From positions 3,744,001 to 3,808,000 of the forward strand of contig OZ242011.1 of NCBI GenBank assembly GCA_965204755.1: a stretch of 64,000 nucleotides of DNA, read 5' to 3'. Under the pieces are notes generated by a model, which saw nothing but the letters and a program-made list of their open reading frames with translations, was not told the DNA's origin and ran no database searches. The number at the start of each line of letters is the position of its first letter. Position 1 is the first letter of the stretch. The stretch is from Candidatus Marinacidobacterium sp. GTDB taxonomy: Bacteria; Acidobacteriota; Vicinamibacteria; Marinacidobacterales; Marinacidobacteraceae. Below, one piece after another: positions 1 through 64,000 of this stretch. The position numbers and the translations under genes were made by a program.

Positions 1-1127
1 CCCTCGAGGAGGGTTCGGGCTTCCCGCTCCGCGGTCCGCACCTCGGCGACGGACAGGGCGTCCGGTTCGTCCCGGACCCGTTCGAGGAGGGTGAGGAATT
101 CGGGGGGCGGCGGGCGGACGGGTTCCTTCTGGGGCGGCGGCGCCGGCTTCGGCTCGGGTTCGTCGGGGATCAGGATTTCCGCCCGCGGCGAGTCCGCGAC
201 TGCCCCGGAGGCCTCCGTGAGACGGGCTCGAATCCCTTCGAGACGGGCCGCGATCGCTTCGCCCACGGGGCCGGAAGCGGCCAGCGCCTCCGCTTCCCGG
301 AGCCTCTCGGTCATTTCGCGGCCGTCGCCGGCCGCCGCCTCGAGTTCGTCGAGGGCCGCGGAGAGATCCGCCTCCCGGCGCCGGATGCGCTCCGGGTGCT
401 CCGGGGGCAGGAGATCCTCGGCGCGCCGCGCCGCCGAGCGGCGAACGCTCCGGGAGCCCGCCCGCTCCGCGACCGAGAGGAGCAGGTCGGCGTCCTCGAT
501 CCGGCGGACCGCGGCGAGCGCGGTGTCCCGGTGAGTCCCGGAGAGGGCTACGCGGGCGAGGCCGTCCGGGGTGGCCACCGCGCCGAGCGCGCGCGCCCGC
601 AGCGCGGGGTCTTCGGCCTTCCCCGCCACGAGCGCCAGCGCCTCGGACCGCTCCGCGGCGCCGCTCTCCCCGGCGCCGGCCGCCGGCGGGGGCTCTTCGG
701 GCGCCTCGGCGCCGTTCGCTCCGCCGGGCGACCCGGCCAGTCGGTCGAACGCTTCGGCCCGTACTTCGGCGAAGCGCGCCCGGAGGACGACTTCCGCGAC
801 GCCCCGCAGCGGGACGAGCAGCGCCAGCGCCCGCCGCGACTCGGCCAGGTCGCGGTCGTCGGCGGCGATCTTGACCAGCAGCGACTCGGCGCGGGCGCGG
901 GCCAGGTCCCGCGTCCGGTCGTCCTCCGCCGCTTGGGCGATCGCGAGCAGCGACCTCGGCGACTCGATCCGCCGCACGGCTTCCCGGCGCACCCGCGGAT
1001 CCGGGTCGGTGCGGGCGAGACGCTCCAGCGGGGCCAGGTCCAAAGGCGGGTGCTTTTGCACCGCCCGGATCCGCGCGGTCGCGTCCCGGCTCCTCAGCGG
1101 GGAGGAGAGCCGGTCGAGGACGGACAT
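1..1127 (-). CDS. Partial CDS running off the window edge; helical HEAT-like repeat protein resembling the N-terminus of DUF349-family proteins
   Basis: Absent from the ORF track because there is no stop in the window. ATG at 1127 reads MSVLDRLSSPLRSRDATARIRAV...LARTDPDPRVRREAVRRI and stays open to position 1. Family assignment is by recalled resemblance only. Confidence 0.65.
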   Translation of the reverse strand, partial: MSVLDRLSSPLRSRDATARIRAVQKHPPLDLAPLERLARTDPDPRVRREAVRRIESPRSLLAIAQAAEDDRTRDLARARAESLLVKIAADDRDLAESRRALALLVPLRGVAEVVLRARFAEVRAEAFDRLAGSPGGANGAEAPEEPPPAAGAGESGAAERSEALALVAGKAEDPALRARALGAVATPDGLARVALSGTHRDTALAAVRRIEDADLLLSVAERAGSRSVRRSAARRAEDLLPPEHPERIRRREADLSAALDELEAAAGDGREMTERLREAEALAASGPVGEAIAARLEGIRARLTEASGAVADSPRAEILIPDEPEPKPAPPPQKEPVRPPPPEFLTLLERVRDEPDALSVAEVRTAEREARTLLE

Positions 1128-1274
1128 GGATGCGTCGGCGCGGAGCGGTTCGACAGGCCTGTCGGGTGGGGTGGCGGCGAGAATATAGCCTTCGCGCACC
1201 CGTCGGGGAGGCCGGGGGCCGGACTTCGGCACGCCGCGGCGCCGGCGGTTCTCCGCGCCGCCGACTCGCTTCCC

Positions 1275-2552
1275 TTGACGCTCTCCCCTTCGGGCCCGTA
1301 CGCCGGCCGGCCGCCCGGTCCGGCGCCGGGGTCCGTCGGGCTGTTCCACGGGTTCGCCCTCGGATCGGTCCTGGGGCTCGGCCTGCTGGACCAGCAGGTG
1401 GTCACGCCGCTCATCGCGGCTCTCGCCATGGGTCTCGGCGCCTCCGTTCCTGAAGTGGGGTTCGCGATCTCGGCGTACGCGGTGTTCGCCTCCGGCTCGG
1501 CCCTGTTCGCCGGGCCGCTCTCGGATCGCCGGGGGCGGCGTCCGTTCCTGCTGGCGGCGGCGGCGCTGATGCTGGGCGCGTCGCTCCTCACGGCGCTCTC
1601 CGCGCATTACGGCGCCTTCGTCGCGGCGCGAGCCGCTGCCGGGGTGGCCGGGGGCGCCATCGCGGCCATCGCCGTGGCGTGGGTGGCGGACCGCGTGCCC
1701 TATGCGCGGCGGGGGCGGGTCATGGCCGTGCTCGTCGGCGGCGGGATGGGAGCGGCGGCGCTCGGACAGGTGGGGGCCGCGTTCGCCGCCGGACGATTCG
1801 GGCACCGCGCCGTGTACCTCGGTCTGGCGCTCTTCTCGGGCCTGGTGTTCCTCCTGCTCGCCGCGCTGCGGGAGGACGCCGCGCCGCGGAGGGAGACGCC
1901 CGCGGGCCGCGAGCCGGCGGCGGACGCCGGCGACGCGGCATCCCCGGAGGGCGTGGCCGGTTGGCTGCGCGGCTATGCCGACTTCGCCGGGAGCGCCCCC
2001 CACCGGACGACCGCGCTGGCGGCGTTCTGCCTCTCCGGCAGTTTGGTGGGGGTCACGGCGTACGCCTCCGGCTGGCTCCAGGAAGCGCGCGGGTTCTCGC
2101 TCGAGGAAGTGGGACTGATCTACGGGGCCTTCGGGTTGGCCATCCTGGTCGTCCAGCCGCTCGCCGGGCCGCTCTCCGACCGTTTCGGGAAGCGGCGGTT
2201 CGGCGTGGCGGCGTCGGTCGCCGCGGCGCTGGTGACGCTCGCGCTCCCCGCGCTGCGCGGACCGGCGCTCGTCGCCGCGCTCGTCCTGTTCGGCTGTCTC
2301 GCGGTCTCCCGGGTGGCGGCGTTCGCGGCGCTCCGGAGCGAACTCGTCCGTCCTTCGCGCCGCGCCGCTTTCCTCGCCTTCTCCAACACCTCCTCCCAAC
2401 TGGGGATCGCGGCGGCGGCCGCGCTGGGCGGGGTCTTCTACCGGTCGGGGTTTTCGGCGGTCTGCTGGGCGATGGCCGGCTTCGGCGGCCTCGCCGCGCT
2501 CCTCATCGCGCGGATTCCGGAGCCGGGCGCCGCGGCGGACTCGGCGCCGTGA
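1275..2552 (+). CDS. MFS transporter
   Basis: C-terminal part of ORF 396..2552: about 12 hydrophobic segments and two MFS motif-A copies (GPLSDRRGRR, GPLSDRFGKR). The TTG 1275 start is uncertain. Confidence 0.85.
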   Translation: MTLSPSGPYAGRPPGPAPGSVGLFHGFALGSVLGLGLLDQQVVTPLIAALAMGLGASVPEVGFAISAYAVFASGSALFAGPLSDRRGRRPFLLAAAALMLGASLLTALSAHYGAFVAARAAAGVAGGAIAAIAVAWVADRVPYARRGRVMAVLVGGGMGAAALGQVGAAFAAGRFGHRAVYLGLALFSGLVFLLLAALREDAAPRRETPAGREPAADAGDAASPEGVAGWLRGYADFAGSAPHRTTALAAFCLSGSLVGVTAYASGWLQEARGFSLEEVGLIYGAFGLAILVVQPLAGPLSDRFGKRRFGVAASVAAALVTLALPALRGPALVAALVLFGCLAVSRVAAFAALRSELVRPSRRAAFLAFSNTSSQLGIAAAAALGGVFYRSGFSAVCWAMAGFGGLAALLIARIPEPGAAADSAP

Positions 2553-3877
2553 CCTCGAGGCCCGGCCGCGCCCGGCTGCGGCGAAGGTTGCTGCGCGCGG
2601 GGTTGGCGCTCCTCGCGGCTTTCGTCCTGCTCGCCCTTTCCGTACCGGTCGCGATCGGCGCCTTCCTCACCACGCAGGCCCGCACCCGGCCCCAGGACCT
2701 GGAACTCCGCTCGACGCCCATGGACTACGGCCTCTCGTTCCGCACCGTGGCGCTTCGCGCGGCGGACGGCGCCGCGATCTCCGCCTGGATGATCCGACCC
2801 GCAGGGAGCGCGCCCGGCCGCGGCTGCGCGGCGGTTCTCGCGCACGGCCTCTTCCGCTCGCGGCGGGAAGTCCTGCCGCGGGCGGCGTGGCTCGCCCGGA
2901 GCGGGTGCGCCGTCGTCACTCCGGACTTGAGGAGCCACGGCCGGAGCGCCCGCTCGCGCAGCACCCTCGGCTTCACCGAGCGGCTCGATGTGCTGGCCGC
3001 CGCCGAGTTCCTGCGGCGGGAGTTCCCGGACCGTCCGTTGTTCCTGCTCGGCGTCTCCATGGGCGGCGCCGCGGCCGCCGGCGCCGCCGTGGCCGCCGCT
3101 ACGCCTCCGGCGGGCGTCGTCCTCGACAGCACCTTCAAGAGCGCGCGGACCGCGGTGGCCCGCTACACCACCCTGCTGACCAGCCTGCCGGAGCGGGGAA
3201 CGACGGACCTGGTCCTGCTCGGGATGCGGCTCTTCGGCGGGTTCCGGCCCCGGGCGATGGATGTAGAAGCGCTTTCGCGCTCGCTCGGGGAGCGGGGTGT
3301 CCCGATCCTGCTGCTCGCCGGCGGCCGCGACCGACGGGCGCCGCCCGACGACCAACGGGCGGTGTTCGAGGCGAACGGTCTGCCGGCAAGCCGTTTCCTC
3401 ACCGTGCCGGAGGCGACGCACGGCCGGCCCTGCCTCTCGGCGCCGGAGGCCTGCGAAGCGGCGATCGCGGAGTTCTTCGGCCTTTCGCCGGCGGGATCGC
3501 CCGCCGCCGAGCCCGGCGGGTCCCGACCGGCGCCGCCATCTTTCGCGGGGAGGGGGCCATCCCCTCCCGGCGCCCCTCCCCGGTCGGCGCATCGCGCCGA
3601 CGGGGGCTCCCCGGCCTTTCTCCACGGGCTGCTGACAGCCCGTGGAAAAAGCGCCCCGCCGTCCACTCCTCGACGCGAGGGCGCCAAGTCCGCGTTCGGT
3701 TTCGCGGCGGGGCGCTCTTCCCACGGGCGGGCGGCGCGAATCGCTGCGCGATTCCCCCCGCCATCTATCGCGGGGAGGGGGCCACCCCCTCCCCGCACCC
3801 CTCCCCGGTCGGCGCTTCGCGCCGACGGGGGCTCCCCGGACTTTCTCCACGGGCTGCTGTCGGGAGGCCCGGCGTGA
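2549..3877 (+). CDS. Alpha/beta hydrolase with N-terminal TM anchor; the C-terminal tail is read through MITE-derived sequence
   Basis: GTG overlaps the MFS stop. Motifs HG (LAHGL), DLRSHGRS, nucleophile GVSMGG, GGRD and ATH. The domain ends near AIAEFFG (~3485). Confidence 0.8.
   Translation: MTSRPGRARLRRRLLRAGLALLAAFVLLALSVPVAIGAFLTTQARTRPQDLELRSTPMDYGLSFRTVALRAADGAAISAWMIRPAGSAPGRGCAAVLAHGLFRSRREVLPRAAWLARSGCAVVTPDLRSHGRSARSRSTLGFTERLDVLAAAEFLRREFPDRPLFLLGVSMGGAAAAGAAVAAATPPAGVVLDSTFKSARTAVARYTTLLTSLPERGTTDLVLLGMRLFGGFRPRAMDVEALSRSLGERGVPILLLAGGRDRRAPPDDQRAVFEANGLPASRFLTVPEATHGRPCLSAPEACEAAIAEFFGLSPAGSPAAEPGGSRPAPPSFAGRGPSPPGAPPRSAHRADGGSPAFLHGLLTARGKSAPPSTPRREGAKSAFGFAAGRSSHGRAARIAARFPPPSIAGRGPPPPRTPPRSALRADGGSPDFLHGLLSGGPA
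3533..3631 (+). repeat. Truncated (right-half) copy of the MITE-like element
   Basis: Near-identical to 3758-3856; ends in the TIR CTTTCTCCACGGGCTG. Confidence 0.8.
3636..3856. mobile_element. 221-bp MITE-like element with 16-bp terminal inverted repeats
   Basis: Left end CAGCCCGTGGAAAAAG (3636-3651), right end CTTTCTCCACGGGCTG (3841-3856), 15/16 complementary. Flanked by CTGA and CTGT. Internal hairpin GTCGGCGC-TTC-GCGCCGAC. No transposase. Confidence 0.75.
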
Positions 3878-4407
3878 CCCTCGCGAACCAACTCACCGTG
3901 CTGCGGCTGTTGCTGGCCCCGGTGGTGGTGATCTGCATCGTGTACGCCGAGTTCTGGTGGGCGATCGCCAGTCTGCTCGCCGCCGGGGTCACCGACGCGG
4001 TGGACGGGGCGATCGCCCGGCGCCGGCAGGAGGCGGGCGAACTCGGCGCGTTGCTCGACCCGCTGGCGGACAAGATCCTGATCGCTTCCGCCGTGGTGGC
4101 TCTCGCCGTGCCGGTCGAAGGCCTGACCGTGAGGATTCCGGCTTGGGTGGCGATCCTGATGCTCGCCCGGGACGCCACGATCCTGATCGTGGCTACCGCC
4201 TACAACCTGGCGGTGAAGCGGCGCCAGTTCCCGCCCAGCCGGCTGGGGAAGGCGACCACCGCGGTGCATGTGGTCGGGATCCTCTGGATCCTGGCGATGA
4301 ACGCGCTCGCGCTCGACCACTTCCTGACCGAGGCGCTGCTGGCGGCGATGGTGGCCCTGACGGCGCTCACTTCGCTCCAGTACCTCTGGCGGGCCCGCTC
4401 GCTCTGA
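3874..4407 (+). CDS. CDP-alcohol phosphatidyltransferase (PgsA/cardiolipin synthase-like)
   Basis: TLANQLTVLR start; signature DAVDGAIARR-x-GALLDPLADK; SRLGKATT. Confidence 0.9.
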   Translation: MTLANQLTVLRLLLAPVVVICIVYAEFWWAIASLLAAGVTDAVDGAIARRRQEAGELGALLDPLADKILIASAVVALAVPVEGLTVRIPAWVAILMLARDATILIVATAYNLAVKRRQFPPSRLGKATTAVHVVGILWILAMNALALDHFLTEALLAAMVALTALTSLQYLWRARSL

Positions 4408-6367
4408 GCCGCCGGCGGACGAGGCCGCGGACTTGGGGGGCGAGGGCGGGGATCAGGATGGCCGCTCCGAGCAGCCGGAGCAGCGGGTCGGGCTGGAAGG
4501 AGAGGGCCGCGCCCCCGGCGAGCAGGAGCCGGGTGGAGGGCCCGCAGGGGCGGAGGCCGTGCCCGAAGAGCGCGAGCGACGAGGCCGCGATGGCCAGGAA
4601 AGCGCCGCCGAAGGCGAGCAACTGGGACCACCCGACCGGTTCCCCGGGCGCCGGGAGCAGCGGGGTGTAGGCCATCAGCAGGGGCGCGAGGAACAACCCG
4701 AGCGAGAGCCGGACCGCCTCCACGGCGGTGCGCATCGGGCGTCCGCCGGCGACTCCCGCCCCGGCGAAGGCGGCGAGCGCCACCGGAGGGGTCACATTGG
4801 AGGACTGCGACAGGTAGAAGAGGATCAGGTGCGCCGTGAGGACCGGCAGGCCGAGGTCGGTGAGCGCCGGCGCGGCGACCACCGCGACGACGATGTAGGC
4901 GGCGGTCACCGGGAGCCCCATCCCGAGGACGAGCGCGGCCGCCGCGGACAGGCCTAGCGCGGGGAGCAGCGCTCCTCCCGCCGCGCCGAGGAGGATCTCG
5001 GCGAACTGGAGCCCCACCCCGGTCTGGCCGATGACGCCGACCACCAGGCCGGCGGCCGCGCAGGCCAGGGACACCGGGACCGCGGTCACCGCGCCGCGCG
5101 CCAGCCCCTCGAGCAGCCGGCGCGGGGAGGGTCGGCGCCCCCGGCGCGCGAGGCTCGCCGCCACCACGGCGGCGCAGCCGGCCGCGCCCACCAGCGGCGG
5201 GGAGTAGTCGAGCAGCAGCAGGCCGGCGACGACCGCCACCACCGCGAGGAAGTGGGCGCCGTCGAGCAGGGTGGGGAGGAGGCGCGGCCGGTCCGGCATC
5301 GCCTCGATCCCGCGCCGGACCGCCAGGCCGTGCACGAACAGGAGCGTGGCGGCGAAGAACAGGAAGGCGGGGAACACCGACACGAGCACGATGCGCGAGT
5401 AGGGGGTGTTCGTGAGTTCCGCCATCAGGAACGCGCCGGCGCCCATGATCGGCGGCATCAACTGCCCTCCGGTGGAGGCCGCGGCCTCGATCCCTCCCGC
5501 CTCCTCGCGGGAGTACCCGAGCCGCTTCATCATCGGGATGGTGAGCGCGCCGGTGGTCACGGTGTTGGCGATGGCGGAGCCGGAAACGGAGCCGAGGGCG
5601 GCGGAAGCTACGACCGCCGCCTTGGCCGGGCCGCCCCGCGCCCGGCCGGCGGCGGCGAACGCGAGCGAGATGAAGAACCGCCCGCCGCCGGTGGCTTCGA
5701 GCAGGGCGCCGAACAGGACGAAGACGAACACCGTGCTGCTGGCCACCCCGAGCGGCAGCCCGAAGAGGCCGGCGCCGGTGAAGACTTCGAAGCGGAGGAT
5801 CCGCTCCAACTCGAATCCCCGGTGGGCGAGCGGGCCCGGCAGGGAGGCGCCGAACGCGTTGTAGGCGAGGAAGACCAGGACCAGCGCCGTCAGCACCGCG
5901 CCTACGCGCCGCCGCGCGGCCTCGAGGAGCAGGAGGACGAGGGCCGCGCCGGCGGCGAAGTCGGCGGGGGCGAGCCCTTCCAGGATGTGCGAGACCCCTT
6001 GGCGGTCGAACCCGATGACCGCCGCCCCGGCGGCGAGCGACCCGGCGGCGAGCGCCAGGTCGCGGACGGCGGCGGGACTCGGCCGGCCGAGGCCGCGGCG
6101 GCAGGCGTCGCCGAGGAACGCGAGGACCAGGATCCAGGTGAGGTGGATCGGACGCAGCCAGACCGCGTCCACCGACCCGAACGCGCTCTGCCACAGTTGG
6201 AAGAGGGACAGGGCGCCGCCGAGCAGGAGGAGCGGCAGCGGAAGTCCCGCCGGGCGCTCCGGTTCGAGCAGCCCGGCTCCGGCTTCCGCCCGGGGTGGCG
6301 GGGCGGCGTCCTTGGACGCCTCGGACGCCTCCGGCGCCTCCGGGCCGCCTTTCCCGGGATCGCCCAT
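4367..6367 (-). CDS. TRAP transporter fused permease (4TM/12TM, TAXI-associated)
   Basis: Motifs RGGPAKAAVVAS, SGSAIANTVTTG, EAAASTGGQLMPPIMGAGAF, VTPPVALAAF. ATG is coupled to the TAXI stop. Confidence 0.92.
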   Translation of the reverse strand: MGDPGKGGPEAPEASEASKDAAPPPRAEAGAGLLEPERPAGLPLPLLLLGGALSLFQLWQSAFGSVDAVWLRPIHLTWILVLAFLGDACRRGLGRPSPAAVRDLALAAGSLAAGAAVIGFDRQGVSHILEGLAPADFAAGAALVLLLLEAARRRVGAVLTALVLVFLAYNAFGASLPGPLAHRGFELERILRFEVFTGAGLFGLPLGVASSTVFVFVLFGALLEATGGGRFFISLAFAAAGRARGGPAKAAVVASAALGSVSGSAIANTVTTGALTIPMMKRLGYSREEAGGIEAAASTGGQLMPPIMGAGAFLMAELTNTPYSRIVLVSVFPAFLFFAATLLFVHGLAVRRGIEAMPDRPRLLPTLLDGAHFLAVVAVVAGLLLLDYSPPLVGAAGCAAVVAASLARRGRRPSPRRLLEGLARGAVTAVPVSLACAAAGLVVGVIGQTGVGLQFAEILLGAAGGALLPALGLSAAAALVLGMGLPVTAAYIVVAVVAAPALTDLGLPVLTAHLILFYLSQSSNVTPPVALAAFAGAGVAGGRPMRTAVEAVRLSLGLFLAPLLMAYTPLLPAPGEPVGWSQLLAFGGAFLAIAASSLALFGHGLRPCGPSTRLLLAGGAALSFQPDPLLRLLGAAILIPALAPQVRGLVRRRLRASGPARGTGAK

Positions 6368-7404
6368 CAGCGGCCCGGCGGGTCGGCGCCGTTCAGGGCC
6401 GGCGCGCCGCCGCCCGTCCGCCGGGCGCGTTCCTCGCGGTAGAACGCCGCCGCGCCCGGATGGAGCGGGAGTGAGCCCACGGCGTCGAGGCTGTCGAGGC
6501 GGATGAAGTCGGCGTTCCGGGTCACCGACGCGAACTCCTCCCGGCCGGCGAGCAGCGAACCGGCCAGCGCGGAGGCCGTCTCCTCGGGCAGGTCCCGATG
6601 GACGAACAACAGGTTCCACAGCGACGGGGTCAGGACTCCCGACTCCACGCCCCGATAGACCCCGGGCGGCACGACGAACCCCTGGTAGGCCGGGTTCGCC
6701 GCCTCGATGCGCGCGATCTCGTCGGCGGAGAAGGGGACGAGCACCAGGTCGCGGGTCAGGCCGAGTTCGATCACCGAGGAAACACCGAGTCCGGCGGCGA
6801 GGAAGAGCGCGTCGAGCGCGCCGTCCTTCAGGCCGTTGATGCTCTGGGTGTAGTTCATCTGCCGGATGCGGAGGTCGGACTCCGCCACTCCGGCCGCGCG
6901 CAGCAGGTTCCTCGCGGTCACTTCGTTCCCGGACCCGGGCGGCCCGACGGAGACGCGCTTGCCGGCCAGGTCCTCGACCCGGCGGACGCCGCGCCCGGCC
7001 ACGCTCAGCAGGTGGACGACATTGGGATACACCCGCCCGAGGACGGCGACGGGCAGCGGCTCGGGGAACCGGCCGGCGCCGGCTACCGCGTCGGCCACCG
7101 CGTCCGCCTGACCGATGCCGATATCGCTCTCGCCTTTCGCGACCTGGATCAGGTTCGTCACCGATCCGGCGCTGACTTCCGCCTTCACCACGACTCCGGG
7201 GAGGTCCCGCGTCCAGCGGCTGGAGATCGCGCCGCCGAGCGGGTAGTACACGCCCGCGGTGGTGCCGGTGGCGAAGGCGAGGGGGCGCGGCCGGTCGGAG
7301 GCGCAGACGGTCACCGCGGCGGCGAGCGCGATGGCGGCGAGTGCGCGGGCGAGGGCCGGCGCGGGAAACCGCCCCGGGCGGCGGCGGGCGGGAACGGCGG
7401 TCAT
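6367..7404 (-). CDS. TAXI-family TRAP solute-binding protein
   Basis: Motifs ATGTTAGVYYPLG, GSVTN, DLAGKRVSVGPPGSG, LPLHPGAAAFYRE. ATG overlaps the mutS stop. Confidence 0.92.
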   Translation of the reverse strand: MTAVPARRRPGRFPAPALARALAAIALAAAVTVCASDRPRPLAFATGTTAGVYYPLGGAISSRWTRDLPGVVVKAEVSAGSVTNLIQVAKGESDIGIGQADAVADAVAGAGRFPEPLPVAVLGRVYPNVVHLLSVAGRGVRRVEDLAGKRVSVGPPGSGNEVTARNLLRAAGVAESDLRIRQMNYTQSINGLKDGALDALFLAAGLGVSSVIELGLTRDLVLVPFSADEIARIEAANPAYQGFVVPPGVYRGVESGVLTPSLWNLLFVHRDLPEETASALAGSLLAGREEFASVTRNADFIRLDSLDAVGSLPLHPGAAAFYREERARRTGGGAPALNGADPPGR

Positions 7405-10130
7405 GGATCGAGGCCGCGGCGGAGGTCGTAGAGCAGGTCGAGCGCCTCGCGGGGGGTGAGGGCGTCCGGATCGGTTCCCCGCAGGCGCTCGAGCAAGGGG
7501 TGGGGAGGCGCCGCGGCCGGGGGAGGCGCGGCCCGACCCGGCCGCGGCGCGGGAGGCGGCGACCGCCCTTCCGCCCCGAAGCCGCCCAGGCGCTCCGGGT
7601 CGAGGCCGTCCAGCACCTCCTTGGCGCGCTCGACCACCGCCGGGGGGATTCCGGCCAGCCGCGCGACCTGGATGCCGTAACTCCGCCGGGCGCCGCCGGC
7701 GGCGACCCGCCGCAGGAAGACGATCTCCTCCCCGTGCTCCCGGGCGGCCACATGGAAGTTCACCACGCCCGGTTCCGCCTCCGCCAGGCCCACCAGTTCG
7801 TGGTAGTGCGTCGCGAACAGGGTCTTCATCCGGAGGTTCGGGCGGCGGGCGATGTACTCCACGATGGCCCAGGCGAGCGAGAGCCCGTCGTAGGTCGCCG
7901 TGCCCCGTCCGACTTCGTCGAGCAGCACCAGGCTGTTCGGGGTGGCGTGGTGGAGGATGTGCGCGGTCTCCTCCATCTCGGTGAGGAAGGTGGATCGGCC
8001 CCGGGCGAGGTCGTCGGAAGCGCCGACCCGGGCGAAGACCCGGTCGCAGACCGGAAGCCGGGCGGCGGCGGCCGGCACGAAGCAGCCGGCCTGGGCCATG
8101 ATCTGGTGGAGCGCCGCCTGCCGGAGGAAGGTGGACTTCCCGCCCATGTTCGGGCCGGTCAGGATCATCAGGAAGCCGCGCCCGTCGAGGCTGAGGTCGT
8201 TCGGCACGAAACTGTCCGGGAGGAGCGCCTCCACGACCGGATGGCGGCCGGCCGAGACCTCGAGGTCGTAGCCGTCGTGGATCTCGGGTTTGACATAGCC
8301 GCGCCGGGAGGCGGTGTCCGCGAACGCCGCGGTCACATCGGCCTCCGCCACGGCGGCGGCGACCCGCAGCAGGTCGCCTCCGGCGGCGGCGACCTCGTCC
8401 ACGACCGCGGCGAAGAGTTCCGCTTCGATCTCGCCGATCCGCGCCTCCGCGCCGGTGAGGCGCTGCTCGAACGCCTTGAGTTCCTCGGTCACATACCGCT
8501 CGGCGTTCACCAGGGTCTGCCGGCGCACATAGTCCTCGGGAACCCGCGCGGCGTGGCCCTTGCCGATTTCGATGGTGTATCCGAAGACCTGGTTGTAGCG
8601 GATCCGGAGCGAGGCGACGCCGGTGCGGGCGCGCTCCCGGCCTTCCAGGTCGCGGATCGCCGATCGGCCGCTCGAGCGCAGCCGCCGAAGGTCGTCGAGT
8701 TCCGCGGAGACGCCCTCCCGGATCAGGCTCCCGGGTTCCCGAACCACCCCGGGAGCGTCTTCGGCGATCGTCCCGGTGATGCGGTCGGCGACCGCGCGGA
8801 CGCCGCCCAGCCGGCCGCGGAGGTCCGCGAGCACCGGGCTCTCCGCCGGGGCGATCTCCGCCTCCAGGCGTTCGGCGGCCAGGATCGCCTCGGTGATCTT
8901 GAGGTATTCGCGGGGGCCGGCGATGCGGAGCGCCGCGCGCGACGCCAGCCGCTCCAAGTCGGGACAGCCGGCGAGCGGCTCGGCGGCGCCGCCGGCCCAC
9001 TCGGACGAACCCCACTCCGCCACGGCGTCGAGCCGGGCCCGGATGGCCGCGGCGTCGAGGAGCGGTTGCGCCAGGCGGCGGCGGAGCAGCCGGGCGCCCA
9101 TGCCGGTGGCGGTCCGGTCGAGGGTGACCGCGAGCGTCGTCTTGCCCCCGTCGCTTCCCGGCGAGGAGAGCGGGGCGAAGAGTTCGAGGTTCCGCTGGGT
9201 CAGCGGGTCCATGACCAGGCGCCCGGAATTGGAGATCCGGCGAAGACCGGCGATGTGGTTCAGCCGGGTGCGCTGCGTCTCGGTCAGGTAGGTGATCGCC
9301 GCCCCGGCGGCACAGGTCGCCGCCGGGCAGTCCTCGACCCCGAACGCGTCCAGCGAGGAGGTGCCGAAGTGCCGGAGGAGCGCGTCGCGGGCGTGTTCGT
9401 GTTCGAACCAGAACCCGGGGCGGACGGTCCGGAGCGGCCCCTCCTCGCCTTCGGCGGCGAGCGGCAGCGGCGGCGGGACTTCTTCCGGGGAGAGGAGTTC
9501 GCGGGGACGGAAGGCGGCCATCAACTCCACGCACTCCCGCGCGCCGTCCTCGGCGTGGAATTCGGCGGCGCTGAAGTCGCCGGTCGAAAGATCCACGAAA
9601 GCCGCGCCCAGCGCCCGACGGTCCTTCGCGCCCCATTCGCAGGCCGCCATCAGGTAGGCGCCCTCCGCGCCTTCGAGGTAGTCCGGATCGAGGTAGGTCG
9701 AAGGCGTCACCACCCGGGTGATCCGCCGCCGCACCGGCCCCCGGCTCTTCCCGGCCGGCTCCACCTGTTCGCAGACCGCCACGCGGTAACCGGCGCGGAC
9801 GAGCCGCCCCAGGTAGCCCTCCGCGGCGTGGTGGGGGACCCCGGCCATCGGGATGGCGACGCGGCGCTGATCCTTCTGCCGCGAAGTGACCGCGATGTCG
9901 AGGACCTTCGCCGCCGTCAGCGCGTCGTCGTAGAACAACTCGTAGAAGTCACCCATCCGGAAGAACAGGAGCGCGTCGCTGGCTTCCCGCTTCATCTCCA
10001 GGTACTGGCGCATCGCCGGCGAGGGGGCGGCGCCGGTGTCCTCGGCCTCGCGGGCGGGCGACGGGGAGCGCGCCGGCCGCTCCGGGAAGAGCGGGCGGAA
10101 CGCCCGCGAAGTCGGATCCTTCTTCGTCAT
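7401..10130 (-). CDS. mutS: DNA mismatch repair protein MutS
   Basis: Motifs FFRMGDFYELF, PMAGVP, Walker A TGPNMGGKST, STFLTEM, DEVGRGT, FATHYHEL, SYGIQVARLAG. Confidence 0.97.
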   Translation of the reverse strand: MTKKDPTSRAFRPLFPERPARSPSPAREAEDTGAAPSPAMRQYLEMKREASDALLFFRMGDFYELFYDDALTAAKVLDIAVTSRQKDQRRVAIPMAGVPHHAAEGYLGRLVRAGYRVAVCEQVEPAGKSRGPVRRRITRVVTPSTYLDPDYLEGAEGAYLMAACEWGAKDRRALGAAFVDLSTGDFSAAEFHAEDGARECVELMAAFRPRELLSPEEVPPPLPLAAEGEEGPLRTVRPGFWFEHEHARDALLRHFGTSSLDAFGVEDCPAATCAAGAAITYLTETQRTRLNHIAGLRRISNSGRLVMDPLTQRNLELFAPLSSPGSDGGKTTLAVTLDRTATGMGARLLRRRLAQPLLDAAAIRARLDAVAEWGSSEWAGGAAEPLAGCPDLERLASRAALRIAGPREYLKITEAILAAERLEAEIAPAESPVLADLRGRLGGVRAVADRITGTIAEDAPGVVREPGSLIREGVSAELDDLRRLRSSGRSAIRDLEGRERARTGVASLRIRYNQVFGYTIEIGKGHAARVPEDYVRRQTLVNAERYVTEELKAFEQRLTGAEARIGEIEAELFAAVVDEVAAAGGDLLRVAAAVAEADVTAAFADTASRRGYVKPEIHDGYDLEVSAGRHPVVEALLPDSFVPNDLSLDGRGFLMILTGPNMGGKSTFLRQAALHQIMAQAGCFVPAAAARLPVCDRVFARVGASDDLARGRSTFLTEMEETAHILHHATPNSLVLLDEVGRGTATYDGLSLAWAIVEYIARRPNLRMKTLFATHYHELVGLAEAEPGVVNFHVAAREHGEEIVFLRRVAAGGARRSYGIQVARLAGIPPAVVERAKEVLDGLDPERLGGFGAEGRSPPPAPRPGRAAPPPAAAPPHPLLERLRGTDPDALTPREALDLLYDLRRGLDP

Positions 10131-10388
10131 GGGGGAATGAGGCGGTCGGGACGCCCGGAAGGCGCCCCGAGCGTCCCCGGCGGCGGGAGCGGCGATCCGG
10201 CGAGGTGGGCGTACACGGGAGGCGGCGGTCGGGCGGGAGATGCGATTCTGCCCGAAATGCAGCGCCCTCCCGCAAACGCGACCGGAGCGGGGCGGCGAGG
10301 CGGCGAGCGCGGGGCCGACCGCTCGCCGTCGGCCGTTCTCGAGCGCCGGAGGAAATCTCCTCCGGCGGAGCGACCTTAGGATTCGCCC

Positions 10389-11207
10389 GTGAAGGAGAGC
10401 GGCGAGGGCGGGGGGCCGGTGCTCGCGTTCGACACGACCGGCTCTCCCGGCAGCGTCGCCGTCCTGCCGGCGGCGGCCGCGTCGCGGGCGTTTTCCGCCG
10501 AGGACTTCGGGGTCTCGGTCGAGGTCCTCGAACCGGCGCGAGCCCACGCCCGGAACCTCCTCCCGGCGATCCGCCGTCTGCTCGACGCCGCTTCCTCCGG
10601 AGGCGCGAGCCGTCCGCCGCCCGATCCGGCTGCTGCTGCCGGAGGCCCGTTGGCCGGGGTCGGGCTGCTGGCGGCAACCCGGGGGCCGGGCTCGTTCACC
10701 GGGCTGCGCGTCGGCTTGGCGACGCTGGGCGGTCTGGCGGCGGCCTCCGGTGTCCCGGCGGTCCCGGTGTCCGCGCTCGACGCCGCCGCCCTGACCGACA
10801 CCTTGGACGAGCCTCGCCCGCGGGAGCGTCGACTGGTCGTCGTGGACGCCCTCCGCGGGGAACTGTTCGCCGCGGCGTACGAAACCGGGGCAGGGAACGG
10901 GGGGGACCGCCGCGAGCCGATCCGCCCGGCGGGCGAACCCTTCCGGCTCCGGCCCGCCGCCGCGGGCGAGGCCGCCCGGCGCCTCGGGGCGAGCCGCATC
11001 GCCGGCCCCGGAGCGCTCCGGTATCGGGAGGAACTGCTCGCCTCGGCGGGCATCGGCGTCGAAGTGGCGGAGACCGCCCGCCCCCTTGCTCCGGCGGCCG
11101 CCCGCCTCGCGCTTCGGGCCCTCGCAGCCGGCCGGGAGTCGGCGGTCGGCAGGCTGCGGCCGCTCTATCTCCGCCCCCCGGACATCCACGGCTCCCGAAG
11201 CCGCTGA
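10389..11207 (+). CDS. tsaB: tRNA threonylcarbamoyladenosine biosynthesis protein TsaB
   Basis: Motifs VLAFDTT, GPGSFTGLRVG, DALRGELF, PLYLRPP. Confidence 0.92.
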   Translation: MKESGEGGGPVLAFDTTGSPGSVAVLPAAAASRAFSAEDFGVSVEVLEPARAHARNLLPAIRRLLDAASSGGASRPPPDPAAAAGGPLAGVGLLAATRGPGSFTGLRVGLATLGGLAAASGVPAVPVSALDAAALTDTLDEPRPRERRLVVVDALRGELFAAAYETGAGNGGDRREPIRPAGEPFRLRPAAAGEAARRLGASRIAGPGALRYREELLASAGIGVEVAETARPLAPAAARLALRALAAGRESAVGRLRPLYLRPPDIHGSRSR

Positions 11208-11213
11208 CCGGCG

Positions 11214-11289
11214 GTGGGGAGAGACCGGGGAGCGTCCGTCGGCGCGAGACGCCGACCGGGGAGGGCGCCCCGCCGCGAAACCGGACGGG
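11214..11289 (-). repeat. Degenerate MITE fragment (inverted)
   Basis: Reverse complement contains GGTTTCGCGGCGGGGCG and CCCTCCCCGGTCGGCG..TCGCGCCGACGG..GCTCCCCGG, shared with 3636-3856. Confidence 0.7.
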
Positions 11290-11415
11290 GATTTCGGGGC
11301 CTTTCCGGTAGTGGAGCGGAGGGCGGGGCGCTCTCCCCGCGGGCTGCTACGCTACGCATCCGTCGCGTGTGATCGCCGGCTTGAGTTCCGTTCCGCCCGT
11401 TTTCCGGAGGCGCCC

Positions 11416-11667
11416 ATGAGTTCGTCCGAATCCCTCCCGGCAGAAGCCGAGCCCCAACGGCCGCCCGTCCCGTCGTCCGGGGAGTCGCCCCGGCCCGGGA
11501 CGGACCTCGACGAGTTGATCCGCCAGCACCGCGAGTTGGACGACCGGCTCCAGGAGATGGCCCGGCGCCGCTCCCTCACCCCCGAGGAACAGCACGAGGC
11601 GGCGGTGATGAAGAAGCGGAAACTGGCGCTCAAGGACCGGATCGCGGCGCTGACCGCTTCGGCCTGA
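11416..11667 (+). CDS. YdcH/DUF465 family small coiled-coil protein
   Basis: GGAGG RBS; LIRQHRELDDRL...MKKRKLALKDRI. Confidence 0.85.
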   Translation: MSSSESLPAEAEPQRPPVPSSGESPRPGTDLDELIRQHRELDDRLQEMARRRSLTPEEQHEAAVMKKRKLALKDRIAALTASA

Positions 11668-11694
11668 CCGGGGGCTCCGGGAAGGGGTCGCGCC

Positions 11695-12336
11695 ATGAGG
11701 CTGCCGTTCGCTCGGGAAGGCGCGCCGTTCATCGCCGCCCCCGCGGCGTTCGCCCTCCTCGCCGCCGCTTTCGGCCTCCTTTCGGGAGAGGCCGTCCTTC
11801 TCGGGGCGGCAGCCGCTCTCGCGGCGGCGGCGGCGCTGTGCGCGTTCTTCTTTCGCGATCCGGAGCGGCGACCGCCGGATCGCGAGGACGCGGTGGTCGC
11901 CCCCGCCGACGGACGGGTGACCGCGGTGACCGGCGGCGACAGCGGCGGTCCGGGACACCGGGTGAGCATCTTCCTCTCGCTCTTCGATGTCCATGTGAAC
12001 CGGTCGCCGGCCGCAGGCCGGGTCGCTTCGGTCACTTACCGGCCCGGCGCCTTCCGCGCCGCCTTCCGGGCGGACGCGGCCGAGCGGAACGAGCGGAACG
12101 AATTGGAGATCGAGTGCGGCCGGGGCCCTCTCCGCGTCCGGCAGATCGCCGGCGTGGTGGCGCGGCGCATCGTGTGCCGGGCGGCGCCAGGGGAGCGCCT
12201 GCGGCGGGGCGAGCGTTTCGGGCTCATCCGCTTCGGCTCGCGGGCGGAGGTGCTGCTCCCCCCGGATTGCCGACCGACCGTGCGGCCCGGAGACCGGGTC
12301 CGGGGCGGCGAGACCGTGATCGCCCTCTGGTCGTGA
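11695..12336 (+). CDS. psd: Phosphatidylserine decarboxylase proenzyme
   Basis: Motifs FFRDPER, APADGRV, IFLSLFDVHVNRSP, NERN, self-cleavage site FGS. Confidence 0.93.
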   Translation: MRLPFAREGAPFIAAPAAFALLAAAFGLLSGEAVLLGAAAALAAAAALCAFFFRDPERRPPDREDAVVAPADGRVTAVTGGDSGGPGHRVSIFLSLFDVHVNRSPAAGRVASVTYRPGAFRAAFRADAAERNERNELEIECGRGPLRVRQIAGVVARRIVCRAAPGERLRRGERFGLIRFGSRAEVLLPPDCRPTVRPGDRVRGGETVIALWS

Positions 12337-13097
12337 AGCGGCGCGGGCTCCGCACGCGCCGCGGCGTCTTCGTCCTGCCGGCGCTGTTCACCGTCTCCAA
12401 CATCTTCTTCGGGGTCTTCTCGATCATCCGGAGCGTCTCCGGCGACCCCGGGGGCGCGGCGCTCGCCATCGGGTTCGCCATCCTCGCGGACCTGGTGGAC
12501 GGGCGGGTGGCCCGCTTCGCCGCCGCCACCAGCGACTTCGGACGGGAACTCGATTCCCTCGCGGACATGTGCTCGTTCGGCGTGGCCCCCGCGGTGCTCG
12601 CCCATGTCTGGAGCCTCCACCGTTGGGACCAGACCGGCTGGTTGGTGGCGGCCCTGTTCGTGATCTGCGCGGCGATCCGCCTCGCTCGATTCAATGTCGG
12701 CCGCCTGGACTCCGACCCGCGGTTCTACACGGGCCTGCCCAGCCCCGCGGCGGCGGCGGTGGTCGGGGCGGTGGTCTATGCCAGCCCGGAGACCCCCGCC
12801 GGCGACGCGGCGGCGGCGGCCGCCCTCGCCGGGGCGGTGGCCCTGGCGCTGCTCATGAACAGTCCGGTGCGCTTCCTGAGTTTCAAGGCGCTGACCGGGC
12901 GGCGCCCGCACTCGCACCGAACGCTGGTGGTCGTCGCCGCGTTCATCGTGGCCGCGGTCGCGGAGCCGGTAGTCATGTTCCTGTTCCTCGCCGGGGGCTA
13001 CGCGCTCCATCCGCTGGGCCGGGGGGCGCTCCGACTGGCCCGCCCGCGCCGCTCCTCCGTCCGGCGCCCCGCGGCGGAGGAGCCGTCGAGCCGCTGA
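12333..13097 (+). CDS. pssA: CDP-diacylglycerol--serine O-phosphatidyltransferase
   Basis: Motifs LPALFT, DLVDGRVAR, FGRELDSLAD, RLARFN, GLPSP. Coupled to psd. Confidence 0.92.
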   Translation: MKRRGLRTRRGVFVLPALFTVSNIFFGVFSIIRSVSGDPGGAALAIGFAILADLVDGRVARFAAATSDFGRELDSLADMCSFGVAPAVLAHVWSLHRWDQTGWLVAALFVICAAIRLARFNVGRLDSDPRFYTGLPSPAAAAVVGAVVYASPETPAGDAAAAAALAGAVALALLMNSPVRFLSFKALTGRRPHSHRTLVVVAAFIVAAVAEPVVMFLFLAGGYALHPLGRGALRLARPRRSSVRRPAAEEPSSR

Positions 13098-13118
13098 GCG
13101 GTCCCGGCCCGCCGGCCG

Positions 13119-13586
13119 TCAGCGCGTCCAGATACTGAGTTCGCGGAGGCGCCAGCCGCCGCCGGCGTCCGGGGTCTCGCGTCCCAGCCCGATGCGGAAA
13201 CGCTCGGTGAGCATCCGGTCTTCGCCGAGCGCCATGCTCGTCCACTCGGGAGACAGGAGGACATAGTTCCCGTCGGGAGCGTGGTGGATGGAGTCCGGGC
13301 GTTCCCGCCAGGCGAGCGGGGCGCGGTCGCGGAACAGGCGGGTGAGCCGGCGGCGCAACTCCGGGCCCGCGGCGCTCCGGGCGGGTTCTCCGGCGAAGGC
13401 GGCGACGGTCCAGTCGTCCGGGTAGAGGCCGTCGAGCCGCGCCGCATCGCCGCGCTCGAACGCCTCGCGCAACCGGCCGAGCGCGTCTTCGAGCGTTTCG
13501 GGAGGCGCCGCGCCGCCCGTCCCGACTCCGCAGGAGCACGCCAGCGCCGCGGAAATCGCGAGCGCGGCCGCGAGGGACGCCCTCAT
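13119..13586 (-). CDS. Hypothetical lipoprotein, possibly NTF2-like fold
   Basis: Signal peptide with lipobox-like LACSC; ends in GGWRL; ATG overlaps the kinase stop. Confidence 0.65.
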   Translation of the reverse strand: MRASLAAALAISAALACSCGVGTGGAAPPETLEDALGRLREAFERGDAARLDGLYPDDWTVAAFAGEPARSAAGPELRRRLTRLFRDRAPLAWRERPDSIHHAPDGNYVLLSPEWTSMALGEDRMLTERFRIGLGRETPDAGGGWRLRELSIWTR

Positions 13587-16500
13587 GGATCGCCGCCCTC
13601 TTCGTTCGGCCGGAAACGGGGGAACAGCACCGTGATCACGAGGCCCCGGCGGCCGTCGGCCCGCGGTCCGGCGCTGATCCGTCCGCCGTGGGCTTCGGCG
13701 AAGCGGCGCGCGTTCGCGAGGCCGAGTCCGGAACCGCGGGTGCGGGTGGAGAAAGCCGCGTCGAAGATCCGTTCGCGGAGTTCTTCCGGGACGCCCGGCC
13801 CGCGGTCCTCGACTTCGAGCCGCGCCCGGTCCGAAGCCGGGTCCGAGCGCACCCGCAGGACGATTTCGGTCTCCTCTTCCGGGTTCTCGCCGCGGAGATC
13901 CGCGGTCGCCTCAACGGCGTTCTGGAGGAGGTTCTCGACGAGGCGGGAGACGATTTCGGGGTCGGCGCGCACGAGCGCGGGCGCCGGCGCCCGGCAGACC
14001 ACCCGCGGCTTGGACGCCCGCTCCCACGGTCTCGCGGTGGCCCGCACCAGTTCCGCCAGGTCGAGGATCTCGAGTCGGAGCGGGGCGCCGACGGCGGAGA
14101 ACTCGGAGGAGATCCGGCGCAGGCGGCGGACCTGCCCCAGGATGTCGTCCACGCTCTCGTCCACCGCGCTCGCCGGGTCCCGGTCGCGCGGGTCGCGGAG
14201 CACCCGGCGGATGTAGTCGGCGGAGATCCCGATCGGCGCCAGGGCGTTCCGGATGTCGTGCGCGACGCGCCGGGTGAGGTCGGCCGCGGCCTCCTCGCGC
14301 ATCCGCCGCCGCACCGAGGGGACCCGGCGGGCGAGGCGCTCCACGCTGGCGCCCAGGATGCGCAGTTCGTCCACCGCGCCGTGGAGCGGCTCGGCGCTGG
14401 CGGCTCGGCCCTCGGCGATCTGCCGGGTCGCGTGCGAGAGCCGCCGGACCGGCGCCGCGATGCGCCGGGCGACGAAGCCGGGCAGGAGAACGGCGAACAC
14501 GAGCGCCACCGAGCCGCTGCCGAACAGGAGCGCCCGCTGCATGGCCCGGACGCCGGCGGTCCGCGTTTCCTCGTCCGCGGGGAGCGGCACGGCGAGGAAG
14601 GCCGGCGCCCGGTCGGCGGCAGCCGGGACCGGCATCCAGGCGATGCGGTAACGGAACGCGCCGGCGTCCCGAAGCCGGAGGAGCGGCGCGGGAGGGCCGA
14701 ACGCCGTCTCCGGCGGCGGGCGGGACGGCAGGAGTCCGCCGGGAAGGAGTTCGGGGCGGCTGGCGGCGACCAGCCGACCGTCGGCGTAGAGGGCGGCGTC
14801 GGCGGCGACCTGGTCGGCGGCGTGGGCGAGCCGGGACGACAACTCCTCGCCGCCCGCCTCGAGATCCAGCGCGCCGAGTTCCGAGGCGATCCGCGCCGCG
14901 GTCTCGGCGAGCGCGAGCGCCTCCTCGGCGCGGGCCTCGTCCAGGAAAGCGGACAGCCGGCGTTCCACGAATACGGCGAGGCCGAGGATGGCGATCAGGA
15001 CGGCGCCGGCGACCGCTTCCGTGAGTTGCATCCGCAGGCTGCGCCGCCGCGGCCGGTCGGCGGCGCCGGGAGCGAGGAGGCGGAGGCGGGCGCCCAGCGC
15101 GGCGAGGAGCGCGAGGAGCGCGGCGAGGAAGAGCCAACCGGCGGCGCGCGCGGCGTGCCCGGCGGCGCCGATCTTGGGCCAGGAGATCGCGTAAGGACCG
15201 GCGGCGCCGCTGACCGCAGCCGAGTTCCGGCCCGGCGGAACCGGGACGCCCGCGGCGTGGAGCCGCAGGCCGCGCCGGGCCGAACCGCCGGAGAACACTC
15301 CGGGCGCGGCGCCGCCGGCGAGGTGGAAGTGGGCCGAAGTTCCCGCCGGGGGCGGGAGGAACGCCATCTCTTCCGGACGCGCGGCGGCGGTGAGGGTGAG
15401 TGAGTATCCGGAGGGATAGCGGCGGCGGGCGGTGATGGCCGCCGCTCCGGGCCCGCTCCCCGGAGGGGCCGCCGGCGGGTTGGCGCAGCCGTCGAGGCCC
15501 GTCCACTCCGGGGGGGCGGGCGAGGAGTCCGGGGGCGCCGGCCTCCGGTCGAAGCCGACCCGGAACCGGGAGACGACGCCCTCCGGCCCCCGCGCCTCCA
15601 GCGCGCTCGCCGCCGGGGACCGCGCCAGTCCGGTGGTGAGCCACAGCCGGTAGGCGGTGTCTGGCCCCACCGAGTCGAGTCGCGGCAGTTCCTCGTCGAG
15701 TTGGCGCGCCGCTTCGGAAGCGGCGTAGCACACCGAGAGCGCGTGGCGCGCCGCGAGCCGCGGGACCGTCTCTTCGGCGTAACGCCGCCGGGCGCCTTCT
15801 TCCGCGAAATGGAGGGCCGGGTAGAGCAGCAGCGCGGGGAAGGCGAACAGGAGGAAGGCCAGGGCGAAGGCGTAGCCGGGCTGGTGGGCGAGGAGCGGGC
15901 GGCGGAGCCCGCGGAGCGCGAGCCGCCCGCGGGAGGTCGAGACCGCGAGCCAGGCCCCGAACAGCGGCAGGACGGCGGCGGCGGCCGGGCCGGGAGAGAT
16001 CAGGAGGGCGGACAGCCCGAGGACGGCGAGGGCGGCGGCGGTGGCGAGCCGCTCGCGGCGCAACAGCCGCGCCGCCGCGAGGGCGCCGGCGCTCGCGGTG
16101 AGGAGCAGGGCCGTCCAGGCCGCGATCTCCACGAGGCCGGTCTCGAGTTCCCAGACCGGTGCGAGCGGGAGGCTGCCCACGCGGCCGGCGAAGACGCCGG
16201 GGACGGCGGCGAGGAGGCAGAGGGCGCCGGCGGCCGCGCCGCGGGTGGCCAGGTAGGGGGCGCCCCGGGAACCGAACCGCGGTCGGCGCCCCGGAATCCA
16301 GGTCGCGAGGACCCGGGCGGAGAGGAAGACCGCGACCGCGGTGAGGAGCGAGTCCAGCGGCGTCTCCGCCAACCCGGGCAGCGGCAGCGGCAGCGGCAGC
16401 GCGCCGGACGCCGGAGAGAGGAGACCGGAGACCCCGGGGATGGCGCTGAACCGGGCGGCGCCGGTGTCGAAGAGGACGCCGAGCGCCAGCCGGAGTGACC

Positions 16501-17653
16501 AGATCCGGACCAAACTCGCTCCCGGGTCGGGGATGGCCGCCGCTCGGGAGGGGCGGGCCCCCGCCGGGGCGAGCCCGGCCGCCGCGGCGACGATCGCCCC
16601 CGCCAGCAGCGCGAGCGAAGCGAAGAACGCCGCTTCCGCCCGCCGTTCCCGGAGTTTGGCGGCGACCGGGGCGACGGCGGTGTTCGCGGCGCCGAGCAAC
16701 TGCCCGTCGTAGGCGCGGAGGGCGAAGAAGTACCGCTCCGCGCCGGCCGGCCCGTCGAGGAACGACTCTCCCCGGCGGTCGAACAGGCGGGTGAGCGCCT
16801 CCGGCGCCTCCCCGGCGCGGAGCAGTTGGATCTCCATGCTCCGCCCCGCCGCCGCTTCGACGGCCGAGACCGGGCGGATCCCGGAGGCGGGGGCGGGCGT
16901 CCCGGTGATCGGGAGTTCCACGGTGACCAGGCCGAGCCCGTTCCTCAGGCACTCGGCGGCCAGGAGCCAGCGCCGCGCCCCCTGTTCGTAGGTGGTGAAG
17001 AGCGGGAGGGCCGGATCCGGGCAGTCGTCCTCGGTGACGCCTTCCGGGAACAGGCGCTCGAGCAGCGGGCCGAGGTCGGGGCCGCCGCCCGACCAGACCA
17101 CCGGCTCCAGGCGGCGGTCGTACAGGGCCGCTTCGGCCGGGCCGGCCGCGCCCCGCGGAAGGGGCCAGGCGGAGAGCGCCCGCCACGCGGCCCCGTCCAG
17201 GTCGGGCAGGTCGGAGCCTTCCACGGCCGCGGCGAGCCGGGGCGCGCGGGCGAGCAGGTAGGCGGCGTCGCCGATCTCGCGGGTCTTCTCCGAAAGCCAG
17301 AGACCGGCGCGCTCGGCGGCGCGTTCCGCGGCGCCGGGCCCGGCGGTCGGCGCCCGCTCGAGCGGCAGCCGGCAGGCGAGGGCGGCGAGCGAAGCCAGCG
17401 GCAGCGCGAGCGCCGCTGTCCGGGGGAAGCGGATTCCTCCGTTCCCCGCCGGCCGCGACGCGGTCTTTCCCGCGGAAACTCCGATTCGGAGGCACCAGAC
17501 GGCGCCGGCGGCGAAGATCGTCCAGTGGAGCGCCGCCGGGTGTCCGAAGCGGTCGGACACCGCCACCACGGCGAAGAGGAAGACGAGTTGGGTCGCCGCC
17601 CGGCGGGCGCGCGGGCTTCCGAGCCCGCGGCGCGCGGCGGCGAGGAAGGGCAC
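13583..17653 (-). CDS. Large multi-pass membrane sensor histidine kinase (HAMP-HisKA-HATPase_c)
   Basis: H-box RRVAHDIRNALAP, N-box ENLLQNAVEA, G1 DRGPGV, G2 GSGLGLA, many TM segments. The GTG 17653 start is uncertain. Confidence 0.85.
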   Translation of the reverse strand: MPFLAAARRGLGSPRARRAATQLVFLFAVVAVSDRFGHPAALHWTIFAAGAVWCLRIGVSAGKTASRPAGNGGIRFPRTAALALPLASLAALACRLPLERAPTAGPGAAERAAERAGLWLSEKTREIGDAAYLLARAPRLAAAVEGSDLPDLDGAAWRALSAWPLPRGAAGPAEAALYDRRLEPVVWSGGGPDLGPLLERLFPEGVTEDDCPDPALPLFTTYEQGARRWLLAAECLRNGLGLVTVELPITGTPAPASGIRPVSAVEAAAGRSMEIQLLRAGEAPEALTRLFDRRGESFLDGPAGAERYFFALRAYDGQLLGAANTAVAPVAAKLRERRAEAAFFASLALLAGAIVAAAAGLAPAGARPSRAAAIPDPGASLVRIWSLRLALGVLFDTGAARFSAIPGVSGLLSPASGALPLPLPLPGLAETPLDSLLTAVAVFLSARVLATWIPGRRPRFGSRGAPYLATRGAAAGALCLLAAVPGVFAGRVGSLPLAPVWELETGLVEIAAWTALLLTASAGALAAARLLRRERLATAAALAVLGLSALLISPGPAAAAVLPLFGAWLAVSTSRGRLALRGLRRPLLAHQPGYAFALAFLLFAFPALLLYPALHFAEEGARRRYAEETVPRLAARHALSVCYAASEAARQLDEELPRLDSVGPDTAYRLWLTTGLARSPAASALEARGPEGVVSRFRVGFDRRPAPPDSSPAPPEWTGLDGCANPPAAPPGSGPGAAAITARRRYPSGYSLTLTAAARPEEMAFLPPPAGTSAHFHLAGGAAPGVFSGGSARRGLRLHAAGVPVPPGRNSAAVSGAAGPYAISWPKIGAAGHAARAAGWLFLAALLALLAALGARLRLLAPGAADRPRRRSLRMQLTEAVAGAVLIAILGLAVFVERRLSAFLDEARAEEALALAETAARIASELGALDLEAGGEELSSRLAHAADQVAADAALYADGRLVAASRPELLPGGLLPSRPPPETAFGPPAPLLRLRDAGAFRYRIAWMPVPAAADRAPAFLAVPLPADEETRTAGVRAMQRALLFGSGSVALVFAVLLPGFVARRIAAPVRRLSHATRQIAEGRAASAEPLHGAVDELRILGASVERLARRVPSVRRRMREEAAADLTRRVAHDIRNALAPIGISADYIRRVLRDPRDRDPASAVDESVDDILGQVRRLRRISSEFSAVGAPLRLEILDLAELVRATARPWERASKPRVVCRAPAPALVRADPEIVSRLVENLLQNAVEATADLRGENPEEETEIVLRVRSDPASDRARLEVEDRGPGVPEELRERIFDAAFSTRTRGSGLGLANARRFAEAHGGRISAGPRADGRRGLVITVLFPRFRPNEEGGDP

Positions 17654-17725
17654 GACAGACGGGAAACGGGCGGGAGAGGCGGGGGACTCGGCCGGAGGGT
17701 GGACGCTTACAGTACCGACGCGCCG

Positions 17726-19384
17726 TTGTTTCGAGTCCTTGCCGGCCCGGGCGGCCGCCTCCGCGCTCGGGGGCCGGGGGGCGCTCCCTCCCCGCACTCC
17801 TCCCCGGTCGGCGCTTCGCGCCGCCGAACGCTTCCCGGTCTTTCTCCGCGGGCCGTCGGGGCCGGTCGTCGGTTCCCCGCCGCCGGGCGGTTCCGCGCGG
17901 CGATCCTCGGCGGGACGGCGGTCTGGGCCGCGGCGGCGATCCCGGCGGGGGCTCGGAGCCCGGGTGGGGGGGCGCTGCCGTTCGCCTCGAGTCGGCCGCC
18001 GTCCGTCCAACCGCCCGCCCCCCCGGGTGGGGAGCAACCCCCGGCCGAAGCGCCTCGGGAGGGAGAGGCCGAGACGCAGGAAGAGGCGGAGGGGGAATCC
18101 GGGGCGGAAGAGGCCGAGGGCGGGGGAGAGGGCGGCGATGCCGGCGAGGACGCCGGGGAAGGCGAGGAAGAAGCGGACGAGGAGGAGTCGGGGCCCCGGC
18201 TCGCCGCGCTGGCGACGGCGCCGACCGGGATCCTCCCCGGCGTCGAGCAGGCGGCGCCGAACCCGGACCCCGGGAATCCGGTGGTGGACCTGCTCCTCGA
18301 GGAAGACGGTTTCGTCGCGCTCACGGCCGGTGGTCGGGTCGTGGCCTTCGGGCCGGAGGGGGGGCGCCCGCTCTGGGGGGTCATGGACGGCCGGGCGGCC
18401 GCGATCGGGCGGATCGAGGGGACGGTCGCGGTGCTGGACCGTGACGGCGGCGTCACGGTGCGGCGGCTGGCGGACGGGCGGCCGCTCTCCACCCCGGCGG
18501 GCCCGGGCTCGGGGGCGGGGAGGAGCGGCGACGCCCTCCCGACTTCGATCCTCGACCGGCCGACCGGTTGGTTCGGCCGCGGCCGACTCCTCCATGCTTC
18601 GGAGGGCCGCCTCTTCGGCCGGGATCTCCCCGGCGGCTCGCCGGTGTTCGAGGTCCTCTTCGAGGACGCCGGGGGCGGGGAAGGGGAAGGGGAAGGGAAG
18701 GAGGAGCGGCTTCCGGCGCGAGTCCTCGGGGCATCCTTCGAGGAGCCCGGCGCCGAACGACCGCGGGGGGCCTCCGGCGGTCGGTTCGGGCGGGTGGCGG
18801 TCTCGCTCGGCGACGGCGGCCTGGCGCTCCTCGACACCGAGAACGGCGAAATCCGCTGGCGCCGCGAGGGGATCGGCCGCATCACGCATCCGGCCCTGCT
18901 CGTCCCGGAGCGGGACCTGTTGGTCGTGGGGAGCGCCGAGGGGGAACTCCACGCCTTCCGCCTGAGCGACGGGCGCACCCGGTGGCGCCGGCGGCTCTAC
19001 GAGGGGTTCCGCCACCCGCCGCTCGCCAGCCGCGGCCGGCTCTACGCGGTGTCGGAAGCGAACTCCGTCTATTGCTTCGACCTCGGCCGGGGCGGGGAGA
19101 GGTGGCGCGCCGCCCTTCCGGGCCGGCCGGCGGGGGCGCCGCTCCGCCTCGCCGGGGCGCTGGTGGTGGCCGTCCGGGACGGGCTGGTCGTGGAGTTGCA
19201 GCCCGAGATCGGGAGCCGGATCGGGCGCGAACGGCGGCTCGACGCGGAAATCGCCGGCGTCGTCCGCGCCCGGGGGGACGGCCCGGGCGAGAACGGCTGG
19301 CGGAGACGGCGGCTGTACCTCGGACTCCGGGACGGCCGGCTCGCCGTCCTCGGCCCGCGAACCTCACTCCCCACCTCCCGCTGA
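17726..19384 (+). CDS. PQQ-like beta-propeller repeat protein (BamB-like) with acidic linker
   Basis: Repeated Trp-docking motifs (ENGEIRW, SDGRTRW, GGERW) and an E/G-rich linker. Start uncertain; TTG 17726 follows a TACAGT -10-like hexamer. Confidence 0.7.
   Translation: MFRVLAGPGGRLRARGPGGAPSPHSSPVGASRRRTLPGLSPRAVGAGRRFPAAGRFRAAILGGTAVWAAAAIPAGARSPGGGALPFASSRPPSVQPPAPPGGEQPPAEAPREGEAETQEEAEGESGAEEAEGGGEGGDAGEDAGEGEEEADEEESGPRLAALATAPTGILPGVEQAAPNPDPGNPVVDLLLEEDGFVALTAGGRVVAFGPEGGRPLWGVMDGRAAAIGRIEGTVAVLDRDGGVTVRRLADGRPLSTPAGPGSGAGRSGDALPTSILDRPTGWFGRGRLLHASEGRLFGRDLPGGSPVFEVLFEDAGGGEGEGEGKEERLPARVLGASFEEPGAERPRGASGGRFGRVAVSLGDGGLALLDTENGEIRWRREGIGRITHPALLVPERDLLVVGSAEGELHAFRLSDGRTRWRRRLYEGFRHPPLASRGRLYAVSEANSVYCFDLGRGGERWRAALPGRPAGAPLRLAGALVVAVRDGLVVELQPEIGSRIGRERRLDAEIAGVVRARGDGPGENGWRRRRLYLGLRDGRLAVLGPRTSLPTSR
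17786..17855 (+). repeat. Degenerate MITE fragment
   Basis: CCCTCCCCGCACTCCTCCCCGGTCGGCGCTTCGCGCCG...CTTTCTCCGCGGGCCG matches the right half of 3636-3856. Confidence 0.7.
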
Positions 19385-19531
19385 CCGGCGCCGGCGCGCG
19401 CCCGCCGGCCCCGACGAACGCGCCGGGACTCCCCGCCCTCGACGGGGTCTCGGCGGGGCCGTTCCGAAGCCGTTCCGAGACCGTTCCGGCGCCGGGTTTC
19501 GGCGCGGCGGACTGGTAGCATTTCGCCGCGG

Positions 19532-21085
19532 ATGAGTCGCTCTGAGGGCGGGGCGGAGTTCCTCCTCGTCCTCGACTTCGGGTCCCAATACACCCAACTC
19601 ATCGCCCGGCGGCTGCGGGAACTCGGGGTCTTCTGCGAGATCCGTCCCTGCAGCGACCCGGGGCCGCTGTCCGGCGCGTCGGCGCCGGCCGGAGTCGTCC
19701 TTTCCGGGGGGCCGGAGAGCGTCTATGCGGAGGGCGCGCCGGAGGCGCCGGCCGGGGTGTTCGCCCTGGAGGTCCCCGTGCTGGGGATCTGCTACGGGAT
19801 GCAGTTGATGGCCCGGGACTGCGGCGGCGAGGTGCGGCCGGCGCCCCGCCGCTCCTACGGGCCCGCGACCCTCCGCCGCAACGGCGCGAGCCGGCTGTTC
19901 GAGGGCGTTCCGGAGGAGTTCCGGGTGTGGGCGAGCCACGGGGACAGCGTGCAGGCCCTGCCCGAGGGCTTCCGGGGCGCCGCCCGCACCGAGGCGGCCG
20001 GCGTCGCGGCTTTCGAGAACGAGGAGTCCGGGCTCTACGCCCTCCAGTTCCACCCGGAAGTCGTCCACACGGAACACGGCGCAACCCTGTTGCGCAATTT
20101 CGCGCTCGACATCTGCGGGATGGCGGGCGGGTGGTCGCCACGGTCCCACGCCGAGCGCGCGGTGGCCGCGATCCGGGAGCAGGTGGGGGACGGAGGCGTG
20201 GTCTGCGGCGTCTCCGGGGGAGTGGACTCGACGGTGACCGCGATGCTGGCGCACCGCGCCGTCGGGGACCGCCTCCACTGCATCTTCGTGGACAACGGGG
20301 TGCTCCGGAAGAACGAAGCCCGGCGGGTGGCGGAAGGCTTCCGGCAGGGTCTCGGGATCCCGCTCCGCGTGGTGGACGCCTCCGCGAGGTTCCTCGAGCG
20401 CCTCGCCGGGGTGCGGAGTCCGGAGCGCAAGCGCAAGGTCATCGGCCGGGAGTTCATCCGGGTGTTCGAGGAGAGCGCCCGCGAGATCCCGGGGGCGGCG
20501 TTCCTCGCCCAGGGCACGCTCTACCCGGATGTCATCGAGAGCGTTTCCGTCCGGGGGCCTTCGGCGGTCATCAAGAGCCACCACAATGTGGGCGGGCTGC
20601 CGAAGCGGATGCGGCTGAGGCTGGTGGAGCCGCTGCGGGAATTGTTCAAGGACGAGGTGCGGGCGCTCGGAAGGGACCTCGGCGCCCCTCCGGAACTCGT
20701 CTCCCGCCATCCCTTCCCGGGCCCCGGTCTCGCGGTGCGGATGCTCGGGCCGGTGGAGCCGGCCGGGCTGGAAACGCTCCGCGAAGCGGACGCCATACTC
20801 GAAGAGGAACTCGTCGCCTCCGGCTGGTACGACCGCGTCTGGCAGGCGTTCTGCGTGCTCTTGCCGCTGCGCACGGTCGGGGTGATGGGGGACGCCCGCA
20901 CCTATGAGCGCGTCGCAGTCCTCCGGGTCGTGGAGAGCCGCGACGGGATGACCGCGGACTGGGCGGCGCTTCCCGCCGACCTCCTGACCCGGGTTTCCAA
21001 CCGGATCACCGGCGAAGTCCGCGGCGTGAACCGGGTGGTCCTGGACATCACCTCGAAACCGCCGGGCACCATCGAATGGGAGTAA
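19532..21085 (+). CDS. guaA: GMP synthase (glutamine-hydrolyzing)
   Basis: Motifs LDFGSQYTQLIARR, GICYGMQ, QFHPEV, SGGVDS, IKSHHNVGG, KPPGTIEWE. Confidence 0.98.
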   Translation: MSRSEGGAEFLLVLDFGSQYTQLIARRLRELGVFCEIRPCSDPGPLSGASAPAGVVLSGGPESVYAEGAPEAPAGVFALEVPVLGICYGMQLMARDCGGEVRPAPRRSYGPATLRRNGASRLFEGVPEEFRVWASHGDSVQALPEGFRGAARTEAAGVAAFENEESGLYALQFHPEVVHTEHGATLLRNFALDICGMAGGWSPRSHAERAVAAIREQVGDGGVVCGVSGGVDSTVTAMLAHRAVGDRLHCIFVDNGVLRKNEARRVAEGFRQGLGIPLRVVDASARFLERLAGVRSPERKRKVIGREFIRVFEESAREIPGAAFLAQGTLYPDVIESVSVRGPSAVIKSHHNVGGLPKRMRLRLVEPLRELFKDEVRALGRDLGAPPELVSRHPFPGPGLAVRMLGPVEPAGLETLREADAILEEELVASGWYDRVWQAFCVLLPLRTVGVMGDARTYERVAVLRVVESRDGMTADWAALPADLLTRVSNRITGEVRGVNRVVLDITSKPPGTIEWE

Positions 21086-24000
21086 CGCCCCCCGCGGCCG
21101 CGCGGCCGTTCGCGCACCTCCACACGCATACCGAGTACTCGCTCCTCGACGGGATGAGCCGGATTCCCGGGCTCGTCCGACGGGCCGCGGCGGACGGGAT
21201 GCCGGCCGTGGCGATCACCGACCACGGCAACCTCATCGGCGCGTTCAAGATGCACCGGGCGGCCCGCGAAGCGGGCATCAAGCCGATCCTCGGTTGCGAG
21301 GCCTATGTGGCTCCGGGCAGCCGGAAGGAGAAGAACAAGGACGCCGACAACCAGCACCTGGTGCTGCTCGCGAAGAACGAGACCGGCTACCGGAACCTGC
21401 TGCGGCTGACCTCCATCGCCCACAAGGACGGCTACCACTACAAGCCGCGGATGGACTTCGACCTGCTCGAGGAGCACCACGAAGGACTCATCGCCCTTTC
21501 GGCCTGCCCCAAGGGGATCGTGCCCCGCGAGATCGTGGAGGACGGCGACCCGCTCGAGGTCGCCGGCCGCTACCTGGAGGTCTTCGGCAAGGGCAACTAC
21601 TTCCTCGAGATCATGGACCACTCTCCCGCCGGGGAGCCGGAGGGGGCGGCGGCGCGGCTGAGCGGACTGGAACGCCGAATCGCGGAAGGAGCGATCCAAC
21701 TCTCGCGGCGGACCGGGATTCCGCTGGTGGGCACCAACGACTCCCACTACGAGGGGCGGGGAGACGCCCGCGCCCACGACTTCCGGCTCTGCATCAGCAC
21801 GAACACCACCTACTCGAGCGAGAAGCGGCTCCGGTTCGACTCCGAGGAGTTCTATTTCAAGTCCTCCGCCGAGATGCGGAAGGTGTTCGCCTCCTGCCCG
21901 GAGGCCTACGCGAACACGCTGGAGATCGCGGAACGGATCGAAGACTACGACCTGGTCCGGAAAGAGAGCCTGCTTCCGGATTTCGAGGTTCCCGCGGACA
22001 TCACGCTCGACGAGCACTTCGAGCGGAGCGTCCGGGACGGGCTCGCCGCGCGCCTCGAAGTCGAAGCCGCCCACGGCGAGCGCCCGCCCCGTTCCGACTA
22101 CGAGGCGCGGCTCGAAGTCGAACTCGGCGTGATCCGCCGGACCGGGTACTCCGCGTACTTCCTGATCGTCCAGGACTTCGTCCGTTTCGCCCGGCGGAAG
22201 CGGATCCCGGTGGGGCCGGGGAGGGGTTCCGCCGCGGGCAGCCTGGTCGCCTACGCGCTCGGCATCACCGGCATAGACCCGCTCGCCCACGGCCTGCTCT
22301 TCGAGCGGTTCCTGAACCCGGACCGGGTGAGCCCCCCGGACATCGATGTGGACTTCTGCGAAATCCGGCGCGAAGAGGTCCTCGACTATGTGTCGGAGAA
22401 GTACGGCAGCGACCGGGTCGCCCAGATCCTGACCCTCGGCACGCTCCAGGCGAAGTTGGCGGTCCGGGATGTGGCCCGGATGCTCGAAGTGCCGGGCGCG
22501 GAGATCGACCGGCTGGCCAAACTCATCCCCGACGGGGTGGGGCTGGAACAGGCGTTCGAGCGCGAACCCCGGCTGAAGGAAGCGGTCGGGAGCGACCGGC
22601 GGCTCACGGAGATCTTCGAGATCGCGAAGCGGCTCGAAGGGCTGGCCCGGAACATCGGGACGCACGCCGCGGGCGTGGTGGTCGCGCCCCGCCCCCTCGA
22701 AGAGGTGCTGCCGCTCTACCGCGATGTGGAGCCGGCCGGCGGCCGGGGAGCGGCCGCCGCCGGCGAGGGGCGCCGACGGACCCAGTTCGACATGAAGGAC
22801 TGCGAGGCCGTCGGTCTGTTCAAGATGGACTTCCTCGGGCTCCGGGCCCTCACCCAGATCGAGGACTGCGCGCGGCGGATCGAAGAGGACCCGGACCTCG
22901 AACTCCCCCCGGGAGAAGCGGACGCGGTCCGCGCCATCCGCGACGGCGACTTCGAGAAGGTGCCGCCGGATCCCCGGGCCTTCGAGTTGTTCTCCCGGGC
23001 GGACACCGACGGCCTCTTCCAGTTCGAGAGTTCCGGGATGCGCCGCCTGCTCGCCCGCTACCGGCCGGAGACGCTCGACGACCTCGCGGCGCTCAACGCG
23101 CTCTACCGGCCGGGGCCGCTCGAGAGCGGCATGACCGACGAGTTCGTGGAGACGAAACGCCAGGGGCGGGACTCCCGGAAACTGGACGAGCGCGTACGCC
23201 GGCTGTTCACCGAGACCCGCGGGCTCATCGTCTACCAGGAGCAGGTGATGTGGGCGGCGCGGGAACTCGCCGGCTACTCGCTCGCCCAAGCGGACATCCT
23301 GCGGAAGGCGATGGGCAAGAAGGATCCCGCGGTCATGGCGGCCCAGGAGAAGGCCTTCGTCGAAGGCGCCTCGGAGCGGGGGCTCCCCCGGAAGGTCGCG
23401 CAGGAGACCTTCGCGCAGATCGCCAAGTTCGCCGGGTACGGGTTCAACCGCGCGCACGCTGTCGGGTACGCCCTCGTGGCCTATGTGTCCGGCTGGCTCA
23501 AGGCCCTCTACCCGGTGCACTTCATGGCCTCGCTGCTGACCGCGCAGCAGCGTTCTTCGGACAAGGACGACCGGATCGCGCGGACGCGGAACAGCGCCGA
23601 GGAACGCGGCATCCGGGTGTTGCCGCCTGACCTCCGGTCGAGCGGCGCCGACGCCCGGGTCGAAAAGGGCGCGGTGCGCTTCGGGCTCGCCGCGCTCAAG
23701 GGAGTGGGGCAACCGGCGGCGCGGGCGGTGGTCGAAGCGCGGGAAACCCTCGGCGGGGTCCGCACCCTGGCCGAACTCCTGGGGGAGTTGGACCTCCGGG
23801 CGGTGAACCGGGGCGTCCTAGAGGCGTTCGCCGGCGCCGGGGCGCTGGACTTCCTGGGCGTCCCCCGTTCCCAGGTGTCGGCCGCCATCCCCCAAGCGAT
23901 CCGAGCCGCCCAGCGGGCCCGCGCCCGGAAGGACGAAGGGGCGCAGGCGCTCTTCGGCGGCGGGGGCGAACGCCCTGCGGACGCCTTCGCGGAGGCGCCG

Positions 24001-24669
24001 GAGTGGAGCGAGGAGGAGCGGCTGCGGCGGGAGCGGGAGGCGCTCGGCTTCTATTGGCGCGGGCATCCGGCGAAGGCTTACCGGGAGGCGCTCCGCGGCT
24101 GGGTCTCCGGGCCGATCAGCAGCGTGACGAGTTCGGGCGAACAGGAAGTGCGGATCGTGGGGCTCGTGCGGCGGCTGCGGAAACGGACGACCCGCGACGG
24201 CCGGCCCATGGCCAACTTCGCGGTCGAGGACGAGACCGGCCACCTCTCCGTGGTGGTGTTTCCCGGAGAGTGGGAGCACTGTCCGAGCCTCGAACAGGAA
24301 CCGGCGGTCTGCGTCTCCGGGCGGACGCGGAAGGACAGCGGCGCCTCTGCCGACGACCCGCCGGAGATCTCGGCGTCCCGGGTCCTCCTCGCGTCGGCGG
24401 CGCCGTTCGAGTTCGCCCAGCGGGTGGATCTCGAAGTCGCGGATCCGACGGAGGTTCGGCGGAGTCTGGAACTCCTGGTGGGTCGTCACCCGGGGACAGC
24501 GACCTTGCAACTTCGACTGGGGGCGAAGGGGGCCGGGTCGGCGCTGCGGGTGGGCGCCGGCGTTCGCCCGAACGCGGAGTTCGCCGCCGAGGCGATTTCC
24601 GTTCTCGGCCCGGACGCCGTGTGGCTGAACGACCGCCCGCTCCCGTCCTTCGCGCTCCGGTCGGCCTGA
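21076..24669 (+). CDS. dnaE: DNA polymerase III alpha subunit
   Basis: Motifs HLHTHTEYSLLDG, GPGRGSAAGS, PDIDVDF, KMDFLGL, YGFNRAH. Confidence 0.97.
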   Translation: MGVTPPAAARPFAHLHTHTEYSLLDGMSRIPGLVRRAAADGMPAVAITDHGNLIGAFKMHRAAREAGIKPILGCEAYVAPGSRKEKNKDADNQHLVLLAKNETGYRNLLRLTSIAHKDGYHYKPRMDFDLLEEHHEGLIALSACPKGIVPREIVEDGDPLEVAGRYLEVFGKGNYFLEIMDHSPAGEPEGAAARLSGLERRIAEGAIQLSRRTGIPLVGTNDSHYEGRGDARAHDFRLCISTNTTYSSEKRLRFDSEEFYFKSSAEMRKVFASCPEAYANTLEIAERIEDYDLVRKESLLPDFEVPADITLDEHFERSVRDGLAARLEVEAAHGERPPRSDYEARLEVELGVIRRTGYSAYFLIVQDFVRFARRKRIPVGPGRGSAAGSLVAYALGITGIDPLAHGLLFERFLNPDRVSPPDIDVDFCEIRREEVLDYVSEKYGSDRVAQILTLGTLQAKLAVRDVARMLEVPGAEIDRLAKLIPDGVGLEQAFEREPRLKEAVGSDRRLTEIFEIAKRLEGLARNIGTHAAGVVVAPRPLEEVLPLYRDVEPAGGRGAAAAGEGRRRTQFDMKDCEAVGLFKMDFLGLRALTQIEDCARRIEEDPDLELPPGEADAVRAIRDGDFEKVPPDPRAFELFSRADTDGLFQFESSGMRRLLARYRPETLDDLAALNALYRPGPLESGMTDEFVETKRQGRDSRKLDERVRRLFTETRGLIVYQEQVMWAARELAGYSLAQADILRKAMGKKDPAVMAAQEKAFVEGASERGLPRKVAQETFAQIAKFAGYGFNRAHAVGYALVAYVSGWLKALYPVHFMASLLTAQQRSSDKDDRIARTRNSAEERGIRVLPPDLRSSGADARVEKGAVRFGLAALKGVGQPAARAVVEARETLGGVRTLAELLGELDLRAVNRGVLEAFAGAGALDFLGVPRSQVSAAIPQAIRAAQRARARKDEGAQALFGGGGERPADAFAEAPEWSEEERLRREREALGFYWRGHPAKAYREALRGWVSGPISSVTSSGEQEVRIVGLVRRLRKRTTRDGRPMANFAVEDETGHLSVVVFPGEWEHCPSLEQEPAVCVSGRTRKDSGASADDPPEISASRVLLASAAPFEFAQRVDLEVADPTEVRRSLELLVGRHPGTATLQLRLGAKGAGSALRVGAGVRPNAEFAAEAISVLGPDAVWLNDRPLPSFALRSA

Positions 24670-24739
24670 CCTCGTCCGCCCCGGTCCGTCCCGGCCAGCC
24701 CCGGGCGGTCCCGGCCAGCCCCGGGCGGCGGGGACGCGT

Positions 24740-24755
24740 TGGTACGCGGATTGCT
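24740..24755 (+). promoter_or_regulatory. Sigma54 (-24/-12) promoter-like site
   Basis: TGGTACG-CGGA-TTGCT; GG at 24741-42 and GC at 24753-54 with the canonical 10-nt spacing. Confidence 0.65.
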
Positions 24756-24783
24756 ATCGCGCCGCCCGCTAAACTGCCCCGCA

Positions 24784-25839
24784 GTGCAGAGCGAGTTCCT
24801 CGACTTCGAGTCCGACATCCGCGCCGCCGTTCTCCGCATCGAGGCGCTGACCGGGTTTCCCGACCGGCGTCGGGAGGAGATCGCCCGGCTCGAACGCGAA
24901 CTCCGCCGCGTGCGGGAGCGGGTCTATGGCGGTCTCACCCCGTGGCAACGCGTCCAGGTGGCGCGCCACCCGGAGCGGCCGTACTGCCTCGACTATGTGG
25001 AGCGGCTGTTCACCGGGTTCACGGAACTCCACGGCGACCGGCGCTTCGCCGACGATCCGGCGGTCGTCGGAGGTCCGGCCTGGTTCGCCGGACAGCCGGT
25101 GATGGTCATCGGCCAGCAGAAGGGCCGGGACACCGCGCAGCGGATCCGCCGGAACTACGGGATGCCGCGTCCGGAGGGCTACCGGAAGGCGCTCCGGCTC
25201 ATGAAACTGGCGGAGAAGTTCCAACGCCCGGTGATCACCCTGGTGGACACCCCCGGAGCGTTCCCGGGGATCGAGGCCGAGGAACGGGGCCAGGCGGAGG
25301 CGATCGCCGTGAACCTGCGGGAGATGGCCCGACTGGAGGTCCCGATCGTGGTCGCGGTGATCGGGGAGGGCGGAAGCGGCGGCGCGCTCGGCATCGCGGT
25401 GGGGGACCGGATCCTGATGATGGAGAACGCGGTCTATTCGGTGATTTCGCCGGAAGGATGCGCGGCGATCCTGTGGAAGAACCCCGACAGCGTCCGGGAC
25501 GCCGCCGCCGAGGCGGCGAAGCGGATGCGGATCACGGCGGGCGAGCACCTCGAAAACGGCATCGTGGACGAGATCGTCCCCGAACCCGCCGGCGGCGCGC
25601 ACGCCGATCCGGACCTGGCGGCGGAACTGCTGGGGGAGCGGCTGCGCCGCGCGCTTCGAGCGGTCTCCGGGCTCGCCCCGGCCGAAAGGCGGCGCGAGCG
25701 GTTTCGGAAGTTCCGCGGCATGGGGCGGGTCGGTCTCGAAGAGTTCGATCCGGAGGAGGTGGGAGACCTCGAATTCGGCGCGCCCGCTCCCGGCGGGGGC
25801 GCCCCGGCCACCGGCGCCCGGGCGTCGGGACCGCGCTAG
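24784..25839 (+). CDS. accA: Acetyl-CoA carboxylase carboxyltransferase alpha subunit
   Basis: Motifs [52 protein letters not shown]. Confidence 0.97.
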
Positions 25840-25899
25840 AGGGCGCGGGCCGAGAGCGCGGGGTCTCCCGACGCCCCCGAGTACGGACTGCATTCCGTC

Positions 25900-28122
25900 A
25901 TGCCTCCCTCCCCGAGCGCCCGGCCGCTCCGGCGGTTTCTCCGGCGGGCGTCGGCGGCGCTCGTTCCGGTGCTGGCGGTGGCCGCGTTCTCGGCCTTCAC
26001 CGCGTTCTTGGTCCTGCGCCTCCGGGAAGGGTTCGACCGCCGGGTCGCCGGCGAGGCCGCGGAAACCACCGAGGAGCCGGAAGATGTGGTCTCCCGCGCG
26101 ATCGAGTTCACGCTGGACGAGCAGGGCGAGCCGCTCCTCCGGGTGGTCGCCGAGGAAGCGACCGGGCGGAGCGACGGGGTCCAGCGCTTCCTCGGGGTCA
26201 GCGCCCGGTTCTTCGAGACCTGGGAGGGCGGCGACTCGGAGATCGCCGCCGACGAACTGCTGCTGGACGCCGCCGGCGGCTCCTTGCAGTTCCTCGGGAA
26301 CGCCCGGTTGACCACCGAGGGGCTGGAACTCGGGGGGCCGCACCTGCGCTTTCGCCGGACGCCCGACCAACTGTGGTCGAACGAAGTCGTCCAGTTCGCG
26401 ACCGAGGACTTCTTCGGGGTGGCGCTCTCGTTCCGGTTCCATCTCGAATCCCGCGAGGTGCACCTGCGCGGGGTGGCGGTCACGCCTTCCGGCGGCGAAG
26501 GGGTCTCCGCCGCCGCCGAGAGCGCGGTCTTCGACCCGGAGACCGGGGACACCACCCTGTTCGGGGAAGTGGAAATGGCGAGCGACGAAGTGATCCTCAC
26601 TTCCCGGGAAAATGTGGTCCTGCGCCGGGACCCGGAACTCGGCCGTATCGTCGCCGTCGAGGCCGGGTTCGGAAGCCGGCTGCTTCTCGCGGCGCGAGCG
26701 CCGGAGGCGGCGTCGGGGGCGGCGGAGGCGCCAGGCGCCGACGAGGAGGGCGCGGAGGGGGCGCCGGGCTCTGCGGCGTCGGAGGAGGCGGCGGCGGTCG
26801 ATGGCGGCGAGGAGCGGACGGCCGGGGCGGCGGCTCCGGTCCTCCACGGGGACTTCGTCCGGATCGAAATCGGGGAGGGGCGGCGTCCGCGGAGCATCGC
26901 GGTGGAGCAGGGCCCGCTGCTCCGCACGCCGGACGGCGCCGAACTCCGCGGCGACCGGGCGGAAGTCCGCTTCGCCGAATCCGGTGAGGAGGGGCGCCGG
27001 CGCGGGCACATGATCCGCTTCACCGGCGATGTCCGCTCCGAAGTGCTGACTCGGGGCCCGGACGAACGGATCGTGCGGGTCGAATCCGATCGCGCGGAGA
27101 TCTCGCTCGACGCCGGCGGCGACCCGGAGCGCGGCCAGTTCCGGGGAGGGATCCGGGTGGACGCCGGCGGGGCGCGGGCGTTCGCCGAGATGGCCTACTG
27201 GGACGGTGACTCCACGCTGGCGCTCGGCGGCTCTCCCCGGGTCGAGGACTCGGCGCTGCTCGACCTCGAAGCGCGGCAGATCATCGTGGTGGTCGGCGAG
27301 GCCACCGCGATCGAAGCGAGCGGCCGGGTGGCGGCGCGCTTTTCGGTCTCGCGGCTGTCCTGGCTGCCGGGCGAGTTCGAGAGCGCCGGCCTCTTCGCCG
27401 AGGCAGCGCGGATGGAGAGCGGCAGCGGGCGGGCGCTGTTCGAGGGGGAGGTGCGCCTCCTGTTCGGCGGGAGCCGGTTCGAGTCGGAGGAGTTGGAACT
27501 CGACGCCGAAGAGCGCGTCCTGGTCGCCGCCGGCGCGGTGCGGAGCGCGATGGAGATCGGTCTCGACCGGGGCGGGGCGGGCGGCGGCGGCGACAGCGCC
27601 GTCGGCGACGGCGTGAACGGGGACGGTTCGGGAGGCGAAGGCCACGCAGGCGAAGGCCCGGCAGGCGAAGGCCCGGCGGGCGAAGGCGGGGCGGGGGCCG
27701 CCCGGTTCACGGCGCGCGCGGAGCGGTTCGACTTCCGGGCGGCGGAGGGGCGGATGCGCTGGAGCGGGACGCCGAGTCTCGAAGTCACCCTCGGGGACGA
27801 AGGCGAGGCGCCGACCCGGGTCACCGCCGGGGAAGTCTCGGCCGAACTCAGCGAGTCGGGCGCCATGACAGCGGTGGTCGGCGACCACGCCGCCCGGTTC
27901 GAGCGGAGCGGTCAGCGCGCCGACGGCCGGCGGATCCGTTACCGGCCGGAAGAGGGGATCCTCGAAGCCTGGGGCGCCCCGGCGACCGTAACCGCCGACG
28001 GGCGCTCTTCCGAGGGCGGCCGGTTGCGCATCGAATTCGACGGGGCCCGGTCCGAGGCGGAAGCGAGCCGGGCCCGGCGGGCCTCCGCCCGCAGCCGGCG
28101 GAACCGGGGAACGGGCCGATGA
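25900..28122 (+). CDS. LptC/LptA (OstA-like) LPS export beta-jellyroll protein
   Basis: Single N-terminal TM followed by repeated beta-rich OstA-like segments; directly upstream of lptB. Confidence 0.75.
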   Translation: MPPSPSARPLRRFLRRASAALVPVLAVAAFSAFTAFLVLRLREGFDRRVAGEAAETTEEPEDVVSRAIEFTLDEQGEPLLRVVAEEATGRSDGVQRFLGVSARFFETWEGGDSEIAADELLLDAAGGSLQFLGNARLTTEGLELGGPHLRFRRTPDQLWSNEVVQFATEDFFGVALSFRFHLESREVHLRGVAVTPSGGEGVSAAAESAVFDPETGDTTLFGEVEMASDEVILTSRENVVLRRDPELGRIVAVEAGFGSRLLLAARAPEAASGAAEAPGADEEGAEGAPGSAASEEAAAVDGGEERTAGAAAPVLHGDFVRIEIGEGRRPRSIAVEQGPLLRTPDGAELRGDRAEVRFAESGEEGRRRGHMIRFTGDVRSEVLTRGPDERIVRVESDRAEISLDAGGDPERGQFRGGIRVDAGGARAFAEMAYWDGDSTLALGGSPRVEDSALLDLEARQIIVVVGEATAIEASGRVAARFSVSRLSWLPGEFESAGLFAEAARMESGSGRALFEGEVRLLFGGSRFESEELELDAEERVLVAAGAVRSAMEIGLDRGGAGGGGDSAVGDGVNGDGSGGEGHAGEGPAGEGPAGEGGAGAARFTARAERFDFRAAEGRMRWSGTPSLEVTLGDEGEAPTRVTAGEVSAELSESGAMTAVVGDHAARFERSGQRADGRRIRYRPEEGILEAWGAPATVTADGRSSEGGRLRIEFDGARSEAEASRARRASARSRRNRGTGR

Positions 28123-28877
28123 GCGAAGACTCCCGTCTCCCGGTGGAGCGCCGGGTCTTCGCCTGCCGGGGCCTCGTGAAGCGGTACGGCCGGAGGCGGG
28201 TGGTGAACGAGGTCGCCGTTTCCGTCTCGAGCGGGGAGGTGGTCGGGTTGCTCGGGCCGAACGGCGCCGGGAAGACGACGACCTTCCACCTGATGGTGGG
28301 GTTCACCCGGCCCGAAGCCGGCGCCGTTACCCTCGACGAACAGGACCTGACCGACATGCCGATGCATCGGCGGGCCCGTTGCGGCATCGGGTACCTCCCG
28401 CAGGAGCCCTCCATCTTCCGGGGCCTGACCGTCGAGGAGAACCTCCTGGCGATCCTGGAGACCGTGCCGGGGATGCGCCGGGCCGCCCGGAAGCAGCGGG
28501 CCGCGGAACTCCTCGCCGACCTCGGGCTCGGCGAGCGGGCGAAGAACTTCGGGCGCTCGCTCTCCGGCGGGGAGCGCCGCCGCGCGGAAATCGCCCGCGC
28601 GCTCGCCCGGGACCCCGCCTTCCTGCTGCTCGACGAGCCCTTCGCCGCCATCGACCCGATCGCCGTTTCCGAGGTGCAGCGCATCGTGGCCCGGCTCCGC
28701 GACCGGGGCCTCGGCGTGCTGGTCACCGACCACAGCGTCCGCGAGACCCTGCAGGTCACCGACCGGGCGTACATCATCGAGAACGGGCGGATCCTCTTCG
28801 AAGGGCCGCCGGAGGAACTCGTCCGGAATCCCGAGGTCCGCCGCACCTACCTCGGCGAAGAGTTCGAGTGGCGATGA
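28119..28877 (+). CDS. lptB: LPS export ABC transporter ATP-binding protein
   Basis: Motifs GLLGPNGAGKTT, YLPQEPSIF, LSGGERRR, LLDEPFAAIDP, YLGEEF. Confidence 0.96.
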   Translation: MSEDSRLPVERRVFACRGLVKRYGRRRVVNEVAVSVSSGEVVGLLGPNGAGKTTTFHLMVGFTRPEAGAVTLDEQDLTDMPMHRRARCGIGYLPQEPSIFRGLTVEENLLAILETVPGMRRAARKQRAAELLADLGLGERAKNFGRSLSGGERRRAEIARALARDPAFLLLDEPFAAIDPIAVSEVQRIVARLRDRGLGVLVTDHSVRETLQVTDRAYIIENGRILFEGPPEELVRNPEVRRTYLGEEFEWR

Positions 28878-30409
28878 GCCCGTCCCAAAAGCCCCGTCTC
28901 GCCGCGGTCGTCCGGCAGCAGCAACGCCTCACCCTCACGCCGCAGGTCCGCCAGACCATCGAGATGCTCTCCATGCCGATGACGGAACTGCAGATGAGGG
29001 TCGAGCAGGAACTCGTGGAGAACCCGGCGCTCGAGGAAGTCCTCGAGGGCGAGGAGGAGTCGGACGACGAGGACGCCCCGGCGCCGGAAGCCGAGGCCGA
29101 GTCCGCCGACGGGGCCGCCGACGGAACCGGGGAAGAGGCCCGGCAACCGACCGCCGAGGAGGTCGCCACCGCGCCGGAGAAGGACGCGATGGCGGAGATC
29201 GAGACCCGGGACTTCTTCGCCGAGAACTACGATAACACCGGCGGGCTGGCGCTCTCGGAGGAGCCTCCCCCGCTGGAGCGGACGCTTCCGGCCGGCCGGA
29301 CGCTGGCGGAACACCTGCGGGAGCAACTCGGCCTCGCCGTTTCCAGCGAGGCGGAGCGCGCCGTCGGGCTCCACATCATCGGCAACCTCGACGAGCGCGG
29401 CTATCTCGACGCCTCGGTGGACGACCTGGCCCGCTCGAGCGGCGCGAGTCCCGACGAAGTGGAAGCGGTCCGCCAGCAGATCCTGCGGTTCGACCCCACC
29501 GGCTGCGCCTGTCTCGACCTGCGCGAGTGCCTGCTCGCGCAGGTGGAGGCGCGGGAAGGGGACACCGCCCTCCTCGAGAAGATCGTGGCCGACCATCTCG
29601 AGCAGGTGATGGCGGAACGGTTCCGGGAAGTCGCGGAAGCGACCGGCGCGGAGCCGGATGCGGTCCTCCGGGCGATCCGCCGCATCGGCGAACTCTCCTT
29701 CCGGCCGGGAGAGGCTTTCGCCGCCCCGACCCCGTATCGGGTCGTCCCCGATGCCCGGGCGTACCGCTTCAACGGGGAGTGGCGAGTGGAGATGAACGAC
29801 TCGATCCCCCGGCTGCGGGCGAGTCCGGCCTACCGGGAAGTCATCGGTTCGCCGCGGGAGCACACCGCCGAAGAGCAGAAGTTCGCCCGCGAAGCCTGGT
29901 ACCGGGCCAAGGGGTTCCGGCGGTCGGTCGAACAGCGCCAGTTGACCGTGCGGCTCGTGGCCGAAGACATCGTGCGCAAGCAGACGGACTTCCTGAGCGA
30001 GGGGATCGACCGCATCCGCCCGCTGGTGCTGGCCGATGTGGCCCGGGACATCGGCCGGGCGGAGTCCACGGTCTCCCGGGTGGTCAGCAACAAGTACCTG
30101 CAGACGCCGCGCGGCATCGTCCCCTTCCGCCGGTTCTTCCACAGCGCGCTGGCGCTTCGCGACGGACGGCAGGTGTCCTCGGAGGCGGTCCGCGCGCGCA
30201 TCCGGCGGATCGTCGAACGGGAGGATCCGGAGTTCCCGCTCGCCGACGACCAGATCGTGCAGTTGCTCGACCGGGAAGGGATCATCATCGCTCGCCGGAC
30301 CGTCGCCAAGTACCGGAAGGCGATGCGGATCCCCTCGTCGAACGACCGCCGGGCGCGCCACCGGCACCGGTTGCCGGAAGGCGCGAGCCGCTCCGGCCGA
30401 GCCGGCTGA
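28874..30409 (+). CDS. rpoN: RNA polymerase sigma-54 factor
   Basis: Motifs QQRLTLTPQ, ENPALE, ESTVSR, RpoN box ARRTVAKYR. Confidence 0.96.
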   Translation: MSPSQKPRLAAVVRQQQRLTLTPQVRQTIEMLSMPMTELQMRVEQELVENPALEEVLEGEEESDDEDAPAPEAEAESADGAADGTGEEARQPTAEEVATAPEKDAMAEIETRDFFAENYDNTGGLALSEEPPPLERTLPAGRTLAEHLREQLGLAVSSEAERAVGLHIIGNLDERGYLDASVDDLARSSGASPDEVEAVRQQILRFDPTGCACLDLRECLLAQVEAREGDTALLEKIVADHLEQVMAERFREVAEATGAEPDAVLRAIRRIGELSFRPGEAFAAPTPYRVVPDARAYRFNGEWRVEMNDSIPRLRASPAYREVIGSPREHTAEEQKFAREAWYRAKGFRRSVEQRQLTVRLVAEDIVRKQTDFLSEGIDRIRPLVLADVARDIGRAESTVSRVVSNKYLQTPRGIVPFRRFFHSALALRDGRQVSSEAVRARIRRIVEREDPEFPLADDQIVQLLDREGIIIARRTVAKYRKAMRIPSSNDRRARHRHRLPEGASRSGRAG

Positions 30410-30471
30410 CCGCGGCGGCCGACGGCGCGCGGTTGACCGGCGCGCCGCGGGTCGCGGATACTCGCCGGCCG

Positions 30472-30948
30472 ATGATCGGCATCGTCGTGGTGACCCACGG
30501 GCAGTTGGCCCGCGAACTCGTGGCGGCGGCGGAGATGATCGTCGGGGACGACATCCCGAACGCGACCGCGGTCTCCGTAGGTTGGTTCGACGCCGCGGAG
30601 GAGGCCCGGAAGGCCATCCTCGGCGCGGTCAACCGGGTCTCGGCCGGGGAGGGCGTGGTCCTCCTCACCGACATGTTCGGGGGCACTCCGTCGAACCTGG
30701 CCCTGAGCCTGCTGTCGGAGTCGCGGGTGGAAGTGGTTACCGGCGTGAACCTGCCGATGCTGATCCGCCTGGTCTCGATACGCGAGGAGGAGCAGGTGGG
30801 GCTCGCCCAGGCGGCGCAGGAAGCGGTGGCCCAGGGCAAGGAGAACATCTATCGGGCTTCGGAACTCCTGGCCGGCGGCGCCGGCGCGGGCGAACCGTCC
30901 GGCGGGAGCGCGACGCCCGGCGCCCCGGAGGACGGAGGCGGGTCGTGA
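30472..30948 (+). CDS. PTS mannose/fructose-type IIA component
   Basis: Motifs IVVVTHG, LTDMFGGTPSN, VTGVNLPML. Confidence 0.93.
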   Translation: MIGIVVVTHGQLARELVAAAEMIVGDDIPNATAVSVGWFDAAEEARKAILGAVNRVSAGEGVVLLTDMFGGTPSNLALSLLSESRVEVVTGVNLPMLIRLVSIREEEQVGLAQAAQEAVAQGKENIYRASELLAGGAGAGEPSGGSATPGAPEDGGGS

Positions 30949-31014
30949 CCTCCGGGGCCGGGCCCCGGCCGCCGGCTTCGTTCGCGTCCCGGGCCGGCTG
31001 AGACCCGCTGCGCC

Positions 31015-31356
31015 GTGCCCAGCCGAACGGTCACGGTCCCGAACCCGCGCGGGCTGCACGCCCGGGCCTCCGCCCGGTTCGTGAAGACGGCGGCGGCCCA
31101 CGACGCGGTGGTGACCGTCACCCGGGGCGAAACGACGATCGACGGCAAGAGCATCGTCAGCCTCCTCTTCCTGGCGGCGGCGAAAGGGACCCGCATCACG
31201 ATCCGCACTTCCGGGCCCGAGGCGGACTCGGCGCTCGCGGCGCTGTGCCGTCTCGTCGAGACCGGCCTCGGGGACCCGGAAAGCCGCGGCCGAACGGACG
31301 GGGACGACCGGACGAGGAACCGGGCGCCCGACCCGGGCCGAGGGAGGAGCGAGTGA
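31015..31356 (+). CDS. ptsH: Phosphocarrier protein HPr
   Basis: GLHARAS (His15) and DGKSIVSL (Ser46). Confidence 0.93.
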   Translation: MPSRTVTVPNPRGLHARASARFVKTAAAHDAVVTVTRGETTIDGKSIVSLLFLAAAKGTRITIRTSGPEADSALAALCRLVETGLGDPESRGRTDGDDRTRNRAPDPGRGRSE

Positions 31357-33119
31357 TCCGCGGGGCGGCGCCTTCCGCCTCCCGCCGGCGCCGCTCCGGC
31401 CTGGTCCTTCGCGGGGAGGCGGCCGCTCCCGGTATCGCCGTGGCGCGCGCCGTGTTGTTCGAGCGGCTCGTCGTGCCGGTGTTCCGCCTGGCGATCTCCC
31501 GCCGGGAGACGGCCGCCGAGATCCGGAGGTTCGCGCGGGCGGTGGACGAAGCGGAGCGGCAACTCGAGCGGATCCGCGACTCCACCCTCGCCGCGCTGGG
31601 CAAGGACCCCGCCTACCTCTTCGAGGCGCAGCGCCTCATGTTGCGCGATCCGCTCCTCGCGGACCGCGTCCGGTCGGAGATCCGGGAACGCCGGGTCAAC
31701 GCCGAGTGGGCGCTCCGCAGCGTCCTCCAGGAGTTGGAATCGGTCTTCGACGGGTTGGCGGACGAGTACCTGAAGCAGCGGAAGGGCGAAATCGCGGATG
31801 TCGGCGGGCGGCTGCTCCAGAACTTGGCCGGCCCGACGCATCCGGCGCCCGAGCGAGGAGATCGGAAACAGGTCGTCGCCGCCGAGGACCTCCCTCCGTC
31901 GGACGCCGCCGAACTGGACTGGAGCCGCACTTCGGGCATCGTGATGGAGGCGGGCGGGCCGACCTACCACACCGCGATCCTCGCCCGGACCCACGATGTG
32001 CCCTGCGTGACCGGTGTTCGCGGCCTCCTGCGTCACCTGCGCATCGGGGCCCCGATCGTGGTGGACGGTTTCGAAGGGATCGTCGTCGTCGGCCCCACGC
32101 GGGACACGCTGCTCGACTACCGGAGGCGCCGGGTGCGCGTCCGGGAGCGCCGCCGCCGCCTGCGCGCAGCCGCCGCCGGCCGCGCGGCGACGGCGGACGG
32201 CAAGGAGATCGCGGTGATGGCGAACCTGGACGAGCCCGGGGAACTCGACCTCGTCCGGCGGAACGGCGCCGACGGGGTGGGGCTCTTCCGAACCGAAGGG
32301 CTCGCGGCGCGGGAGATTCCGGACGAAGAGGAGCAGTTCCGGATCTACCGCGGCCTGGCGGAGGCGCTTCGGCCCGACCCGTTGGTGATTCGCGCCTTCG
32401 ACCTGGACGCCACCAGGATCGGGCGGGCCCCCGAGCCGAATCCGGCGCTCGGGTTGCGCGGCATGCGGCTCCTGGCCCAGGCCTCGACGATTTTCGAGAC
32501 CCAGATCCGGGCGGTCCTCCGCGCCGCCTGCTTCGGCGATGTCCGGTTCCTGTTCCCGATGGTGGGCGGGCTGGAGGAATACCGGGCGGCGAGGACCCAT
32601 GTGAACGCCGCGCAGCGCGCCCTCCGCCACCGGCGGGCGGAGTTTCGACCGGCGCCGCTCGGCGCGATGCTGGAGGTGCCCTCGGCGGCGGCCACGGCGG
32701 ACCACTTGGCCGAAGAGGCGGAGTTCCTGAGCGTGGGGACGAACGACCTGCTGCAGTACCTCTTCGGCGCCGACCGGGCGAACGAGCGGGTGGCGGGAGT
32801 GGGCGACGCCCTCCATCCGGCGCTGCTCCGCGCGATTCGATTCACCGCCCGCATGGCGGCCCGGAAGAAAACGCCGCTGACGGTGTGCGGCGAAATGGCG
32901 GCGGACCCGCTGGCCATCCCGCTGTTGATCGGGTTCGGGGTCCGCTCCTTCTCGCTGACGCCTCACGCCGTTCCCGAAGCGAAGCGGATCGTCTCCGGGA
33001 TCCACACCGGGGAGGCGGCCGAACTCGCCCGCGCCAGCGTGCGCCTCACCACCGCCCGCCGGGTCCGCGCCCGCCTGCTGCGCCGAGCGGCCGGGGGGGC
33101 TTCGGCCGGTTCGAACTGA
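31353..33119 (+). CDS. ptsI: PEP-protein phosphotransferase (enzyme I)
   Basis: Motifs GGPTYHTAILAR, GVGLFRTE, NPALGLRG, SVGTNDL, VCGEMA. Confidence 0.93.
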   Translation: MIRGAAPSASRRRRSGLVLRGEAAAPGIAVARAVLFERLVVPVFRLAISRRETAAEIRRFARAVDEAERQLERIRDSTLAALGKDPAYLFEAQRLMLRDPLLADRVRSEIRERRVNAEWALRSVLQELESVFDGLADEYLKQRKGEIADVGGRLLQNLAGPTHPAPERGDRKQVVAAEDLPPSDAAELDWSRTSGIVMEAGGPTYHTAILARTHDVPCVTGVRGLLRHLRIGAPIVVDGFEGIVVVGPTRDTLLDYRRRRVRVRERRRRLRAAAAGRAATADGKEIAVMANLDEPGELDLVRRNGADGVGLFRTEGLAAREIPDEEEQFRIYRGLAEALRPDPLVIRAFDLDATRIGRAPEPNPALGLRGMRLLAQASTIFETQIRAVLRAACFGDVRFLFPMVGGLEEYRAARTHVNAAQRALRHRRAEFRPAPLGAMLEVPSAAATADHLAEEAEFLSVGTNDLLQYLFGADRANERVAGVGDALHPALLRAIRFTARMAARKKTPLTVCGEMAADPLAIPLLIGFGVRSFSLTPHAVPEAKRIVSGIHTGEAAELARASVRLTTARRVRARLLRRAAGGASAGSN

Positions 33120-33195
33120 ACGGACGGACAGCGGCGCCGCGAGGGGGAAGCGTCGGAGGGATCTCGCTCTTCGGTGATCGAGGCGTCAACGGGAG

Positions 33196-36100
33196 TTACC
33201 GCCAACTGCGGGGTTCCTGGGCGCCCCGGATCTCCGGGAACGGCGTCCGGGTCGAGACTCCCGGTTCGAACAGGGCCTCCACGACCAAGTGGGCGGCGCC
33301 CCGTTCCGCTTCGATGCGGCCGGCGGCGCCGAGGAAAGTGCGCGTGCGGGCGAGCCGCCGGTTGCGTCGGAAGACATCGGCCCAGAGGATCAGGTTCACG
33401 AATCCGGTCTCGTCCTCGAGCGTCATGAAGACCACGCCGGAAGCCGTGCCCGGCCGTTGGCGGCAGATGACGATTCCGGCGTAGCGCGCTTCCGCGCCGC
33501 TCGGCAGCGCCGCCACTTCCTCCGCGGTGGGGAAGCCGGCGGCGGCGAGTCGGCTGCGGAGCGGCCGGAGCGGATGGCCGCGGGTGCTGTGGTGTTTCGT
33601 CCGGAGGTCCCAGACGATGGACTCGAAGTCGTCCGGGGAAGGAAGCGGCGGGGACGACTCCCGAAGCAGCGGCCGGCCCGGGGCGGCGCCGGCCGGGTTT
33701 CGGCCGAGCGCTTGCCAGATCGCCTCCCGGCGGTTCGCCGGGCCGAGCCGGTGGAACGCGTCGGCCTCGGCGAGCGCCAGGAGCGCCTTTCGCCGGAGAC
33801 CGGTGCGGCGGGCGAAAGCGGCGACCGAGCCGAAGGGGGCTTCGCCCCGGGCGGCGGTGACCCGTTCGCCATCGGCCTCGCCGAGCCCCTTCACATACCG
33901 GAGCCCCATGCGCACCGCCGGGTCGGGAACCGCCGGGTCGGCGTTCGCATCCAGGGAGCAGTCCCACTCGCTTTCCGCCACATCCACCGGGAGGAATCGG
34001 ACGCCCCGGCGCTTGGCGTCTTCGACGATGGTCGAAGGCGGGTAGAAGCCCATCGGCTGGGCGTTCAGCAGGGCGCAGGCGAACTCCGCCGGGTAGTGGC
34101 AGAGGAGGTACGCGCCGGCATAAGCGATCAGGGCGAAACTGGCGGCGTGGCTCTCCGGGAAGCCGTATTCGCCGAAGCCCCGAATCTGCTCGAACACCCG
34201 CTCGGCGAACTCCCGGTCTATCCCCTTCGCCTGCATCCGGGAGATGAGCCGCGCCCGGTGGCGGTCCATCTGCCCGGTGCGGCGAAAGGCGCCCATGTCG
34301 CGGCGCAATCGGTCGGCTTCCCCCGGGGTGTAGTCGGCGGCCACGATCGCAAGGCGCATCACCTGCTCCTGGAAGAGCGGGATGCCCAGGGTCTTCTCCA
34401 GCACCGGACGAAGCGAGGGATGGGGGTAGTGGATGGGCTCTTCGCCGTTCCGGCGGCGCAGGTAGGGGTGGACCATTCCTCCGGCGATCGGGCCGGGGCG
34501 AACGATGCTCACCTCCACCACCAGGTCGTAGTAGTTGCGGGGGGCGAGCCGCGGCAGCATGGCCATCTGCGCCCGGCTTTCGATCTGGAACACGCCGACG
34601 GTCTCCGCGCGCCGGATCATGGCGAAGGTCTCGGAGTCGTTCGGCGGGAGGTCGGACAGGGAGAGGTCGAGGCCCCTCGACTCCCGGAGGCTTCGGAAAC
34701 ACCGGTCGAGTTGGGTCAGGGCGCCGAGGCCGAGCAGGTCCACCTTGAAGATGCCCAGTTCCTCCAGGTCGTCCTTGTTCCACTGGATGACGGTGCGTCC
34801 TTCCATCGCGGCGTTCTCCACCGGCGACAGCCGACTGATCTCCTCGGCGCCCAGCACGAACCCGCCGGGGTGGATGGAGAGGTGGCGGGGAAACCCCCGG
34901 AGTTCGTCCACCAGTCGGATCAGGTGGCGGACCGCCGGGACTTCCGGCTTCCAGCCGGCGGAGCGCAAGCGGTCTTCGTCCACCTCCTCCCGGTGGGAAA
35001 AGGCGCGGGCCAGGCGGTCGAGCGGCCGCTCGGAAAAACCGAGCGCTTTCCCGACTTCGCGGATCGCCGAGCGCGCGCGGTAACGGACGGTGTTCGCCAC
35101 CATCGCGGCGCGCTCTTCGCCGTACTTCCGGTACGCGAACCGGATGACCTCTTCCCGGCGGGAGTGCATGATGTCGAGGTCGATGTCCGGCGGGGAGGCT
35201 CGCTCCGCCGAGAGGAATCTCTCGAACAGGAGCCCGAGCCGCACCGGGTCCACCGCGGTGATCCCGAGGCAATAACAGACCGCCGAGTTCGCCGCCGATC
35301 CTCGCCCCTGACAGAGGATCTGCCGTTCGCGGCAGAAACTCACGATCTCGTGCATCGTGAGGAAGTACCCGCCGTAATCGAGTTCCCCGATGACGGCGAG
35401 TTCGATTTCGAGTTGCCGGCGCACTTCCTCGGGGACGCCTTCCGGATAGCGGCGCCGGGCGCCGGCGAAAGTCAGTTGCCGCAGCCGACTCGAAGAATCG
35501 GCTCCGTCGGGGAGGTCGGGTTCGGGGTAGCGGTAACGGATCCGGTCGAGGGAGAACCGGCAGTCCTCCGCGATCTCCAGGGTGCGGGCGGCGGGTTCCG
35601 GGGAGTCGGCGAAGAGGGCCGCGAAGTCGGCCGGGGACCTCAGGAAGTGCTCGCCGTTCGGCCGCAGCCGGCGGCCGGCCCGGTCGAGGGTGACCCCGTG
35701 GCGGATGGCGGTGAGCACATCCTGCAACCGGCGTCGTTCGGGCCGGTGGTAGAGCACTTCGGTGGCGGCGGCCAACGGGACCCGGTACCGGGCGGCGCGC
35801 TCCCGCAGCCGGGCTTCGCGCGGCCGGTCGCTGTCCCGCCGGTGACGGGTCAGCAGGAAGTGGAGGCGGGGGCCGAAAGACTCCCGGAGAAGTTCCGCTT
35901 CGCGGTCGGGGGGCGGATCCCGCAGGAGGGAGGAGTCGCCGCCGCCCCAGAGGGCGTGGAGCCCCTCGGCCGAGGCGGCGATCTCGGCGAAGGAGACGCC
36001 TCCGGCGCCTTTTCGGGAACGGGGAGGGGGCTTCCTTCCCGAATCCGCGGAGGGAATCGCCGCCGGCCCCCGCCGCCGGCTGCGGGTGAGGAGGCTGCAG

Positions 36101-36525
36101 AGGTTCCGGTAACCGGTCTCGTCCGCGGCGAGCAGGAGCAGGTGGTCGCGCACCCGGCGCCGTTCTCGTCCGTTTGCCTTTCGGGTTGCCGGGTAGCCGG
36201 CCTCCTTCTCGGAGACCGAGACCTCGGCGCCGACGACCAGGCGGACTCCGAGTTCCCGGGCCCGGGAGTGCGCCCGGACCATTCCATGGACGCCGTCCCG
36301 GTCGGTCAGCGCGATTCCGGGCAGTCCGAGAGCGCGCGCCTCGGCGACCAGTTCCTCCGGGTGGCTGGCGCCGGTCAGGAAGGAGAAGTTGCTCCGGCAC
36401 CAGAGGGGGAAGTAGGACGAGGAACTCGAACCGCGCGCCGCCGGTCGCTCCCCGCTCGGGCCCGGCGACCGGGCGCGCTTTCCGAGAGGGGCTTCCCGGC
36501 CTCCCGGTGCGTTCGGCCCGACTAT
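33196..36525 (-). CDS. dnaE2: Error-prone DNA polymerase DnaE2 (ImuC)
   Basis: Motifs SNFSFLTGASHPEEL, QGRGSAANS, PPDIDLDI, GFPESHAASFA, QRPGTASG, C-terminal RSWR. Start uncertain; in-frame ATA at 36525 overlaps the imuB stop. Confidence 0.93.
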   Translation of the reverse strand: MVGPNAPGGREAPLGKRARSPGPSGERPAARGSSSSSYFPLWCRSNFSFLTGASHPEELVAEARALGLPGIALTDRDGVHGMVRAHSRARELGVRLVVGAEVSVSEKEAGYPATRKANGRERRRVRDHLLLLAADETGYRNLCSLLTRSRRRGPAAIPSADSGRKPPPRSRKGAGGVSFAEIAASAEGLHALWGGGDSSLLRDPPPDREAELLRESFGPRLHFLLTRHRRDSDRPREARLRERAARYRVPLAAATEVLYHRPERRRLQDVLTAIRHGVTLDRAGRRLRPNGEHFLRSPADFAALFADSPEPAARTLEIAEDCRFSLDRIRYRYPEPDLPDGADSSSRLRQLTFAGARRRYPEGVPEEVRRQLEIELAVIGELDYGGYFLTMHEIVSFCRERQILCQGRGSAANSAVCYCLGITAVDPVRLGLLFERFLSAERASPPDIDLDIMHSRREEVIRFAYRKYGEERAAMVANTVRYRARSAIREVGKALGFSERPLDRLARAFSHREEVDEDRLRSAGWKPEVPAVRHLIRLVDELRGFPRHLSIHPGGFVLGAEEISRLSPVENAAMEGRTVIQWNKDDLEELGIFKVDLLGLGALTQLDRCFRSLRESRGLDLSLSDLPPNDSETFAMIRRAETVGVFQIESRAQMAMLPRLAPRNYYDLVVEVSIVRPGPIAGGMVHPYLRRRNGEEPIHYPHPSLRPVLEKTLGIPLFQEQVMRLAIVAADYTPGEADRLRRDMGAFRRTGQMDRHRARLISRMQAKGIDREFAERVFEQIRGFGEYGFPESHAASFALIAYAGAYLLCHYPAEFACALLNAQPMGFYPPSTIVEDAKRRGVRFLPVDVAESEWDCSLDANADPAVPDPAVRMGLRYVKGLGEADGERVTAARGEAPFGSVAAFARRTGLRRKALLALAEADAFHRLGPANRREAIWQALGRNPAGAAPGRPLLRESSPPLPSPDDFESIVWDLRTKHHSTRGHPLRPLRSRLAAAGFPTAEEVAALPSGAEARYAGIVICRQRPGTASGVVFMTLEDETGFVNLILWADVFRRNRRLARTRTFLGAAGRIEAERGAAHLVVEALFEPGVSTRTPFPEIRGAQEPRSWR

Positions 36526-38225
36526 TCGACGCGCCCTTCGAGGAACCAGGAGTCCCGCTCCCGGTCGAAGAAGATCCAGCAGACCTCTCCCCGTTCCAGC
36601 CGGACGAAGTAGTAGTCGCGGGTGATCGGCCGCCCGGAGAGCCGGCGCCACCAGCCGCCGGAAACCCGGTACGGCCCGGCGCAACCGCGGACCGACCCCC
36701 GTTCCAAGGCCCGCCGCAGCCAGTCCCGGGTTTCGGGGCCGCTCGGACCGGGCAGGGGGAGCGGGCGGTCGTAGATCCTCCGGACGAGCGCTCCCGGTTT
36801 CGACTTCGAAACGGGTTCCTGGCAGGGAACGGACTCCGGGCGAACGGGAAAGCGGAAGTTCCCGGGAGGGTCGGCGGAGGCGTCGGGCCGAGTGCCGGGC
36901 AGGGCAGGGGGTGTTTCGATCGCTTCCGTCGGTCCGACCGGCGCGAAGCGGAAACTGGCGCCGGGGAGGTGGGCGCTGCGCGATTCGATCCGCACCAGCG
37001 CGTCCTCCCCGAATTCGGCGCGGAGGGAAGCGAGCGCCTCCGCCGCCGGCTTGCGGTTCCGCCTCACCGCTTCCCGGCCGCTCCGGCCTTCCGGAACGGG
37101 CTTCCGGAGCCCCGGTCGGACGGAGGGATCCTCGAACAGGTTCTGCGGTTCGGACATCTGGAGACCGGCGCGGGCCGAGAGGACCAAGTCGGTCACTCCC
37201 GACGCCTCCCCGGAGCAGGTTTCGGTTCCGATCCGGAGCCGCAGCAGGGAGAGCAGCCGCAAGCCGTCCACCGAAGGGCCGGTCGGAGTCACGGAAGCGG
37301 CGGCGATCCGTCCGTCTTCGCGCCGCAGTTCGTAGGAGAGTTCGAGGACGGCGAGCCCTTCCCGGGTCAGTTCGTCGAGGATCTCGTCCAGCAGGCGCTT
37401 CGCCCGGAACACCAGCCGCTCGTGGCTCGACTCCGGCGGATCGAAAGAGGCCCGGCGCTCCACCGGCGGGTCGGGCCGAAAGACTCGGGCGGCCCGGATT
37501 TCGACTTCCCCGGAAGCGAGGCGGTGCAGGCGGTGAGCCGCTTCGCCGTACCGGTTGCCGAGTCCCCGGCCGGAGAGGCGGAGCAGGTCCTCGAGGCGGC
37601 GGACTCCGAGTTTTTCCAAGTCGGCGAGCAAGGCGTCGGGGAGTCCGAATCGCACCAGCGGCGCCCGGCCGGCGGCCCGTTTCTCCTCGGCGGGAGTTCC
37701 GAAGACCTGTTCACCGAACAGCGCCCGAGCCGCCGCGAAGGCGCCGAAGCGGGAGAAACCGACCGCCGCCGAAGAGCGGAAGCCGATCTGTTCCAAGTCG
37801 CTCCGCAGGGCTCCGACCCAGTCGGAGGGGGCGCCGAACATCGTGGAAAGCCCGGAGGCCCGAAGCCAGAAGGCGCCGACGGCGCCGAACCCGGCGAGCG
37901 AAGGGCGGACCTCCGCCGCGGACTCGACCTGCGGGCTCCAGCGGTAGAGGCGCTCGGCCAGCCGGGCGACCGCCGCCCGGATCTCGGAATCCGTGATCCG
38001 GCCGACCCGGAGGTCGGGGCAGCCGGCGGCGGCCGCCGCCGGACGCATCCCCGGACGGACCCCCTGCCGCGCCGCTTCGCGGTTCACCCAGACGATCGGC
38101 TCCCGGGTTTCGTCGCCGGAAACGACCGCCGCCGGCGCGTCCCGCCAATCGGGATAACGCCGGAGCAGCAGTTGCAGCGGCAGCGCCGGCACATCAACAC
38201 ATGCCAGACATGCCTGCGGGGACAT
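36522..38225 (-). CDS. imuB: ImuB, Y-family polymerase-like accessory protein
   Basis: Motifs VNREAARQGVRPGM, WSPQVE, C-terminal GPYRVSGGWW...RDYY; lies between imuA and dnaE2. Confidence 0.88.
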   Translation of the reverse strand: MSPQACLACVDVPALPLQLLLRRYPDWRDAPAAVVSGDETREPIVWVNREAARQGVRPGMRPAAAAAGCPDLRVGRITDSEIRAAVARLAERLYRWSPQVESAAEVRPSLAGFGAVGAFWLRASGLSTMFGAPSDWVGALRSDLEQIGFRSSAAVGFSRFGAFAAARALFGEQVFGTPAEEKRAAGRAPLVRFGLPDALLADLEKLGVRRLEDLLRLSGRGLGNRYGEAAHRLHRLASGEVEIRAARVFRPDPPVERRASFDPPESSHERLVFRAKRLLDEILDELTREGLAVLELSYELRREDGRIAAASVTPTGPSVDGLRLLSLLRLRIGTETCSGEASGVTDLVLSARAGLQMSEPQNLFEDPSVRPGLRKPVPEGRSGREAVRRNRKPAAEALASLRAEFGEDALVRIESRSAHLPGASFRFAPVGPTEAIETPPALPGTRPDASADPPGNFRFPVRPESVPCQEPVSKSKPGALVRRIYDRPLPLPGPSGPETRDWLRRALERGSVRGCAGPYRVSGGWWRRLSGRPITRDYYFVRLERGEVCWIFFDRERDSWFLEGRVE

Positions 38226-39081
38226 CGCATTCCTCCGAAAACCGGAAGCCCGGGGGGAAAGGGGAGCGGGAGAGCGGGCCTTCGCCGGATCTCTTGTCCT
38301 TGAGCACGGTGAGGGTGATCCCGTCTTCGCCGTGGCCGGCGTCGTAACGGCCGAGCACCCAGGGGTCGAGCGAGGGGGCGGACGGGGGTTTCTCCGTCAG
38401 GGCGACCACCGCGCTCCGGTAGCGCCGCGCCAACCCGGCCAGCCGGGTCAGCGGGGGAACTCTCGGCGTGGAGGCGCCCCTTCCCGCCGGGAGAGGTCGG
38501 GATGACGACAGGAAGGAGGAGGGGAAGGGGGCGGAAGCGGACTCGGCCAAGTCCAGCACGATGAGCCCGAAAGCCCCCGACCGGGCGAGCGTCGCGGCGG
38601 CGCGGACCTGCTCGGAAGCCGAGGCCAGGCGGAGAAGCGCCAACCGCTCCGGCGAGGCGCCCGCGCGGACGGCGTCGGGGGGGAAGAACGAACTCCCGGT
38701 CGTCCCCACCCAGGCGGCGAGGCCGTAACGGGCTTCGTCCCGCTGCGCTTCGGCGACGAGCCCGAGGGCGCAGGAGAGGATCCCGGTGGCGCCGATCCCG
38801 GAGACCTCGGTGAGCCGCCCGAGGAGCAGCGGCAGCCCCCAATCCCCGGCCTCCTCCGCCGCCCGCTCCTCCCGCTGCAGCGGAAAGCGGAAGGGGATCG
38901 GCTGGCCGTAAGTCCCTTCGCCGAGTTCGGGGAGGGCGGGAACAGCGGCGGCCCGGTTCGAAGCGGGTTCGGGGAGGGCCGGTTCGGGGAAGTTCGATGC
39001 GCCCGGGGCGCCCGGACCGAAAGACGGGGCGGGAAAGCGGGCCGGTTCCGGGGGGGGAAGAGGATGGGTGATCGGGTGCAT
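38194..39081 (-). CDS. imuA: ImuA, RecA-like accessory protein
   Basis: Motifs GRLTEVSG, FFPPD, RSGAFGLIVLDL; position in the cassette. Start uncertain. Confidence 0.8.
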   Translation of the reverse strand: MHPITHPLPPPEPARFPAPSFGPGAPGASNFPEPALPEPASNRAAAVPALPELGEGTYGQPIPFRFPLQREERAAEEAGDWGLPLLLGRLTEVSGIGATGILSCALGLVAEAQRDEARYGLAAWVGTTGSSFFPPDAVRAGASPERLALLRLASASEQVRAAATLARSGAFGLIVLDLAESASAPFPSSFLSSSRPLPAGRGASTPRVPPLTRLAGLARRYRSAVVALTEKPPSAPSLDPWVLGRYDAGHGEDGITLTVLKDKRSGEGPLSRSPFPPGFRFSEECDVPAGMSGMC

Positions 39082-39195
39082 GCGGTCTTCTCGGTCGAAC
39101 GGGAGGGCAGCGGGGATTCGGTCGGGTTGCTTCGGGGAAGCGGGGGAGGGCGGTAGTTCGGGAGAGCGGTTCGGGAAAGGGGTTCCGGAAAGGGG

Positions 39196-39900
39196 TCAGG
39201 GCAGCCGCCGGCGCACTTCCACCACTTTGCCCAGGATGCGGCAACGGTCCGGGGGCGGGCGGAGGACCTCGAAGGCCGGGTTCTCCGGGCGGAGTTCGAG
39301 ACGGTTCCGGTCGAGGTGGAGCCGCTTCACCGTGGCTTCGTCCTCGACCAGCGCGACCACGATCTGGCCGGAAACCGCTTCGGTCCGGCGCTCCACGATG
39401 ACGAGGTCGCCTTCGAGGATGCCGGCGCCGGTCATGCTCTCGCCGCGCACCCGGAGCGCGAAGTAGTCCGACGGATCCCGGGAGTGGGGGATCTCCATCA
39501 GGAGGTCCCCGTCCGGGTTCTCCACGGCTTCTTCGAAACCTCCGGCGGCCACCTCGCCGAGCAGCGGAACCGGCGAGAAACCCCGGCGCCGCTCGAAGAG
39601 TTCCTCTTCCTCGGGCCCGGAGGGAGTGAACCGATGGTCGTCGAAGGAGATCGGCGGGGCGGCGGCGGCCCGGCTCGGGGTCCGGTCGGCGGGGAGGAGG
39701 TATCCGCGGGCGCGCCCCGGCTTCTTGAGCAGCCGCCCCTCGTCCACCAGCGCGGCGAGGTGGGAGCGGACGGTCTCGACGGCGCGGAACCCGAAGTGGT
39801 CGCGGATCTCGCGGAGGGAAGGGGAGTCGCCCCGGAGCAACCGCTTCTCGACGAAGCGGAAGATGCGGCCGCGGGTCTGGCCGGGAGGGGTCTTCGGCAT
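39196..39900 (-). CDS. lexA: LexA repressor
   Basis: wHTH PSLREI; Ala-Gly cleavage site VAAG; catalytic GESM and ATVKR. Confidence 0.94.
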   Translation of the reverse strand: MPKTPPGQTRGRIFRFVEKRLLRGDSPSLREIRDHFGFRAVETVRSHLAALVDEGRLLKKPGRARGYLLPADRTPSRAAAAPPISFDDHRFTPSGPEEEELFERRRGFSPVPLLGEVAAGGFEEAVENPDGDLLMEIPHSRDPSDYFALRVRGESMTGAGILEGDLVIVERRTEAVSGQIVVALVEDEATVKRLHLDRNRLELRPENPAFEVLRPPPDRCRILGKVVEVRRRLP

Positions 39901-39908
39901 GGACGGGG

Positions 39909-39937
39909 ACGATAACAGACATTTGTCTGTTTTTCAA
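39909..39937 (-). promoter_or_regulatory. Sigma70 promoter of lexA-imuA-imuB-dnaE2 with a palindromic operator filling the spacer
   Basis: Minus strand TTGAAA (39937-32)-N17-TATCGT (39914-09); palindrome AACAGAC-ATTT-GTCTGTT at 39914-39931. Confidence 0.8.
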
Positions 39938-40182
39938 GGCGCGCGATCCCGCGGCGGCTCTCGACCGCCCCGGCGGTCCTCGCGTTCCCTGCGAAGTCCC
40001 CTACGGAATTCGCGGCCGGCCGCCGCGCTGCCCGGGCGGCCTACGCCGTTTCTACCCGGACGCCGGCCCCCGGTTTCGGGTCCTCGCCGAAGGGGATGGA
40101 TCCCCAACCGCCAGGAAATCGCGCGGGGACTTCCGGTCTTCCGCTCGGGAAGGGGAGGGCGCGGCGCCCTCCCCGCCGGCCG

Positions 40183-40998
40183 CTAGAACGGGACCGGATC
40201 TTCCTCGTCGGAGGTGTCCACGCCGGAGACGCCGCCCCCGGCCCGGTCGCGCTCGCGCAGTTTCCGGTCGAGGCCCGGGTCGCCGCCGTAGGCGGAACCG
40301 CCCCGGGCGCCGGAGGAACCGGCGCCGCCCCCGCCGCCCCGGCCGCCGCTCGTGGACACCGACTGGGCGTAGGTCTCGGTGACGCGGCGCTCCACCCCGT
40401 TCTTGTCGGTGTACTTCCGGCCGCCCACCCGACCCTCCACCAGGACGCGGTGCCCCTTCTCGACCTTCCCCTCCAGCCGGCGGGCGAGGTCCTGGACGGC
40501 GGAGACCTGGTGCCACTCGGTCTCCTCCCCCTGCTCGCCGCTCCGCCGGTAGAAGGTCTCGCTCGTGGCGACCCGGATGTTCATCACCGAGAACCCCCGA
40601 TCCTCGAAGTGGCGCAGTTCCGGCTCGTTGCCCACATTGCCCAGGATGATCGAGCGGTTCATCTGCGGGTCCGCCGTCTCCGGCGTCCGCAGGAGGTCGG
40701 CGGCCACATCGGTCGCATAGACCTCGTGCCCGTCCCGGGTGTACTTCCGGGTGCGGAGGCGCCCCTCCACATACACGGGACTGTCGGAAGTGAGGTTCGA
40801 GGCGATCTCGGCGCTCTTCGCGCCCCGCACCGAGATGCGGTGCCAGGCGGGACGCTCCCGCATCGCGCCGCTGTCGTCGCTCTCCATGGTGACGGTCTTC
40901 ACCCCGAAGGTGACGAGTTTCCCGCCGTCCTCGAAGTTGCGCGTCGTCGGCGCGTCGGAGACCGTGCCGCGCAGCACGACCTTGCTGATGTCTCTCAT
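40183..40998 (-). CDS. ssb: Single-stranded DNA-binding protein with two tandem OB folds
   Basis: OB1 (SKVVLRG...WHRI...VYVEGRLRTRKY), OB2 (NRSIILGNVG...TEWHQV...VLVEGRV..RKY), Gly-rich linker and acidic tip DEEDPVPF. Confidence 0.9.
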   Translation of the reverse strand: MRDISKVVLRGTVSDAPTTRNFEDGGKLVTFGVKTVTMESDDSGAMRERPAWHRISVRGAKSAEIASNLTSDSPVYVEGRLRTRKYTRDGHEVYATDVAADLLRTPETADPQMNRSIILGNVGNEPELRHFEDRGFSVMNIRVATSETFYRRSGEQGEETEWHQVSAVQDLARRLEGKVEKGHRVLVEGRVGGRKYTDKNGVERRVTETYAQSVSTSGGRGGGGGAGSSGARGGSAYGGDPGLDRKLRERDRAGGGVSGVDTSDEEDPVPF

Positions 40999-41035
40999 CG
41001 GGTCTCTCCGGCGGGCGCGCTCGGCCGCCCGCCCT

Positions 41036-41956
41036 TCAGTCGCCGGGTTCTCGCGGAGTCAGCGACTCCAACTGCCTCCGGGCGGCGCGGGCCGCCGGAG
41101 TTCCGGCGTATATGTCCAGGATGTCTTCGAAAATGTCACGCGCATCGGATTCGTGTCCGAGGTGATGGAGGATGAAGCCCTTCTTGTACCAGGCCTCGCC
41201 GACCTTGTTGCTGTCGGGGAAATCGCGGATCACGATCTCGAACTGCTCGAGCGCCGGTTCGAGTTGCTCCACCGCGAGCAGCGCTTCGCCGATGCCGTAC
41301 CGGGCGTTGTCGGCGAGTTCGCCGCCCGCCGCCGCCACCCGCTCGAACCCGGCGACCGCGAGTTCGTAGCGGCCCTGCAGGTAGTCGGCCTGCGCTTCGA
41401 GATAGATCTCGGAGACGCTCGGTTCGTCGAGGACGACCGCCCCGGGGGCGGCCTCGTCCGCTTCGCCTTCGGCGTCCTCGTCCGGGGAGTCCGCCGGAGG
41501 CGGGCTGTCGGCGGGTTCCCCGCCGCCGTCCGAGGCCTCGCCGGACGCTTGGTCCGCCCCGTCGGCCGTCGCTCCGACCCTCGCCGCCCGGCGCTGCGCT
41601 TCGCGGACCGCCTCCACCTCGACCAGGAGCGCCGAGAGGCGGTCGTCGGCCTGGGCGAAGGACTCGCCGAGGGTCGAGACGCGCTGCTCCATCCGCTCGA
41701 GCGCGCTCGCGGTCTCGGCCCGGCTCCGCCGCTCGTCGGCGAGCGTTTCGCCGCGGTCGGCGAGCAGGGACTCCACCGCTTCGGCGAGGGAGTTCTGCGC
41801 GTCGGCCAAGGCGTTCAGTTGCGACTGGATCTGGCGGATCTCGGCCAGGATCCGGTCCTCTCCGCGCTGCGCGGCGGCCGCGGCCGGCAGCGCGAGGACA
41901 GCGGCGGCGACCGCGGCGAGCGGGAAGGGGCGGGGAGGCGCGGGCCGCGGGGTCAC
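41036..41956 (-). CDS. cpoB: Tol-Pal TPR protein CpoB/YbgF
   Basis: Signal peptide, coiled coil, TPRs (ADNARYGIGE, FPDSNKVGEAWYKKG); follows pal. Confidence 0.85.
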   Translation of the reverse strand: MTPRPAPPRPFPLAAVAAAVLALPAAAAAQRGEDRILAEIRQIQSQLNALADAQNSLAEAVESLLADRGETLADERRSRAETASALERMEQRVSTLGESFAQADDRLSALLVEVEAVREAQRRAARVGATADGADQASGEASDGGGEPADSPPPADSPDEDAEGEADEAAPGAVVLDEPSVSEIYLEAQADYLQGRYELAVAGFERVAAAGGELADNARYGIGEALLAVEQLEPALEQFEIVIRDFPDSNKVGEAWYKKGFILHHLGHESDARDIFEDILDIYAGTPAARAARRQLESLTPREPGD

Positions 41957-42684
41957 CGGCCGATGATCTCCAGGTGGCCGCGGCGGTTGCGCCGCCAGGC
42001 GGTTTCGTCGTGGCCGGGATCGAGCGGGAATTCCTTCCCGTAACTGATGATCTGCAGGCGGTCGCCGGAGACGCCGAGGCGGACCAGGTAGTCCTGCACC
42101 GCGCGCGCCCGGCCCTCGCCGAGAGCCAGGTTGTATTCCACCGTCCCGCGTTCGTCGCAGTGGCCTTCGATCAGCACCCGGACGGTGGGGTAGCGGTTCA
42201 GCCAGGCGGCGTTCCGCTCCAAGGCCGCCCGGGCTTCGGCGCTGAGGTCGGCGCTGTCGTAGCCGAACTGGACATCGACCAGGACGCCCTGCTCGTTGAG
42301 TTCCTCGATGCTCATCGAGCCCACATCGAGAAGGTCCGCTTCCACCCCGGCTTCCGGGGGCAGCGCCAGGATCTCGTCTTCGGTGAGGCTGCTCGCCGAC
42401 CGGTCGGAACTTTCCGCGGCGGAGGAGGGCGTTCCGGCGGCGCCGGTCTCCGCCGGCGTCTCGGAGGGGGCGTCCGGGGCGCCGGTGGCGGGCGGGCGGC
42501 CGGTCGCGCAACCCGCGGCCCCGCCGAAGAAGGCCGAGCCGAGCGCGAACGCGAACAGGACCGGCGCCGCCCCGAGCCGGAGCGCCCGGCGCTCCCGCGC
42601 CGACGGGCGCTCCGTGGACTCTCTCCACGGGCTGTTCAGGGGGAGGCGGACGGGGCGGGCGGGGAGGGGCACGGGCGGAGTCAC
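41953..42684 (-). CDS. pal: Peptidoglycan-associated lipoprotein Pal
   Basis: Lipobox AAGC; motifs FGYDS, IEGHCDERGTVEYNLALG, SYGKEFP, NRR. Confidence 0.93.
   Translation of the reverse strand: MTPPVPLPARPVRLPLNSPWRESTERPSARERRALRLGAAPVLFAFALGSAFFGGAAGCATGRPPATGAPDAPSETPAETGAAGTPSSAAESSDRSASSLTEDEILALPPEAGVEADLLDVGSMSIEELNEQGVLVDVQFGYDSADLSAEARAALERNAAWLNRYPTVRVLIEGHCDERGTVEYNLALGEGRARAVQDYLVRLGVSGDRLQIISYGKEFPLDPGHDETAWRRNRRGHLEIIGR
42596..42634 (+). repeat. MITE right-end remnant inside the 5' part of pal
   Basis: CGCGCCGACGGGCGCTCCGTGGACTCTCTCCACGGGCTG matches the 3' end and TIR of 3636-3856. Confidence 0.6.
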
Positions 42685-44144
42685 GGGGGCGCGGAGGGGG
42701 GGTTGCCCCAACTGGGCATCGTGTTGTTGCCCTCGCTGGTCAACTGGCGCAGGTTCGAGCCGTCCCGGTTCATGGCGAACACCTGCTCGCTCCCGGTGCG
42801 GTTCGAGGTGAAGACCAGGTGGAGTCCGTTCGGCGCCCAGGAGGGGCTCTCGTTGCTGCCGCGGCCGGTAGTGAGTTGGCGGGTCTGGCGGGTGCCGAAA
42901 TCGTGGACGACGATGTCGAAGGGGCCTCGTTCGATGCGGGAAGCGTAGGCGAGTTCGCTCTGCTGCCGGGAGGGTGACCAGGCCGGGGAGTCGTTGTAGG
43001 AGCCCTCGAAGGAGACCCGGCGCAGGTTCAGGCCGTCCCGATCCATCGAGTAGATCTGCGGGGAGCCGGTGCGGTCGGAGGTGAAGGCGATCGTCCGGCC
43101 GTTCGGCGACCAGGTGGGAGCGGTGTCGATCGCCCGGTTGTCGGTCAGGCGGCGGAGTTCGCTGCCGTCCGCCGCGGCCAGGTAGATCTCGGACTGCCCG
43201 TCCCGCGTGGAGGTGAAGGCGATCCACCGGCCGTCCGGCGACCAGGCGGGAGTGAACGACTGGTGGTCGCCGACCAATTTCCGGCCGCGGCCCTGGTAGA
43301 GGAACGCCAGGTAGAGCGCCGGGGCCCCCTCCCGGTAGGAGATGTAACTGAGCGCGCGGCCGTCCGGCGACCAGGTCGGGCTGAGGTTCAGGTGCCCGTT
43401 GGCGGTGACCGGGCGCTGCCCGAACCCGTCGTAGTCCATCAGGTAGATCTCTTTGCTGCGCTCCCTCCGCCGGTCGGTGGAGAACGCGATGCGCGTCCGC
43501 GCCACGCCCAGGTAGCCGCCCGCCTGCAGCAGGAGATCGTCGGAGATCCGGTGGGCGAGCGAGCGGGCGTCTTCCGGCCCGGCGGTGTAGCGGCGGGCGA
43601 AGACGCTCTCTTGGGCGCGCACCGCGTGGAGGCGCACCTCGGCGACCAGGCGGTCGTCCTCGATCCGGGCGGTCCCCCGGACCAGGATGTCGGCGCCGAT
43701 GGACTCCCACTGGTAGTAGTCGAGGTCCCCGGCCGGCGAGCCGGCTTCGGCGATCCGGTAGAAGCGGCGGGGCAGGAGCCGGTACACCGCGGCGTAGGCG
43801 ATGTCGTTCCACAGGACTTCTCCGATGGCTTCGGCCGCGGCGGCCGCCGCTCCTCCGGCGGGATCGTCCGGCCCCGCCGCCGCAGTCTCCGCCGCCGGCG
43901 GGTCGGCGACCGTGAAGTCCGGGATCGCCAGGCGCACCGGACGGCCGGGGCGGGTGATGTCCAGGTACCAGTCGCCGGACTGGCCGGACGCCCGGCCCGC
44001 GGAGAGCGTCTCCACGACGACGGCGCCGGCTTCGGGGGCCGGGCCGAGGCGGAGAGCCGCGCCCAGCCGGGGGGCGGCTGCGGCGGTGAGCGCGGCGGCG
44101 GCGGCCGCGGCCAGCGCCGCGCGGAGGAGCGGGGATCCCTTCAT
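42681..44144 (-). CDS. tolB: Tol-Pal beta-propeller protein TolB
   Basis: TolB_N domain plus WD40-like PD40 repeats (SPTWSPDG, PAWSPDG, PSWAPNG). Confidence 0.93.
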   Translation of the reverse strand: MKGSPLLRAALAAAAAAALTAAAAPRLGAALRLGPAPEAGAVVVETLSAGRASGQSGDWYLDITRPGRPVRLAIPDFTVADPPAAETAAAGPDDPAGGAAAAAAEAIGEVLWNDIAYAAVYRLLPRRFYRIAEAGSPAGDLDYYQWESIGADILVRGTARIEDDRLVAEVRLHAVRAQESVFARRYTAGPEDARSLAHRISDDLLLQAGGYLGVARTRIAFSTDRRRERSKEIYLMDYDGFGQRPVTANGHLNLSPTWSPDGRALSYISYREGAPALYLAFLYQGRGRKLVGDHQSFTPAWSPDGRWIAFTSTRDGQSEIYLAAADGSELRRLTDNRAIDTAPTWSPNGRTIAFTSDRTGSPQIYSMDRDGLNLRRVSFEGSYNDSPAWSPSRQQSELAYASRIERGPFDIVVHDFGTRQTRQLTTGRGSNESPSWAPNGLHLVFTSNRTGSEQVFAMNRDGSNLRQLTSEGNNTMPSWGNPPSAPP

Positions 44145-45091
44145 GCCGCCCTCTCCGGCGGGATCGGCAGGGAAGCCGCCGGGGAGTCTCCGGAGGCCGG
44201 GTCGCCATCGCCGTCGCCGCCGGCGGTCTCCGATCCGTAGGTGAACAGCAGGTGGACCCCCACGCGGTCGCGGGGGTAACTCTCCGGCAGCCGGGGCAGG
44301 GGCTCCGCCAGGACGACCGCGCGGAGCGCGGAACGGTCGAGGAGGGACTGGCCGCTCGAGGTCTCGACTTCCGCGGCGGAGATCGAGCCGTCGCGGTGGA
44401 CCGTGAACCGGATCACCACCGTGGCCTTCCCCCGAACCGGGATCTGCTGCCAGTTGGTCGCGATGCGGGCGATCATCTGCCGCTGGTAGTAGGCGTACTC
44501 GAAGTCCTGGTCGAATCGGGCGCCGCCCGGCGCGCCGCCGAGGCCGATGCCGCCGGCGCCGCTCGAAGACTGGGCCGCAGCCTGGGCCGGCCGGCGGGAG
44601 GGGCGCGACTTCGTGTCCAGCGGGCGGCTCGCGGCGAGGCGGGCGGAGCGGGCCCAGGCGGCGTCCTTCCCCCGGAGCCCGGAGTCGGGTTGCTCCCGAG
44701 GGGGGCGCCGGCGTTCACGGGCGTCCGGTACGGGCATCCGGTCGCGGTCTTCGGTGGTGGGGCGGGCGACTCCGGGCCGGCTGTCGGGGGGTTCGGGCGC
44801 CGGCGCCGGTTCGGGTTCGGGCGGAGCGGGCGCCGGCGGCTCCGGTTCGATTTCCGGCTCCGGTTCCGGCGGCGGCGCCGGGGGAGGCGGAGCGGCTCCG
44901 CCGAGGGAGGGACTCGGGTTGGGTCCGGACATCCCGAGTTCGATGAACGCCGCGGAGGGAGGCGTGTCGGGCGGGGACTCGACGACGGAGACGGCGAACG
45001 CCGCGCCGCCGAGGAGGGCGAGGTGGAGGATCGCCGAGCGGAACAGGTGCCCGCCGAACCGGTCACCGGCGGAGGCGGCGGAGGCGGTCAC
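44141..45091 (-). CDS. TolA/TonB-family energy transducer
   Basis: TM segment with SAILH motif, Pro-rich linker, TonB_C-like domain (SSGQSLLDRSALRAV). Confidence 0.85.
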   Translation of the reverse strand: MTASAASAGDRFGGHLFRSAILHLALLGGAAFAVSVVESPPDTPPSAAFIELGMSGPNPSPSLGGAAPPPPAPPPEPEPEIEPEPPAPAPPEPEPAPAPEPPDSRPGVARPTTEDRDRMPVPDARERRRPPREQPDSGLRGKDAAWARSARLAASRPLDTKSRPSRRPAQAAAQSSSGAGGIGLGGAPGGARFDQDFEYAYYQRQMIARIATNWQQIPVRGKATVVIRFTVHRDGSISAAEVETSSGQSLLDRSALRAVVLAEPLPRLPESYPRDRVGVHLLFTYGSETAGGDGDGDPASGDSPAASLPIPPERAA

Positions 45092-45255
45092 GCGGGCGTT
45101 ACCGGGGATCGGGGAATGGGGAGTTCAGGCAGGGGAGCGGGGCGAGGGGTCGCAGCGGGATCGGGAGACGGGAGCGGACCGGTCAGGGGACGGGACGCGA
45201 ACCAGGGCGCGCGAACGGGCGGGCCTTCCGAAGGGCGTCGCGCGGGGAGAGCCGC

Positions 45256-45744
45256 TCACCGGCCTCGCTGTTCCCCCGGGTAGGCGTACACAAGACCTAC
45301 GCGGTCGAAACCCGCCCGTTTCATCGTGTCTATGACCTCGATGACCCTTCCGTATTCTAGCGAGGCGTCGCCCTGCAGGTAGCCCTCCCGGGCGCCGCCG
45401 AACTCGACGATCTCGCGCAGCCGGTCGCCCAACAGCACCGGGTTCACCGCGGTGTCCCCGACGAAAGTGCGCCCTTCGCCGTCCACGGTGACGATGATCC
45501 GTTCGGTGGCTTCGGCGGAGCGCATCCGGGCGGTGGGCAGGTTCACATCCAGCGAGCGGACGAGCAGCGGCGCGGTGACCATGAAGATGATGAGCAGCAC
45601 CAGCACCACATCCACGAACGGCGTCACATTGATGTCGCTGAGCGCGCCGCCGCCGGCCCCCGAACTCCGCGCGCCGAGCCGGCCGAGCGCCGAGCCGCCC
45701 CCGGCGGAGCCGCCGTCCGAACCGCCGGCGAGGTGGGCGCCCAT
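45256..45744 (-). CDS. tolR: TolR/ExbD
   Basis: Motif INVTPFVDVVLVLLIIFMVTAP. Confidence 0.92.
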   Translation of the reverse strand: MGAHLAGGSDGGSAGGGSALGRLGARSSGAGGGALSDINVTPFVDVVLVLLIIFMVTAPLLVRSLDVNLPTARMRSAEATERIIVTVDGEGRTFVGDTAVNPVLLGDRLREIVEFGGAREGYLQGDASLEYGRVIEVIDTMKRAGFDRVGLVYAYPGEQRGR

Positions 45745-45745
45745 C

Positions 45746-46579
45746 TCAACGGACGAAGTGCCGTTCCAACTTCGTCACATACTCCATCGAGAACTCGTCC
45801 ATGCTCGTCCCGATGCGCCGGATCCGGCCCTGGAAGGCGTTGTAGGCGATGACCGCCGGAATCGCGGCGGCGAGTCCGGCGGCGGTGGCGATGAGCGCCT
45901 CCGAGACGCCGGGGGCGACCACGCTGATGTTCGCGGTCTGCGTGAAGCCGATGTCCTGGAAGGCGTTCATGATGCCCCAGACCGTGCCGAAGAGGCCGAT
46001 GAACGGCGTGGCGCTGCCGGTGGTGGCGAGGAAGGTCATCCGGTCCTCCAACCGGGCGGTCTCCGTCGAGGAAGCCCGGAGCAGGGAACGGGCGACCGCT
46101 TCCATGTTGCGGACCGAGAGCCGGCCGCCGTCGCCCGAGCCGGAGCGCGACTGGTACCGCATCTCCTGGTACCCGGCCGAGAAGACCTGCGCGAGCGGGC
46201 TCTTCGGCATCTTGGGCAGGGCGTCCACCACATCCCCGAACCGCGGCGCCGAGCGGAACAACTGCAGGAATTCGGCGGAGCCGGTCTCCGCCGCGCGCAG
46301 CCTCCGGGACTTGCTGAAGATGATCGCCCAGGACACCAGGCTGAAGGCCAGCAGGACGAGCAGCACCGTCCAGGCGACCGGCCCGGCCTCGATGATGAGC
46401 GAGAGGACATTGTCGGCGCCGAAAACGCTGCCCCCGGGGTCGAGATCCACGCTGGTGACCCCGCCCGGATCCCCCGCCGGCGGATCCTGCGCCGAAGCGC
46501 GCGCCGGCGCCGACACCGGGAGGAGGACGGAGAAGGACGCCGGGAAGAGGAGGACGCCCCGGCGGGTTCGGCGGCGCAT
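45746..46579 (-). CDS. tolQ: TolQ (MotA/TolQ/ExbB family)
   Basis: Motifs TPFIGLFGTVWGIM, VAPGVSEALIATAAGLAAAIPA. Start is ATG 46579 or GTG 46627. Confidence 0.92.
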   Translation of the reverse strand: MRRRTRRGVLLFPASFSVLLPVSAPARASAQDPPAGDPGGVTSVDLDPGGSVFGADNVLSLIIEAGPVAWTVLLVLLAFSLVSWAIIFSKSRRLRAAETGSAEFLQLFRSAPRFGDVVDALPKMPKSPLAQVFSAGYQEMRYQSRSGSGDGGRLSVRNMEAVARSLLRASSTETARLEDRMTFLATTGSATPFIGLFGTVWGIMNAFQDIGFTQTANISVVAPGVSEALIATAAGLAAAIPAVIAYNAFQGRIRRIGTSMDEFSMEYVTKLERHFVR

Positions 46580-46721
46580 TTCGAGGGAGTCGGGCGGCCG
46601 GCCGGCCGCCCGCGATCCCGCCTTCACGAGACCGGCGCCGACGGCCGTCCGAGGCGCGGCCGGCCGATACCGGAACCGGCTTCGCGGGCGGGGATTCGGG
46701 TGGCCGGCGGAATCACCGAAA

Positions 46722-46768
46722 GCACAATATATAGTAGCCGACTCGCTTTGACACCACTACCGGTTGGG
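46722..46768. promoter_or_regulatory. Tandem NrdR-box-like pair overlapping a putative tolQ promoter
   Basis: GCACAATATATAGTAG (46722-37) and ACCACTACCGGTTGGG (46753-68), starts 31 bp apart; minus-strand GTGTCA-N17-TATATT (46754-46726). Confidence 0.55.
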
Positions 46769-46944
46769 GTTCGGCCTCCGGACGGCCCGGTCGCCGCCGG
46801 CCGCTCCGAAGCGAGTTTTTCCGGCCTCGGAACACCGGCCCGGGGCCTCCCGGAATCGGGCCCGCGAAGCCGTCGCGGGGGGCCGGAGGCGAGGACGCTC
46901 CGCTGAGGTCGCCCTGAGGTCGCCCCGCTGAGGTCGCTGCAACG

Positions 46945-48702
46945 ATGCTGGACTGGCTGCGCGTCCGGAACCTGGCGATCCTCCGGGAGGTGTCCCTAGA
47001 ATTCGGCGCCGGGCTGAATGTGCTCACCGGGGAGACCGGCGTCGGGAAGAGTGTCCTCCTGGAGTCGTTCGCGCTGGCCCTCGGGGGTCGGGCGCGCGGC
47101 GGGTTGATCGGTCCCGCCGCGGACCGGGCGGTGGTCGAGGCCGGGTTCTCGGCGGCGGATTTCTCATCCGTCGAGGAAGCGGCGCTCGCCGCGGCCCTTT
47201 CGGCGGCGGGGGCCGACGGGGAGGGCGGGGAAGTGGTCGTGCGGCGGGAGATCCGCCCGAGCGCCGCCGGATCGGTCGTGAACCGGATCACGATCAACGG
47301 GGCCGCCGCGCCGGTGGCCGGGCTCCGCTCGGTCGGCCGCCGGCTCGCCGAGGTGTACTCTCAGGGAGAGCACTTGGCTCTCCTGCGACCCGGCGCGGCT
47401 CGGGAGACCGTGGACGAGACCGGCGGGCACGCCGCGCTCCGCCTCGAGACGGCCGCGGCGTTCCGGGCGTTCGTCGAAGCGGAGCGCCGGCTCGCTCGAC
47501 TCGACCAGCGCCTCCGCCGCGCCGCGGAGGAACGCGGGGAGATGGAGCGCGCGGTCGCGGAGATCGGGGAGGCGGATCCCCGGCCGGGAGAGCGGGAGGA
47601 ACTCGGCCGCGAAAAGCGGCTGCTCGGCGACGCGGACCGGTTGATCGCCCGGCTGGACGAGGCCTGGGAGGCGCTCTACGGATCCGAGCGTTCCGCCGGC
47701 GTCCTGCTCGGGGTCGCGCGGCGGGCGCTGGACTCCGCCGCCGAGATGGATCCGGTGACGGAGGCGATGCTCCGGGAGCGGCCGGACCTGGTCGCGGAGA
47801 CCGAGGACCTGGCCTCCTCGATCCGGGAGCGGCGCGAGGCGGTGGATTCCGGGCCGGAGCGGCTGGCGGAGATCGAGGAGCGGCTGGCGTTCCTCCGCCG
47901 GCTGGAGCGGCGCTACGGGGCGCCGGCGGACGAACTGGCGGACCTGGCCCGGAAATTCGCGGCGACCTTGGGGGAGTTGACCGAAGAGGAAGACGCGAGA
48001 CGCCGGGCGGAGTCCGGGACCCGGGAGCGCCGGTCGGCCTACCTGGACGCCGCCCGCCGGCTCACCGAAGCGCGGAAGGCGGCCGGCGCCGCCTTGGGGA
48101 AGGCGGTAGAGGCGGAACTGGCCGGTTTGGGCATTCCCCGGGCGCGGCTCCTCATCGCGGTCGAGCCGGCCGGGCCGGACTCCGGGGACGGGGAAGAGGC
48201 GCCGGCCGACTCCGCCGAGGCCTTCTCCGAACACGGTCTCGACCGCGTGGAGTTCCGGTTCAGCGCCAATCCGGAGTTGCCGCCGGCCCCGATCTCCGAG
48301 GTCGCGTCCGGCGGGGAGGCCTCGCGGTTCTTCCTCGCGCTCAAGGCTGCCGGCGCCGGAAAGGGAGGCGGGCGAACGCTGGTCTTCGACGAAGCGGACA
48401 GCGGCACCTCGGGCCGGATCGCCGATGCGGTGGGGCGGCGGCTGGTCCGCCTGGCCGCCGGGCGACAGGTGCTATCCGTGACCCACCTGCCGCAGGTGGC
48501 GGCGCTCGGCCGGTCGCACCAGGTGGTCGAGAAACTAGAATCGGGGCCGATGGTGCGCGTCCGCTCGGTGAGCGGGGCGGACCGCACGGAAGAAATCGCC
48601 CGAATGCTCGCCGGCCCCGAGGTCACGGACAGCGCCCGCCGCCATGCCGAGCAACTCCTCGCCGGAGTCCGGGAACCGGCTGCCGCCGGCGCCGTCGGCT
48701 GA
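46945..48702 (+). CDS. recN: DNA repair protein RecN
   Basis: Motifs GLNVLTGETGVGKS, FSANP, ASGGE, FDEADSG, THLPQVAA, EIARML. Confidence 0.95.
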   Translation: MLDWLRVRNLAILREVSLEFGAGLNVLTGETGVGKSVLLESFALALGGRARGGLIGPAADRAVVEAGFSAADFSSVEEAALAAALSAAGADGEGGEVVVRREIRPSAAGSVVNRITINGAAAPVAGLRSVGRRLAEVYSQGEHLALLRPGAARETVDETGGHAALRLETAAAFRAFVEAERRLARLDQRLRRAAEERGEMERAVAEIGEADPRPGEREELGREKRLLGDADRLIARLDEAWEALYGSERSAGVLLGVARRALDSAAEMDPVTEAMLRERPDLVAETEDLASSIRERREAVDSGPERLAEIEERLAFLRRLERRYGAPADELADLARKFAATLGELTEEEDARRRAESGTRERRSAYLDAARRLTEARKAAGAALGKAVEAELAGLGIPRARLLIAVEPAGPDSGDGEEAPADSAEAFSEHGLDRVEFRFSANPELPPAPISEVASGGEASRFFLALKAAGAGKGGGRTLVFDEADSGTSGRIADAVGRRLVRLAAGRQVLSVTHLPQVAALGRSHQVVEKLESGPMVRVRSVSGADRTEEIARMLAGPEVTDSARRHAEQLLAGVREPAAAGAVG

Positions 48703-48709
48703 GGGGGCC

Positions 48710-50221
48710 GTGGATCCCGCCGCCGCTCCTTCCGGCGGCGCGTTCGCGCCGCAACTCGCCGGCGGCGCCGGCAAGTTCCGGATCGAGACCTGGGGCTGCC
48801 AGATGAATGTCCACGACTCCGAGAAGATGGCCGCCGGGCTCGGTTCGCTCGGCCTCGCTCCCGGAGGAGACGGGGAGTCCGAAGTCGTCGTGCTGAACAC
48901 CTGCTCGGTGCGGGAAAAGGCGCAGGAGAAGGTGTTCACCCGGGTCGAGCAACTGGCGCGGGCCGGCCGGCGACCGACCTTCATCGGGGTGGCCGGATGC
49001 GTCGCCCAGCAGGAGGGTGAGGCCATCTTCGCCCGCGCGCCGGCGGTGGACTTCGTCCTCGGGACGCAGAGCCTGGTCCGCCTTCCCCAAGTCGTGCGCC
49101 GGCTGCGCGAGGGGGAGACCCGGATCGTGGAGACCGGGCGGGATCCCGGCAACCTGGACATTCCGCCGGAGCAGATCTCGCGGATTCCGGGGGTGAAGGC
49201 CTACATCACGATCATGGAGGGCTGCGACAACTTCTGCTCCTTCTGCGTGGTGCCCTTCACGCGGGGCCGGGAAAGGCGCCGGAGCGTCGCCGCCATCGTC
49301 CGGGAGGCCGAGTCCCTCGTCGAATCCGGCTTTTCGGAGATCCAGTTGCTCGGCCAGAATGTGAACTCCTATCGGGATCCGGACGACGGGCGGGGGTTCT
49401 CCGCCCTCCTCGGCGAAGTGAGCCGGGTCGAAGGAATCCGGCGCATCCGCTTCACCAGCCCGCACCCGAAGGACTTCGACCGGGAGTTGATGCTGCGGTT
49501 CGCCGAAGGCGGGCCGCTCATGCCCTCGATGCACCTGCCGGCGCAGTCGGGTTCGTCGAGCGTCCTCGCCCGCATGAGGCGGGGATACACCCGGGAAGAG
49601 TTCCTCGACCTGGTTCGCGAAGCCCGCGAAATCGCCCCCGGGATCGAGTTCTCGACGGACTTGATCGTCGGGTTCTGCGGCGAGACCCGCGCCGAATTCG
49701 AGGAGACGATGACGCTGCTCGACGAGGTGCGTTTTTCTTCGGCGTACTCGTTCCTGTATTCGGAGCGTCCGCACACCCTGGCGTCCAAACGGCTTCGCGA
49801 CGATGTGCCGCGCGAGGTGAAGACCGCCCGGCTCATGGAGTTGCAGGCGCGTCAACGGGAAATCCAGATCGAGCGGCACCGGGAGATCGTGGGCCGGGAG
49901 GTCGAAGTGCTGGTCGAAGGGCCGAGCCGCAAGGGGAACGGGCTCTCCGGGCGGGCGCCGGACAATCGGGTGGTGAATTTCCCGGTTCCCGAATCGGACG
50001 ACGCCGGGTTCGCCGACTGGGTGGGCGCCTTCTGCACGGTGCGGATCACCGGCTACGGCCCGAACAGTTTGGTCGGCGCCCTGGTGCGCGCCGCCGGCCG
50101 GCCGCGGCCGCTGCCGGACTTCACCGAATCCGCTGCGGGCGGAGCCGAGGCCGACCGGCTGCTTCCCCTGCCGGTGGTCCAGCCCGCCCGCCCGAGCGCG
50201 GCTTCCACCCACCTTTCCTGA
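48710..50221 (+). CDS. miaB: tRNA methylthiotransferase MiaB
   Basis: Motifs TWGCQMNVHDSE, NTCSVREKA, GCDNFCSFCVVP, C-terminal TRAM domain; GAGGGG RBS before GTG 48710. Confidence 0.95.
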   Translation: MDPAAAPSGGAFAPQLAGGAGKFRIETWGCQMNVHDSEKMAAGLGSLGLAPGGDGESEVVVLNTCSVREKAQEKVFTRVEQLARAGRRPTFIGVAGCVAQQEGEAIFARAPAVDFVLGTQSLVRLPQVVRRLREGETRIVETGRDPGNLDIPPEQISRIPGVKAYITIMEGCDNFCSFCVVPFTRGRERRRSVAAIVREAESLVESGFSEIQLLGQNVNSYRDPDDGRGFSALLGEVSRVEGIRRIRFTSPHPKDFDRELMLRFAEGGPLMPSMHLPAQSGSSSVLARMRRGYTREEFLDLVREAREIAPGIEFSTDLIVGFCGETRAEFEETMTLLDEVRFSSAYSFLYSERPHTLASKRLRDDVPREVKTARLMELQARQREIQIERHREIVGREVEVLVEGPSRKGNGLSGRAPDNRVVNFPVPESDDAGFADWVGAFCTVRITGYGPNSLVGALVRAAGRPRPLPDFTESAAGGAEADRLLPLPVVQPARPSAASTHLS

Positions 50222-50234
50222 GAGCGGGCGGGGC

Positions 50235-50780
50235 GTGGCGGCGGAACGGACGGCCGAACGGCGCCCGCGGGTCGAGAAGGACTCGGCCCGCGAGATCGAG
50301 ATGACCATCAAGGCCATCCTCATGGTGCCGAAGACCAGCGCCGCGGTGGTGTTGCTCAAGGAAGAGCCGGGCGAGCGGGAGATCCCGATCTGGGTCGGGG
50401 CGGCGGAAGTGCGGGCCATCGGCCTCCAGGTGGAGAACTACGAGCCGCCGCGCCCGTTCACCCACGACCTGATCCGGGAGTTGCTCCGCGAACTCGATGT
50501 CCGGGTCACCAAGGTGGTCATCCACGATGTGCAGGACAACACCTTCTTCGCGCACATCCACATGGAACAGAAGCGCCAGCGGCTGGCGGTGGACGCCCGG
50601 CCGAGCGACGCGATCGCGGTGGCGCTGCGGACCCGGGCGCCCATCTATGTCCATGCCCGGGTGATGGAGCAGAGCGCCCGGACCACCGAGGAACTGGTCG
50701 CCGATCCCCCGGACGACACCGAGGCGCTCGGCGACTGGCTCGAGGGGCTGGACGAGGACGATCTCGGGGATCCCCACTGA
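50235..50780 (+). CDS. Bifunctional nuclease family protein (DUF151)
   Basis: Motifs IPIWVG, PRPFTHDL, DARPSDAIAVALR. Start may be ATG 50301. Confidence 0.9.
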   Translation: MAAERTAERRPRVEKDSAREIEMTIKAILMVPKTSAAVVLLKEEPGEREIPIWVGAAEVRAIGLQVENYEPPRPFTHDLIRELLRELDVRVTKVVIHDVQDNTFFAHIHMEQKRQRLAVDARPSDAIAVALRTRAPIYVHARVMEQSARTTEELVADPPDDTEALGDWLEGLDEDDLGDPH

Positions 50781-50801
50781 CGGCCGTCCGCCGAATCCCG
50801 C

Positions 50802-51578
50802 GTGGCCGTAACCATCACCGTCGCGAACCAGAAGGGCGGCGTCGCGAAGACCACGACCTCGGTGAACCTGGCGGCGGCCCTCGCGGCGGCCGGACGCGCC
50901 ACCCTGCTGGTGGACGCCGACCCCCAAGCCAACGCCTCGGTCACTTTCCTCGGGCCGGACCTCGAAGGGCCGACGATGTTCGAGGCGTTGACCGACGAAG
51001 CGAAGTTCCGCGACATCATCCGCGAGACGCCGGTGGAGGGCCTGTCCGTCGCCCCGTCCCGCATCTCGCTCGCCCGGCTGGAGCGCCAACTTCTCGGCGA
51101 CCTGGACGCGCACTACCGGCTGCGTGACCGCATCCAGACCACGCGGGGAGAATTCGACTTCGTGGTCGTGGATACGCCCCCGACGCTGGGCATGACCACC
51201 GTGAACGCGATGGTGGCGAGCGACTGGCTGCTCCTGCCGCTGCCCCCGGCCTACTACGCGCTCGAAGGCGCCGACGACCTGCTCGACACCCTCGAGCAGA
51301 TCCGCCGCCGCCCGAACCCGGACCTGGCGCTCCTCGGGGTGCTGATCACCATGGTGGACGGACGGACGCGGATCGCCCGGGATGCCGCTCGCCGGATCCG
51401 CGGCCATTTCGGCAAGGCGGTGTTCCGAACCCAGATCCGCCGCAATGTGCGCCTCGAAGAGAGCCCGGCCTACCGCGAGGACATCTTCGCCTTCGCCCCC
51501 TCGTCCGTCGGCGCCAAGGACTACCGGCGGTTGTCCCGCGAGGTGCTCGCCCGTGTCCAGGCGAACCGGTCTTCCTGA
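50802..51578 (+). CDS. parA: ParA/Soj family ATPase
   Basis: Motifs NQKGGVAKTT, VDADPQAN, DTPP, IRRNVRLEESP. Confidence 0.92.
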   Translation: MAVTITVANQKGGVAKTTTSVNLAAALAAAGRATLLVDADPQANASVTFLGPDLEGPTMFEALTDEAKFRDIIRETPVEGLSVAPSRISLARLERQLLGDLDAHYRLRDRIQTTRGEFDFVVVDTPPTLGMTTVNAMVASDWLLLPLPPAYYALEGADDLLDTLEQIRRRPNPDLALLGVLITMVDGRTRIARDAARRIRGHFGKAVFRTQIRRNVRLEESPAYREDIFAFAPSSVGAKDYRRLSREVLARVQANRSS

Positions 51579-52566
51579 CGCCGTGCGGCTCAAGCCGCGC
51601 GCCGGCCACTATGTGGAAGCCCTCGTCCCGGAGGAGCCGACTGCCGCGTGGCGAATGATTCCGGTCGCGCAGATCCACCCCAACCCGAACCAGCCCCGGC
51701 AGCGGATCGGCCGGCTGGACGCCCTGGTCACTTCCATCCGGGAGCACGGCGTCCTGCAGCCGATCCTGGTGCGGCGGCTGGGCGCCAAGGACTACCAGAT
51801 CATCGCCGGGGAGCGCCGCTTCCAGGCGGCCCGCCAGGCCGGGCTGCGCGAAGTGGCGTGCGTGGAGCGCGAGGCCGGGGAAGGGGAGTCGCTCGAACTC
51901 GCGCTCGTCGAGAATGTCCTGCGGGACGACCTCACGCCGTTCGAGGAGGCTTCCGCCTACGAGTGGCTCATCGAACAGCACGGCCACACCCACGAATCGT
52001 TGGCCCGGCGGGTCGGGAAGCCGCGGACCTCGGTTACCGAGTCCCTGGCGCTCCTGAACATCCCGGAGGGCATCCGCGAGATGTGCGCGGCGGCCGGTCT
52101 CCGGTCCCGTCGGCAACTGCTCCGGATCGCGCGACAGCCGGACGAGGCGGCGATGGCGGCGGCGGTCGAGCGCCTCGCCCGCGGCCTCGAGGCGGAGGAC
52201 GCGGCGGCGTCTTCCGGCCCCGCCGGCGCGACCGCGGAGAAAAAGCAGGAAAAGCCGACTCGACCGAAGCCGTTCGTCTTCCGCTTCGCCCCCCGGGGCG
52301 CGCCCTTCCGGCTGCAGATGACCTTCCGCAGGAGTCGGGTGGACGAGGGCGAGGTCCTCGAGGCGCTCCGCGATTTGGTGCGCCGGTTGGAGGAGTCCTC
52401 CGCCGGCGGCAGTGAGCCCGAGGGGGCGGAGGGAGCCGGGGAGCCCCGGGCGCCGGCTGCCGCGCCCGACGCCGCCGAACCGGGCGCGAACACCTCCCGA
52501 GCCGGGCGGGTCGCCGCTCCGATCCCTACCGCTCCGCCGGCGGTTCCCGAAGGCTCGAAACGCTAG
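51553..52566 (+). CDS. parB: ParB/Spo0J family partition protein
   Basis: Motifs PNPNQPR, GVLQPILVR, IIAGERRFQAA, ALVENVLRDDL, HTH. Confidence 0.9.
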   Translation: MSRRTGLPDAVRLKPRAGHYVEALVPEEPTAAWRMIPVAQIHPNPNQPRQRIGRLDALVTSIREHGVLQPILVRRLGAKDYQIIAGERRFQAARQAGLREVACVEREAGEGESLELALVENVLRDDLTPFEEASAYEWLIEQHGHTHESLARRVGKPRTSVTESLALLNIPEGIREMCAAAGLRSRRQLLRIARQPDEAAMAAAVERLARGLEAEDAAASSGPAGATAEKKQEKPTRPKPFVFRFAPRGAPFRLQMTFRRSRVDEGEVLEALRDLVRRLEESSAGGSEPEGAEGAGEPRAPAAAPDAAEPGANTSRAGRVAAPIPTAPPAVPEGSKR

Positions 52567-52577
52567 GATCGCCGCCC

Positions 52578-53204
52578 ATGCGGACGCTGTTCTCCTCCCG
52601 CGGCCGAGGCCGCCTTCCGTTCTCGCGCCCATGGGTCGCCGCCGTCGCCGCGGTCGGTCTCGCCGCGTTCGTCTTCCCGGCGAACCCGGAGGCCGCTGTC
52701 GAAGGGCAGGCGGAGACCACCGGGACGATCGCGGTCGGCGAGCCGGCGCCCGACTTCGAGTTGCGGGACGCCGAGGGCGAGTCCTACCGGCTCTCCGAGT
52801 TGACCGCGAAGGGCCCGGTGGTGCTCGAATTCTTCCGGAGCGGCGGTTGGTGACCGTTCTGCAAGGCGCAACTCGGCGAGTTGCAAGAGGAACTGGCGCG
52901 ATTCGAGGCGGCGAACGCCACCGTCCTCGGCATCTCGAAGTACGACGCGGCGGAGACCGGGCGCTGGCTCGCCGAGAACGACTGGACCTTCCCGCTCCTC
53001 GTGGACGGCGGCCCGGTGATTCGCGACTACGGCATCCCGAACCCGGACCACGACGGCACGGAGCGGGAGGGGATCCCGCACCCGGCGACGATCATCGTCG
53101 GTGGGGACGGGATCGTGCGCTTCGTGAATGTGTGGGTGAACTACCGCGAACGCACCACGCCGGACGAGATCCTCGACCGGATCGCCGACCTCCCGTCCCG
53201 ATGA
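52578..53204 (+). CDS. Exported AhpC/TSA peroxiredoxin-like selenoprotein (UxxC; Sec at UGA 52851-52853)
   Basis: ORFs 52578..52853 and 52881..53204 are in the same frame. Read-through gives APDFEL...FFRSGGW-U-PFCKAQLGELQ...PATIIV, one intact redoxin fold, with a SECIS-like hairpin downstream. Confidence 0.85.
52854..52896 (+). promoter_or_regulatory. Bacterial SECIS-like element
   Basis: Upper stem GCAACTC (52868-74)/GAGTTGC (52878-84), loop GGC beginning 21 nt after UGA; lower pairing CC-GTTC/GAAC-T-GG. Confidence 0.7.
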
Positions 53205-53773
53205 CCGCCCGCCGCGCCATTCCGCCGCCGGCGCGCGCCTTCCGGTCGGCGCTTCTCTTGGCCGGCCTCTCGGCTTTCGGCGCCGGAACGGCGGCGGGAC
53301 AGATGTTCGAGATCCCGGACTGGGAGAACTCCGCCGAGTTCCGGCTCGTCGCCTCCCAGTCCCCGGTTCGTCCCGGGGATGCCTTCGAGTTGGCGGTCGT
53401 CGCCCGGCTCGACCCCGGTTACCACCTCTACGGCCCGGAGGAGGCGCCGCCCACCGCGACCGTCGTCGAATGGACCGGCGGCCCGGCGCTGGAAGCCGGC
53501 GCGCCGCTCTACCCGGAGCCGATCCGCCGGGACCTCTCCGGACTCGGGGAATACGACCTCTACGAGGGCACGGTCGCGTTCCGGATCCCGGTGACCTCCG
53601 CCGCGCCGGAAGCGGGCTCGACCGCCGCGGAAGTGCTGCTCCGCTACCAACTGTGCACCGACAACGCCTGCAGCGCGCCGACCAGCACGACCCTGACGCT
53701 GGACCTGCCGCTCGCGGGGAAGGGGACGGAAGTGCGGAGCCTCCATCCAGAAGTGTTCGGAGACTCTCCGTGA
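53201..53773 (+). CDS. Stand-alone DsbD N-terminal (alpha/Ig-like) domain protein
   Basis: Signal peptide; motifs LDPGYHLY, YEG, YQLCTDNACSAP (CxxxxC); ATGA-coupled to the upstream gene. Confidence 0.8.
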   Translation: MTARRAIPPPARAFRSALLLAGLSAFGAGTAAGQMFEIPDWENSAEFRLVASQSPVRPGDAFELAVVARLDPGYHLYGPEEAPPTATVVEWTGGPALEAGAPLYPEPIRRDLSGLGEYDLYEGTVAFRIPVTSAAPEAGSTAAEVLLRYQLCTDNACSAPTSTTLTLDLPLAGKGTEVRSLHPEVFGDSP

Positions 53774-54294
53774 CCGCGGGCGCTCCGGAATCGGGATCCC
53801 CGAGTCCCGAGCCGCGGGTGGTCCACACCTGCCGCGCCCGGATCGTGAAGCGGGCCGGCCCGGAACGCCAGGCCTTCCTGGAGGGATTTCCCGACCCGGT
53901 CCGCTTCGGCGTCCACACCGGGATCGCCGCGTTCTACGGGGTCACGCCGTCTGAAGAACTCCCGGCGACGCTCGACTATGTGGTGGCCGCCACCGGCGGT
54001 TGAATGGTCGGGACTTTCGGGCGGGCGCTCGAAGCACGCGGGATACCCAGCCAGCCGGATCGGCTGACGGCCGAGGTCGAAGGCGACATCGTGGACGAGG
54101 GCGGGGTGATGGCGCTCCGCCGGATCCGCATTCGCTACCTCCTCCGACTCGACCCGGCGCAGCGCGAAGCGGCGGACCGGGCGCTCGAGTTCCACGAACG
54201 GGGCTGTCCGCTCGCGAACACGCTGCGCGGCGCGGTCGCGGTGGAATACGCCGCGGAGTATCGAGACACGGAAGACCCTGCCGGCTCCGCATGA
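53770..54294 (+). CDS. OsmC/Ohr-like selenoprotein (Sec at UGA 54001-54003)
   Basis: GTG overlaps the previous stop. Read-through gives TLDYVVAATGG-U-MVGTFGRALEARG...HERGCPLANTL, with UGA where the first OsmC Cys is expected and the second Cys retained. SECIS-like hairpin follows. Confidence 0.82.
54015..54034 (+). promoter_or_regulatory. Bacterial SECIS-like element
   Basis: Stem TTCGGGC (54016-22)/GCTCGAA (54027-33) with one G-U pair; loop GGGC begins 19 nt after UGA. Confidence 0.65.
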
Positions 54295-54349
54295 GCCGGC
54301 GCCCCGTTCGCCGCCCGGCGCCGGCGTTCCGGGCGGCGCCCGCCGGTTC

Positions 54350-54856
54350 GTGACGGACGCCGGCGACGGGCTGCGGGCGCTGATGCGCGCCGCCCCGCAA
54401 CTCGTGACGGTGGTGACCGCGTGGGGCGCGGACGGCCCCCGCGGGATCACCGTGAGTTCCTTCATCTCCGTCAGTCTGGCCCCGGCGACCGTGCTCGTCT
54501 CCATCATGAAGTCCGCCCGGGCCCACGCGGCGATCGCGGCGGGAAGGTTTCGGGTGCACCTGCTCGCCGAGGACCAGGCCGCGGTCTCCGCGCACTTCGC
54601 CCGCCCCGGACTCGGCGCCGACGAGCAGTTCGGCGGCGCTTTCCGGGGGGCGCTGGACGGACGGCGGAAAGGGGAGCCGCCCCGGTTGCCGGATTGCCTC
54701 GGCTGGGCCGAGTGCGAGACGGTCTCGGCGGTGGACGGCGAAGACCACACGCTGTTCCTCGGCCGCGTTCGCGAAGTCTCGGTGGAGCGTGGGGAGGCGC
54801 CGCCGCTGCTCTATGTCTCGCGCAGCTATCGGCGGGTGGGGGAGGCCCTGGCGTGA
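54350..54856 (+). CDS. Flavin reductase family protein (HpaC/RutF-like)
   Basis: Motifs VTVVT, GITVSSFISVSL, EDHTLFLGRV, PLLY. Confidence 0.9.
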   Translation: MTDAGDGLRALMRAAPQLVTVVTAWGADGPRGITVSSFISVSLAPATVLVSIMKSARAHAAIAAGRFRVHLLAEDQAAVSAHFARPGLGADEQFGGAFRGALDGRRKGEPPRLPDCLGWAECETVSAVDGEDHTLFLGRVREVSVERGEAPPLLYVSRSYRRVGEALA

Positions 54857-55764
54857 AACGGCCGCGGAGGGGGCGCCTCTCGGGGCGGACGCCGGCGTCC
54901 CCGGCGGCGCCGCTCGTCCTGGCCCTCCTCGCCGCGGGCTGTGGCGGGGGCGAGGAACCGGAGGCGCCTTCCCGGGTGGAAGAGCCGGCGGCGCCCGTCG
55001 AGACCCCGCGCGAGCCGTCGCCTCCGCCGCCGCCCGAGCCCGCTCCGGCGCCGCCGGCGACCGGGACGCTCGAGGTGGTCGGTACCGAGGGGGCTTCGGT
55101 GTTCCTCGACGGCGAGCCCGTCGGAACGGTGCCCGGCGTGTTCGCCGACCTGCCGGCGGGAGAACATCAGGTGCGGGTCGAGCGGGCGGACTTCCATCCG
55201 CTCGAGGTGGCGGTGACCATTCGGGGCGGCCGCAGCCGCACCCTCGACGCCCGGCTGGTCGAGAGGCTCGGCTCCATCGCGGTGGAGAGCGAGCCGGCGG
55301 GCGCGATGGTCTTCCTGAACCGGGACTTCAAGGGGAACACGCCGGTGGTCATCGAGGACCTGCGGCCGGACACCTACGCGCTGATGCTTTCCGTCGAGGG
55401 CTTCGATGTCCACAACGAAAGAGTGGAAGTCGGGAGGGCCCGGGTTCCGGTGCGCGTCGCGTTCGAGGCTTCGGCGGCGACCTTGGATGCGGCGGTCGAG
55501 GTGGTGCACAAGCACCGGTTCGGCTCCTGCGCCGGGACGCTGGTGGCGACGGAGTCGGGGTTCGACTACCGGACGGAGCACCGCGATGCGTTCGAGTTGC
55601 CGTTCGCCCGGGTCGAACGGTTCGAGTTGGACTATGTGGAGAACAACCTGCGGCTGAAAGTGCGCGGCGGACGCACCTACAACTTCGAGGCCCCGAACGG
55701 AGAGGTGGACCCGCTGTTCGTGTTCCACCGTGATGTCCAGGCGTTCCGGGAAGCGGGGAACTGA
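54853..55764 (+). CDS. PEGA-domain lipoprotein
   Basis: Lipobox LAAGC, Pro-rich linker, two PEGA repeats (GASVFLDG..GTVP; SEPAGAMVFLN..GNTP). Confidence 0.8.
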   Translation: MKRPRRGRLSGRTPASPAAPLVLALLAAGCGGGEEPEAPSRVEEPAAPVETPREPSPPPPPEPAPAPPATGTLEVVGTEGASVFLDGEPVGTVPGVFADLPAGEHQVRVERADFHPLEVAVTIRGGRSRTLDARLVERLGSIAVESEPAGAMVFLNRDFKGNTPVVIEDLRPDTYALMLSVEGFDVHNERVEVGRARVPVRVAFEASAATLDAAVEVVHKHRFGSCAGTLVATESGFDYRTEHRDAFELPFARVERFELDYVENNLRLKVRGGRTYNFEAPNGEVDPLFVFHRDVQAFREAGN

Positions 55765-55797
55765 CCACGCGGAGTCGTACATTCGCCTGCTTCTATT

Positions 55798-55825
55798 TCT
55801 TAACATAACATCTCTTATCGGAAGT
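55798..55825 (-). other. XerC/XerD dif recombination site
   Basis: Minus strand ACTTCCGATAA-GAGATG-TTATGTTAAGA, 11-6-11 layout. The XerD arm matches the E. coli TTATGTTAAAT core; the XerC arm begins like B. subtilis ACTTCC. Confidence 0.85.
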
Positions 55826-55868
55826 TGCCGGGTGCGCACTCCGCGCGCCCGGCATCATCCGATAAGAG
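55812..55868. repeat. Inverted repeat with a 26-bp stem that incorporates the XerC arm of dif
   Basis: 55812-55837 pairs with 55843-55868 (2 mismatches, 1 G-T); loop ACTCC. Confidence 0.8.
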
Positions 55869-56162
55869 CGCTCCGTTCTCCGAAGCGGCAAGGGCCTCGG
55901 CGCCGAAAGCCCGGTGTCGCGACGCTCCTCGGGGCCGCTTCCGATAGCGGACCGTCCAGCACCGGGCGCCGAATCTGTGTGGAGCGCGCCCCCGCATCGT
56001 CGGAGCGAGAGCGTTCCGTTATCCGATGCGACGGTCTCGGGACCGGATATTGATCGAGCCACTTGGTAGGCGACGATTGTTCCGGCGATCACCCTTATCA
56101 TCTGTCCCCGAAAATCTCGGCCGAGCCTCGGGTCACGGGCGTGGTTCTCTTCCGGTTCCACG

Positions 56163-58664
56163 ATGTCCTTCCGCAGTTTCCTGAAACGCCTGAGCGGCCC
56201 GCTCCGCGCTGTTCCCGTGCGCTTGATGGGCCGCCTGGTCCGCGTCTTCCGACGGGCTGACGGTTCGAGCGGGCCTGCATCTGGGTGTGGAGAGACGGGA
56301 CAGCCGGAGTTGAACGAATCAACGCCGGACAAGCGGTCAACCGGTTCGGAGCCCGCGGGCACTGCTTCCCCGGACATCGAAGACCGAGATGGACCGACGC
56401 CGGGGCGAAATGACGGCAGTTCGCATGCGCCGGCACCCCTGCCCCAAAAGCCGGGGTCGCCCAACGGCGAAGGGCGCGCCGCCGAACCCGAGCCGGAGGC
56501 GGAAGGGACGATGGACATCACACCGCCGGTTGACGAGAGCCATGCCGATGCGGCAACCGGAGGTGCCCTCCCGGACACGCCGACTCGCGAACCCGACGAC
56601 CGTGCTGATCCCGCGTCTGCGGAGCCAAGACCACCGACGGTGTCTCCGCCGCGAGTGACGACCGAGGGGTCGAGGAGAGCGGGAGAACCTTGGAGGTTCG
56701 GACCGCGTCGCACGCAACATGACTCTGCCCTCGGAATCCGAAGTGACGCGGGCGCTTCTCCACCCGAACTCAGGATTCGCTACGCCGGCGGCAGGTGGGA
56801 AGTACTGCTCTCGGTTGACCCGAAAGCAGGCCCGTCCGAAGTGCTGCAAGGTGGGAATCCGCTTCGTCCTGCTCGGGATGGGGCTTGGCGCGTGCCCGAT
56901 TTCCGGCGAGACATCGAGGTAAGAACCGACAACGCTGGCGACGCAACGATACCCCTCTACACAGGAAGAGAGCCGCTTATCTTCCGGCTACCGGGGGCCG
57001 ATGGCGAGGGAACTCAGCGTCGTCGAATGACCGATCGTGGACGGTATGTCGTAATCGCGCCGGCAGGAGAACTCCGCCGCGACGAGATCGCGGTCTTTCG
57101 GGAGCACGAACCCTGTGGCGATCATCGTTTTGTCGCACATTTCTTCGACTCGTCTGCCGGGAGGGGGGCGGAAACGGTCGAGGGTTTCCCGGAGTGGGAC
57201 TACGGCGCTACAACGGGAAGTGCCTCCTTGGCCGGGCGCTCTATTTTCGACAGTTCCGAAGACGGAAAGTTGTTCGTTGGAGACGCGCCGACTTTGGATT
57301 CGACGGACGGAATCAAATGGGCTCGCATCGGTGAAGAGCGAGAGGGTGGGTGGAAGGGACGGAACTTTCTCGTCGCAGAAGAGAAGCCAGGCGATGTCCT
57401 GAACGGGGCATGTGGGAGATTCTTTCTCCGCACATATCGAACGGGGGAGACGCATCTGGCCGACTCGCGATCGTTTCGCTATTGGCCTGACCTGGAGAGG
57501 ATCGAACTCAACGGGAGAAAATTCGACTCGGAGCGCATCCTGATTCCGGGCACAGCGGGGCATGGGAAGGCGACCGTTCGGTTGGTCGGCCGAGTCGGTA
57601 GCGATCTGAAATTCGAACTCATGAACACCCAAGGGGCATCAGTCTCCACCGACGGGACGATTGCGGTTGCTCCGGACATCACGGCAGACGAGTTGCGCGT
57701 GCGCCTTTGCCGCGCTCCGTGGCACATGGATTTGGTCGTCGCCCTGCCGAGGGTCTGGTGGCGGCTGCAAGGAGATCGGAGCAACTGGAAATCTACTCCG
57801 CTCTCCATGTCTCGTCGAGAGTTCCGGAGCATCGCAACTCAGCGGCTTGAGATGCTCGTGCCGGAGTCCATCCCATCCGTCGAAGCCACACTTGGAAGCC
57901 AAATCGGCGAGTTCCCTGCGACGAGAACTGACGAGTCCGTTCACAAACGACTCTGCGCCATTCCTCTTGAGTACTTCGCGGATCACTCTGCCCTTCAAGA
58001 CGCCGGCGCACGGGAAGACGCTACGATCCGCGCCCGACTAAACGGATCGGAGGTGTGCATCATACATGTGCCCCCTGAACGGCCGCGACGAGCACTCAAA
58101 CCCCAATCGTCGCCCGTCCCCGCTCCGCCACACGAGATGCCGGCGACGCCGAGCCGGACGGAGCACACGGTTCTCAAGAACAGCGTGGTCGCCGTAGGTT
58201 GCGTGAGGGTTCGGGAACGCGACAAGAACATCTCCTTCACGGCTATGGCGATCGTCAGCGACGGGAACGGCCGCGTCGGCGTCGGTCATGGAACGGGGCG
58301 CGATGTACCGGCCGCGACCAAGAAGGGAATCGAGATCGCGACGAAGAATCTGGTGTCGGTGCGGCGGCAGGGACGTACTATCGCCCATGAGGTCGTTGGC
58401 GCCTTCGGTGGCGTTCGTGTCCTGATGAGTCCCGCTCCGGAGGGAACGGGGATCGTCGCGCGTAGATCGACGCGGGCAGCGGTGCGGGCCGTCATCGAAC
58501 TGGCGGGGATCAAGGACATCCTGATCCGATCGAGCGGGACTTCGAACCAGGAAAAGGCCGTCGCGGCGGTCGTCGAGGGCTTGCGTTCGCTCCGCTCGCC
58601 AGAAGTCGTAGCCGAATCTTCCGAAAGGGAGACCGGAGAGAGTCTCCCTGAGACGAGGAGGTAG
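56163..58664 (+). CDS. Uncharacterised protein with a C-terminal ribosomal protein uS5-like domain
   Basis: Disordered N-terminus, beta-rich middle region, and residues ~671-818 resembling uS5 (SFTAMAIVSDGNGRVGVGHG..RDVPAA..K, PAPEGTGIVA, VRAVIELAGIKDI). Confidence 0.8.
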   Translation: MSFRSFLKRLSGPLRAVPVRLMGRLVRVFRRADGSSGPASGCGETGQPELNESTPDKRSTGSEPAGTASPDIEDRDGPTPGRNDGSSHAPAPLPQKPGSPNGEGRAAEPEPEAEGTMDITPPVDESHADAATGGALPDTPTREPDDRADPASAEPRPPTVSPPRVTTEGSRRAGEPWRFGPRRTQHDSALGIRSDAGASPPELRIRYAGGRWEVLLSVDPKAGPSEVLQGGNPLRPARDGAWRVPDFRRDIEVRTDNAGDATIPLYTGREPLIFRLPGADGEGTQRRRMTDRGRYVVIAPAGELRRDEIAVFREHEPCGDHRFVAHFFDSSAGRGAETVEGFPEWDYGATTGSASLAGRSIFDSSEDGKLFVGDAPTLDSTDGIKWARIGEEREGGWKGRNFLVAEEKPGDVLNGACGRFFLRTYRTGETHLADSRSFRYWPDLERIELNGRKFDSERILIPGTAGHGKATVRLVGRVGSDLKFELMNTQGASVSTDGTIAVAPDITADELRVRLCRAPWHMDLVVALPRVWWRLQGDRSNWKSTPLSMSRREFRSIATQRLEMLVPESIPSVEATLGSQIGEFPATRTDESVHKRLCAIPLEYFADHSALQDAGAREDATIRARLNGSEVCIIHVPPERPRRALKPQSSPVPAPPHEMPATPSRTEHTVLKNSVVAVGCVRVRERDKNISFTAMAIVSDGNGRVGVGHGTGRDVPAATKKGIEIATKNLVSVRRQGRTIAHEVVGAFGGVRVLMSPAPEGTGIVARRSTRAAVRAVIELAGIKDILIRSSGTSNQEKAVAAVVEGLRSLRSPEVVAESSERETGESLPETRR

Positions 58665-58672
58665 ATGGACCG

Positions 58673-61600
58673 ATGCCCCATCGAAAAGACATCGACCGGT
58701 GGGTCGAGAAGATTCGGTCCCGGTATACGAGTTATCTTGCGACCTCGTTCTACTTTCGTGACCCGGCGCTTCGGAAATCTTTCGGGGACGCGCTCGGTGG
58801 CGAGGAACTGCTTCGTGGCCCGTACCCGGAATACGGGCGCCGCTTCCCTAAGGGAGTCTCCGCCCGAGAGTTGGCCTCCGAGACGTTCCCGAGCGGGGCG
58901 GAGGACCTGTTCCCTGCCCTCTTGGACGGACGCCTCCACGCGCATCAGGAACGGGCGATTCGGGCTGCCCATTTCGAGAATCGGAACATCGTCGTGGCGA
59001 GCGGTACGGCCAGCGGGAAAACCGAGTGCTTCCTCTATCCGATACTGTTCTCCCTCTTCGATGAGCACTTGGCGGGGACCGTCGACGAGAACGGTGTTCG
59101 GGCGGTGGTTCTCTATCCGATGAACGCCTTGGTGAACGATCAGCGGGAGCGACTTGGTGAACTACGCCGAAGGCTGGACGGACACGGGTCCGGGTTTGAG
59201 TTCACTTTCGGTCAGTACATCGGCCAGACCCCCTACAACTCACGAGACAGGTTTCGGCACGGTGCCGAGCGCGGACGAAGCGCTCTGCCGGGAGAGATCG
59301 TTTTTCGAGAGGAGATGTGGGAGAAGCCGCCCCACATCCTGTTTACGAACTACTCGATGCTCGAGTACCTCTTGCTGCGCCCGCAGGACACGCCCCTGTT
59401 CGACGGCGGCAGGGGCAGACACTGGCGCTTTTTGGTTCTCGACGAGGCGCACGCCTACCGGGGAGCCAAGGGCATCGAGATGGCGATGCTCGTTCGTCGC
59501 CTGAAACAACGGTTGAGAGAGGGTGGACGGACGCGGCCGTTTCGGTGCATCGCCACCAGTGCGACGATTGCGTCCGGGCACGGCAGAGAGGATCGCAGGG
59601 CCGTGGCCGACTTCGCGACGACGCTGTTCGGTGAAGAATTCGAGGATGAGGGTGTCGTGTTCGGCCTTCCCGAGAGTCGATCTGGCGCCGAGTCGGGCGA
59701 CATTCGTCGTCACCATGTGTTCGTGAGGGCGCTGGAAGGCGCCTTCCTGCTGCACGAAGAGGGCCGTGACCGCGTCGTCCTGAATCGCGTCCTCGGGGAC
59801 GCGGGATCGAGAGCTCCGGCGGTTCCGCTCGAGATCGCGCTGTGTCGGGAGTGTGGCCAGCACTACTATGTCGGTCGGGTGAGGAACGGGAGGCTGGTCG
59901 AGGCCGTGCGCGACCGTAGTCGTGGAGATTTCGGAGTGGATTTTTTCCGTCCGCTGTCGACGGATGAACCGCAGGCGTCCGGCCTTTCGCTGTGCCGGAG
60001 GTGCGGGGCGATCGGCCGAGGCGCGACCGGGTGCGGTTGCGGTGTGGAGGCAGCCGTTCAGAAGTGTGCGAACCGACCCGGCCATCCGGACCAGATCAAG
60101 AAATGTGGGAGTTGTGAGTACGCCCGCGGCGGCGTCGGGGATCCGGTTCAGGAAATCGTGCACGGCGCCGACGGGCCCAACGCCGTTCTTGCTACTGCGG
60201 TGCATGAACTGCTGCCTTCCGCGTCGAGACGAATCCTGGCGTTCGCGGACAGCAGACAGGACGCGGCCTTCTTCGCGTGGTACGCGGAGGACTCGTACAC
60301 GACGATTCGAGATCGGAATCTCATGGCGAGGGCGCTTCGCCGGGGAACGGAGGGTTGGCGACGAACCGATGAGGGGGGCGACGAAGGGTTGTCGATCGGG
60401 GATCTGGGTCGTCGGCTCGCGGCAGTGCGTCGCGAACGCGGTCTGACGAAGGCCGCCGACAGTTGGGAAACCGAGATCCGGGCGTCCCATGAGGCCGTTT
60501 TGCGGGAGGCCGTCGCCGAGGATGCGAGGTTGTCACTATCCGGCGTGGGACTCGCGGCGTGGGCGGTGGCCATTCCGAGCGACTTGCGTGTTCCGGCCGA
60601 ACTCCTTGCGCCGCCGTGGAATCTCAGTCCGCCGGAGGCTCGTCTGCTGCTTGAGCACCTTCTCGACGGGTTCCGGAGAGAGCCAGCCTTGTGCCTTCCG
60701 AAGTCACCGGATTTCCCGGCATGGAAGGCGGTGAGCACCCGGCCGGCAATGGCGTTCGCGCGCGGAACGCCGGCCGGGAGAACCAAGGTTCGAGAGTGGG
60801 GAGGCGCGCGGAGCGCGGTCGTCAGCCGGTTCCTGCCGCGGGTCGCCGACGCCTCGGGGCTCAGCCTGGCCGCGGCGCAGGTGGCGAGCCGCAGTCTCAT
60901 GAAGGCGATCTGGGTGGCTCTCAGGGATCGCGACGAGGCGGTGCGCGCCGAGGATCGGATGCTCGAACGGGCCGGGTCCGAGGGAACTTTCGCGCTGAAC
61001 AGCGGATGGTTGCGAGTTCGCTCGGCTGGGGCATCGGAATTGTGGGAATGCGAGACCTGCGCGCGTTTGACCGCGCGAAACATCCGAGGCGTCTGCCCGC
61101 GCAACTGGTGCCCCGGAATCCTTGCGCCGGCGGATCGAGGACGGCTCGACGAGAATCACTATCGGTCCCTGTACGAAGCGACAGACCTGCCGCCGACCTT
61201 GAAGGCGGCGGAGCACACGGCGCAGTTGGCGGACGACGAAGCCAGACGACGGCAGGCCGAGTTCAAGAGCGGCGACATCCATCTGCTCAGTTCGTCTACT
61301 ACCTTCGAGGTCGGAGTCGATCTGGGAGCGCTCGAAGTGACTTTTCTGCGAAATGTGCCCCCGGAGCCCTTCAACTACGCGCAACGGGTGGGACGGGCGG
61401 GGCGAGCGGCGCGCACCGGCCTGGCGCTCACTTACTGTCGCCGCAGTCCTCACGATCTGCACCACTTCTCGAATCCGGAGTCCTTGATCGAGGGGCGGGT
61501 TACGCCGCCTCGGCTTCTCGTCTCAAACGAGCGGATCGTTACGCGGCACATGACCGCGATCGCTCTGTCGGCGTTCTTCCGCGACTCGAATCGTGGCCAG

Positions 61601-62953
61601 GGGCTGGGCAGCGTCGAGGAGTTCATCGGTCCGGACTGGCGCCCGGCGTCAGCGCCGGAGGCGTTGCGGCAGTATTGTGAGAGTGATCGGGCCCCGCTCA
61701 CGACACTGCGTAGCGTCGTTCCTTCGGACATGCACGAGACTGTGGGACTTCACGACGGCGGATGGGTCGGACGGATTGCGGGTCCCGAGAGCCGGCTCGC
61801 GCGCGCTGCGGAGGAAGCGTGTGATGAATTCCGGAAACTGCAGGAATTGGTGGCCGATTTCATGAAGACCCGCGACTCCAGAATCAACCGTCTGCATCGC
61901 AGGATGGACACGATCGCGGGGATGAATGTCGTCCAATTCCTCGCGAGAAAAGCGGTCATTCCGAAGTACGGGTTCCCGGTGGATGTCGTCGAGTTGCACA
62001 CCGGTTCTTGGCGTGAGGGCGGGTCCGTGCAACTCGACCGGGATCTTTCCTTGGCCATTTCGGAGTACGCCCCCGGAAGTCGCGTGGTCGCGAATAAACT
62101 CGAGTGGCAGTCGTGCGGTATCCGGAGAGTGGATGGGCGGGAACCGCCTCGGCGACTGTACGCCTACGACCGGCAACGCTTTCTCGCGACGAACCTCGGT
62201 GATGCGGAGGGGCTGGTAGACGGGCACCGCCCCAAGGGCAAGTACTTGGTGCCGGAGTTCGGGTTCGTCGTGTCCGACAAGGAGAAACCGAGGCCTCCGG
62301 AGCGTCGCAGCCAAAGGCTGTTTTCGACTCGTCCCTTCTTCAGGAATTTCGTGCGCACGGAGTCGCTCGTGGCCGAGAGATCCGTCTTTGGCGTGCACGT
62401 GTCGGAGCCGCAGCCCGGTGAACTCGTCGTCCTGTGTGAGGGGAAGGAGGAGGGAGGGTTTCACCTCTGCGGACAGTGTGGCCGGTATGCGGAGAAACCG
62501 GGACCGCAGCACACTACGCCTTGGGGAGGATCCTGCTCTGGGGTCTTCTCCAGGTTCTCGCTGGGGCACGAAGTGACCACGGATGTCGTCAGAGCCCGAT
62601 TCCCGGAAGCGCTGGATGTCGCGGGGCTCTACTCGCTTGCGTACGCCTTGGCGCTCGGCGCTGCGGATGCCCTCGCCGTGCCGCAGCAGGACCTCGATGT
62701 CACCTTGAGTGGCGACGCCATCGTTCTCTACGATGATGTGCCCGGGGGAGCGGGCCTCGTACGGCAATTGACCGACGAGAGGGCGTTTCGCCGGGTGCTG
62801 GTGAAGTCCCGCGAACGCGTCGACGGGCGATGCGGGTGCGACCGTAGTTGCTACGGGTGTCTTCGCAGTTATCGCAACCAGTTCGTTCACACCCAGCTGG
62901 ACCGCGGGAAGGCGCTCGCGGTGCTTGACGAGGCTCTTCGGCGGACCGGCTGA
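58673..62953 (+). CDS. SF2 DEAD/DEAH-box helicase with Zn-finger inserts and C-terminal DUF1998 (DruE/MrfA-like)
   Basis: Motifs HQ, SGTASGKT, YPMNALVNDQ, TNYSMLE, DEAH, ATSAT, FADSRQDAA, TTFEVGVD, QRVGRAGR; several CxxC; C-terminal YDDVPGGAG...CGCDRSCYGCL. Confidence 0.92.
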   Translation: MPHRKDIDRWVEKIRSRYTSYLATSFYFRDPALRKSFGDALGGEELLRGPYPEYGRRFPKGVSARELASETFPSGAEDLFPALLDGRLHAHQERAIRAAHFENRNIVVASGTASGKTECFLYPILFSLFDEHLAGTVDENGVRAVVLYPMNALVNDQRERLGELRRRLDGHGSGFEFTFGQYIGQTPYNSRDRFRHGAERGRSALPGEIVFREEMWEKPPHILFTNYSMLEYLLLRPQDTPLFDGGRGRHWRFLVLDEAHAYRGAKGIEMAMLVRRLKQRLREGGRTRPFRCIATSATIASGHGREDRRAVADFATTLFGEEFEDEGVVFGLPESRSGAESGDIRRHHVFVRALEGAFLLHEEGRDRVVLNRVLGDAGSRAPAVPLEIALCRECGQHYYVGRVRNGRLVEAVRDRSRGDFGVDFFRPLSTDEPQASGLSLCRRCGAIGRGATGCGCGVEAAVQKCANRPGHPDQIKKCGSCEYARGGVGDPVQEIVHGADGPNAVLATAVHELLPSASRRILAFADSRQDAAFFAWYAEDSYTTIRDRNLMARALRRGTEGWRRTDEGGDEGLSIGDLGRRLAAVRRERGLTKAADSWETEIRASHEAVLREAVAEDARLSLSGVGLAAWAVAIPSDLRVPAELLAPPWNLSPPEARLLLEHLLDGFRREPALCLPKSPDFPAWKAVSTRPAMAFARGTPAGRTKVREWGGARSAVVSRFLPRVADASGLSLAAAQVASRSLMKAIWVALRDRDEAVRAEDRMLERAGSEGTFALNSGWLRVRSAGASELWECETCARLTARNIRGVCPRNWCPGILAPADRGRLDENHYRSLYEATDLPPTLKAAEHTAQLADDEARRRQAEFKSGDIHLLSSSTTFEVGVDLGALEVTFLRNVPPEPFNYAQRVGRAGRAARTGLALTYCRRSPHDLHHFSNPESLIEGRVTPPRLLVSNERIVTRHMTAIALSAFFRDSNRGQGLGSVEEFIGPDWRPASAPEALRQYCESDRAPLTTLRSVVPSDMHETVGLHDGGWVGRIAGPESRLARAAEEACDEFRKLQELVADFMKTRDSRINRLHRRMDTIAGMNVVQFLARKAVIPKYGFPVDVVELHTGSWREGGSVQLDRDLSLAISEYAPGSRVVANKLEWQSCGIRRVDGREPPRRLYAYDRQRFLATNLGDAEGLVDGHRPKGKYLVPEFGFVVSDKEKPRPPERRSQRLFSTRPFFRNFVRTESLVAERSVFGVHVSEPQPGELVVLCEGKEEGGFHLCGQCGRYAEKPGPQHTTPWGGSCSGVFSRFSLGHEVTTDVVRARFPEALDVAGLYSLAYALALGAADALAVPQQDLDVTLSGDAIVLYDDVPGGAGLVRQLTDERAFRRVLVKSRERVDGRCGCDRSCYGCLRSYRNQFVHTQLDRGKALAVLDEALRRTG

Positions 62954-63335
62954 ATCGCCCGAATCCGGAGTCGCCCCGATGTCGGAGACGCCGAAGACCT
63001 TGATGCGGGAGGCCGGGATGAGTGGGCGATCGGGTAAGTCGGGGCGCCGGTATGCAGAGGACTACCGGCGGCGGATCGTGGAACTGGCGCGGGCCGGGCG
63101 TACGCCCGCGGATTTGGCCCGTGAGTTCGAGCCGAGCGCGCAGACGATCCGGAACTGGGTGGCGCAGGCGGATCGGGATGAGGGTCGGCGGTCGGACGGG
63201 TCGACGCGGGAGGAGCGGCGGGAGATCCGGGATTTGCGTCGTCAACTGCGGGATCTGAAGGAGGAGGTGGCCGTCCTGAAAGCGGCGCAGTCGTGGTTCG
63301 ATCGGGAGACCGAGTCCGACGGTTCCGATTCCTGA
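62951..63335 (+). mobile_element. IS3-family remnant (degenerate left end plus orfA; no orfB)
   Basis: TGAATCGCCC..TCCGGAG resembles IS3/IS51-group ends. orfA follows, and no integrase-domain ORF is present before the next gene. Confidence 0.65.
63018..63335 (+). CDS. IS3-family transposase OrfA (HTH)
   Basis: RRYAEDYRRRIVELARAG..LAREF..SAQTIRNWV..EIRDLRRQ..LKEEVAVLKAA; GGGAGG RBS. Confidence 0.8.
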   Translation: MSGRSGKSGRRYAEDYRRRIVELARAGRTPADLAREFEPSAQTIRNWVAQADRDEGRRSDGSTREERREIRDLRRQLRDLKEEVAVLKAAQSWFDRETESDGSDS

Positions 63336-63483
63336 CGGGCTCGGAGTCCCTGGTCCGGGCCTCGCCTGCCTCCCCTTCCCTCGCGCTTCTCGTCCGCCCG
63401 GTCGCCGTCGGGCGCGGAGCGGTTGGCCGTGTCGATGCCGGAGCGACTCGTCGCTCCCGGGCGCCGGTCCGGAATTCTCCGGC

Positions 63484-64000
63484 CTACCGGGTCCAGAGTT
63501 CGTGGAGGGATACGGCGAGGAGGCGGCGGTCGGGGAGGCGGTGGTTCTCGGGGCCGGTGTGGAGGATGAAGCCCCCGGCGAAGTCGTTGCCGCACCGGTC
63601 GGCGAGACGTTGGAGGCCCTTGCCGTCGGTCGGGCGGACGCTCCCGGAGGCCTTCACTTCGATACCCCAGACGCGTTCGTGGCGAGTCAGGACGAGATCC
63701 ACTTCCGCGCCGGCCCGGTCGCGGTAGTGGGACAGGCGCAGGTCGGGGTCGGTCCACGCCGCCTGCGCGGCGACCTGTTGGACGACGAAGGTCTCGAGCA
63801 AGGAGCCGAAGCGGTCCCGGCGTTCGAACCAGTCCGCTTCGGTGATGCCGGAGAGGGTGGCGGCGAGGCCGGCGTCCGCGAGGTGGATCTTCGCGGCCCG
63901 AGCCGGGCGCGGGACCGCGGGGTGGTGCCAAGCGGGAAGGCGGCGGATCAGGAACAGGCGTTCGAGGATGGCCAGGTACCGCTCCACGGTCGCCCGGTCG
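63484..64000 (-). CDS. AAA+ ATPase with DUF4143 domain (C-terminal part; 5' end lies outside the window)
   Basis: Motifs YLAILERLF, AKIHLADAGL, GSLLETFV, YRDRAGAEVDLV, GIEVKAS. Confidence 0.85.
   Translation of the reverse strand, partial: DRATVERYLAILERLFLIRRLPAWHHPAVPRPARAAKIHLADAGLAATLSGITEADWFERRDRFGSLLETFVVQQVAAQAAWTDPDLRLSHYRDRAGAEVDLVLTRHERVWGIEVKASGSVRPTDGKGLQRLADRCGNDFAGGFILHTGPENHRLPDRRLLAVSLHELWTR

Follow-up and report, generated by a model that had tools for sequence, protein, structure and literature searches.

A 2026 review (PMC13188914) names, in its section on operons, the selenoprotein operons grdA-grdB, prdB-prdC, frhA-frhD-hdrA, a peroxiredoxin (Prx) gene with a SelW-like gene, a Prx-like gene with an AhpD-like gene, SAO and Tso. 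Like the locus described here, they bring two selenoprotein genes into one operon, presumably under a common redox theme; a Prx-like and OsmC-like pair around a DsbD_N gene is absent from that list. The two kinds of selenoprotein are each established, as an earlier, sequence-only reading of this DNA had stated, both classes having been published since 2005, the year in which the Prx-like UxxC selenoproteins were described (Zhang, Fomenko & Gladyshev, PMC1088965). The same reading did not know their combination as a described module, which fits the literature searched and the operon section of the review. The closest parallel for the envelope part of the locus comes from Caulobacter, where the periplasmic alpha domain of the DsbD-family protein ScsB holds exported Prx and Prx-like proteins reduced, by the routes ScsB to TlpA to PprX and ScsB to PrxL (Cho et al., 2012, PMC3322552). 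We favour, with moderate confidence, the view that our locus is a predicted co-transcribed block behind parAB in which two selenoprotein genes serve two separate redox jobs, one in the envelope and one in the cytoplasm.

The window, the whole stretch of 64,000 nucleotides analysed here, comes from an order of marine, largely sponge-associated Acidobacteriota, judging by record titles and by the sponge and marine metagenome runs that contain it, among which there is no RNA run. All genes of the locus lie on the forward strand. The open reading frame of parA (50802-51578) is followed by that of parB, which encodes ParB_N and HTH_ParB domains and ends at 52566, its stop 11 nt ahead of the first gene of the block, g1 (52578-53204). 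This gene is predicted to encode a 208-aa selenoprotein, Prx-like (AhpC/TSA fold) and exported, with the motif W-U92-P-F-C95. Its TGA stop (53202-53204) overlaps the ATG (53201-53203) of g2 (53201-53773) as ATGA, and g2 encodes a 190-aa DsbD-alpha-like protein, free-standing and putatively exported, with C152-x4-C157. The TGA stop of g2 (53771-53773) overlaps in the same manner (GTGA) the GTG (53770-53772) of g3 (53770-54294), for a predicted cytoplasmic OsmC-fold selenoprotein with U78 and C146; the true start of g3 may be a later GTG, since its orthologues mostly begin four residues before 'VHTC'. A gap of 55 nt separates the stop of g3 (54292-54294) from the GTG at 54350 of g4 (54350-54856), which encodes a 168-aa flavin reductase of the HpaC class (PF01613). 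The translational coupling of g1 to g3 and the spacing to g4 had been recognised at the outset with these same coordinates; g4 in turn overlaps (GTGA, 54853-54856) a fifth coupled gene missing from the earlier list, g5 (54853-55764), for a protein with a PEGA domain and an N-terminus of lipoprotein type (LLAAGC, by eye). A promoter scan of the locus gave 0 sites, the four terminator-like sites (2.6 expected) include none in the intergenic positions of the cluster, and none of the seven Rfam matches at E <= 10 over 50000-58000 reaches its gathering score.

Our analysis confirms, as far as the comparison of genomes can, that g1 and g3 are genuine selenoprotein genes, whose in-frame TGAs (codon 92 of g1, 52851-52853; codon 78 of g3, 54001-54003) are predicted to be read as selenocysteine (Sec, U). 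The decoding machinery is complete: selA (474.6 bits), selB (286 bits), selD (245.8 bits) and tRNA-Sec (71.8 bits) each score above cut-off in the genome search, and ARAGORN finds a tRNA-SeC with the anticodon tca. Recoding of UGA would be site-specific, because TGA also serves as the stop codon of g1, g2, g3 and g4. Of 41 genomes of the order, 40 have a Prx-like match, with TGA in 39, and 39 have an OsmC match, with TGA in 40 of 40 rows; these tallies, like that for DsbD_N, include one unpublished genome (G033). The TGA column is identical in 33 of the 35 extracted g1 rows, the exceptions being one decayed copy and one fragment at the end of a contig, and in all 35 g3 rows, as well as in 20 of 20 phylum loci. 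Among more distant homologues of g1, 18 of 19 have Cys in place of Sec (the remaining one has Ser); among the full-length homologues of g3 in the database, 13 of 14 do (the remaining one has Trp). The alternative, that the TGAs are sequencing errors, marks of pseudogenes or an altered genetic code, can draw on these two exceptional residues and on hairpins no more stable than shuffled sequence (see below), but it has to contend with the same TGA in some 40 of the order's genomes, with TGA in 51 of 51 OsmC rows from 47 other genomes of our Acidobacteriota sample, with contigs of four studies that cover both TGAs and have no difference listed at either, with a frame kept on both sides of the TGA inside single alignments, and with the ordinary use of TGA as a stop beside a full set of Sec genes. 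We regard this alternative as extremely improbable and, so far as sequence data reach, already refuted. The conserved TGA columns, the Cys homologues and the Sec machinery thus agree with the two selenoprotein genes proposed at the start, and the accompanying remark that standard gene callers split both of them is borne out by the protein database, which holds their orthologues as fragments (95-96-aa C-terminal OsmC pieces and 114-137-aa Prx pieces).

Bacterial SECIS elements are hairpins that lie soon after the UGA and have a G in the apical loop, and g1 and g3 each have a candidate of this form. The g1 hairpin (52868-52884) has a 7-bp stem (52868-52874/52878-52884) and a GGC loop with its onset 21 nt past the UGA; that of g3 (54016-54033) has a 7-bp stem (54016-54022/54027-54033) and a GGGC loop with its onset 19 nt past the UGA. 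This similarity of position and G-initiated loop had been seen in the window's own letters, and about 99% of the stem cells are paired across orthologues: 99.1% of 231 cells for g1, with one covarying pair that has 0 mismatches (GC19/AU12/GU2), and 99.3% of 140 cells for g3, with one covarying pair (UA15/CG5), although covariation support amounts to one pair per helix and the relatedness of the sequences inflates such counts. Stability alone is no evidence, because the folding energies match those of shuffles (z = +0.41, +0.34, -0.19 and -0.28) in a genome of 71.7% G+C; the evidence for these predicted elements is conservation. In the window, the g1 stem uses the rare codons CAA, TTG and CAA, which in the genome make up 14% of Gln codons (CAA) and 6% of Leu codons (TTG). 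The OsmC genes of the sister families have a different hairpin, 7 nt more 3' than that of g3, and it is because the two clades have different hairpins that RNAalifold found no convincing common helix in all 33 OsmC sequences taken together.

The g1 product matches AhpC-TSA (PF00578) at 100.6 bits, above the Pfam cut-off, and its Sec opens a thioredoxin-type UxxC, the two features that define a Prx-like UxxC oxidoreductase selenoprotein; of 35 Prx-like rows, 33 show the motif W-U-P-[FY]-C. The protein stays below every curated NCBIfam cut-off (at best 42.7 bits, against SelL_rel_redox, NF040769, where 120 is required). With the Prx-like UxxC selenoproteins of PMC1088965 it shares the AhpC/TSA scaffold, the replacement of the TxxU/TxxC of true peroxiredoxins by UxxC, a marine metagenomic origin and Cys homologues with CxxC; its lineage differs from those described there in being exported and in overlapping a gene for a free-standing DsbD-alpha. 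A local MAFFT alignment with 14 database T-x-x-C-T proteins, 13 of them named peroxiredoxin by their source, sets U92 against the Thr of TPGCT in the PrxQ/BCP-named proteins and C95 against their peroxidatic Cys. The claim that each UGA falls exactly at a catalytic Cys holds for g3, whose Sec is at the first OsmC Cys, whereas in g1 it falls at the Prx Thr column and the peroxidatic Cys is C95. The TxxC of PrxQ/BCP with its conserved Thr is absent from g1, and because this Thr is missing a peroxidase activity of g1 is doubtful. The genome carries another AhpC/TSA gene with an in-frame TGA, at C1:159232-159681. A hydrophobicity scan, checked by eye, predicts conserved N-terminal signal peptides for the products of g1 and g2 but not for that of g3, in keeping with the split between envelope and cytoplasm proposed earlier.

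The partner of g1 in the envelope would be g2, which matches DsbD_N (PF11412) at 51.4 bits, above the Pfam cut-off, as the only such match in the genome. Its C152 and C157 are invariant in 32 of 32 sequences, and from the Pfam match and this invariance, rather than from alignment to a solved DsbD, we infer that they correspond to the catalytic pair of E. coli DsbD-alpha. With two redox Cys in a 190-aa stand-alone ORF, g2 resembles a DsbD alpha domain and not a full-length DsbD, having no fused beta (membrane) or gamma (thioredoxin-like) domains. The sole DsbD_TM match (C1:2488349-2488990) is 1.3 Mb off and adjoins a cytochrome c gene and a TlpA-like gene. All DsbD-alpha partners known to us are thioredoxin-fold CxxC proteins, and g1 and g2 plausibly form a DsbD-alpha/thioredoxin-fold relay: g1, once exported, would act as a UxxC oxidoreductase of thioredoxin type built on a peroxiredoxin scaffold, C152/C157 of g2 would undergo selenol/thiol-disulfide exchange with U92/C95 of g1, and cytoplasmic reducing power could arrive by way of the one CcdA-type transporter of the genome, whose gene lies elsewhere. 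Electrons might flow from g2 to g1, like those from DsbD-alpha to CcmG, or in the reverse direction. Relative to the Caulobacter system as set out in PMC3322552, where the ScsB alpha domain is fused to membrane and gamma domains, g2 is a separate protein and the transporter a distant CcdA-type gene; the Caulobacter partners are all Cys proteins, whereas g1 uses Sec, and PrxL, which had no detectable peroxidase activity there, belongs to CDD cd02969 and has two distant Cys and no CxxC, unlike the UxxC of g1.

The second job would be cytoplasmic. The g3 product belongs to the OsmC/Ohr proteins by domain (OsmC, PF02566, 48.5 bits, above the Pfam cut-off), by predicted fold (AlphaFold2 mean pLDDT 93; top PDB matches all OsmC/Ohr, with TM <= 0.84) and by its two catalytic Cys positions, the Sec column and C146 aligning by profile with the two Cys of OsmC 1ukk and both columns being invariant in 42 OsmC sequences. 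A weak phmmer match of residues 14-71 to NosL among PDB sequences (E = 0.0027) was rejected as a chance match, because its Cys is Ser in the sister families and the g3 model folds as OsmC. We propose that g3 is an OsmC/Ohr-fold hydroperoxide reductase with Sec78 in place of the first catalytic Cys, and that C146 would resolve its selenenic acid as a selenylsulfide. For the block as a whole, Sec coding, family and fold, conservation and predicted location are what the data show, whereas partners, polarity of electron transfer and substrates are inferred. The published OsmC-like selenoproteins (PF02566; PMC1088965, PMC2398784, PMC13188914), as described in these sources, are like g3 in their OsmC fold, in having Sec at the first catalytic Cys and in existing in both Sec and Cys forms, but they have UxxT with Thr at +3, whereas the g3 family has U-[LM]-x-G-T with Thr at +4. 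Against the NCBIfam model OsmC_like_Se (NF041052, cut-off 95 bits) g3 scores 25.9 bits, and 0 of 10 further family members reach the cut-off (best 26.5 bits), the 11 proteins scanned being 10 Sec forms and one Cys form. OsmC(U) occurs in 47 of 300 sampled Acidobacteriota genomes, and the site in metagenome loci is Cys in 19 and a stop in 23. By its motif and its scores against the NCBI model, the OsmC(U) family looks like a separate, uncurated Sec clade, widespread in Acidobacteriota. This clade, lying below the NCBI curated model, and the more 3' position of the SECIS hairpin in the sister families are what is new here.

One order of Vicinamibacteria ('Ca. Marinacidobacterales') conserves the arrangement parA-parB-Prx(U)-DsbD_N-OsmC(U)-flavin reductase-PEGA lipoprotein, which is confined to it: all 20 loci retrieved from the window's own family keep this arrangement, as do several from two sister families, and of 33 retrieved loci with a Prx-like match and upstream sequence, 32 have parA-parB ahead of the cluster. 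Conserved order of this kind is explicable by descent alone, because the block is restricted to one order and fixed behind parAB, a position in which synteny does not tell descent from selection on function. It is possible, though we think it rather unlikely, that the block is an inherited neighbourhood only, in which unrelated antioxidant and housekeeping genes inherited their place behind parAB from the ancestor of the order and not even g1 and g2 are functionally coupled. In line with this, coordinate comparison across the phylum sample gives no adjacent Prx-like and DsbD_N matches, and the only recurrent neighbours of OsmC(U) in 20 loci of other Acidobacteriota are OsmC halves and overlapping-frame artefacts. 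What argues for a coupling of g1 and g2 is that every one of the 34 retrieved loci with both genes has them side by side, including those with OsmC elsewhere, and that adjacency and overlap have survived roughly 50% protein divergence as well as the rearrangements by which OsmC was moved; in addition, g2 is the genome's single DsbD_N protein, and g1 is a thioredoxin-fold UxxC protein, as would suit a DsbD-alpha partner (see above; also PMC3322552).

Our two-job reading assigns no role in either job to g4 and g5, which are co-located with g1-g3. The g4 product matches Flavin_Reduct (PF01613) at 129.9 bits, above the Pfam cut-off, and its profile matches 22 solved reductases at E <= 1e-10; the best NCBIfam equivalog scores 92.9 bits against a required 200, giving no equivalog-level identity. 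There is no monooxygenase partner next to g4, whose neighbours are the OsmC and PEGA protein genes. HpaC-class reductases are known as suppliers of reduced flavin, not as disulfide reducers, and OsmC/Ohr enzymes are otherwise known to use lipoyl proteins as electron donor. The sequence-only reading had suggested that the four products may form a Se-dependent peroxide/thiol system from envelope to cytoplasm; as one integrated system, all four or five products would work in a single pathway, and the flavin reductase would pass electrons from NAD(P)H to the Sec-OsmC and, across the membrane, to the exported pair. The start/stop overlaps that join g1-g2-g3 and g4-g5 and the gene order kept within the family would suit such a system, as would the joint movement of OsmC and flavin reductase where they stand apart from g1-g2 (loci L058, L061, L063, L065) and a clade-specific Cys of the reductase, C116, six residues ahead of the invariant C122 and present in 21 of 22 sequences. 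On the other hand, OsmC(U) has no partner genes within about 4 kb in any of the 20 loci fetched from other Acidobacteriota, nor beside it in 49 metagenome loci, many of them short; the reductase stays behind g1-g2 in three genomes whose sole OsmC homologue is elsewhere (G026, G028, G040) and in one where an OsmC match was not found (G035); the block holds no membrane electron carrier, the only DsbD_TM being the distant one; and the reductase is of a class not known for the role. The split of locations with signal peptides on g1 and g2 stands, while a single system joining them strikes us as improbable.

The locus is a sound, fairly ordinary addition to what is known: both genes are of known bacterial selenoprotein kinds, and they do not amount to a new class of system. 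We hold it quite improbable that the block is a dedicated Se-based defence unit of this order, in which the sole DsbD-alpha, split from a CcdA-type transporter, specifically recycles the exported UxxC protein and the flavin reductase with its extra Cys is the NAD(P)H-linked reductant of the Sec-OsmC; if true, that reading would give OsmC/Ohr enzymes a new class of electron donor. The findings put right the annotation of two genes which public gene calls break up throughout one order, and they indicate that routine annotation will miss the OsmC-fold Sec clade in the sampled Acidobacteriota that carry it, since it falls below the NCBI curated model. The exported UxxC selenoprotein beside a free DsbD-alpha would offer a simple natural pair for studying Sec in the thiol-disulfide relays of the envelope.

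Our analysis showed that parA and parB are followed by five plus-strand open reading frames, each with a Pfam match above the curated cut-off: g1 (52578-53204), of the AhpC/TSA fold; g2 (53201-53773), with a DsbD_N (DsbD-alpha-like) domain; g3 (53770-54294), an OsmC protein; g4 (54350-54856), with a Flavin_Reduct domain; and g5 (54853-55764), a PEGA-domain protein with a lipoprotein-type N-terminus. The ATGA overlap at 53201, the GTGA overlap at 53770 and the 55-nt gap before g4 are as the sequence-only reading had them, and another GTGA at 54853 couples g4 to g5. The parB stop lies 11 nt from the g1 start (52564-52580); this spacing, together with the position of the cluster after parAB throughout the order 'Ca. 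Marinacidobacterales', suggests that the redox and partition genes may be transcribed jointly. Further along, an 833-aa open reading frame (56163-58664, + strand) matches both ribosomal protein S5 domains in residues 682-819 (the last ~140), with no Pfam match in the ~680 residues upstream; either the frame is mis-extended, the DNA being G+C-rich, or S5 is part of an unusual fusion here.

Both g1 and g3 are open only on readthrough of an in-frame TGA, at codon 92 (52851-52853, + strand) and codon 78 (54001-54003, + strand), respectively. Because g1, g2, g3 and g4 all end in TGA as a normal stop, any recoding must be site-specific. The genome (one contig, 3.98 Mb, 71.7% G+C, 89% complete) carries the selenocysteine (Sec, U) machinery, with selA (474.6 bits), selB (286), selD (245.8) and tRNA-Sec (71.8) all exceeding their cut-offs and a tRNA-SeC with anticodon tca called by ARAGORN. 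Across 41 genomes of the order, including this one and, for all three queries, one unpublished genome (G033), OsmC matches occur in 39, with an in-frame TGA in 40/40 rows (the two genomes lacking a match are 96% and 73% complete); Prx-like matches occur in 40, with TGA in 39, the exception (G030) being a decayed fragment with TAG; and DsbD_N matches occur in 40, without stops. In the 40 loci fetched, the TGA column of g3 is shared by 35/35 OsmC rows (motif G-x-U-[LM]) and that of g1 by 33 of the 35 Prx rows (W-U-P-[FY]-C), the other two being a contig-end fragment and the G030 copy. The whole operon copy of G030 (L072, G030:C2:135400-143000) seems decayed, its Prx-like gene lying in two pieces and its OsmC being reduced to a piece of 75 aa; a different contig carries another OsmC(U), which is more distant.

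More distant full-length database homologues have Cys at the Sec column, as the two-selenoprotein reading predicted, in 18/19 cases for g1 (the remaining one has Ser) and 13/14 for g3 (the remaining one has Trp). The exceptions are P0007 and P0049, one an OsmC homologue and one a Prx-like protein, and the Trp may reflect a gene caller that read TGA as Trp (TGA=Trp code). Contigs from four sequencing studies cover both sites and none of the 40 displayed differences falls on either TGA, with 19 more differences beyond those displayed and one run that is possibly the window's own source. The machinery, the same-column TGA in orthologues, the Cys homologues and the independent assemblies together exclude, as far as sequence data go, that the TGAs stem from sequencing errors, from decay into pseudogenes or from a changed genetic code, and we are highly confident that g1 and g3 are both selenoprotein genes. 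Outside the window, the same genome has a further match to the AhpC/TSA family that contains a single in-frame TGA (C1:159232-159681, minus strand), probably another selenoprotein gene.

The hairpins reported after both TGAs do exist: for g1, a stem at 52868-52874/52878-52884 (+ strand) whose GGC loop starts 21 nt after the UGA, and for g3, a stem at 54016-54022/54027-54033 (+ strand) whose GGGC loop starts 19 nt after it. Neither folds with a better energy than shuffled sequence does (z -0.28 to +0.41), a test that says little because the DNA is so G+C-rich. The g1 helix is paired in 99.1% of 231 cells among 33 Prx sequences, with one covarying pair (G-C 19, A-U 12, G-U 2; no mismatch), and pairing falls to 15-57% once the partner columns are slid. 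In the window, its stem uses rare codons, CAA being 14% of Gln codons and TTG 6% of Leu codons in a crude count across 1372 long ORFs. Within the window's family (20 sequences), 99.3% of the cells of the g3 helix are paired, and one pair alternates between U-A (15) and C-G (5). In contrast, the 13 OsmC sequences of the two sister families (L055-L073; alignment A4, columns 29-45, against window 54016-54033) are unable to form this helix; they have another helix instead, 6 bp long and displaced 7 nt in the 3' direction, with 100% pairing and one pair A-U (5), G-C (5) or G-U (3). This conservation is good evidence for SECIS elements, if not overwhelming, since each helix has a single covarying pair and the counts are inflated by related sequences. 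The shift of the OsmC SECIS hairpin between families is new here.

The functional link with the best support in our comparison is a putative envelope pair of g1 and g2. The two genes are adjacent in 34/34 fetched loci holding both, and the signal peptides proposed for their products agree with orthologues that open with a short charged segment, a hydrophobic segment and a site resembling A-x-A (a heuristic, not SignalP). g1 reaches no curated NCBIfam cut-off, and can be ruled out as a canonical peroxiredoxin: aligned locally with database proteins carrying a TPGCT-type motif, almost all of them annotated at source as peroxiredoxin Q/BCP or thioredoxin-dependent peroxiredoxin, it has U92 at the conserved Thr and C95 at the peroxidatic Cys. 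It is doubtful that g1 acts as a peroxidase. In g2, C152-x4-C157 is invariant (32/32 sequences). It holds the sole DsbD_N domain in the genome, and the sole DsbD_TM gene is a CcdA-like ORF 1.3 Mb away, beside a cytochrome c and a TlpA-like gene. Known DsbD-alpha partners are thioredoxin-fold CxxC proteins. In Caulobacter, a DsbD-family alpha domain maintains an exported peroxiredoxin, and also a peroxiredoxin-like protein, in the reduced state (PMC3322552). On these grounds, g2 may undergo selenol/thiol-disulfide exchange with g1, an exchange that would be fed through the distant CcdA.

g3 is predicted to be cytoplasmic, in line with the earlier proposal: its orthologues start four residues ahead of a conserved VHT[CS], without a hydrophobic stretch (again a heuristic, not SignalP). 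Its model has the OsmC/Ohr fold (AlphaFold2 mean pLDDT 93; top PDB matches all OsmC/Ohr proteins), and in a profile of g3 and Cys homologues the Sec column and C146 align with the two Cys of Thermus OsmC 1ukk, which we take to be the peroxidatic and resolving residues. Most likely, g3 would reduce hydroperoxides via a selenenic acid and then a Sec78-Cys146 selenylsulfide. g4 is an HpaC-class flavin reductase, for which no equivalog-level assignment was reached; its clade-specific C116 (21/22 sequences), six residues ahead of the invariant C122, corresponds to Ala in each of the four solved homologues for which an alignment was printed.

The order parA-parB-Prx(U)-DsbD_N-OsmC(U)-flavin reductase-PEGA is kept in 20/20 fetched loci of the window's family and, with variations, in both sister families; these relatives belong to Acidobacteriota, Vicinamibacteria, 'Candidatus Marinacidobacterales/Marinacidobacterium', and several are sponge or coral MAGs. 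In the sister families, DsbD_N is followed by an inserted single-pass membrane protein of 146 aa that has no Pfam family, ahead of OsmC or the flavin reductase (L055:3329-3766; same position in L056, L057, L059, L066, L068 and L070); in the genome that the window comes from, tblastn found none. Four genomes have OsmC and the reductase relocated 3-60 kb away or onto another contig. In three genomes (G026, G028, G040) the reductase stays behind g1-g2 and the sole OsmC homologue is elsewhere, and G035 has Prx(U), reductase and PEGA with no close DsbD_N and no OsmC match.

Among 300 other Acidobacteriota genomes, 47 have an OsmC homologue, with TGA in 51/51 rows. The stop is in the same column in 20/20 of these loci fetched, none of which has Prx-like, DsbD_N, flavin reductase, parA, parB or PEGA matches within ~4 kb or any other recurrent neighbour. 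Prx-like matches occur in 57 genomes of this sample (54/62 rows with TGA, 8 without; unpublished G064 and G192 included), no DsbD_N is closer than 37% identity (unpublished G192 and G089 included), and coordinate comparison found no adjacency of the two. A Cys-type homologue led to 49 metagenome loci, with Cys at the OsmC site in 19 and a stop in 23, and no partner genes nearby, many contigs being short. In a tree of 42 sequences (unrooted, with several open forks), the operon copies fall among the phylum's Sec forms and the Cys forms make two separate clades. The sequence-only reading had suggested that g1-g4 may form one selenium-dependent envelope-to-cytoplasm peroxide/thiol system. Its predicted locations are supported. 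A role of the flavin reductase in serving g3, or a single system of all the genes, is made less likely by OsmC(U) occurring by itself throughout the phylum and by loci that hold the reductase with OsmC missing. For everything beyond g1-g2, a serious rival is that the block has simply been inherited in its place behind parAB.

g1 and g3 belong to already known selenoprotein classes. Publications have described Prx-like (UxxC) and OsmC-like (UxxT) selenoproteins since 2005, and g1 is of the same class as the former, described from the Sargasso Sea (PMC1088965); both are listed in a 2008 GOS analysis (PMC2398784) and a 2026 review (PMC13188914). The operon section of that review covers grdAB, prdBC, frh/hdr, Prx with SelW-like, Prx-like with AhpD-like, SAO and Tso, and the Prx-like/OsmC-like pairing is absent from it. 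Full-text literature searches found no description of this pairing, and supplementary tables might list such contigs. The fixation of the block behind parAB is new here, as is an OsmC(U) clade that is phylum-wide and uniformly Sec in the sampled genomes. Also new are two features of this clade: unlike the printed UxxT form (PMC1088965), it has Thr at +4, not +3, from Sec, and it escapes the NCBI OsmC_like_Se model, 0/11 scanned proteins reaching the 95-bit cut-off (best 26.5).

Follow-up and report, generated by a model that had tools for sequence, protein, structure and literature searches.

Two adjacent genes lie beside a dif-like site in a 64,000-nucleotide stretch of a Candidatus Marinacidobacterium sp. 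genome (contig OZ242011.1), which is referred to here as the window. The first encodes a protein that carries a ribosomal protein domain, and the second encodes a large helicase. The locus raises the question of whether this pair is a defence system related to Druantia, and what a ribosomal protein domain could be doing in it. Druantia is among the most widespread helicase-based defences, and its sensing organisation is only now being worked out. The initial annotation, made from the nucleotide sequence, had proposed a pair similar to Druantia III.

The gene pair and its neighbourhood

The open reading frame calls agree with the two co-oriented genes, 8 bp apart, that had been described (Table 1). 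In one strain variant, the spacer between them is shorter by 1 nt. The stretch had also been called less GC-rich than the core, and this was borne out. Gene 1 has a GC content of 0.634 and gene 2 one of 0.646, compared to 0.724 for the whole window and 0.72 to 0.73 for the upstream genes. A GC content this high might point to an actinobacterium, but the organism is an acidobacterium.

Table 1. Features of the gene pair and its flanks, in positions of the window.
Feature	Position	Strand	Details
dif-like 28-mer, putative XerC/XerD site	55797..55824	-	about 340 bp upstream of gene 1
Gene 1, partner protein P0001	56163..58664	+	833 aa, ATG start
N-terminal low-complexity region, residues 1-189	56163..56729	+	presumably disordered, judged from sequence; ends in EPWRFGxRR-type motif
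Conserved core, tandem Ig-like beta-sandwich array, residues 190-636	56730..58070	+	AlphaFold2 model
Disordered linker between core and tail, residues 653-673	58119..58181	+	pLDDT <50, model residues 464-484
C-terminal uS5 module, residues 682-819	58206..58619	+	diverged second rpsE copy
Spacer between gene 1 and gene 2	58665..58672	.	8 nt, gene 1 stop to gene 2 start
Gene 2, compact DruE-family (YprA/MrfA-like) SF2 helicase P0002	58673..62953	+	1426 aa, ATG start
Walker A GTASGKT, residues 111-117	59003..59023	+	G111, T112, S114, G115, K116 and T117 invariant in 15 helicases
Walker B/DEAH box, residues 257-260	59441..59452	+	D257, E258, A259 and H260 invariant in 15 helicases
Helicase_C (RecA2), residues 842-912	61196..61408	+	Pfam E 6.4e-9; 38% identity to E. 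coli DruE here
MZB/DUF1998 zinc-binding domain, residues 1322-1397	62636..62863	+	PF09369 E 1e-9
Lone transposase OrfA-type ORF, IS remnant	62970..63335	+	HTH_Tnp_1, Pfam E 1.5e-9; 121 aa
DUF4143/AAA_14 ATPase gene, 3' part	63484..64000	-	extends to window-equivalent 64770

The dif site reported upstream of the pair is well supported. The 28-mer occurs only once in the 3.98-Mb genome when searched with up to 8 mismatches. With dnaA at 1.823 Mb, the 28-mer is about 11.5 kb from the point opposite dnaA on the chromosome, and the cumulative GC skew stops rising at the 28-mer. It is kept, with 2 mismatches, at the syntenic position in another genome of the genus (G001), where the gene pair is also syntenic beside it. 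Part of the 28-mer presumably resembles the E. coli XerD arm. Two tyrosine recombinase genes are present in the window's genome. XerCD-mediated integration at dif, as in an IMEX, was considered and rejected; a second, degenerate dif-like site is absent from the flanks at the same mismatch limit. An 11-nt repeat of the XerC-arm side is found at 55858-55870. Being inverted, it makes a hairpin with the dif-like site and does not flank the island.

Downstream of gene 2 is what had been called an IS3 remnant. A remnant is indeed present, as a lone OrfA-type ORF, and no OrfB was found after it; the IS3 label itself is one that we only presume. The ATPase gene that follows is the PADLOC candidate defence gene PDC-S01 (PDLC04790, E 1.7e-143; Pfam DUF4143, E 5.8e-42).

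A DruE-type helicase linked to an Ig-array partner

Gene 2 was confirmed as a DEAH helicase with DUF1998. Pfam identifies DEAD, Helicase_C, and MZB/DUF1998 domains, and the MZB cysteines C1387, C1389, C1393, and C1396 are invariant in 15 helicases. The PADLOC models place it in the DruE family, with E-values of 4.5e-139 for DruE1, 7.3e-137 for DruE3, 7.1e-116 for DruE2, and 3.4e-108 for DruE4, the DruE range starting from 1e-102. DruE1 gives 464 bits, compared to 340 bits for the compact DruE3 model PDLC00035 (1460 positions). The helicases at 14 other loci share 52-70% identity with that of gene 2. Alignment with E. coli DruE is limited to RecA1, a part of RecA2, and MZB, at 31-38% identity. 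The alignment stops at about residue 1712 of the 2104 in E. coli DruE, and no Pfam match to a PLD or other nuclease domain was found in gene 2.

Gene 1 encodes the partner protein. Its core was modelled by AlphaFold2 with a pLDDT of 90.0 and a pTM of 0.82, and it is nearly all beta. In Foldseek searches of the PDB, it matches the multi-Ig proteins SbsC, contactin, DCC, Robo, and NCAM2 (best E 5e-7), with low global TM. A W-W-R set and other columns of the core are invariant in the family. The N-terminal part varies from 6 to 453 aa among homologues, and in a 94%-identical strain it has replaced segments and indels; the EPWRFGxRR-type motif is conserved in the family consensus. The protein ends in a complete uS5-like domain, as had been described. 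Both Pfam domains are present, Ribosomal_S5 (PF00333, residues 682-734, E 4.7e-12) and Ribosomal_S5_C (PF03719, residues 746-819, E 3.3e-20), and the fold is full. The best 50 PDB matches of its AlphaFold2 model in Foldseek are all uS5, with target-normalised TM of 0.58-0.86 (mostly 0.75-0.85) and identity of mostly 33-43%. The partner has thus captured a ribosomal protein domain, as the initial annotation had proposed. It had also raised the concern that the fusion could be an assembly chimera. This is ruled out by contigs from three studies that span the core, the uS5 domain, and the start of the helicase. The same core and uS5 architecture is found in 22 of 182 family proteins, which also speaks against a chimera.

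The Ig core family comprises 388 representative clusters. The linkage of partner and helicase is conserved in other genomes, as had been anticipated for a two-gene system. Of 19 genomic loci, 17 have a full-length helicase as the next gene downstream of the partner, in the same orientation. These loci come from at least seven lineages, including Acidobacteriota, Latescibacterota, Poribacteria, Dehalococcoidia, Longimicrobiales, and Proteobacteria. At one locus (L009), no helicase accompanies the partner. From the helicase side, the only close homologue among 300 other genomes of the phylum is likewise preceded by the partner. A search for a third conserved gene at the loci found none. Many family members come from sponge-associated MAGs.

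The pair is patchy. It is present in 7 of 31 relatives and in none of the 12 outside the taxonomic family, and any DruE-like match is seen in 9 of 301 genomes of the phylum. Between two genomes of one genus, the partner has 45% amino acid identity and the helicase 69%, compared to 64-88% for the flanks. The patchy spread across phyla, the low GC content, the IS remnant, the adjacent defence candidate, and the fast-diverging partner are marks of mobile defence and not of housekeeping. They argue against a non-defence role, in which the pair would be a housekeeping or stress module, such as a YprA/MrfA-type repair helicase at stalled transcription-translation complexes, or would serve in ribosome or rRNA quality control. 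Such a role would fit with tails that point to ribosomes and RNA polymerase, with the synteny of the pair in two genomes of the genus, and with its absence from every phage, plasmid, or viral contig searched. The SF2 core with the MZB zinc-binding domain is also common to the repair helicase MrfA (PMC7797055). However, gene 2 is much larger than the MrfA/YprA helicases, is paired with an Ig-array protein, and scores as DruE; the repair-helicase model TIGR03817 gives 111 bits, with a cutoff of 874. MrfA, for its part, pairs with an MrfB-type exonuclease. A role outside defence is thus very unlikely.

Comparison with Druantia III

The proposal of a Druantia III-like pair was upheld in part. The DruE-family helicase and the co-oriented two-gene unit stand, while the partner is not detectably DruH. 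In the published accounts, DruH has about 1,100 aa and consists of an N-helical domain, six Ig-like domains, and a C-helical domain. The C-terminal helical domain binds DruE in P. aeruginosa, and the central Ig-like array matches ICAM/NCAM-type proteins in fold searches. Binding of ssDNA is reported for E. coli DruH, and DNA replication intermediates are the reported target of Druantia III.

The window's pair shares several features with Druantia III-A of E. coli ATCC 8739 and P. aeruginosa. The partner is upstream of a large co-oriented DruE-family helicase with DEAH, Helicase_C, and MZB regions, it has a tandem Ig-like array, and the two proteins probably also act as a sensor or adaptor plus a motor. 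In contrast, the window's helicase is about 680 aa shorter and is without the PLD nuclease region. Sequence homology between its partner and DruH is not detectable, and both helical end domains are missing from the partner, among them the C-terminal domain through which DruH binds DruE. A disordered N-terminus and an exchangeable module from a ribosomal or transcription protein are present instead. None of 37 family members matches the PADLOC models at E <= 1, whereas the genuine E. coli DruH matches 10 DruH3 models. With hhalign, the family profile has a 0.3% probability against E. coli DruH.

The pair could also be an ordinary Druantia III-B, with a very divergent DruH as its partner and the ribosomal tail as a lineage curiosity without mechanistic weight. 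III-B is described as a DruE without PLDs plus one partner without annotated domains (10.64898/2026.05.13.724758; PMC12458937). The window's compact, PLD-less helicase with its single partner gene agrees with this, and both DruH and the partner core match multi-Ig proteins in fold searches. The PADLOC miss is weak evidence, since the partners of other DruE-like helicases in the phylum also escape PADLOC; one of them gives a faint hhalign signal (5.6% probability) around the WWR motif. On the other hand, the published text on III-B makes no mention of ribosomal domains in its partner. Most of the 182 members have a nucleic-acid or expression-machinery module, under selection, and this counts against a mere curiosity. 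The DruH comparisons and the missing end domains speak against a divergent DruH. The word "ribosomal" has no occurrences in the Druantia and YprA papers checked. It is therefore quite improbable that the pair is only a III-B system. A literature search found no published description of such a fusion, in accord with the suggestion that no described system has it. Overall, it is probable that the two genes form a defence pair similar to Druantia, whose partner belongs to a new, modular family.

Tail swapping and the possible role of the tails

The C-terminal tail is the exchangeable part of the partner. Among the 182 members, 115 have an eL13-like tail, 22 have uS5, 6 have KH, 14 are Ig-only, and 25 have other tails or none. 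The types include eL13-like, uS5, uS17, bS18, S1, NusA-KH, CarD-RID-like, and others. At least 24 tail changes were counted on a tree of 156 cores, in which the KH and CarD clades are nested among uS5 bearers. A test set beforehand had asked if the C-terminal domain is swapped while the linkage to the helicase is kept, and both were found. Pfam supports the S5, KH_5, S18, and S17 (E 2.7e-27) tails. Other assignments are weak or borderline and below the Pfam cutoffs: S1 (18.8, cutoff 22), CarD_TRCF_RID (22.7, cutoff 23), and NusG (18.3, cutoff 22.2). The eL13-like tail is the dominant type in the family and is absent from the window's protein. Its family profile matches PDB eL13 chains with a best E of 6.1e-9, and among the best 60 PDB matches all but one, which is spurious, are eL13; Pfam L13e matched 3 of 37 members (best E 8.9e-5). 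Many tails, namely the winged-helix-like (wH-like) ones, tails B to D, and K/R-rich coils, are without a family assignment. We take nearly all of the identified tail types to be RNA-binding or RNA-polymerase-binding domains.

The fused uS5 modules differ in how closely they follow the host rpsE. The genome's own rpsE is at 1.338 Mb, and the window's fused copy, which lies outside the ribosomal protein operon, is 59.5% identical to it. With TIGR01021, the rpsE equivalog, the window's copy scores 116.9-121.3 bits, under the cutoff of 164.05, and the genome's rpsE scores 214.4. It shares both Pfam domains and the full fold with canonical uS5, but it is the C-terminal part of an 833-aa protein, its KVVKGGK loop has become RVRERDK, and it has a 4-residue insertion. 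The fold and some affinity for RNA are probably retained in the window's module, but it is no longer a faithful ribosomal subunit. Since canonical motifs are lost and the identity is low, it may bind something else or very little.

Two sister genomes, G001 and G005, have fused copies that are 90% and 92% identical to their host rpsE. These score 213.5 and 212.7 bits, pass the cutoff, and are equal to their own canonical rpsE. In G001, the synonymous sites are saturated (dS 1.09) and dN is 0.07, for a dN/dS of about 0.06. In G005, the fused copy has a dS of 0.39 to its own rpsE, compared to 1.1-1.4 to the other compared sequences, and it nests among canonical sequences. The cores of G001 and G005 are 42% identical and the tails 86%. 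A uS17 tail that is matched to its host class scores 100.7 bits, compared to 85.8 for the same host's own rpsQ. Thus, some fused uS5 and uS17 modules are under strong purifying selection. Degenerate uS5 tails also persist with the helicase, in the window, in G012 (33% identical to rpsE), and in P0019, P0029, and P0030. Purifying selection like that on a real ribosomal protein is hard to explain unless the tails still meet the natural partners of that protein or must imitate it. The initial annotation had offered two roles for the uS5 domain, a bait for phage factors that attack the 30S subunit or an RNA-binding module that loads the helicase; the selection analysis narrows these ideas and favours neither.

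The following mechanism could account for these features. Gene 2 would be the motor, by homology a 3'-to-5' translocase on the single-stranded DNA of an invader. Gene 1 would be the adaptor or sensor. Its Ig-like array would be the constant part, which presumably works with the helicase; the defence function, a contact between the two proteins, and the ligand of the tail are inferred. A flexible linker would join this array to an exchangeable module copied from the host gene-expression machinery. The tail would most likely serve as a tether that holds the partner on RNA or on a ribonucleoprotein. The uS5, uS17, and bS18 tails could target 16S rRNA or the 30S subunit, the NusA-KH and CarD-RID-like tails could target RNA polymerase or nascent RNA, and the eL13-like tails could target structured RNA. 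The helicase would then be positioned or licensed where foreign DNA is transcribed and translated.

This tethering mechanism is tentative, at somewhat less than an even chance, and the explanation as a whole, a blend of the defence pair and the tether, has about even odds of being the best one. Simple docking at the native ligand fails for most of the family, because the eL13-like tail has no bacterial ribosomal site. To our knowledge, eL13 is not a bacterial protein and has no cognate ribosomal site in bacteria. Also, Druantia III acts on DNA and DruH binds ssDNA in the published accounts, so nothing known so far ties Druantia to RNA or ribosomes.

The tail could instead be a general nucleic-acid handle. 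Ribosomal proteins would then be the handiest donors, and the tail would feed DNA to the helicase as DruH may with its ssDNA binding, with no link to ribosomes or transcription. The interchange of structurally unrelated tails (dsRBD-like/S5, the OB folds S17 and S1, KH, the eL13 hairpin, zinc ribbons, and HTH-like) is consistent with this, as are the action of Druantia III on DNA and the degenerate uS5 tails. However, a handle would have no need for whole-domain conservation at the level of a ribosomal protein over a dS of about 1, and a uS17 tail that scores above the host's own rpsQ would be unexpected. No CSD or RRM, which are common generic domains, was seen among the tails examined. The CarD-RID and NusG domains bind RNA polymerase and not nucleic acid, which would count against a handle if these tails are real. 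We consider a handle unlikely.

Another role could be that of an integrated decoy. The tail would mimic a host protein and bait phage takeover factors, and engagement would release or activate the helicase. In a related form, the host-matched uS5, uS17, bS18, and NusA-KH copies on the Ig scaffold would bait or report phage hijack factors, as a receptor or as a sentinel riding the ribosome, and license the helicase against invader DNA. The modules derive from core expression proteins of the host and not from generic RNA-binding domains, and they turn over rapidly and repeatedly while the core and helicase persist. The closeness of G001 and G005 copies to rpsE would fit with a decoy, and the low dS in G005 suggests re-capture or gene conversion that matches the bait to the host; the uS17 tail is likewise matched. 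By analogy, plant NLRs with integrated decoys, such as RRS1-WRKY, and the decoy idea for bNACHT11 also have a constant body and an exchangeable terminal domain derived from the host. For this bacterial NLR-related sensor, a decoy is proposed and not demonstrated (PMC11702601). In contrast to this analogy, the window's protein has no homology to these systems, and the commonest tail of the family, eL13-like, has no bacterial original to mimic. The window's uS5 (60% to rpsE) and the other degenerate tails would be poor mimics, and rRNA binding explains the native-like constraint equally well. No phage factor directed at uS5, uS17, or bS18 is known to us. Both forms of the decoy are, like the handle, unlikely.

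The tether thus remains the preferred role of the tail. It appears from the sequence and its homologues that the two genes form a self-contained defence module related to Druantia, of a kind so far undescribed. This would be a sizeable sister system, in which the DruE-type motor is retained and a shorter Ig-array protein with an exchangeable tail takes the place of DruH. In under-sampled phyla, the partners of DruE-like helicases escape the current models for finding defence systems. If the decoy or sentinel were true, it would be the first prokaryotic counterpart of the integrated decoys of plant NLRs and the first immune system directly wired to ribosomal proteins. Either reading, tether or mimic, links antiviral defence to the translation and transcription machinery in a testable way, and natural tail-swap variants are available for testing that link. 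The findings suggest that components of the gene-expression machinery may be built into immune sensing in some bacteria.

The gene pair and its surroundings

The window (G000:C1:3744001-3808000) lies in a genome assembled as a single contig of 3.98 Mb. Gene 1, which encodes the partner protein P0001, and gene 2, which encodes the helicase P0002, were found exactly where the initial annotation had placed them, with 8 nt from the stop of the first to the start of the second. The stretch is less GC-rich, as had been described; GC is 0.634 in gene 1 and 0.646 in gene 2, against 0.724 in the window and 0.72-0.73 in the upstream genes. An assembly chimera had been named as a possible artefact. This is ruled out, as the fusion is bridged by contigs from three studies (sequencing runs X1, X7, and X8). 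The X1 and X7 contigs have 0 differences across it; X1 is possibly the source sample, so it does not count as independent support. The X8 contig is 30 kb long and ~94% identical. The 94%-identical pair occurs in contigs from runs labelled sponge metagenome, and its differences are mostly N-terminal, with coding indels in frame. In the X8 strain, gene 1 shows replacement or indels over its first ~85 codons, as does the intergenic region before it; the skips there are separated by 260 and 446 other letters. Elsewhere the two genes are collinear. Gene 1 thus encodes a hypervariable, disordered N-terminus.

A dif site had been proposed beside the pair, and this is well supported. The dif-like 28-mer sits 11.5 kb away from the point opposite dnaA, and the cumulative GC skew flattens out there. 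It is kept with 2 mismatches in the same-genus genome G001, and the pair is directly downstream there as well. A nearby gene with ParB_N and HTH_ParB domains raised doubt on the dif reading, which the position of dnaA (1.823 Mb) resolved in favor of dif. This gene is near the terminus, not the origin, and could be a paralogue of the ParB type that serves a different function. An IMEX reading of the island is unsupported; a second dif-like site was not found in the genome. The XerC-arm side of the dif-like site and an 11-nt copy ~35 nt downstream form an inverted repeat that encloses a GC-rich palindrome. The repeat could be a terminator, overlapping dif, of the upstream PEGA-domain gene, or a regulatory hairpin. 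A scan of 55600-63500 returned 0 promoter-like sites and 8 terminator-like sites (6.0 +/- 2.8 in shuffles).

Downstream of the pair are a lone HTH_Tnp_1 transposase ORF and then a DUF4143/AAA_14 ATPase, which stands directly after this IS remnant and matches a PADLOC candidate defence family. The region at dif may be a small defence islet. Between the window's genome and G001, identity is 64-88% for flanking genes, 69% for the helicase, and 45% for the partner.

Positions of the gene pair, neighboring features, and features in other loci
Feature	Position	Strand	Remarks
Gene 1 (P0001, 833 aa)	window 56163-58664		ORF; co-oriented with gene 2
Gene 2 (P0002, 1426 aa)	window 58673-62953		ORF; co-oriented with gene 1
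dif-like 28-mer	window 55797-55824		unique in genome
Inverted repeat at dif	window 55812-55870
Region altered in X8 strain	window 55871-56418
ParB_N + HTH_ParB gene	window 51382-52566	+	~4 kb from dif-like site
DUF4143/AAA_14 ATPase	window 63484-64000, on to G000:C1:3808770 (L041:1485-2771)	minus	PADLOC PDC-S01, E 1.7e-143
Gene after PDC-S01 match	L041:2936-3862		HATPase_c_4 domain; weak matches to pAgo-associated models
Partner frame, Longimicrobiales MAG	L016:8594-13888		without stop
Partner at MAG contig end	L009:9281-11764		eL13-like tail
DruE-like helicase locus with large upstream gene, other Acidobacteriota	L087:2741-5767

The helicase and its relation to Druantia

Gene 2 had been described as a helicase with DUF1998, and Pfam identified DEAD, Helicase_C, and MZB/DUF1998 zinc domains in P0002. 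The best PADLOC matches were to DruE1 (4.5e-139), DruE3 (7.3e-137), DruE2 (7.1e-116), and DruE4 (3.4e-108); those to DpdJ, DrmA, and repair-helicase models were far weaker. The alignment with the DruE of E. coli ATCC 8739 (2104 aa) is limited to RecA1 (37% identity), the C-terminal part of RecA2 (38%), and the MZB region (31%). The ~390 C-terminal residues of E. coli DruE have no counterpart in P0002, in which Pfam found no nuclease domain. PMC12458937 assigns the C-terminal region of E. coli DruE to PLD domains. Orthologues at 14 other loci share 52-70% identity with P0002, and the Walker A motif, DEAH box, and MZB cysteines are invariant across the set.

According to two papers (PMC12458937; 10.64898/2026.05.13.724758), type III Druantia consists of DruH and DruE; in Druantia III-B, DruE is compact and lacks PLDs, and its partner has no domain annotated. 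DruH is reported to bind ssDNA, and in P. aeruginosa to contact the DruE Stalk through its C-terminal helical domain. The pair in the window had been read as Druantia-III-like. The helicase half of this reading held; the partner is not a DruH by sequence. E. coli DruH matched 10 PADLOC DruH models (best 2553 bits), and 0/37 members of the partner family matched any PADLOC model at E <= 1. As a caveat, other DruE-like helicases in the phylum likewise have partners that go undetected by PADLOC. Alignment of the family profile with E. coli DruH by hhalign gave a probability of 0.3%. The Ig-array theme is all that the two have in common, and the partner is without the DruE-binding domain of DruH. 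With the DruE partner of another genome, G184, the hhalign match was faint (probability 5.6%), and that protein had no BLASTP match to E. coli DruH. The word "ribosomal" is absent from the main text of the Druantia and YprA papers checked, and full-text literature searches returned no description of such a system.

Among 301 genomes sampled across the phylum, 9 have any DruE-like match, the window's genome included. Only G104 has a close homologue of P0002 (51-58% identity), and a partner core is directly upstream of it (E 3.7e-55). The G104 homologue covers residues 5-1110 on one contig and 897-1418 on another (L073, L081; C8, C9), either as two copies or as a split or rearranged gene. The distant DruE types in the phylum (30-35% identity to P0002, 1633-2170 aa) have unrelated genes upstream. 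Three loci of other Acidobacteriota (L087, L088, and L089) hold DruE-like helicases of 1633-1718 aa with large upstream genes, for example of 1009 aa, and these upstream genes did not match PADLOC models, E. coli DruH, or the partner family. DruE partners are thus more diverse than has been described.

A partner family with exchangeable tails

Residues 1-189 of P0001 are of low complexity, and the length of this region is highly variable among relatives. Residues 190-636 were modelled with AlphaFold2 (128-sequence alignment) as an almost all-beta array (pLDDT 90.0, pTM 0.82), followed by a disordered linker and an alpha/beta domain. In Foldseek, the core matched proteins with tandem Ig-like domains, among them SbsC, contactin, DCC, Robo, and NCAM2 (best E 5e-7), with the low global TM expected for a beads-on-a-string array. 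A protein atlas search with the core gave no usable match. The uS5-like end of gene 1 is confirmed by both Pfam S5 domains and by the top 50 PDB fold matches, all of which are uS5 chains (target-normalised TM 0.58-0.86, mostly 0.75-0.85; identity mostly 33-43%). It is a second, diverged uS5 copy in the genome. On TIGR01021, the real rpsE (1.338 Mb) scores 214 bits and the fused domain 117-121, below the cutoff of 164.

With residues 190-670 of P0001 as query, a word-indexed search found 36 relatives, and an exhaustive one gave, at E <= 0.001, 388 representative clusters, 237 of them at E <= 1e-30. A scan of one genome per species yielded 19 partner loci spanning Acidobacteriota, Latescibacterota, Poribacteria, Dehalococcoidia, Longimicrobiales, Alpha- and Gammaproteobacteria, and others, many with sponge-symbiont titles. 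Linkage to the helicase is conserved; a full-length relative of P0002 directly follows the partner on the same strand in 17/19 loci. The exceptions are L021, a weak fragment, and L009, with a partner only. L009 is at the end of a MAG contig, and no DruE-like helicase was found in the remaining 4.9 kb downstream or elsewhere in the locus; its partner is an orphan. No third conserved gene was found in the 6-kb flanks of 18 loci, where the best cluster was common to 3, same-genus synteny aside. The pair is a real, conserved two-gene unit.

Within the order, the partner is present in 7/31 relatives, the window's genome included (6/18 in the family, 0/12 in the two other families). A pattern scan of viral contigs and tblastn with the core against plasmids and phages gave no match. 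Many carriers (L003-L020) are MAGs with sponge-type names, namely Poribacteria, Ca. Poriferihabitaceae, Ca. Spongiihabitans, and Ca. Marinacidobacterium, and several of the runs X8-X11 are labelled sponge metagenome. Going by these names and labels, the system may be enriched in sponge microbiomes.

The tails of 182 family proteins were classed with HMMs of our own, seeded on tails classified by Pfam. The eL13-like tail is the commonest (115/182, preceded by an extra Ig-like domain in 81), followed by uS5 (22) and NusA-type KH (6); 14 proteins are Ig-like only, and 25 have another tail or none, some being truncated. The eL13-like tail is spread over P0031-P0183 and loci L009, L011, L012, L014, L017, L018, and L020. 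The homology to eL13 has independent support from the family profile, which matches PDB eL13 chains and nothing else credible (best match the 157-aa chain 9e6q_AH, E 6.1e-9). As a ribosomal protein, eL13 is not known outside archaea and eukaryotes. Pfam on 37 members gave Ribosomal_S5 in 17, S5_C in 20, KH_5 in 5, Ribosomal_S18 in 1 (E 9.2e-21), and Ribosomal_L13e in 3, and the tail of locus L010 matched Ribosomal_S17 (E 2.7e-27). Below Pfam cutoffs were S1 (18.8 bits), CarD_TRCF_RID (22.7, cutoff 23), and NusG (18.3). In L016, the partner frame stays open across a stretch weakly similar to NusG and goes on to encode a complete SNF2-related helicase (SNF2-rel_dom E 2e-61, Helicase_C E 2e-25), with a DruE-like gene after it. 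Either the variant has three motors or a neighbouring gene has become fused.

The initial annotation had asked if the C-terminal domain is swapped while linkage to the helicase is kept, and this is the case. A FastTree of 156/182 cores, leaving out 26 that cover <380 of 481 query positions, requires 24 tail-class changes, with a minimum possible of 10 and a shuffled-label mean of 53. One clade (support 99) holds 20 uS5, 6 KH, 3 CarD-like, and 1 bS18 tails, with the KH and CarD-like clades nested among uS5 bearers. There is a separate uS5-like gain inside an eL13 clade.

Selection on the tails and possible modes of action

The host lineage is the source of the fused uS5, which some lineages still conserve like a genuine uS5. 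Against the rpsE equivalog model, the fused domains score 213.5 bits in G001, 212.7 in G005, 121 in the window's genome, and 89 in G012. In G001 and G005, these scores equal those of canonical rpsE (213.8 and 211.5). Identity to the host's own rpsE is 90, 92, 59.5, and 33% in the same four genomes. Nei-Gojobori estimates for fused against canonical uS5 were dS 1.09 and dN 0.07 in G001, dS 0.39 and dN 0.047 in G005, and dS 1.14 and dN 0.30 in the window's genome; the canonical copies of the latter and G001 differ by dS 0.75 and dN 0.024. The G001 copy is thus old but under strong constraint. That of G005 looks like the product of re-capture or gene conversion; a quick uS5 tree places it among canonical sequences of the family. 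In that tree, which omits five short or degenerate fused rows (FUSED_G012, P0073, P0029, P0019, and P0030), 16 fused copies form one weakly supported group, and no well-supported branch opposes a single origin of fused uS5. The partners of G001 and G005 have cores that are 42% identical and tails that are 86% identical. The uS5 clade of the window is released from canonical constraint; its domain has RVRERDK in place of the KVVKGGK loop and a 4-residue insertion. The uS17 tail of the Dehalococcoidia locus behaves like the constrained uS5 tails. Its Pfam score is 100.7 bits, where the host's own rpsQ (uS17) reaches 85.8, and it is closest to Dehalococcoidia uS17 (55-64% identity, against 42-52% for other phyla).

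A constant helicase and Ig core with a variable tail on a flexible linker suggest a motor plus an adaptor. The helicase would be the motor and the partner the adaptor, presumably bound to it, with the tail as its input or targeting end. In their native context, nearly all of the identified tail families are known as binders of RNA or of RNA polymerase. Together with the ribosomal-protein-grade selection on some tails, this favors a tail that would tether the partner either to RNA or to the machinery of ribosome and RNA polymerase. If the tail were instead an integrated decoy for a host protein, the host-matched uS5 and uS17 tails would fit as well as or better than under tethering, but the decoy reading fails for the dominant eL13-like tail, which has no known bacterial original to imitate. 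A generic nucleic-acid handle would accommodate the diversity of tails and the degenerate ones but not the strong constraint on others. The pair appears to be a new Druantia-like defence variant, and its modular partner belongs to a family not previously described. That such a probable defence protein has recruited ribosomal protein modules is unexpected, and it is backed by the selection evidence.

Follow-up and report, generated by a model that had tools for sequence, protein, structure and literature searches.

A uS5-like domain as the C-terminal module of an Ig-like protein encoded beside a compact DruE helicase in Candidatus Marinacidobacterium

Why should a sequence resembling ribosomal protein uS5 be located far from any ribosomal operon and next to a helicase gene of the Druantia type? 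This question is raised by a stretch of 64,000 nucleotides from Candidatus Marinacidobacterium sp. (contig OZ242011.1, positions 3,744,001 to 3,808,000), referred to here as the window. An earlier note, made from the sequence alone, had described a degenerate copy of uS5 in this window. The quoted peptide is present, starting with residue 671 (LKNSVV...) at 58173 and ending with SPEVVA at 58613, and its homology to uS5 stands, as the Pfam and NCBIfam matches are significant. However, it is not a separate copy, because it is in frame inside an open reading frame of 833 residues (56163-58664; this and all other features given below are on the + strand). The position outside a ribosomal operon was also confirmed, in that the next gene encodes DruE and the genome's own rpsE lies 2.46 Mb away. 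The uS5-like stretch is probably the C-terminal module of the partner protein in a two-gene Druantia type III-like anti-phage system with a compact, nuclease-free DruE.

The uS5-like domain comprises residues 674-821 (58182-58625), that is, 148 residues preceded by 673 others. The Pfam scan proposed earlier gave significant matches to both uS5 domains, namely Ribosomal_S5 at residues 682-734 (58206-58364; E 4.7e-12, 46.2 bits, cut-off 27.1) and Ribosomal_S5_C at residues 746-819 (58398-58619; E 3.3e-20, 71.7 bits, cut-off 21.5). The NCBIfam model rpsE_bact (TIGR01021) matched residues 674-821 with an E value of 7e-34, and the score of 116.9 bits is below the equivalog cut-off of 164.05. When the genome was scanned with the rpsE profile, this tail scored 121.3 bits and the true rpsE 214.4 bits. 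The latter is located on the same 3.98-Mb contig (C1:1338279-1338740; 187 aa) and adjoins rplR-like (L18-like) and rplO-like open reading frames, identified by eye. Retention of the uS5 fold, as suggested before, agrees with the AF2 model of the tail (pLDDT about 74-82) and with a Foldseek search of the PDB, in which the best 50 matches listed were all small-subunit uS5 chains as judged by entry title or context (8cai_E, for instance, with E 1.2e-12 and TM 0.74 on target). The tail is as basic as canonical uS5 (net charge +12, pI 11.4) and is 56% identical to the genome's own uS5, compared with 91% among same-genus uS5 orthologues.

The ribosome contacts of this domain were said to be remodelled, and alignment with the host uS5 bears this out, as both the canonical loop and the AGG motif are replaced. 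The rRNA-contacting hairpin loop, RVTKVVKGGK in the host protein, is GCVRVRERDK here (58197-58226; GCV-RVRERDK as aligned), and the host IAGG has become VARRSTRA (58455-58478), with AGG changed and four extra residues inserted. In the alignment of relatives, loss of the hairpin loop is stepwise: the canonical loop is found in G003, G007, P0013, and P0015, intermediate loops are found in P0010 (RVTEGETGSK) and P0008 (ECV-KVRERDK), and GCV-RVRERDK is found in the window subclade. The four-residue insert occurs only in this subclade (five aligned rows, G000, P0003, P0004, P0006, and P0007; P0005 lies outside this alignment, and its tail is identical to that of P0004 in the uS5 tree). The G-to-R change in AGG is common to the diverged full-length-domain tails of P0008, P0009, and P0010, and is also seen in G014, P0016, and others.

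The uS5 module originated as a copy of rpsE from the bacterial family to which the window belongs. Host-derived capture had been suggested as a question for phylogeny, and in the resulting tree all 20 fused uS5 domains group on the side of the family's 16 rpsE, with a branch support of 94/83. Fused uS5 is 84% (G003) and 91% (G007) identical to the uS5 of the respective genome; in G007, the fused copy and rpsE share 87.7% nucleotide identity at a dS of 0.41, compared with 1.0-1.3 between genera. The rpsR product of the window genome and the bS18 tail of P0019 share 85% identity. Between proteins with 43-51% core identity, canonical uS5 tails share 79-83%, with an omega of 0.08-0.13. In the window lineage, the tail underwent a burst of divergence followed by constraint: the window protein and P0008-P0010 are 57-68% identical in the tail and 77-79% in the core, and the window protein and P0007 are 89% identical in the tail and 74% in the core.

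The partner protein that carries this tail (P0001; gene at 56163-58664, defined from the open reading frame and its translation) has a disordered head, which is followed by arrayed Ig-like domains and the uS5-like tail. Its start codon is supported because the first 31 residues are shared with the homologue P0011. These residues (56163-56255) are predicted, with low confidence, to contain a basic amphipathic helix (AF2 helices at residues 4-8 and 20-30), and similar N-termini, rich in Trp and Leu and then basic, are found in P0011, P0013, P0015, P0016, P0018, and P0019. A Pro/Glu/Ala-rich disordered region follows (residues 32-166, 56256-56660), the length of which differs between homologues; AF2 gives a pLDDT below 50 throughout residues 1-166. 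N-terminal to the Ig-like array is a short conserved motif, EPWRFGPRR (56685-56711), in which E175, P176, R178, G180, R182, and R183 are nearly invariant in an alignment of 20 sequences. The family-defining part is an all-beta core, predicted to be an array of Ig-like sandwiches (residues 200-641, 56760-58085). The AF2 model of the core alone consists of nearly all strands (mean pLDDT 87, pTM 0.72), and its Foldseek matches in the PDB are the tandem Ig-domain proteins SbsC, Robo1, and PrgB (E 7e-8 to 1e-5), with low TM scores because the domain orientations differ. The searches gave 19 homologues and 308 profile matches at E<=1e-30. Outside the uS5 domains, P0001 matched no Pfam family at E<=1, including any YjiT-type family, and the only solved chains matched by the family were NusA and bS18, via the tails.

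Eight bases downstream, on the same strand, is the gene for a compact DruE helicase of 1426 residues (58673-62953), identified with PADLOC (DruE1, 4.5e-139; DruE3, 7.3e-137) and Pfam. It comprises a DEAD domain (residues 90-300), Helicase_C (842-912), and the MrfA Zn-binding domain (DUF1998; 1322-1397), with a Walker A motif GTASGKT (59003-59023), a DEAH motif (59441-59452), and a Cys cluster (62831-62860). The protein ends 29 residues past the MrfA Zn-binding domain, and neither a Pfam nuclease family nor C-terminal PLD domains of the III-A type were found in it; no recognisable nuclease was found in either P0001 or DruE. The best solved relatives are helicases of 2108 and 1970 residues (9tu7, E 9.3e-73, and 9wae), and YprA (6znp) also matched. 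DruE is encoded directly downstream and in the same direction in all 12 relatives whose DNA was examined, with 52-69% identity.

The two genes occupy an acquired or variable slot. The GC content drops from about 0.72 to 0.63 across 56-62 kb, and nucleotide identity to a same-genus genome is 73-83% in the flanks, which are syntenic with it, compared with 65-69% for the module itself. At the downstream edge, a gene for an IS3-type transposase OrfA-like HTH protein (62925-63335; Pfam HTH_Tnp_1, 7.8e-10) overlaps the DruE stop, and beyond it the GC content is again about 0.70-0.75. The flanking genes are either of the housekeeping type, encoding a flavin reductase and a PEGA lipoprotein, or a transposase fragment.

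Going beyond the earlier note, the uS5 domain is one of several interchangeable host-derived tails on this Ig-like DruE partner, and the C-terminal slot of the family is swappable, holding a small basic RNA-binding module of ribosomal type. Among 171 members with a near-complete core, the tail is eL13-like in 115, uS5 in 18, NusA S1/KH in 5, CarD-like in 3, bS18 in 2, and bS6 in 2, with 22 other and 4 short tails; these proportions are not population frequencies, because the 150 best profile matches were counted together with 20 close relatives of the window. The rarer tails were identified with Pfam (bS6, 6.6e-25 and 8.3e-23; bS18, 9.3e-21 and 4.3e-13; KH_5, 2.9e-18). The eL13-like motif, the default tail of the family, is absent from the window protein. 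The Pfam eL13 family (PF01294) was matched at E<=0.01 by 51 of 60 members with this tail (best 1e-10); of the 180 profile positions, only about 40 are covered, and most tabulated scores are below the 24.9-bit cut-off. The core tree requires at least 18 tail changes, and a single clade with 100% support, which includes Acidobacteriota genomes, contains 17 of the 18 uS5 tails together with the KH tails, the CarD-like tails, and one bS18 tail. The bS6 tails and the second bS18 tail belong to another core clade. Within the core tree, some members have lost uS5 and carry a folded NusA-KH or CarD-like domain instead, and in P0016, P0020, and P0025 the uS5 domain is cut to its C-terminal half.

A defence function of this module is suggested by the homology of DruE to that of tested Druantia III systems and by the gene order. 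In the parts of the sources that were available, DruH is a fast-evolving Ig-like sensor in which ssDNA is bound close to the C-terminal domain (10.64898/2026.05.12.722862; 10.64898/2026.05.12.724681), one branch of Druantia III-like DruE is mostly nuclease-free (10.1101/2025.09.15.676423), and DruH together with a DruE annotated only as a helicase with DUF1998 defends Mycolicibacterium smegmatis (PMC13316683). The 2025-2026 Druantia literature, to the same extent, gives differing accounts of DruH, which figures there as a binder of ssDNA, a sensor of phage proteins, a scaffold, or a weak nuclease, and the sensing of infection is debated. Most likely, the uS5 tail equips a DruH-like sensor with an anchor or bait directed at nucleic acid or the ribosome. 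The outline of P0001 is DruH-like, with a long Ig-like array and a terminal domain that may face nucleic acid. By default, the family slot is filled by the eL13-like motif, and one clade carries host captures there (uS5, bS18, NusA S1/KH, and CarD). The copy of rpsE in this slot is still near-canonical in some genomes; in the window lineage, the canonical hairpin was lost and the insert gained, with fold, charge, and purifying selection kept. The tail would no longer be seated in the 30S subunit and could instead be an anchor towards a polyanion (RNA or ssDNA) or towards machinery, a choice of binding partner that is speculative. Anchored in this manner, it might position or gate the Ig-like sensor and so control where and when DruE unwinds phage DNA.

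One might alternatively regard the stretch as a decaying remnant, a duplicated rpsE fragment that came to be in frame by chance and is drifting functionless to loss. The score below the rpsE equivalog cut-off, the lost loops, the long branches in the tree (0.53 + 0.41 versus an rpsE median of 0.045), and the reduction of the domain to its C-terminal half in P0016, P0020, and P0025 are in line with such a fate, but this reading is disfavoured and highly improbable. The frame is intact in 9/9 members of the close subclade and in 18/18 uS5-bearing members, and omega between the window tail and its relatives is below 0.3 (0.18-0.29, only a rough estimate because dS is saturated, exceeding 1 in every comparison with this tail), so that neutral decay, which would have overturned the earlier interpretation, was not seen. 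Within the subclade, tail identity exceeds core identity; the fold is predicted with confidence and the charge preserved; and where uS5 was lost, it was replaced by a folded NusA-KH or CarD-like domain rather than by nothing. Because divergence came in a burst that was followed by conservation, with the charge of +12 kept, the domain is exapted and not decaying. The earlier view of an exapted domain, as opposed to a second rpsE, holds, given the true rpsE elsewhere, the conserved tail, and the intact frame. An assembly chimera, in which a ribosomal gene was joined to an unrelated gene, might be suspected because the genome resembles a metagenome assembly with 89% completeness. However, the probability of this is close to nil, and it is refuted by the presence of the same architecture in 5/16 genomes of the bacterial family and in eight close database relatives (P0003-P0010), each on one or two contigs, and by the window tail itself, which is not a mis-joined rpsE copy because 33% of its nucleotides are unlike those of the genome's rpsE.

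Two further explanations give the tail a more specific role. As an integrated bait, it would mimic a free host protein (uS5 here; bS6, bS18, NusA, or CarD elsewhere) that is bound or modified by phage, and a phage factor on the bait would switch on the Ig-like partner and DruE, comparable to plant decoys. In the available portions of the sources, DruH is argued to be a phage sensor under positive selection (10.64898/2026.05.12.724681), and the title of a reference in PMC4858673 states that a phage T7 kinase phosphorylates ribosomal protein S6. Host gene-expression proteins serve as tails in the uS5/KH/CarD-like/bS18 clade and as the bS6 tails, and several are near-copies of the protein of the carrier lineage (uS5, 84-91%; bS18, 85%). 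In addition, the G007 tail is nearest to its own genome's rpsE in DNA, as re-matching of a bait to its host would give, and canonical fused uS5 is constrained like rpsE (omega 0.08 versus 0.076), beyond the needs of generic RNA binding. Bait is nonetheless unlikely: the commonest tail (115/171) is the eL13-like motif, which cannot mimic a host protein because eL13, to our knowledge, has no bacterial counterpart; the window tail is a poor mimic because it is 56% identical to host uS5 and its surface loops are lost; and we know of no phage factor that targets uS5. More improbable still is ribosome docking, in which fused uS5, or its canonical forms at least, would replace uS5 in some 30S subunits, with the Ig-like array and DruE hanging at the mRNA entry, where RNA polymerase meets the ribosome, and with the bS6, bS18, NusA, and CarD tails docking at neighbouring parts of the transcription-translation machinery. 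Hairpin loop, AGG motif, and charge are all retained in canonical fusions, where identity across the entire domain amounts to 79-91%; as such conservation exceeds generic nucleic-acid-binding needs, it fits docking or bait better. According to the accessible text of PMC13684679, Chlamydomonas chloroplast uS5c, with roughly 485-510 residues before the conserved domain, sits at the mRNA entry, so a protein with a large N-terminal extension can reside in the ribosome; in the expressome, as described in the available part of 10.1101/2020.03.01.971028, RNA polymerase nears a depression bounded by uS3, uS4, and uS5. However, the window tail is without the canonical loop and has an insert beside the AGG motif, the G014 and G016 tails are 32-39% identical to host uS5 and that of G016 is without most of the N-domain, the default eL13-like tail has no bacterial ribosome site, and a normal rpsE is kept in every genome examined.

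Apart from the preferred reading of the tail as an anchor or bait on a DruH-like sensor, a broader and rather doubtful one is that a Druantia-like system is wired, physically or informationally, to the host transcription-translation machinery via captured uS5, bS6, bS18, NusA, and CarD. This takes for granted the positions that we assume for bS6, bS18, NusA, and CarD on the ribosome or RNA polymerase; uS5 is located at the mRNA entry, as described in the portion available of 10.1101/2020.03.01.971028. If so, the captured parts would dock the sensor and helicase onto ribosomes or RNA polymerase working on phage genes, or would be baits for hijacking phage proteins, a bacterial counterpart of plant integrated decoys, and the remodelled window uS5 would be a bait or anchor freed from ribosome assembly. 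The family constitutes a natural experiment, in which one sensor scaffold and one helicase are combined with exchangeable tails of known biochemistry (uS5, bS6, bS18, NusA S1/KH, CarD, and the eL13-like motif), some of them fresh host copies and others remodelled; therefore, the role of the C-terminal domain is directly testable. The family also clearly illustrates the duplication, fusion, and exaptation of an essential ribosomal protein, with intermediate stages kept in related genomes. As PADLOC 2.0 misses the partner, loci of this kind probably go into annotations as incomplete or as orphan DruE.

The locus resembles Druantia III in some respects and differs from it in others. Two co-directional genes are present, the first for the partner and the second for a DruE with DEAD, Helicase_C, and DUF1998 domains, and the partner is large, Ig-rich, and faster-diverging (51% versus about 69-70% for DruE between two same-genus genomes). 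As in most members of the III-B branch, to the extent described in the available text (10.1101/2025.09.15.676423; 10.64898/2026.05.13.724758; PMC13316683), no PLD or Vsr nuclease domain is present at the end of DruE. The window's partner family differs in its C-terminal modules of ribosomal type. No PADLOC family matched P0001 at E<=0.01, PADLOC DruH models matched none of 20 family members at E<=10, and the DruH3 model found nothing in the window genome, which says little because it matched no control genome either. The partner family is recognised neither by the PADLOC DruH models nor in the Druantia literature searched, and 'ribosom' or 'ribosomal' does not occur in the main text of the Druantia or YprA literature searched. 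By every sequence test run, then, this family appears distinct from the DruH family, which is the YjiT family in the available part of 10.64898/2026.05.12.724681, and the equivalence of P0001 and DruH is an analogy because no DruH model or YjiT-type family matched, nor any solved chain other than NusA and bS18 via the tails. In E. coli DruH (III-A), as described from cryo-EM structures (10.64898/2026.05.12.722862; 10.64898/2026.05.12.724681), Ig-like domains are likewise strung together and followed by a C-terminal domain, with the ssDNA site between the fifth Ig-like domain and the C-terminal domain, the same end at which the P0001 family carries basic modules of RNA-binding type. However, the N-terminal domain of E. 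coli DruH is globular and J-like, and alpha/beta domains are also present, whereas in P0001 the head is disordered and the core all-beta; the two have no detectable sequence similarity, and no DruH chain was met in the Foldseek PDB library (to April 2026).

Compared with uS5 itself, the window domain has both Pfam domains, the fold, the basic charge, and an origin from rpsE in the same bacterial family, but it is fused after 673 residues, scores below the cut-off, lies outside the operon, and has its hairpin and AGG motif replaced. Integrated decoys of plant NLR immune receptors are host-protein copies carried by an immune protein as additional, exchangeable domains, and the window family resembles this arrangement by analogy only. 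Chlamydomonas chloroplast uS5c, as presented in the available text (PMC13684679), shares with the window protein a very long N-terminal extension (about 500 residues) before the uS5 domain; uS5c resides in the ribosome and its core is canonical, whereas the window domain is remodelled and linked to a defence helicase.

The uS5-like stretch at 58173-58615, described in an earlier note as a degenerate copy of ribosomal protein uS5, contains a real uS5 domain but is no gene of its own. The peptide quoted in the note is there, with residue 671 starting at position 58173, and it belongs to P0001, the larger 833-residue product of a single open frame at 56163-58664 on the forward strand. In the Pfam scan that the note proposed, P0001 significantly matches both uS5 families, with residues 682-734 assigned to Ribosomal_S5 (E = 4.7e-12) and residues 746-819 to Ribosomal_S5_C (E = 3.3e-20). 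The bacterial rpsE model of NCBIfam aligns to residues 674-821 (E = 7e-34) with 116.9 bits, below its equivalog cut-off of 164 bits. A normal rpsE (187 aa, 214 bits) lies on the same 3.98-Mb contig, 2.46 Mb from the window's domain, and its adjoining ORFs, judged by eye, resemble L18 and L15. When the domain is aligned to this host uS5, to which it is 56% identical, both suspected remodelled sites are found, the host loop RVTKVVKGGK being replaced by GCV-RVRERDK and the host IAGG by VARRSTRA, while the net charge is +12 with a pI of 11.4, versus +12 and 10.5 for host uS5. The uS5 fold is retained, as the note supposed, in an AlphaFold2 model with 20 homologues as input, and the PDB matches listed by Foldseek for the full model are uS5 chains only, all from solved ribosomes (E ~1e-12; TM 0.7-0.8 on the target). 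In a scan of metagenome contigs with P0001, one locus was obtained, a 1.6-kb contig (L046) that matches the uS5 part only.

In the same model, residues 1-166 are predicted to be disordered apart from a short basic helix at the start, and are followed by an almost purely beta core (~200-641), a linker and the uS5 domain. The stretch at 56163-56711 encodes a short Trp/Leu-rich and then basic helix, a Pro/Glu-rich disordered segment of ~135 residues, and a near-invariant EPWRFGxRR just before the Ig-like array; the helix and EPWRFGxRR are common to the homologues, between which the disordered segment differs in length, and this N-terminal part may serve for docking to a membrane or to DruE. The core is covered by no Pfam family. 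A core-only model built on 48 homologues (mean pLDDT 87) resembles only generic tandem strings of Ig-like domains in the PDB, with low TM scores in Foldseek, and the core gave a single ESM Atlas match at 0.75, below the useful level. The Foldseek matches of the core, like the uS5-only matches of the full model, speak neither for nor against kinship with DruH, the known partner in Druantia type III. Within the core, 57108-57146 encodes the motif EPCxDxxFxAHxF, in which C318, D320 and H326 are invariant in 20 of 20 sequences, marking a possible metal site. The homologue P0045 has an extra N-terminal DUF4389 domain (1.3e-17).

The gene starting 8 bases 3' of that for P0001 encodes a 1426-residue DruE-type helicase with DEAD, Helicase_C and MrfA Zn-binding (DUF1998) domains, matched by the DruE models of PADLOC at 4.5e-139 and 7.3e-137. 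This protein stops 29 residues past the Zn-binding domain, too early to hold a PLD or Vsr nuclease like that of other DruE types. The Ig-like partner is strictly linked to this compact DruE: a DruE homologue (52-69% identical) lies directly downstream on the same strand in 12 of 12 loci, ten of them from a one-genome-per-species scan and two from further genomes of the window's bacterial family. The scan had confirmed 11 loci, of which L013 was discarded as a true NusA matched via its KH domains and is left out of all counts. The DruE match falls in two pieces or ORFs in a Pseudomonadales locus (L007, 11793-17252) and an alphaproteobacterial one (L012, 11944-16133), where the gene may be frameshifted, disrupted by an insertion or broken, and the match is interrupted by the contig end in L011. 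A predicted complex of DruE residues 330-840 with the Ig-like core scored 0.00, a result that says nothing on binding either way.

Word-indexed searching yielded 19 homologues of P0001. A profile run against 1.84 billion representatives gave 3030 matches with E ≤ 1e-3, 308 of them with E ≤ 1e-30; some of the weaker ones will be NusA, because KH tails were part of the query profile. By name, the carriers comprise Vicinamibacteria, Ca. Marinacidobacterium, Bryobacterales, Paracoccaceae, Pseudomonadales, Ca. Oxydemutator, Alphaproteobacteria and Ca. Dadabacteria. The full core occurs in only 2 of 301 genomes sampled evenly across the window's phylum, and the uS5 fusion in 5 of 16 genomes of its own bacterial family. 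A tblastn search of plasmids with DruE returned distant matches only (at most 31% identity among the 15 records listed).

The proposal that the domain was captured from the host is borne out by a uS5 tree that combines the 20 fused domains with 25 rpsE products from relatives of the window. Every fused domain groups with the 16 rpsE products of the family to which the window belongs, and the branch parting this group from the order's other two families has support of 94/83; resolution inside the group is poor, and the fused tails may have a single origin. Identity of the fused tail to the uS5 of its own genome is graded, from 91% in G007 and 84% in G003 through 56% in the window genome to 39% in G016 and 32% in G014, and the hairpin loop disappears stepwise along this series. 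Tails of the canonical fusions are 79-83% identical to each other versus 43-51% for their cores, with a dN/dS of 0.08-0.13, like that of genuine rpsE (0.05-0.08). The G007 tail and its own rpsE (87.7% nucleotide identity, dS 0.41) are closer than rpsE orthologues of different genera (77-78%, dS 1.0-1.3), which points to recent capture or gene conversion. The window's tail is 57-68% identical to those of the homologues P0008-P0010, with cores at 77-79%, and 89% identical to that of P0007, with a core at 74%; the pattern flips twice in the window's subclade, a burst of change followed by constraint. Neutral decay with dN/dS near 1 is not supported, since the charge is kept and the window tail has a dN/dS of 0.18 against the G003 tail and 0.29 against its own rpsE, at saturated dS.

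P0001 is thus an Ig-like protein ending in a folded, basic and selectively maintained uS5-derived domain, and with the canonical loop replaced and a normal rpsE elsewhere, the earlier reading of the domain as exapted rather than a second rpsE was right. Loss of the canonical hairpin loop, which we take to contact 16S rRNA, argues that the window's own tail no longer assembles into 30S subunits.

The uS5 domain is one of several tails in this position. Once 6 of 177 sequences had been left out because their core was too incomplete, 171 remained, of which 115 end in an eL13-like motif of ~45 residues, counted with an HMM made from 73 segments found by regular expression, 18 in uS5, 5 in NusA S1/KH, 3 in a CarD-like module, 2 each in bS18 and bS6, 22 in other tails, including several recurring unnamed types, and 4 in short or truncated ones; 20 of the 171 are closely related to the window, and the proportions are not natural frequencies. 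The bS6 tails are full-profile Pfam matches (6.6e-25 and 8.3e-23), the bS18 tails match at 9.3e-21 and 4.3e-13 and a KH tail matches KH_5 at 2.9e-18, and the family profile aligns to solved NusA across its S1-KH1-KH2 region. Pfam backs the CarD label only weakly, at 1.1e-4 and 0.06 in two members. The tail of the homologue P0011 does align to the window genome's CarD, with 24% identity over ~199 residues, though its E of 8.5e-7 comes from a very small search space. Ribosomal_L13e is matched in 51 of 60 default-tail members tested, at best at 1e-10, and covers only ~40 of the 180 profile positions.

The eL13-like consensus, GKGFSxGELxxAGLTxxxAxxxxIxxDxRRRSxH within 45 residues, usually follows an additional Ig-like domain, and its carriers are loci L005-L008, L010 and L011 and 109 proteins of the profile search; one member of this type (alignment A4) bears a PIN domain (1.4e-5). 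The eL13 profile describes a eukaryotic and archaeal ribosomal protein, and the element here occurs in bacterial proteins; to our knowledge, eL13 has no bacterial ribosomal counterpart.

A tree of the cores unites 17 uS5 members, all 5 KH members, all 3 CarD-like members and one bS18 member in a single clade (support 100%), in both halves of which canonical uS5 members are basal and within which KH and CarD-like tails have one origin each. At least 18 tail changes are needed over the whole tree. The homologue P0019 has a bS18 tail with 85% identity to bS18 of the window genome, and the KH tails share 38-50% identity with that genome's NusA, so that these other tails of the uS5 clade also look host-derived. 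The C-terminal position is a slot that has been refilled during evolution with ribosomal-type or transcription-factor modules.

We infer that the partner and DruE would together form a Druantia III-like anti-phage system, in which the Ig-like array would do the sensing or act as a scaffold and the tail would bind a polyanion or the gene-expression machinery. Canonical tails in particular might instead dock the protein on ribosomes, and the available text of two sources describes compatible arrangements, namely a Chlamydomonas chloroplast ribosome that holds uS5 with an N-terminal extension of ~500 residues (PMC13684679) and an RNA polymerase that approaches the uS3/uS4/uS5 depression in expressomes (10.1101/2020.03.01.971028); even so, we regard docking as very improbable. 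Somewhat less remote, though still unlikely, is the idea that the tails, again mainly the canonical ones, serve as bait for phage factors. The main argument against either docking or bait as a general rule is the eL13-like default tail. Binding of a polyanion or of the gene-expression machinery is the reading that we would favor for the tail.

The GC content goes from ~0.72 to 0.63 over 56-62 kb, and no tRNA is found within the 64-kb window. Upstream of the module lie genes for a flavin reductase and a PEGA-domain lipoprotein, and downstream an IS3-type transposase HTH fragment (62925-63335, forward strand), which overlaps the DruE end, and beside it, on the opposite strand, an AAA_14/DUF4143 ATPase (63484-64000, continuing at 484-1770 of the contig locus L047), beyond which a protein with a HATPase_c_4 domain is encoded. 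A same-genus genome has an equivalent of part of this stretch (window coordinates 64897-65405), which suggests a small variable slot. In the same-genus locus L004, the flanks are syntenic on both sides (73-83% nucleotide identity) and the same two genes occupy the same slot, at 65-69% identity to those of the window, below the flanks. The syntenic flank includes a ParB-like gene at 51382-52566 on the forward strand (ParB_N 1.7e-26, HTH_ParB 4.4e-15), 3.6 kb 5' of the module. Elsewhere in the window, two DnaE-type DNA polymerase III alpha genes lie 9 kb apart. That at 21076-24669 (forward) combines an OB-fold with a complete PHP domain; that at 33196-36684 (reverse) has a partial PHP match and no OB-fold match and may be an error-prone DnaE2-type copy. 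An ORF of 1809 residues at 13583-19015 (reverse), whose true start is uncertain in this GC-rich DNA, has only HAMP and histidine-kinase ATPase domains, both C-terminal, and its first ~1500 residues gave no Pfam match at E ≤ 1e-5.

Druantia III is described in the available text of five sources as DruH plus DruE (10.64898/2026.05.12.722862; 10.64898/2026.05.12.724681; 10.64898/2026.05.13.724758; 10.1101/2025.09.15.676423; PMC13316683). Whether looked for as "ribosom" or as "ribosomal", the word is absent from their main texts, and "ribosomal" is likewise absent from that of a defence-modularity paper. Full-text literature searches found no link of Druantia to ribosomal protein S5, nothing joining an integrated decoy, anti-phage and a ribosomal protein, and nothing joining L13e with a bacterial defense system and a helicase; a partner family with captured ribosomal or transcription modules was thus not found described in the literature searched, although supplementary tables may list such partners.

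According to the portions available, E. coli DruH is a YjiT-family protein rich in Ig-like domains that binds ssDNA where the fifth Ig-like domain meets the C-terminal domain (10.64898/2026.05.12.722862), and its ssDNA binding is improved by Zn2+, a parallel by analogy only to the possible metal site at EPCxDxxFxAHxF. DruH is also argued to be the phage sensor, to evolve faster than DruE and to have weak dimer-dependent nuclease activity (10.64898/2026.05.12.724681), and is said to be without annotated domains (10.64898/2026.05.13.724758). The window's partner is not recognised as DruH by Pfam or by PADLOC, no model of which matched it or any of 20 family members scanned at E ≤ 10. A DruH3 model did not match the window genome, a search that says little since its control also matched nowhere, and the family profile, run against all PDB sequences, found no DruH-like chain but only NusA (via the KH tails), bS18 weakly and some noise. 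On the helicase side, the available text describes a separate branch of Druantia III-like DruE, termed III-B, that is most often without a nuclease domain (10.1101/2025.09.15.676423), and a Mycolicibacterium smegmatis system that requires DruH-DruE interaction and whose 1667-residue DruE is annotated with helicase and DUF1998 domains only (PMC13316683). Although its partner is not recognised as DruH, the window's two-gene module matches the published outline of Druantia III and is probably a variant of this known defence system.
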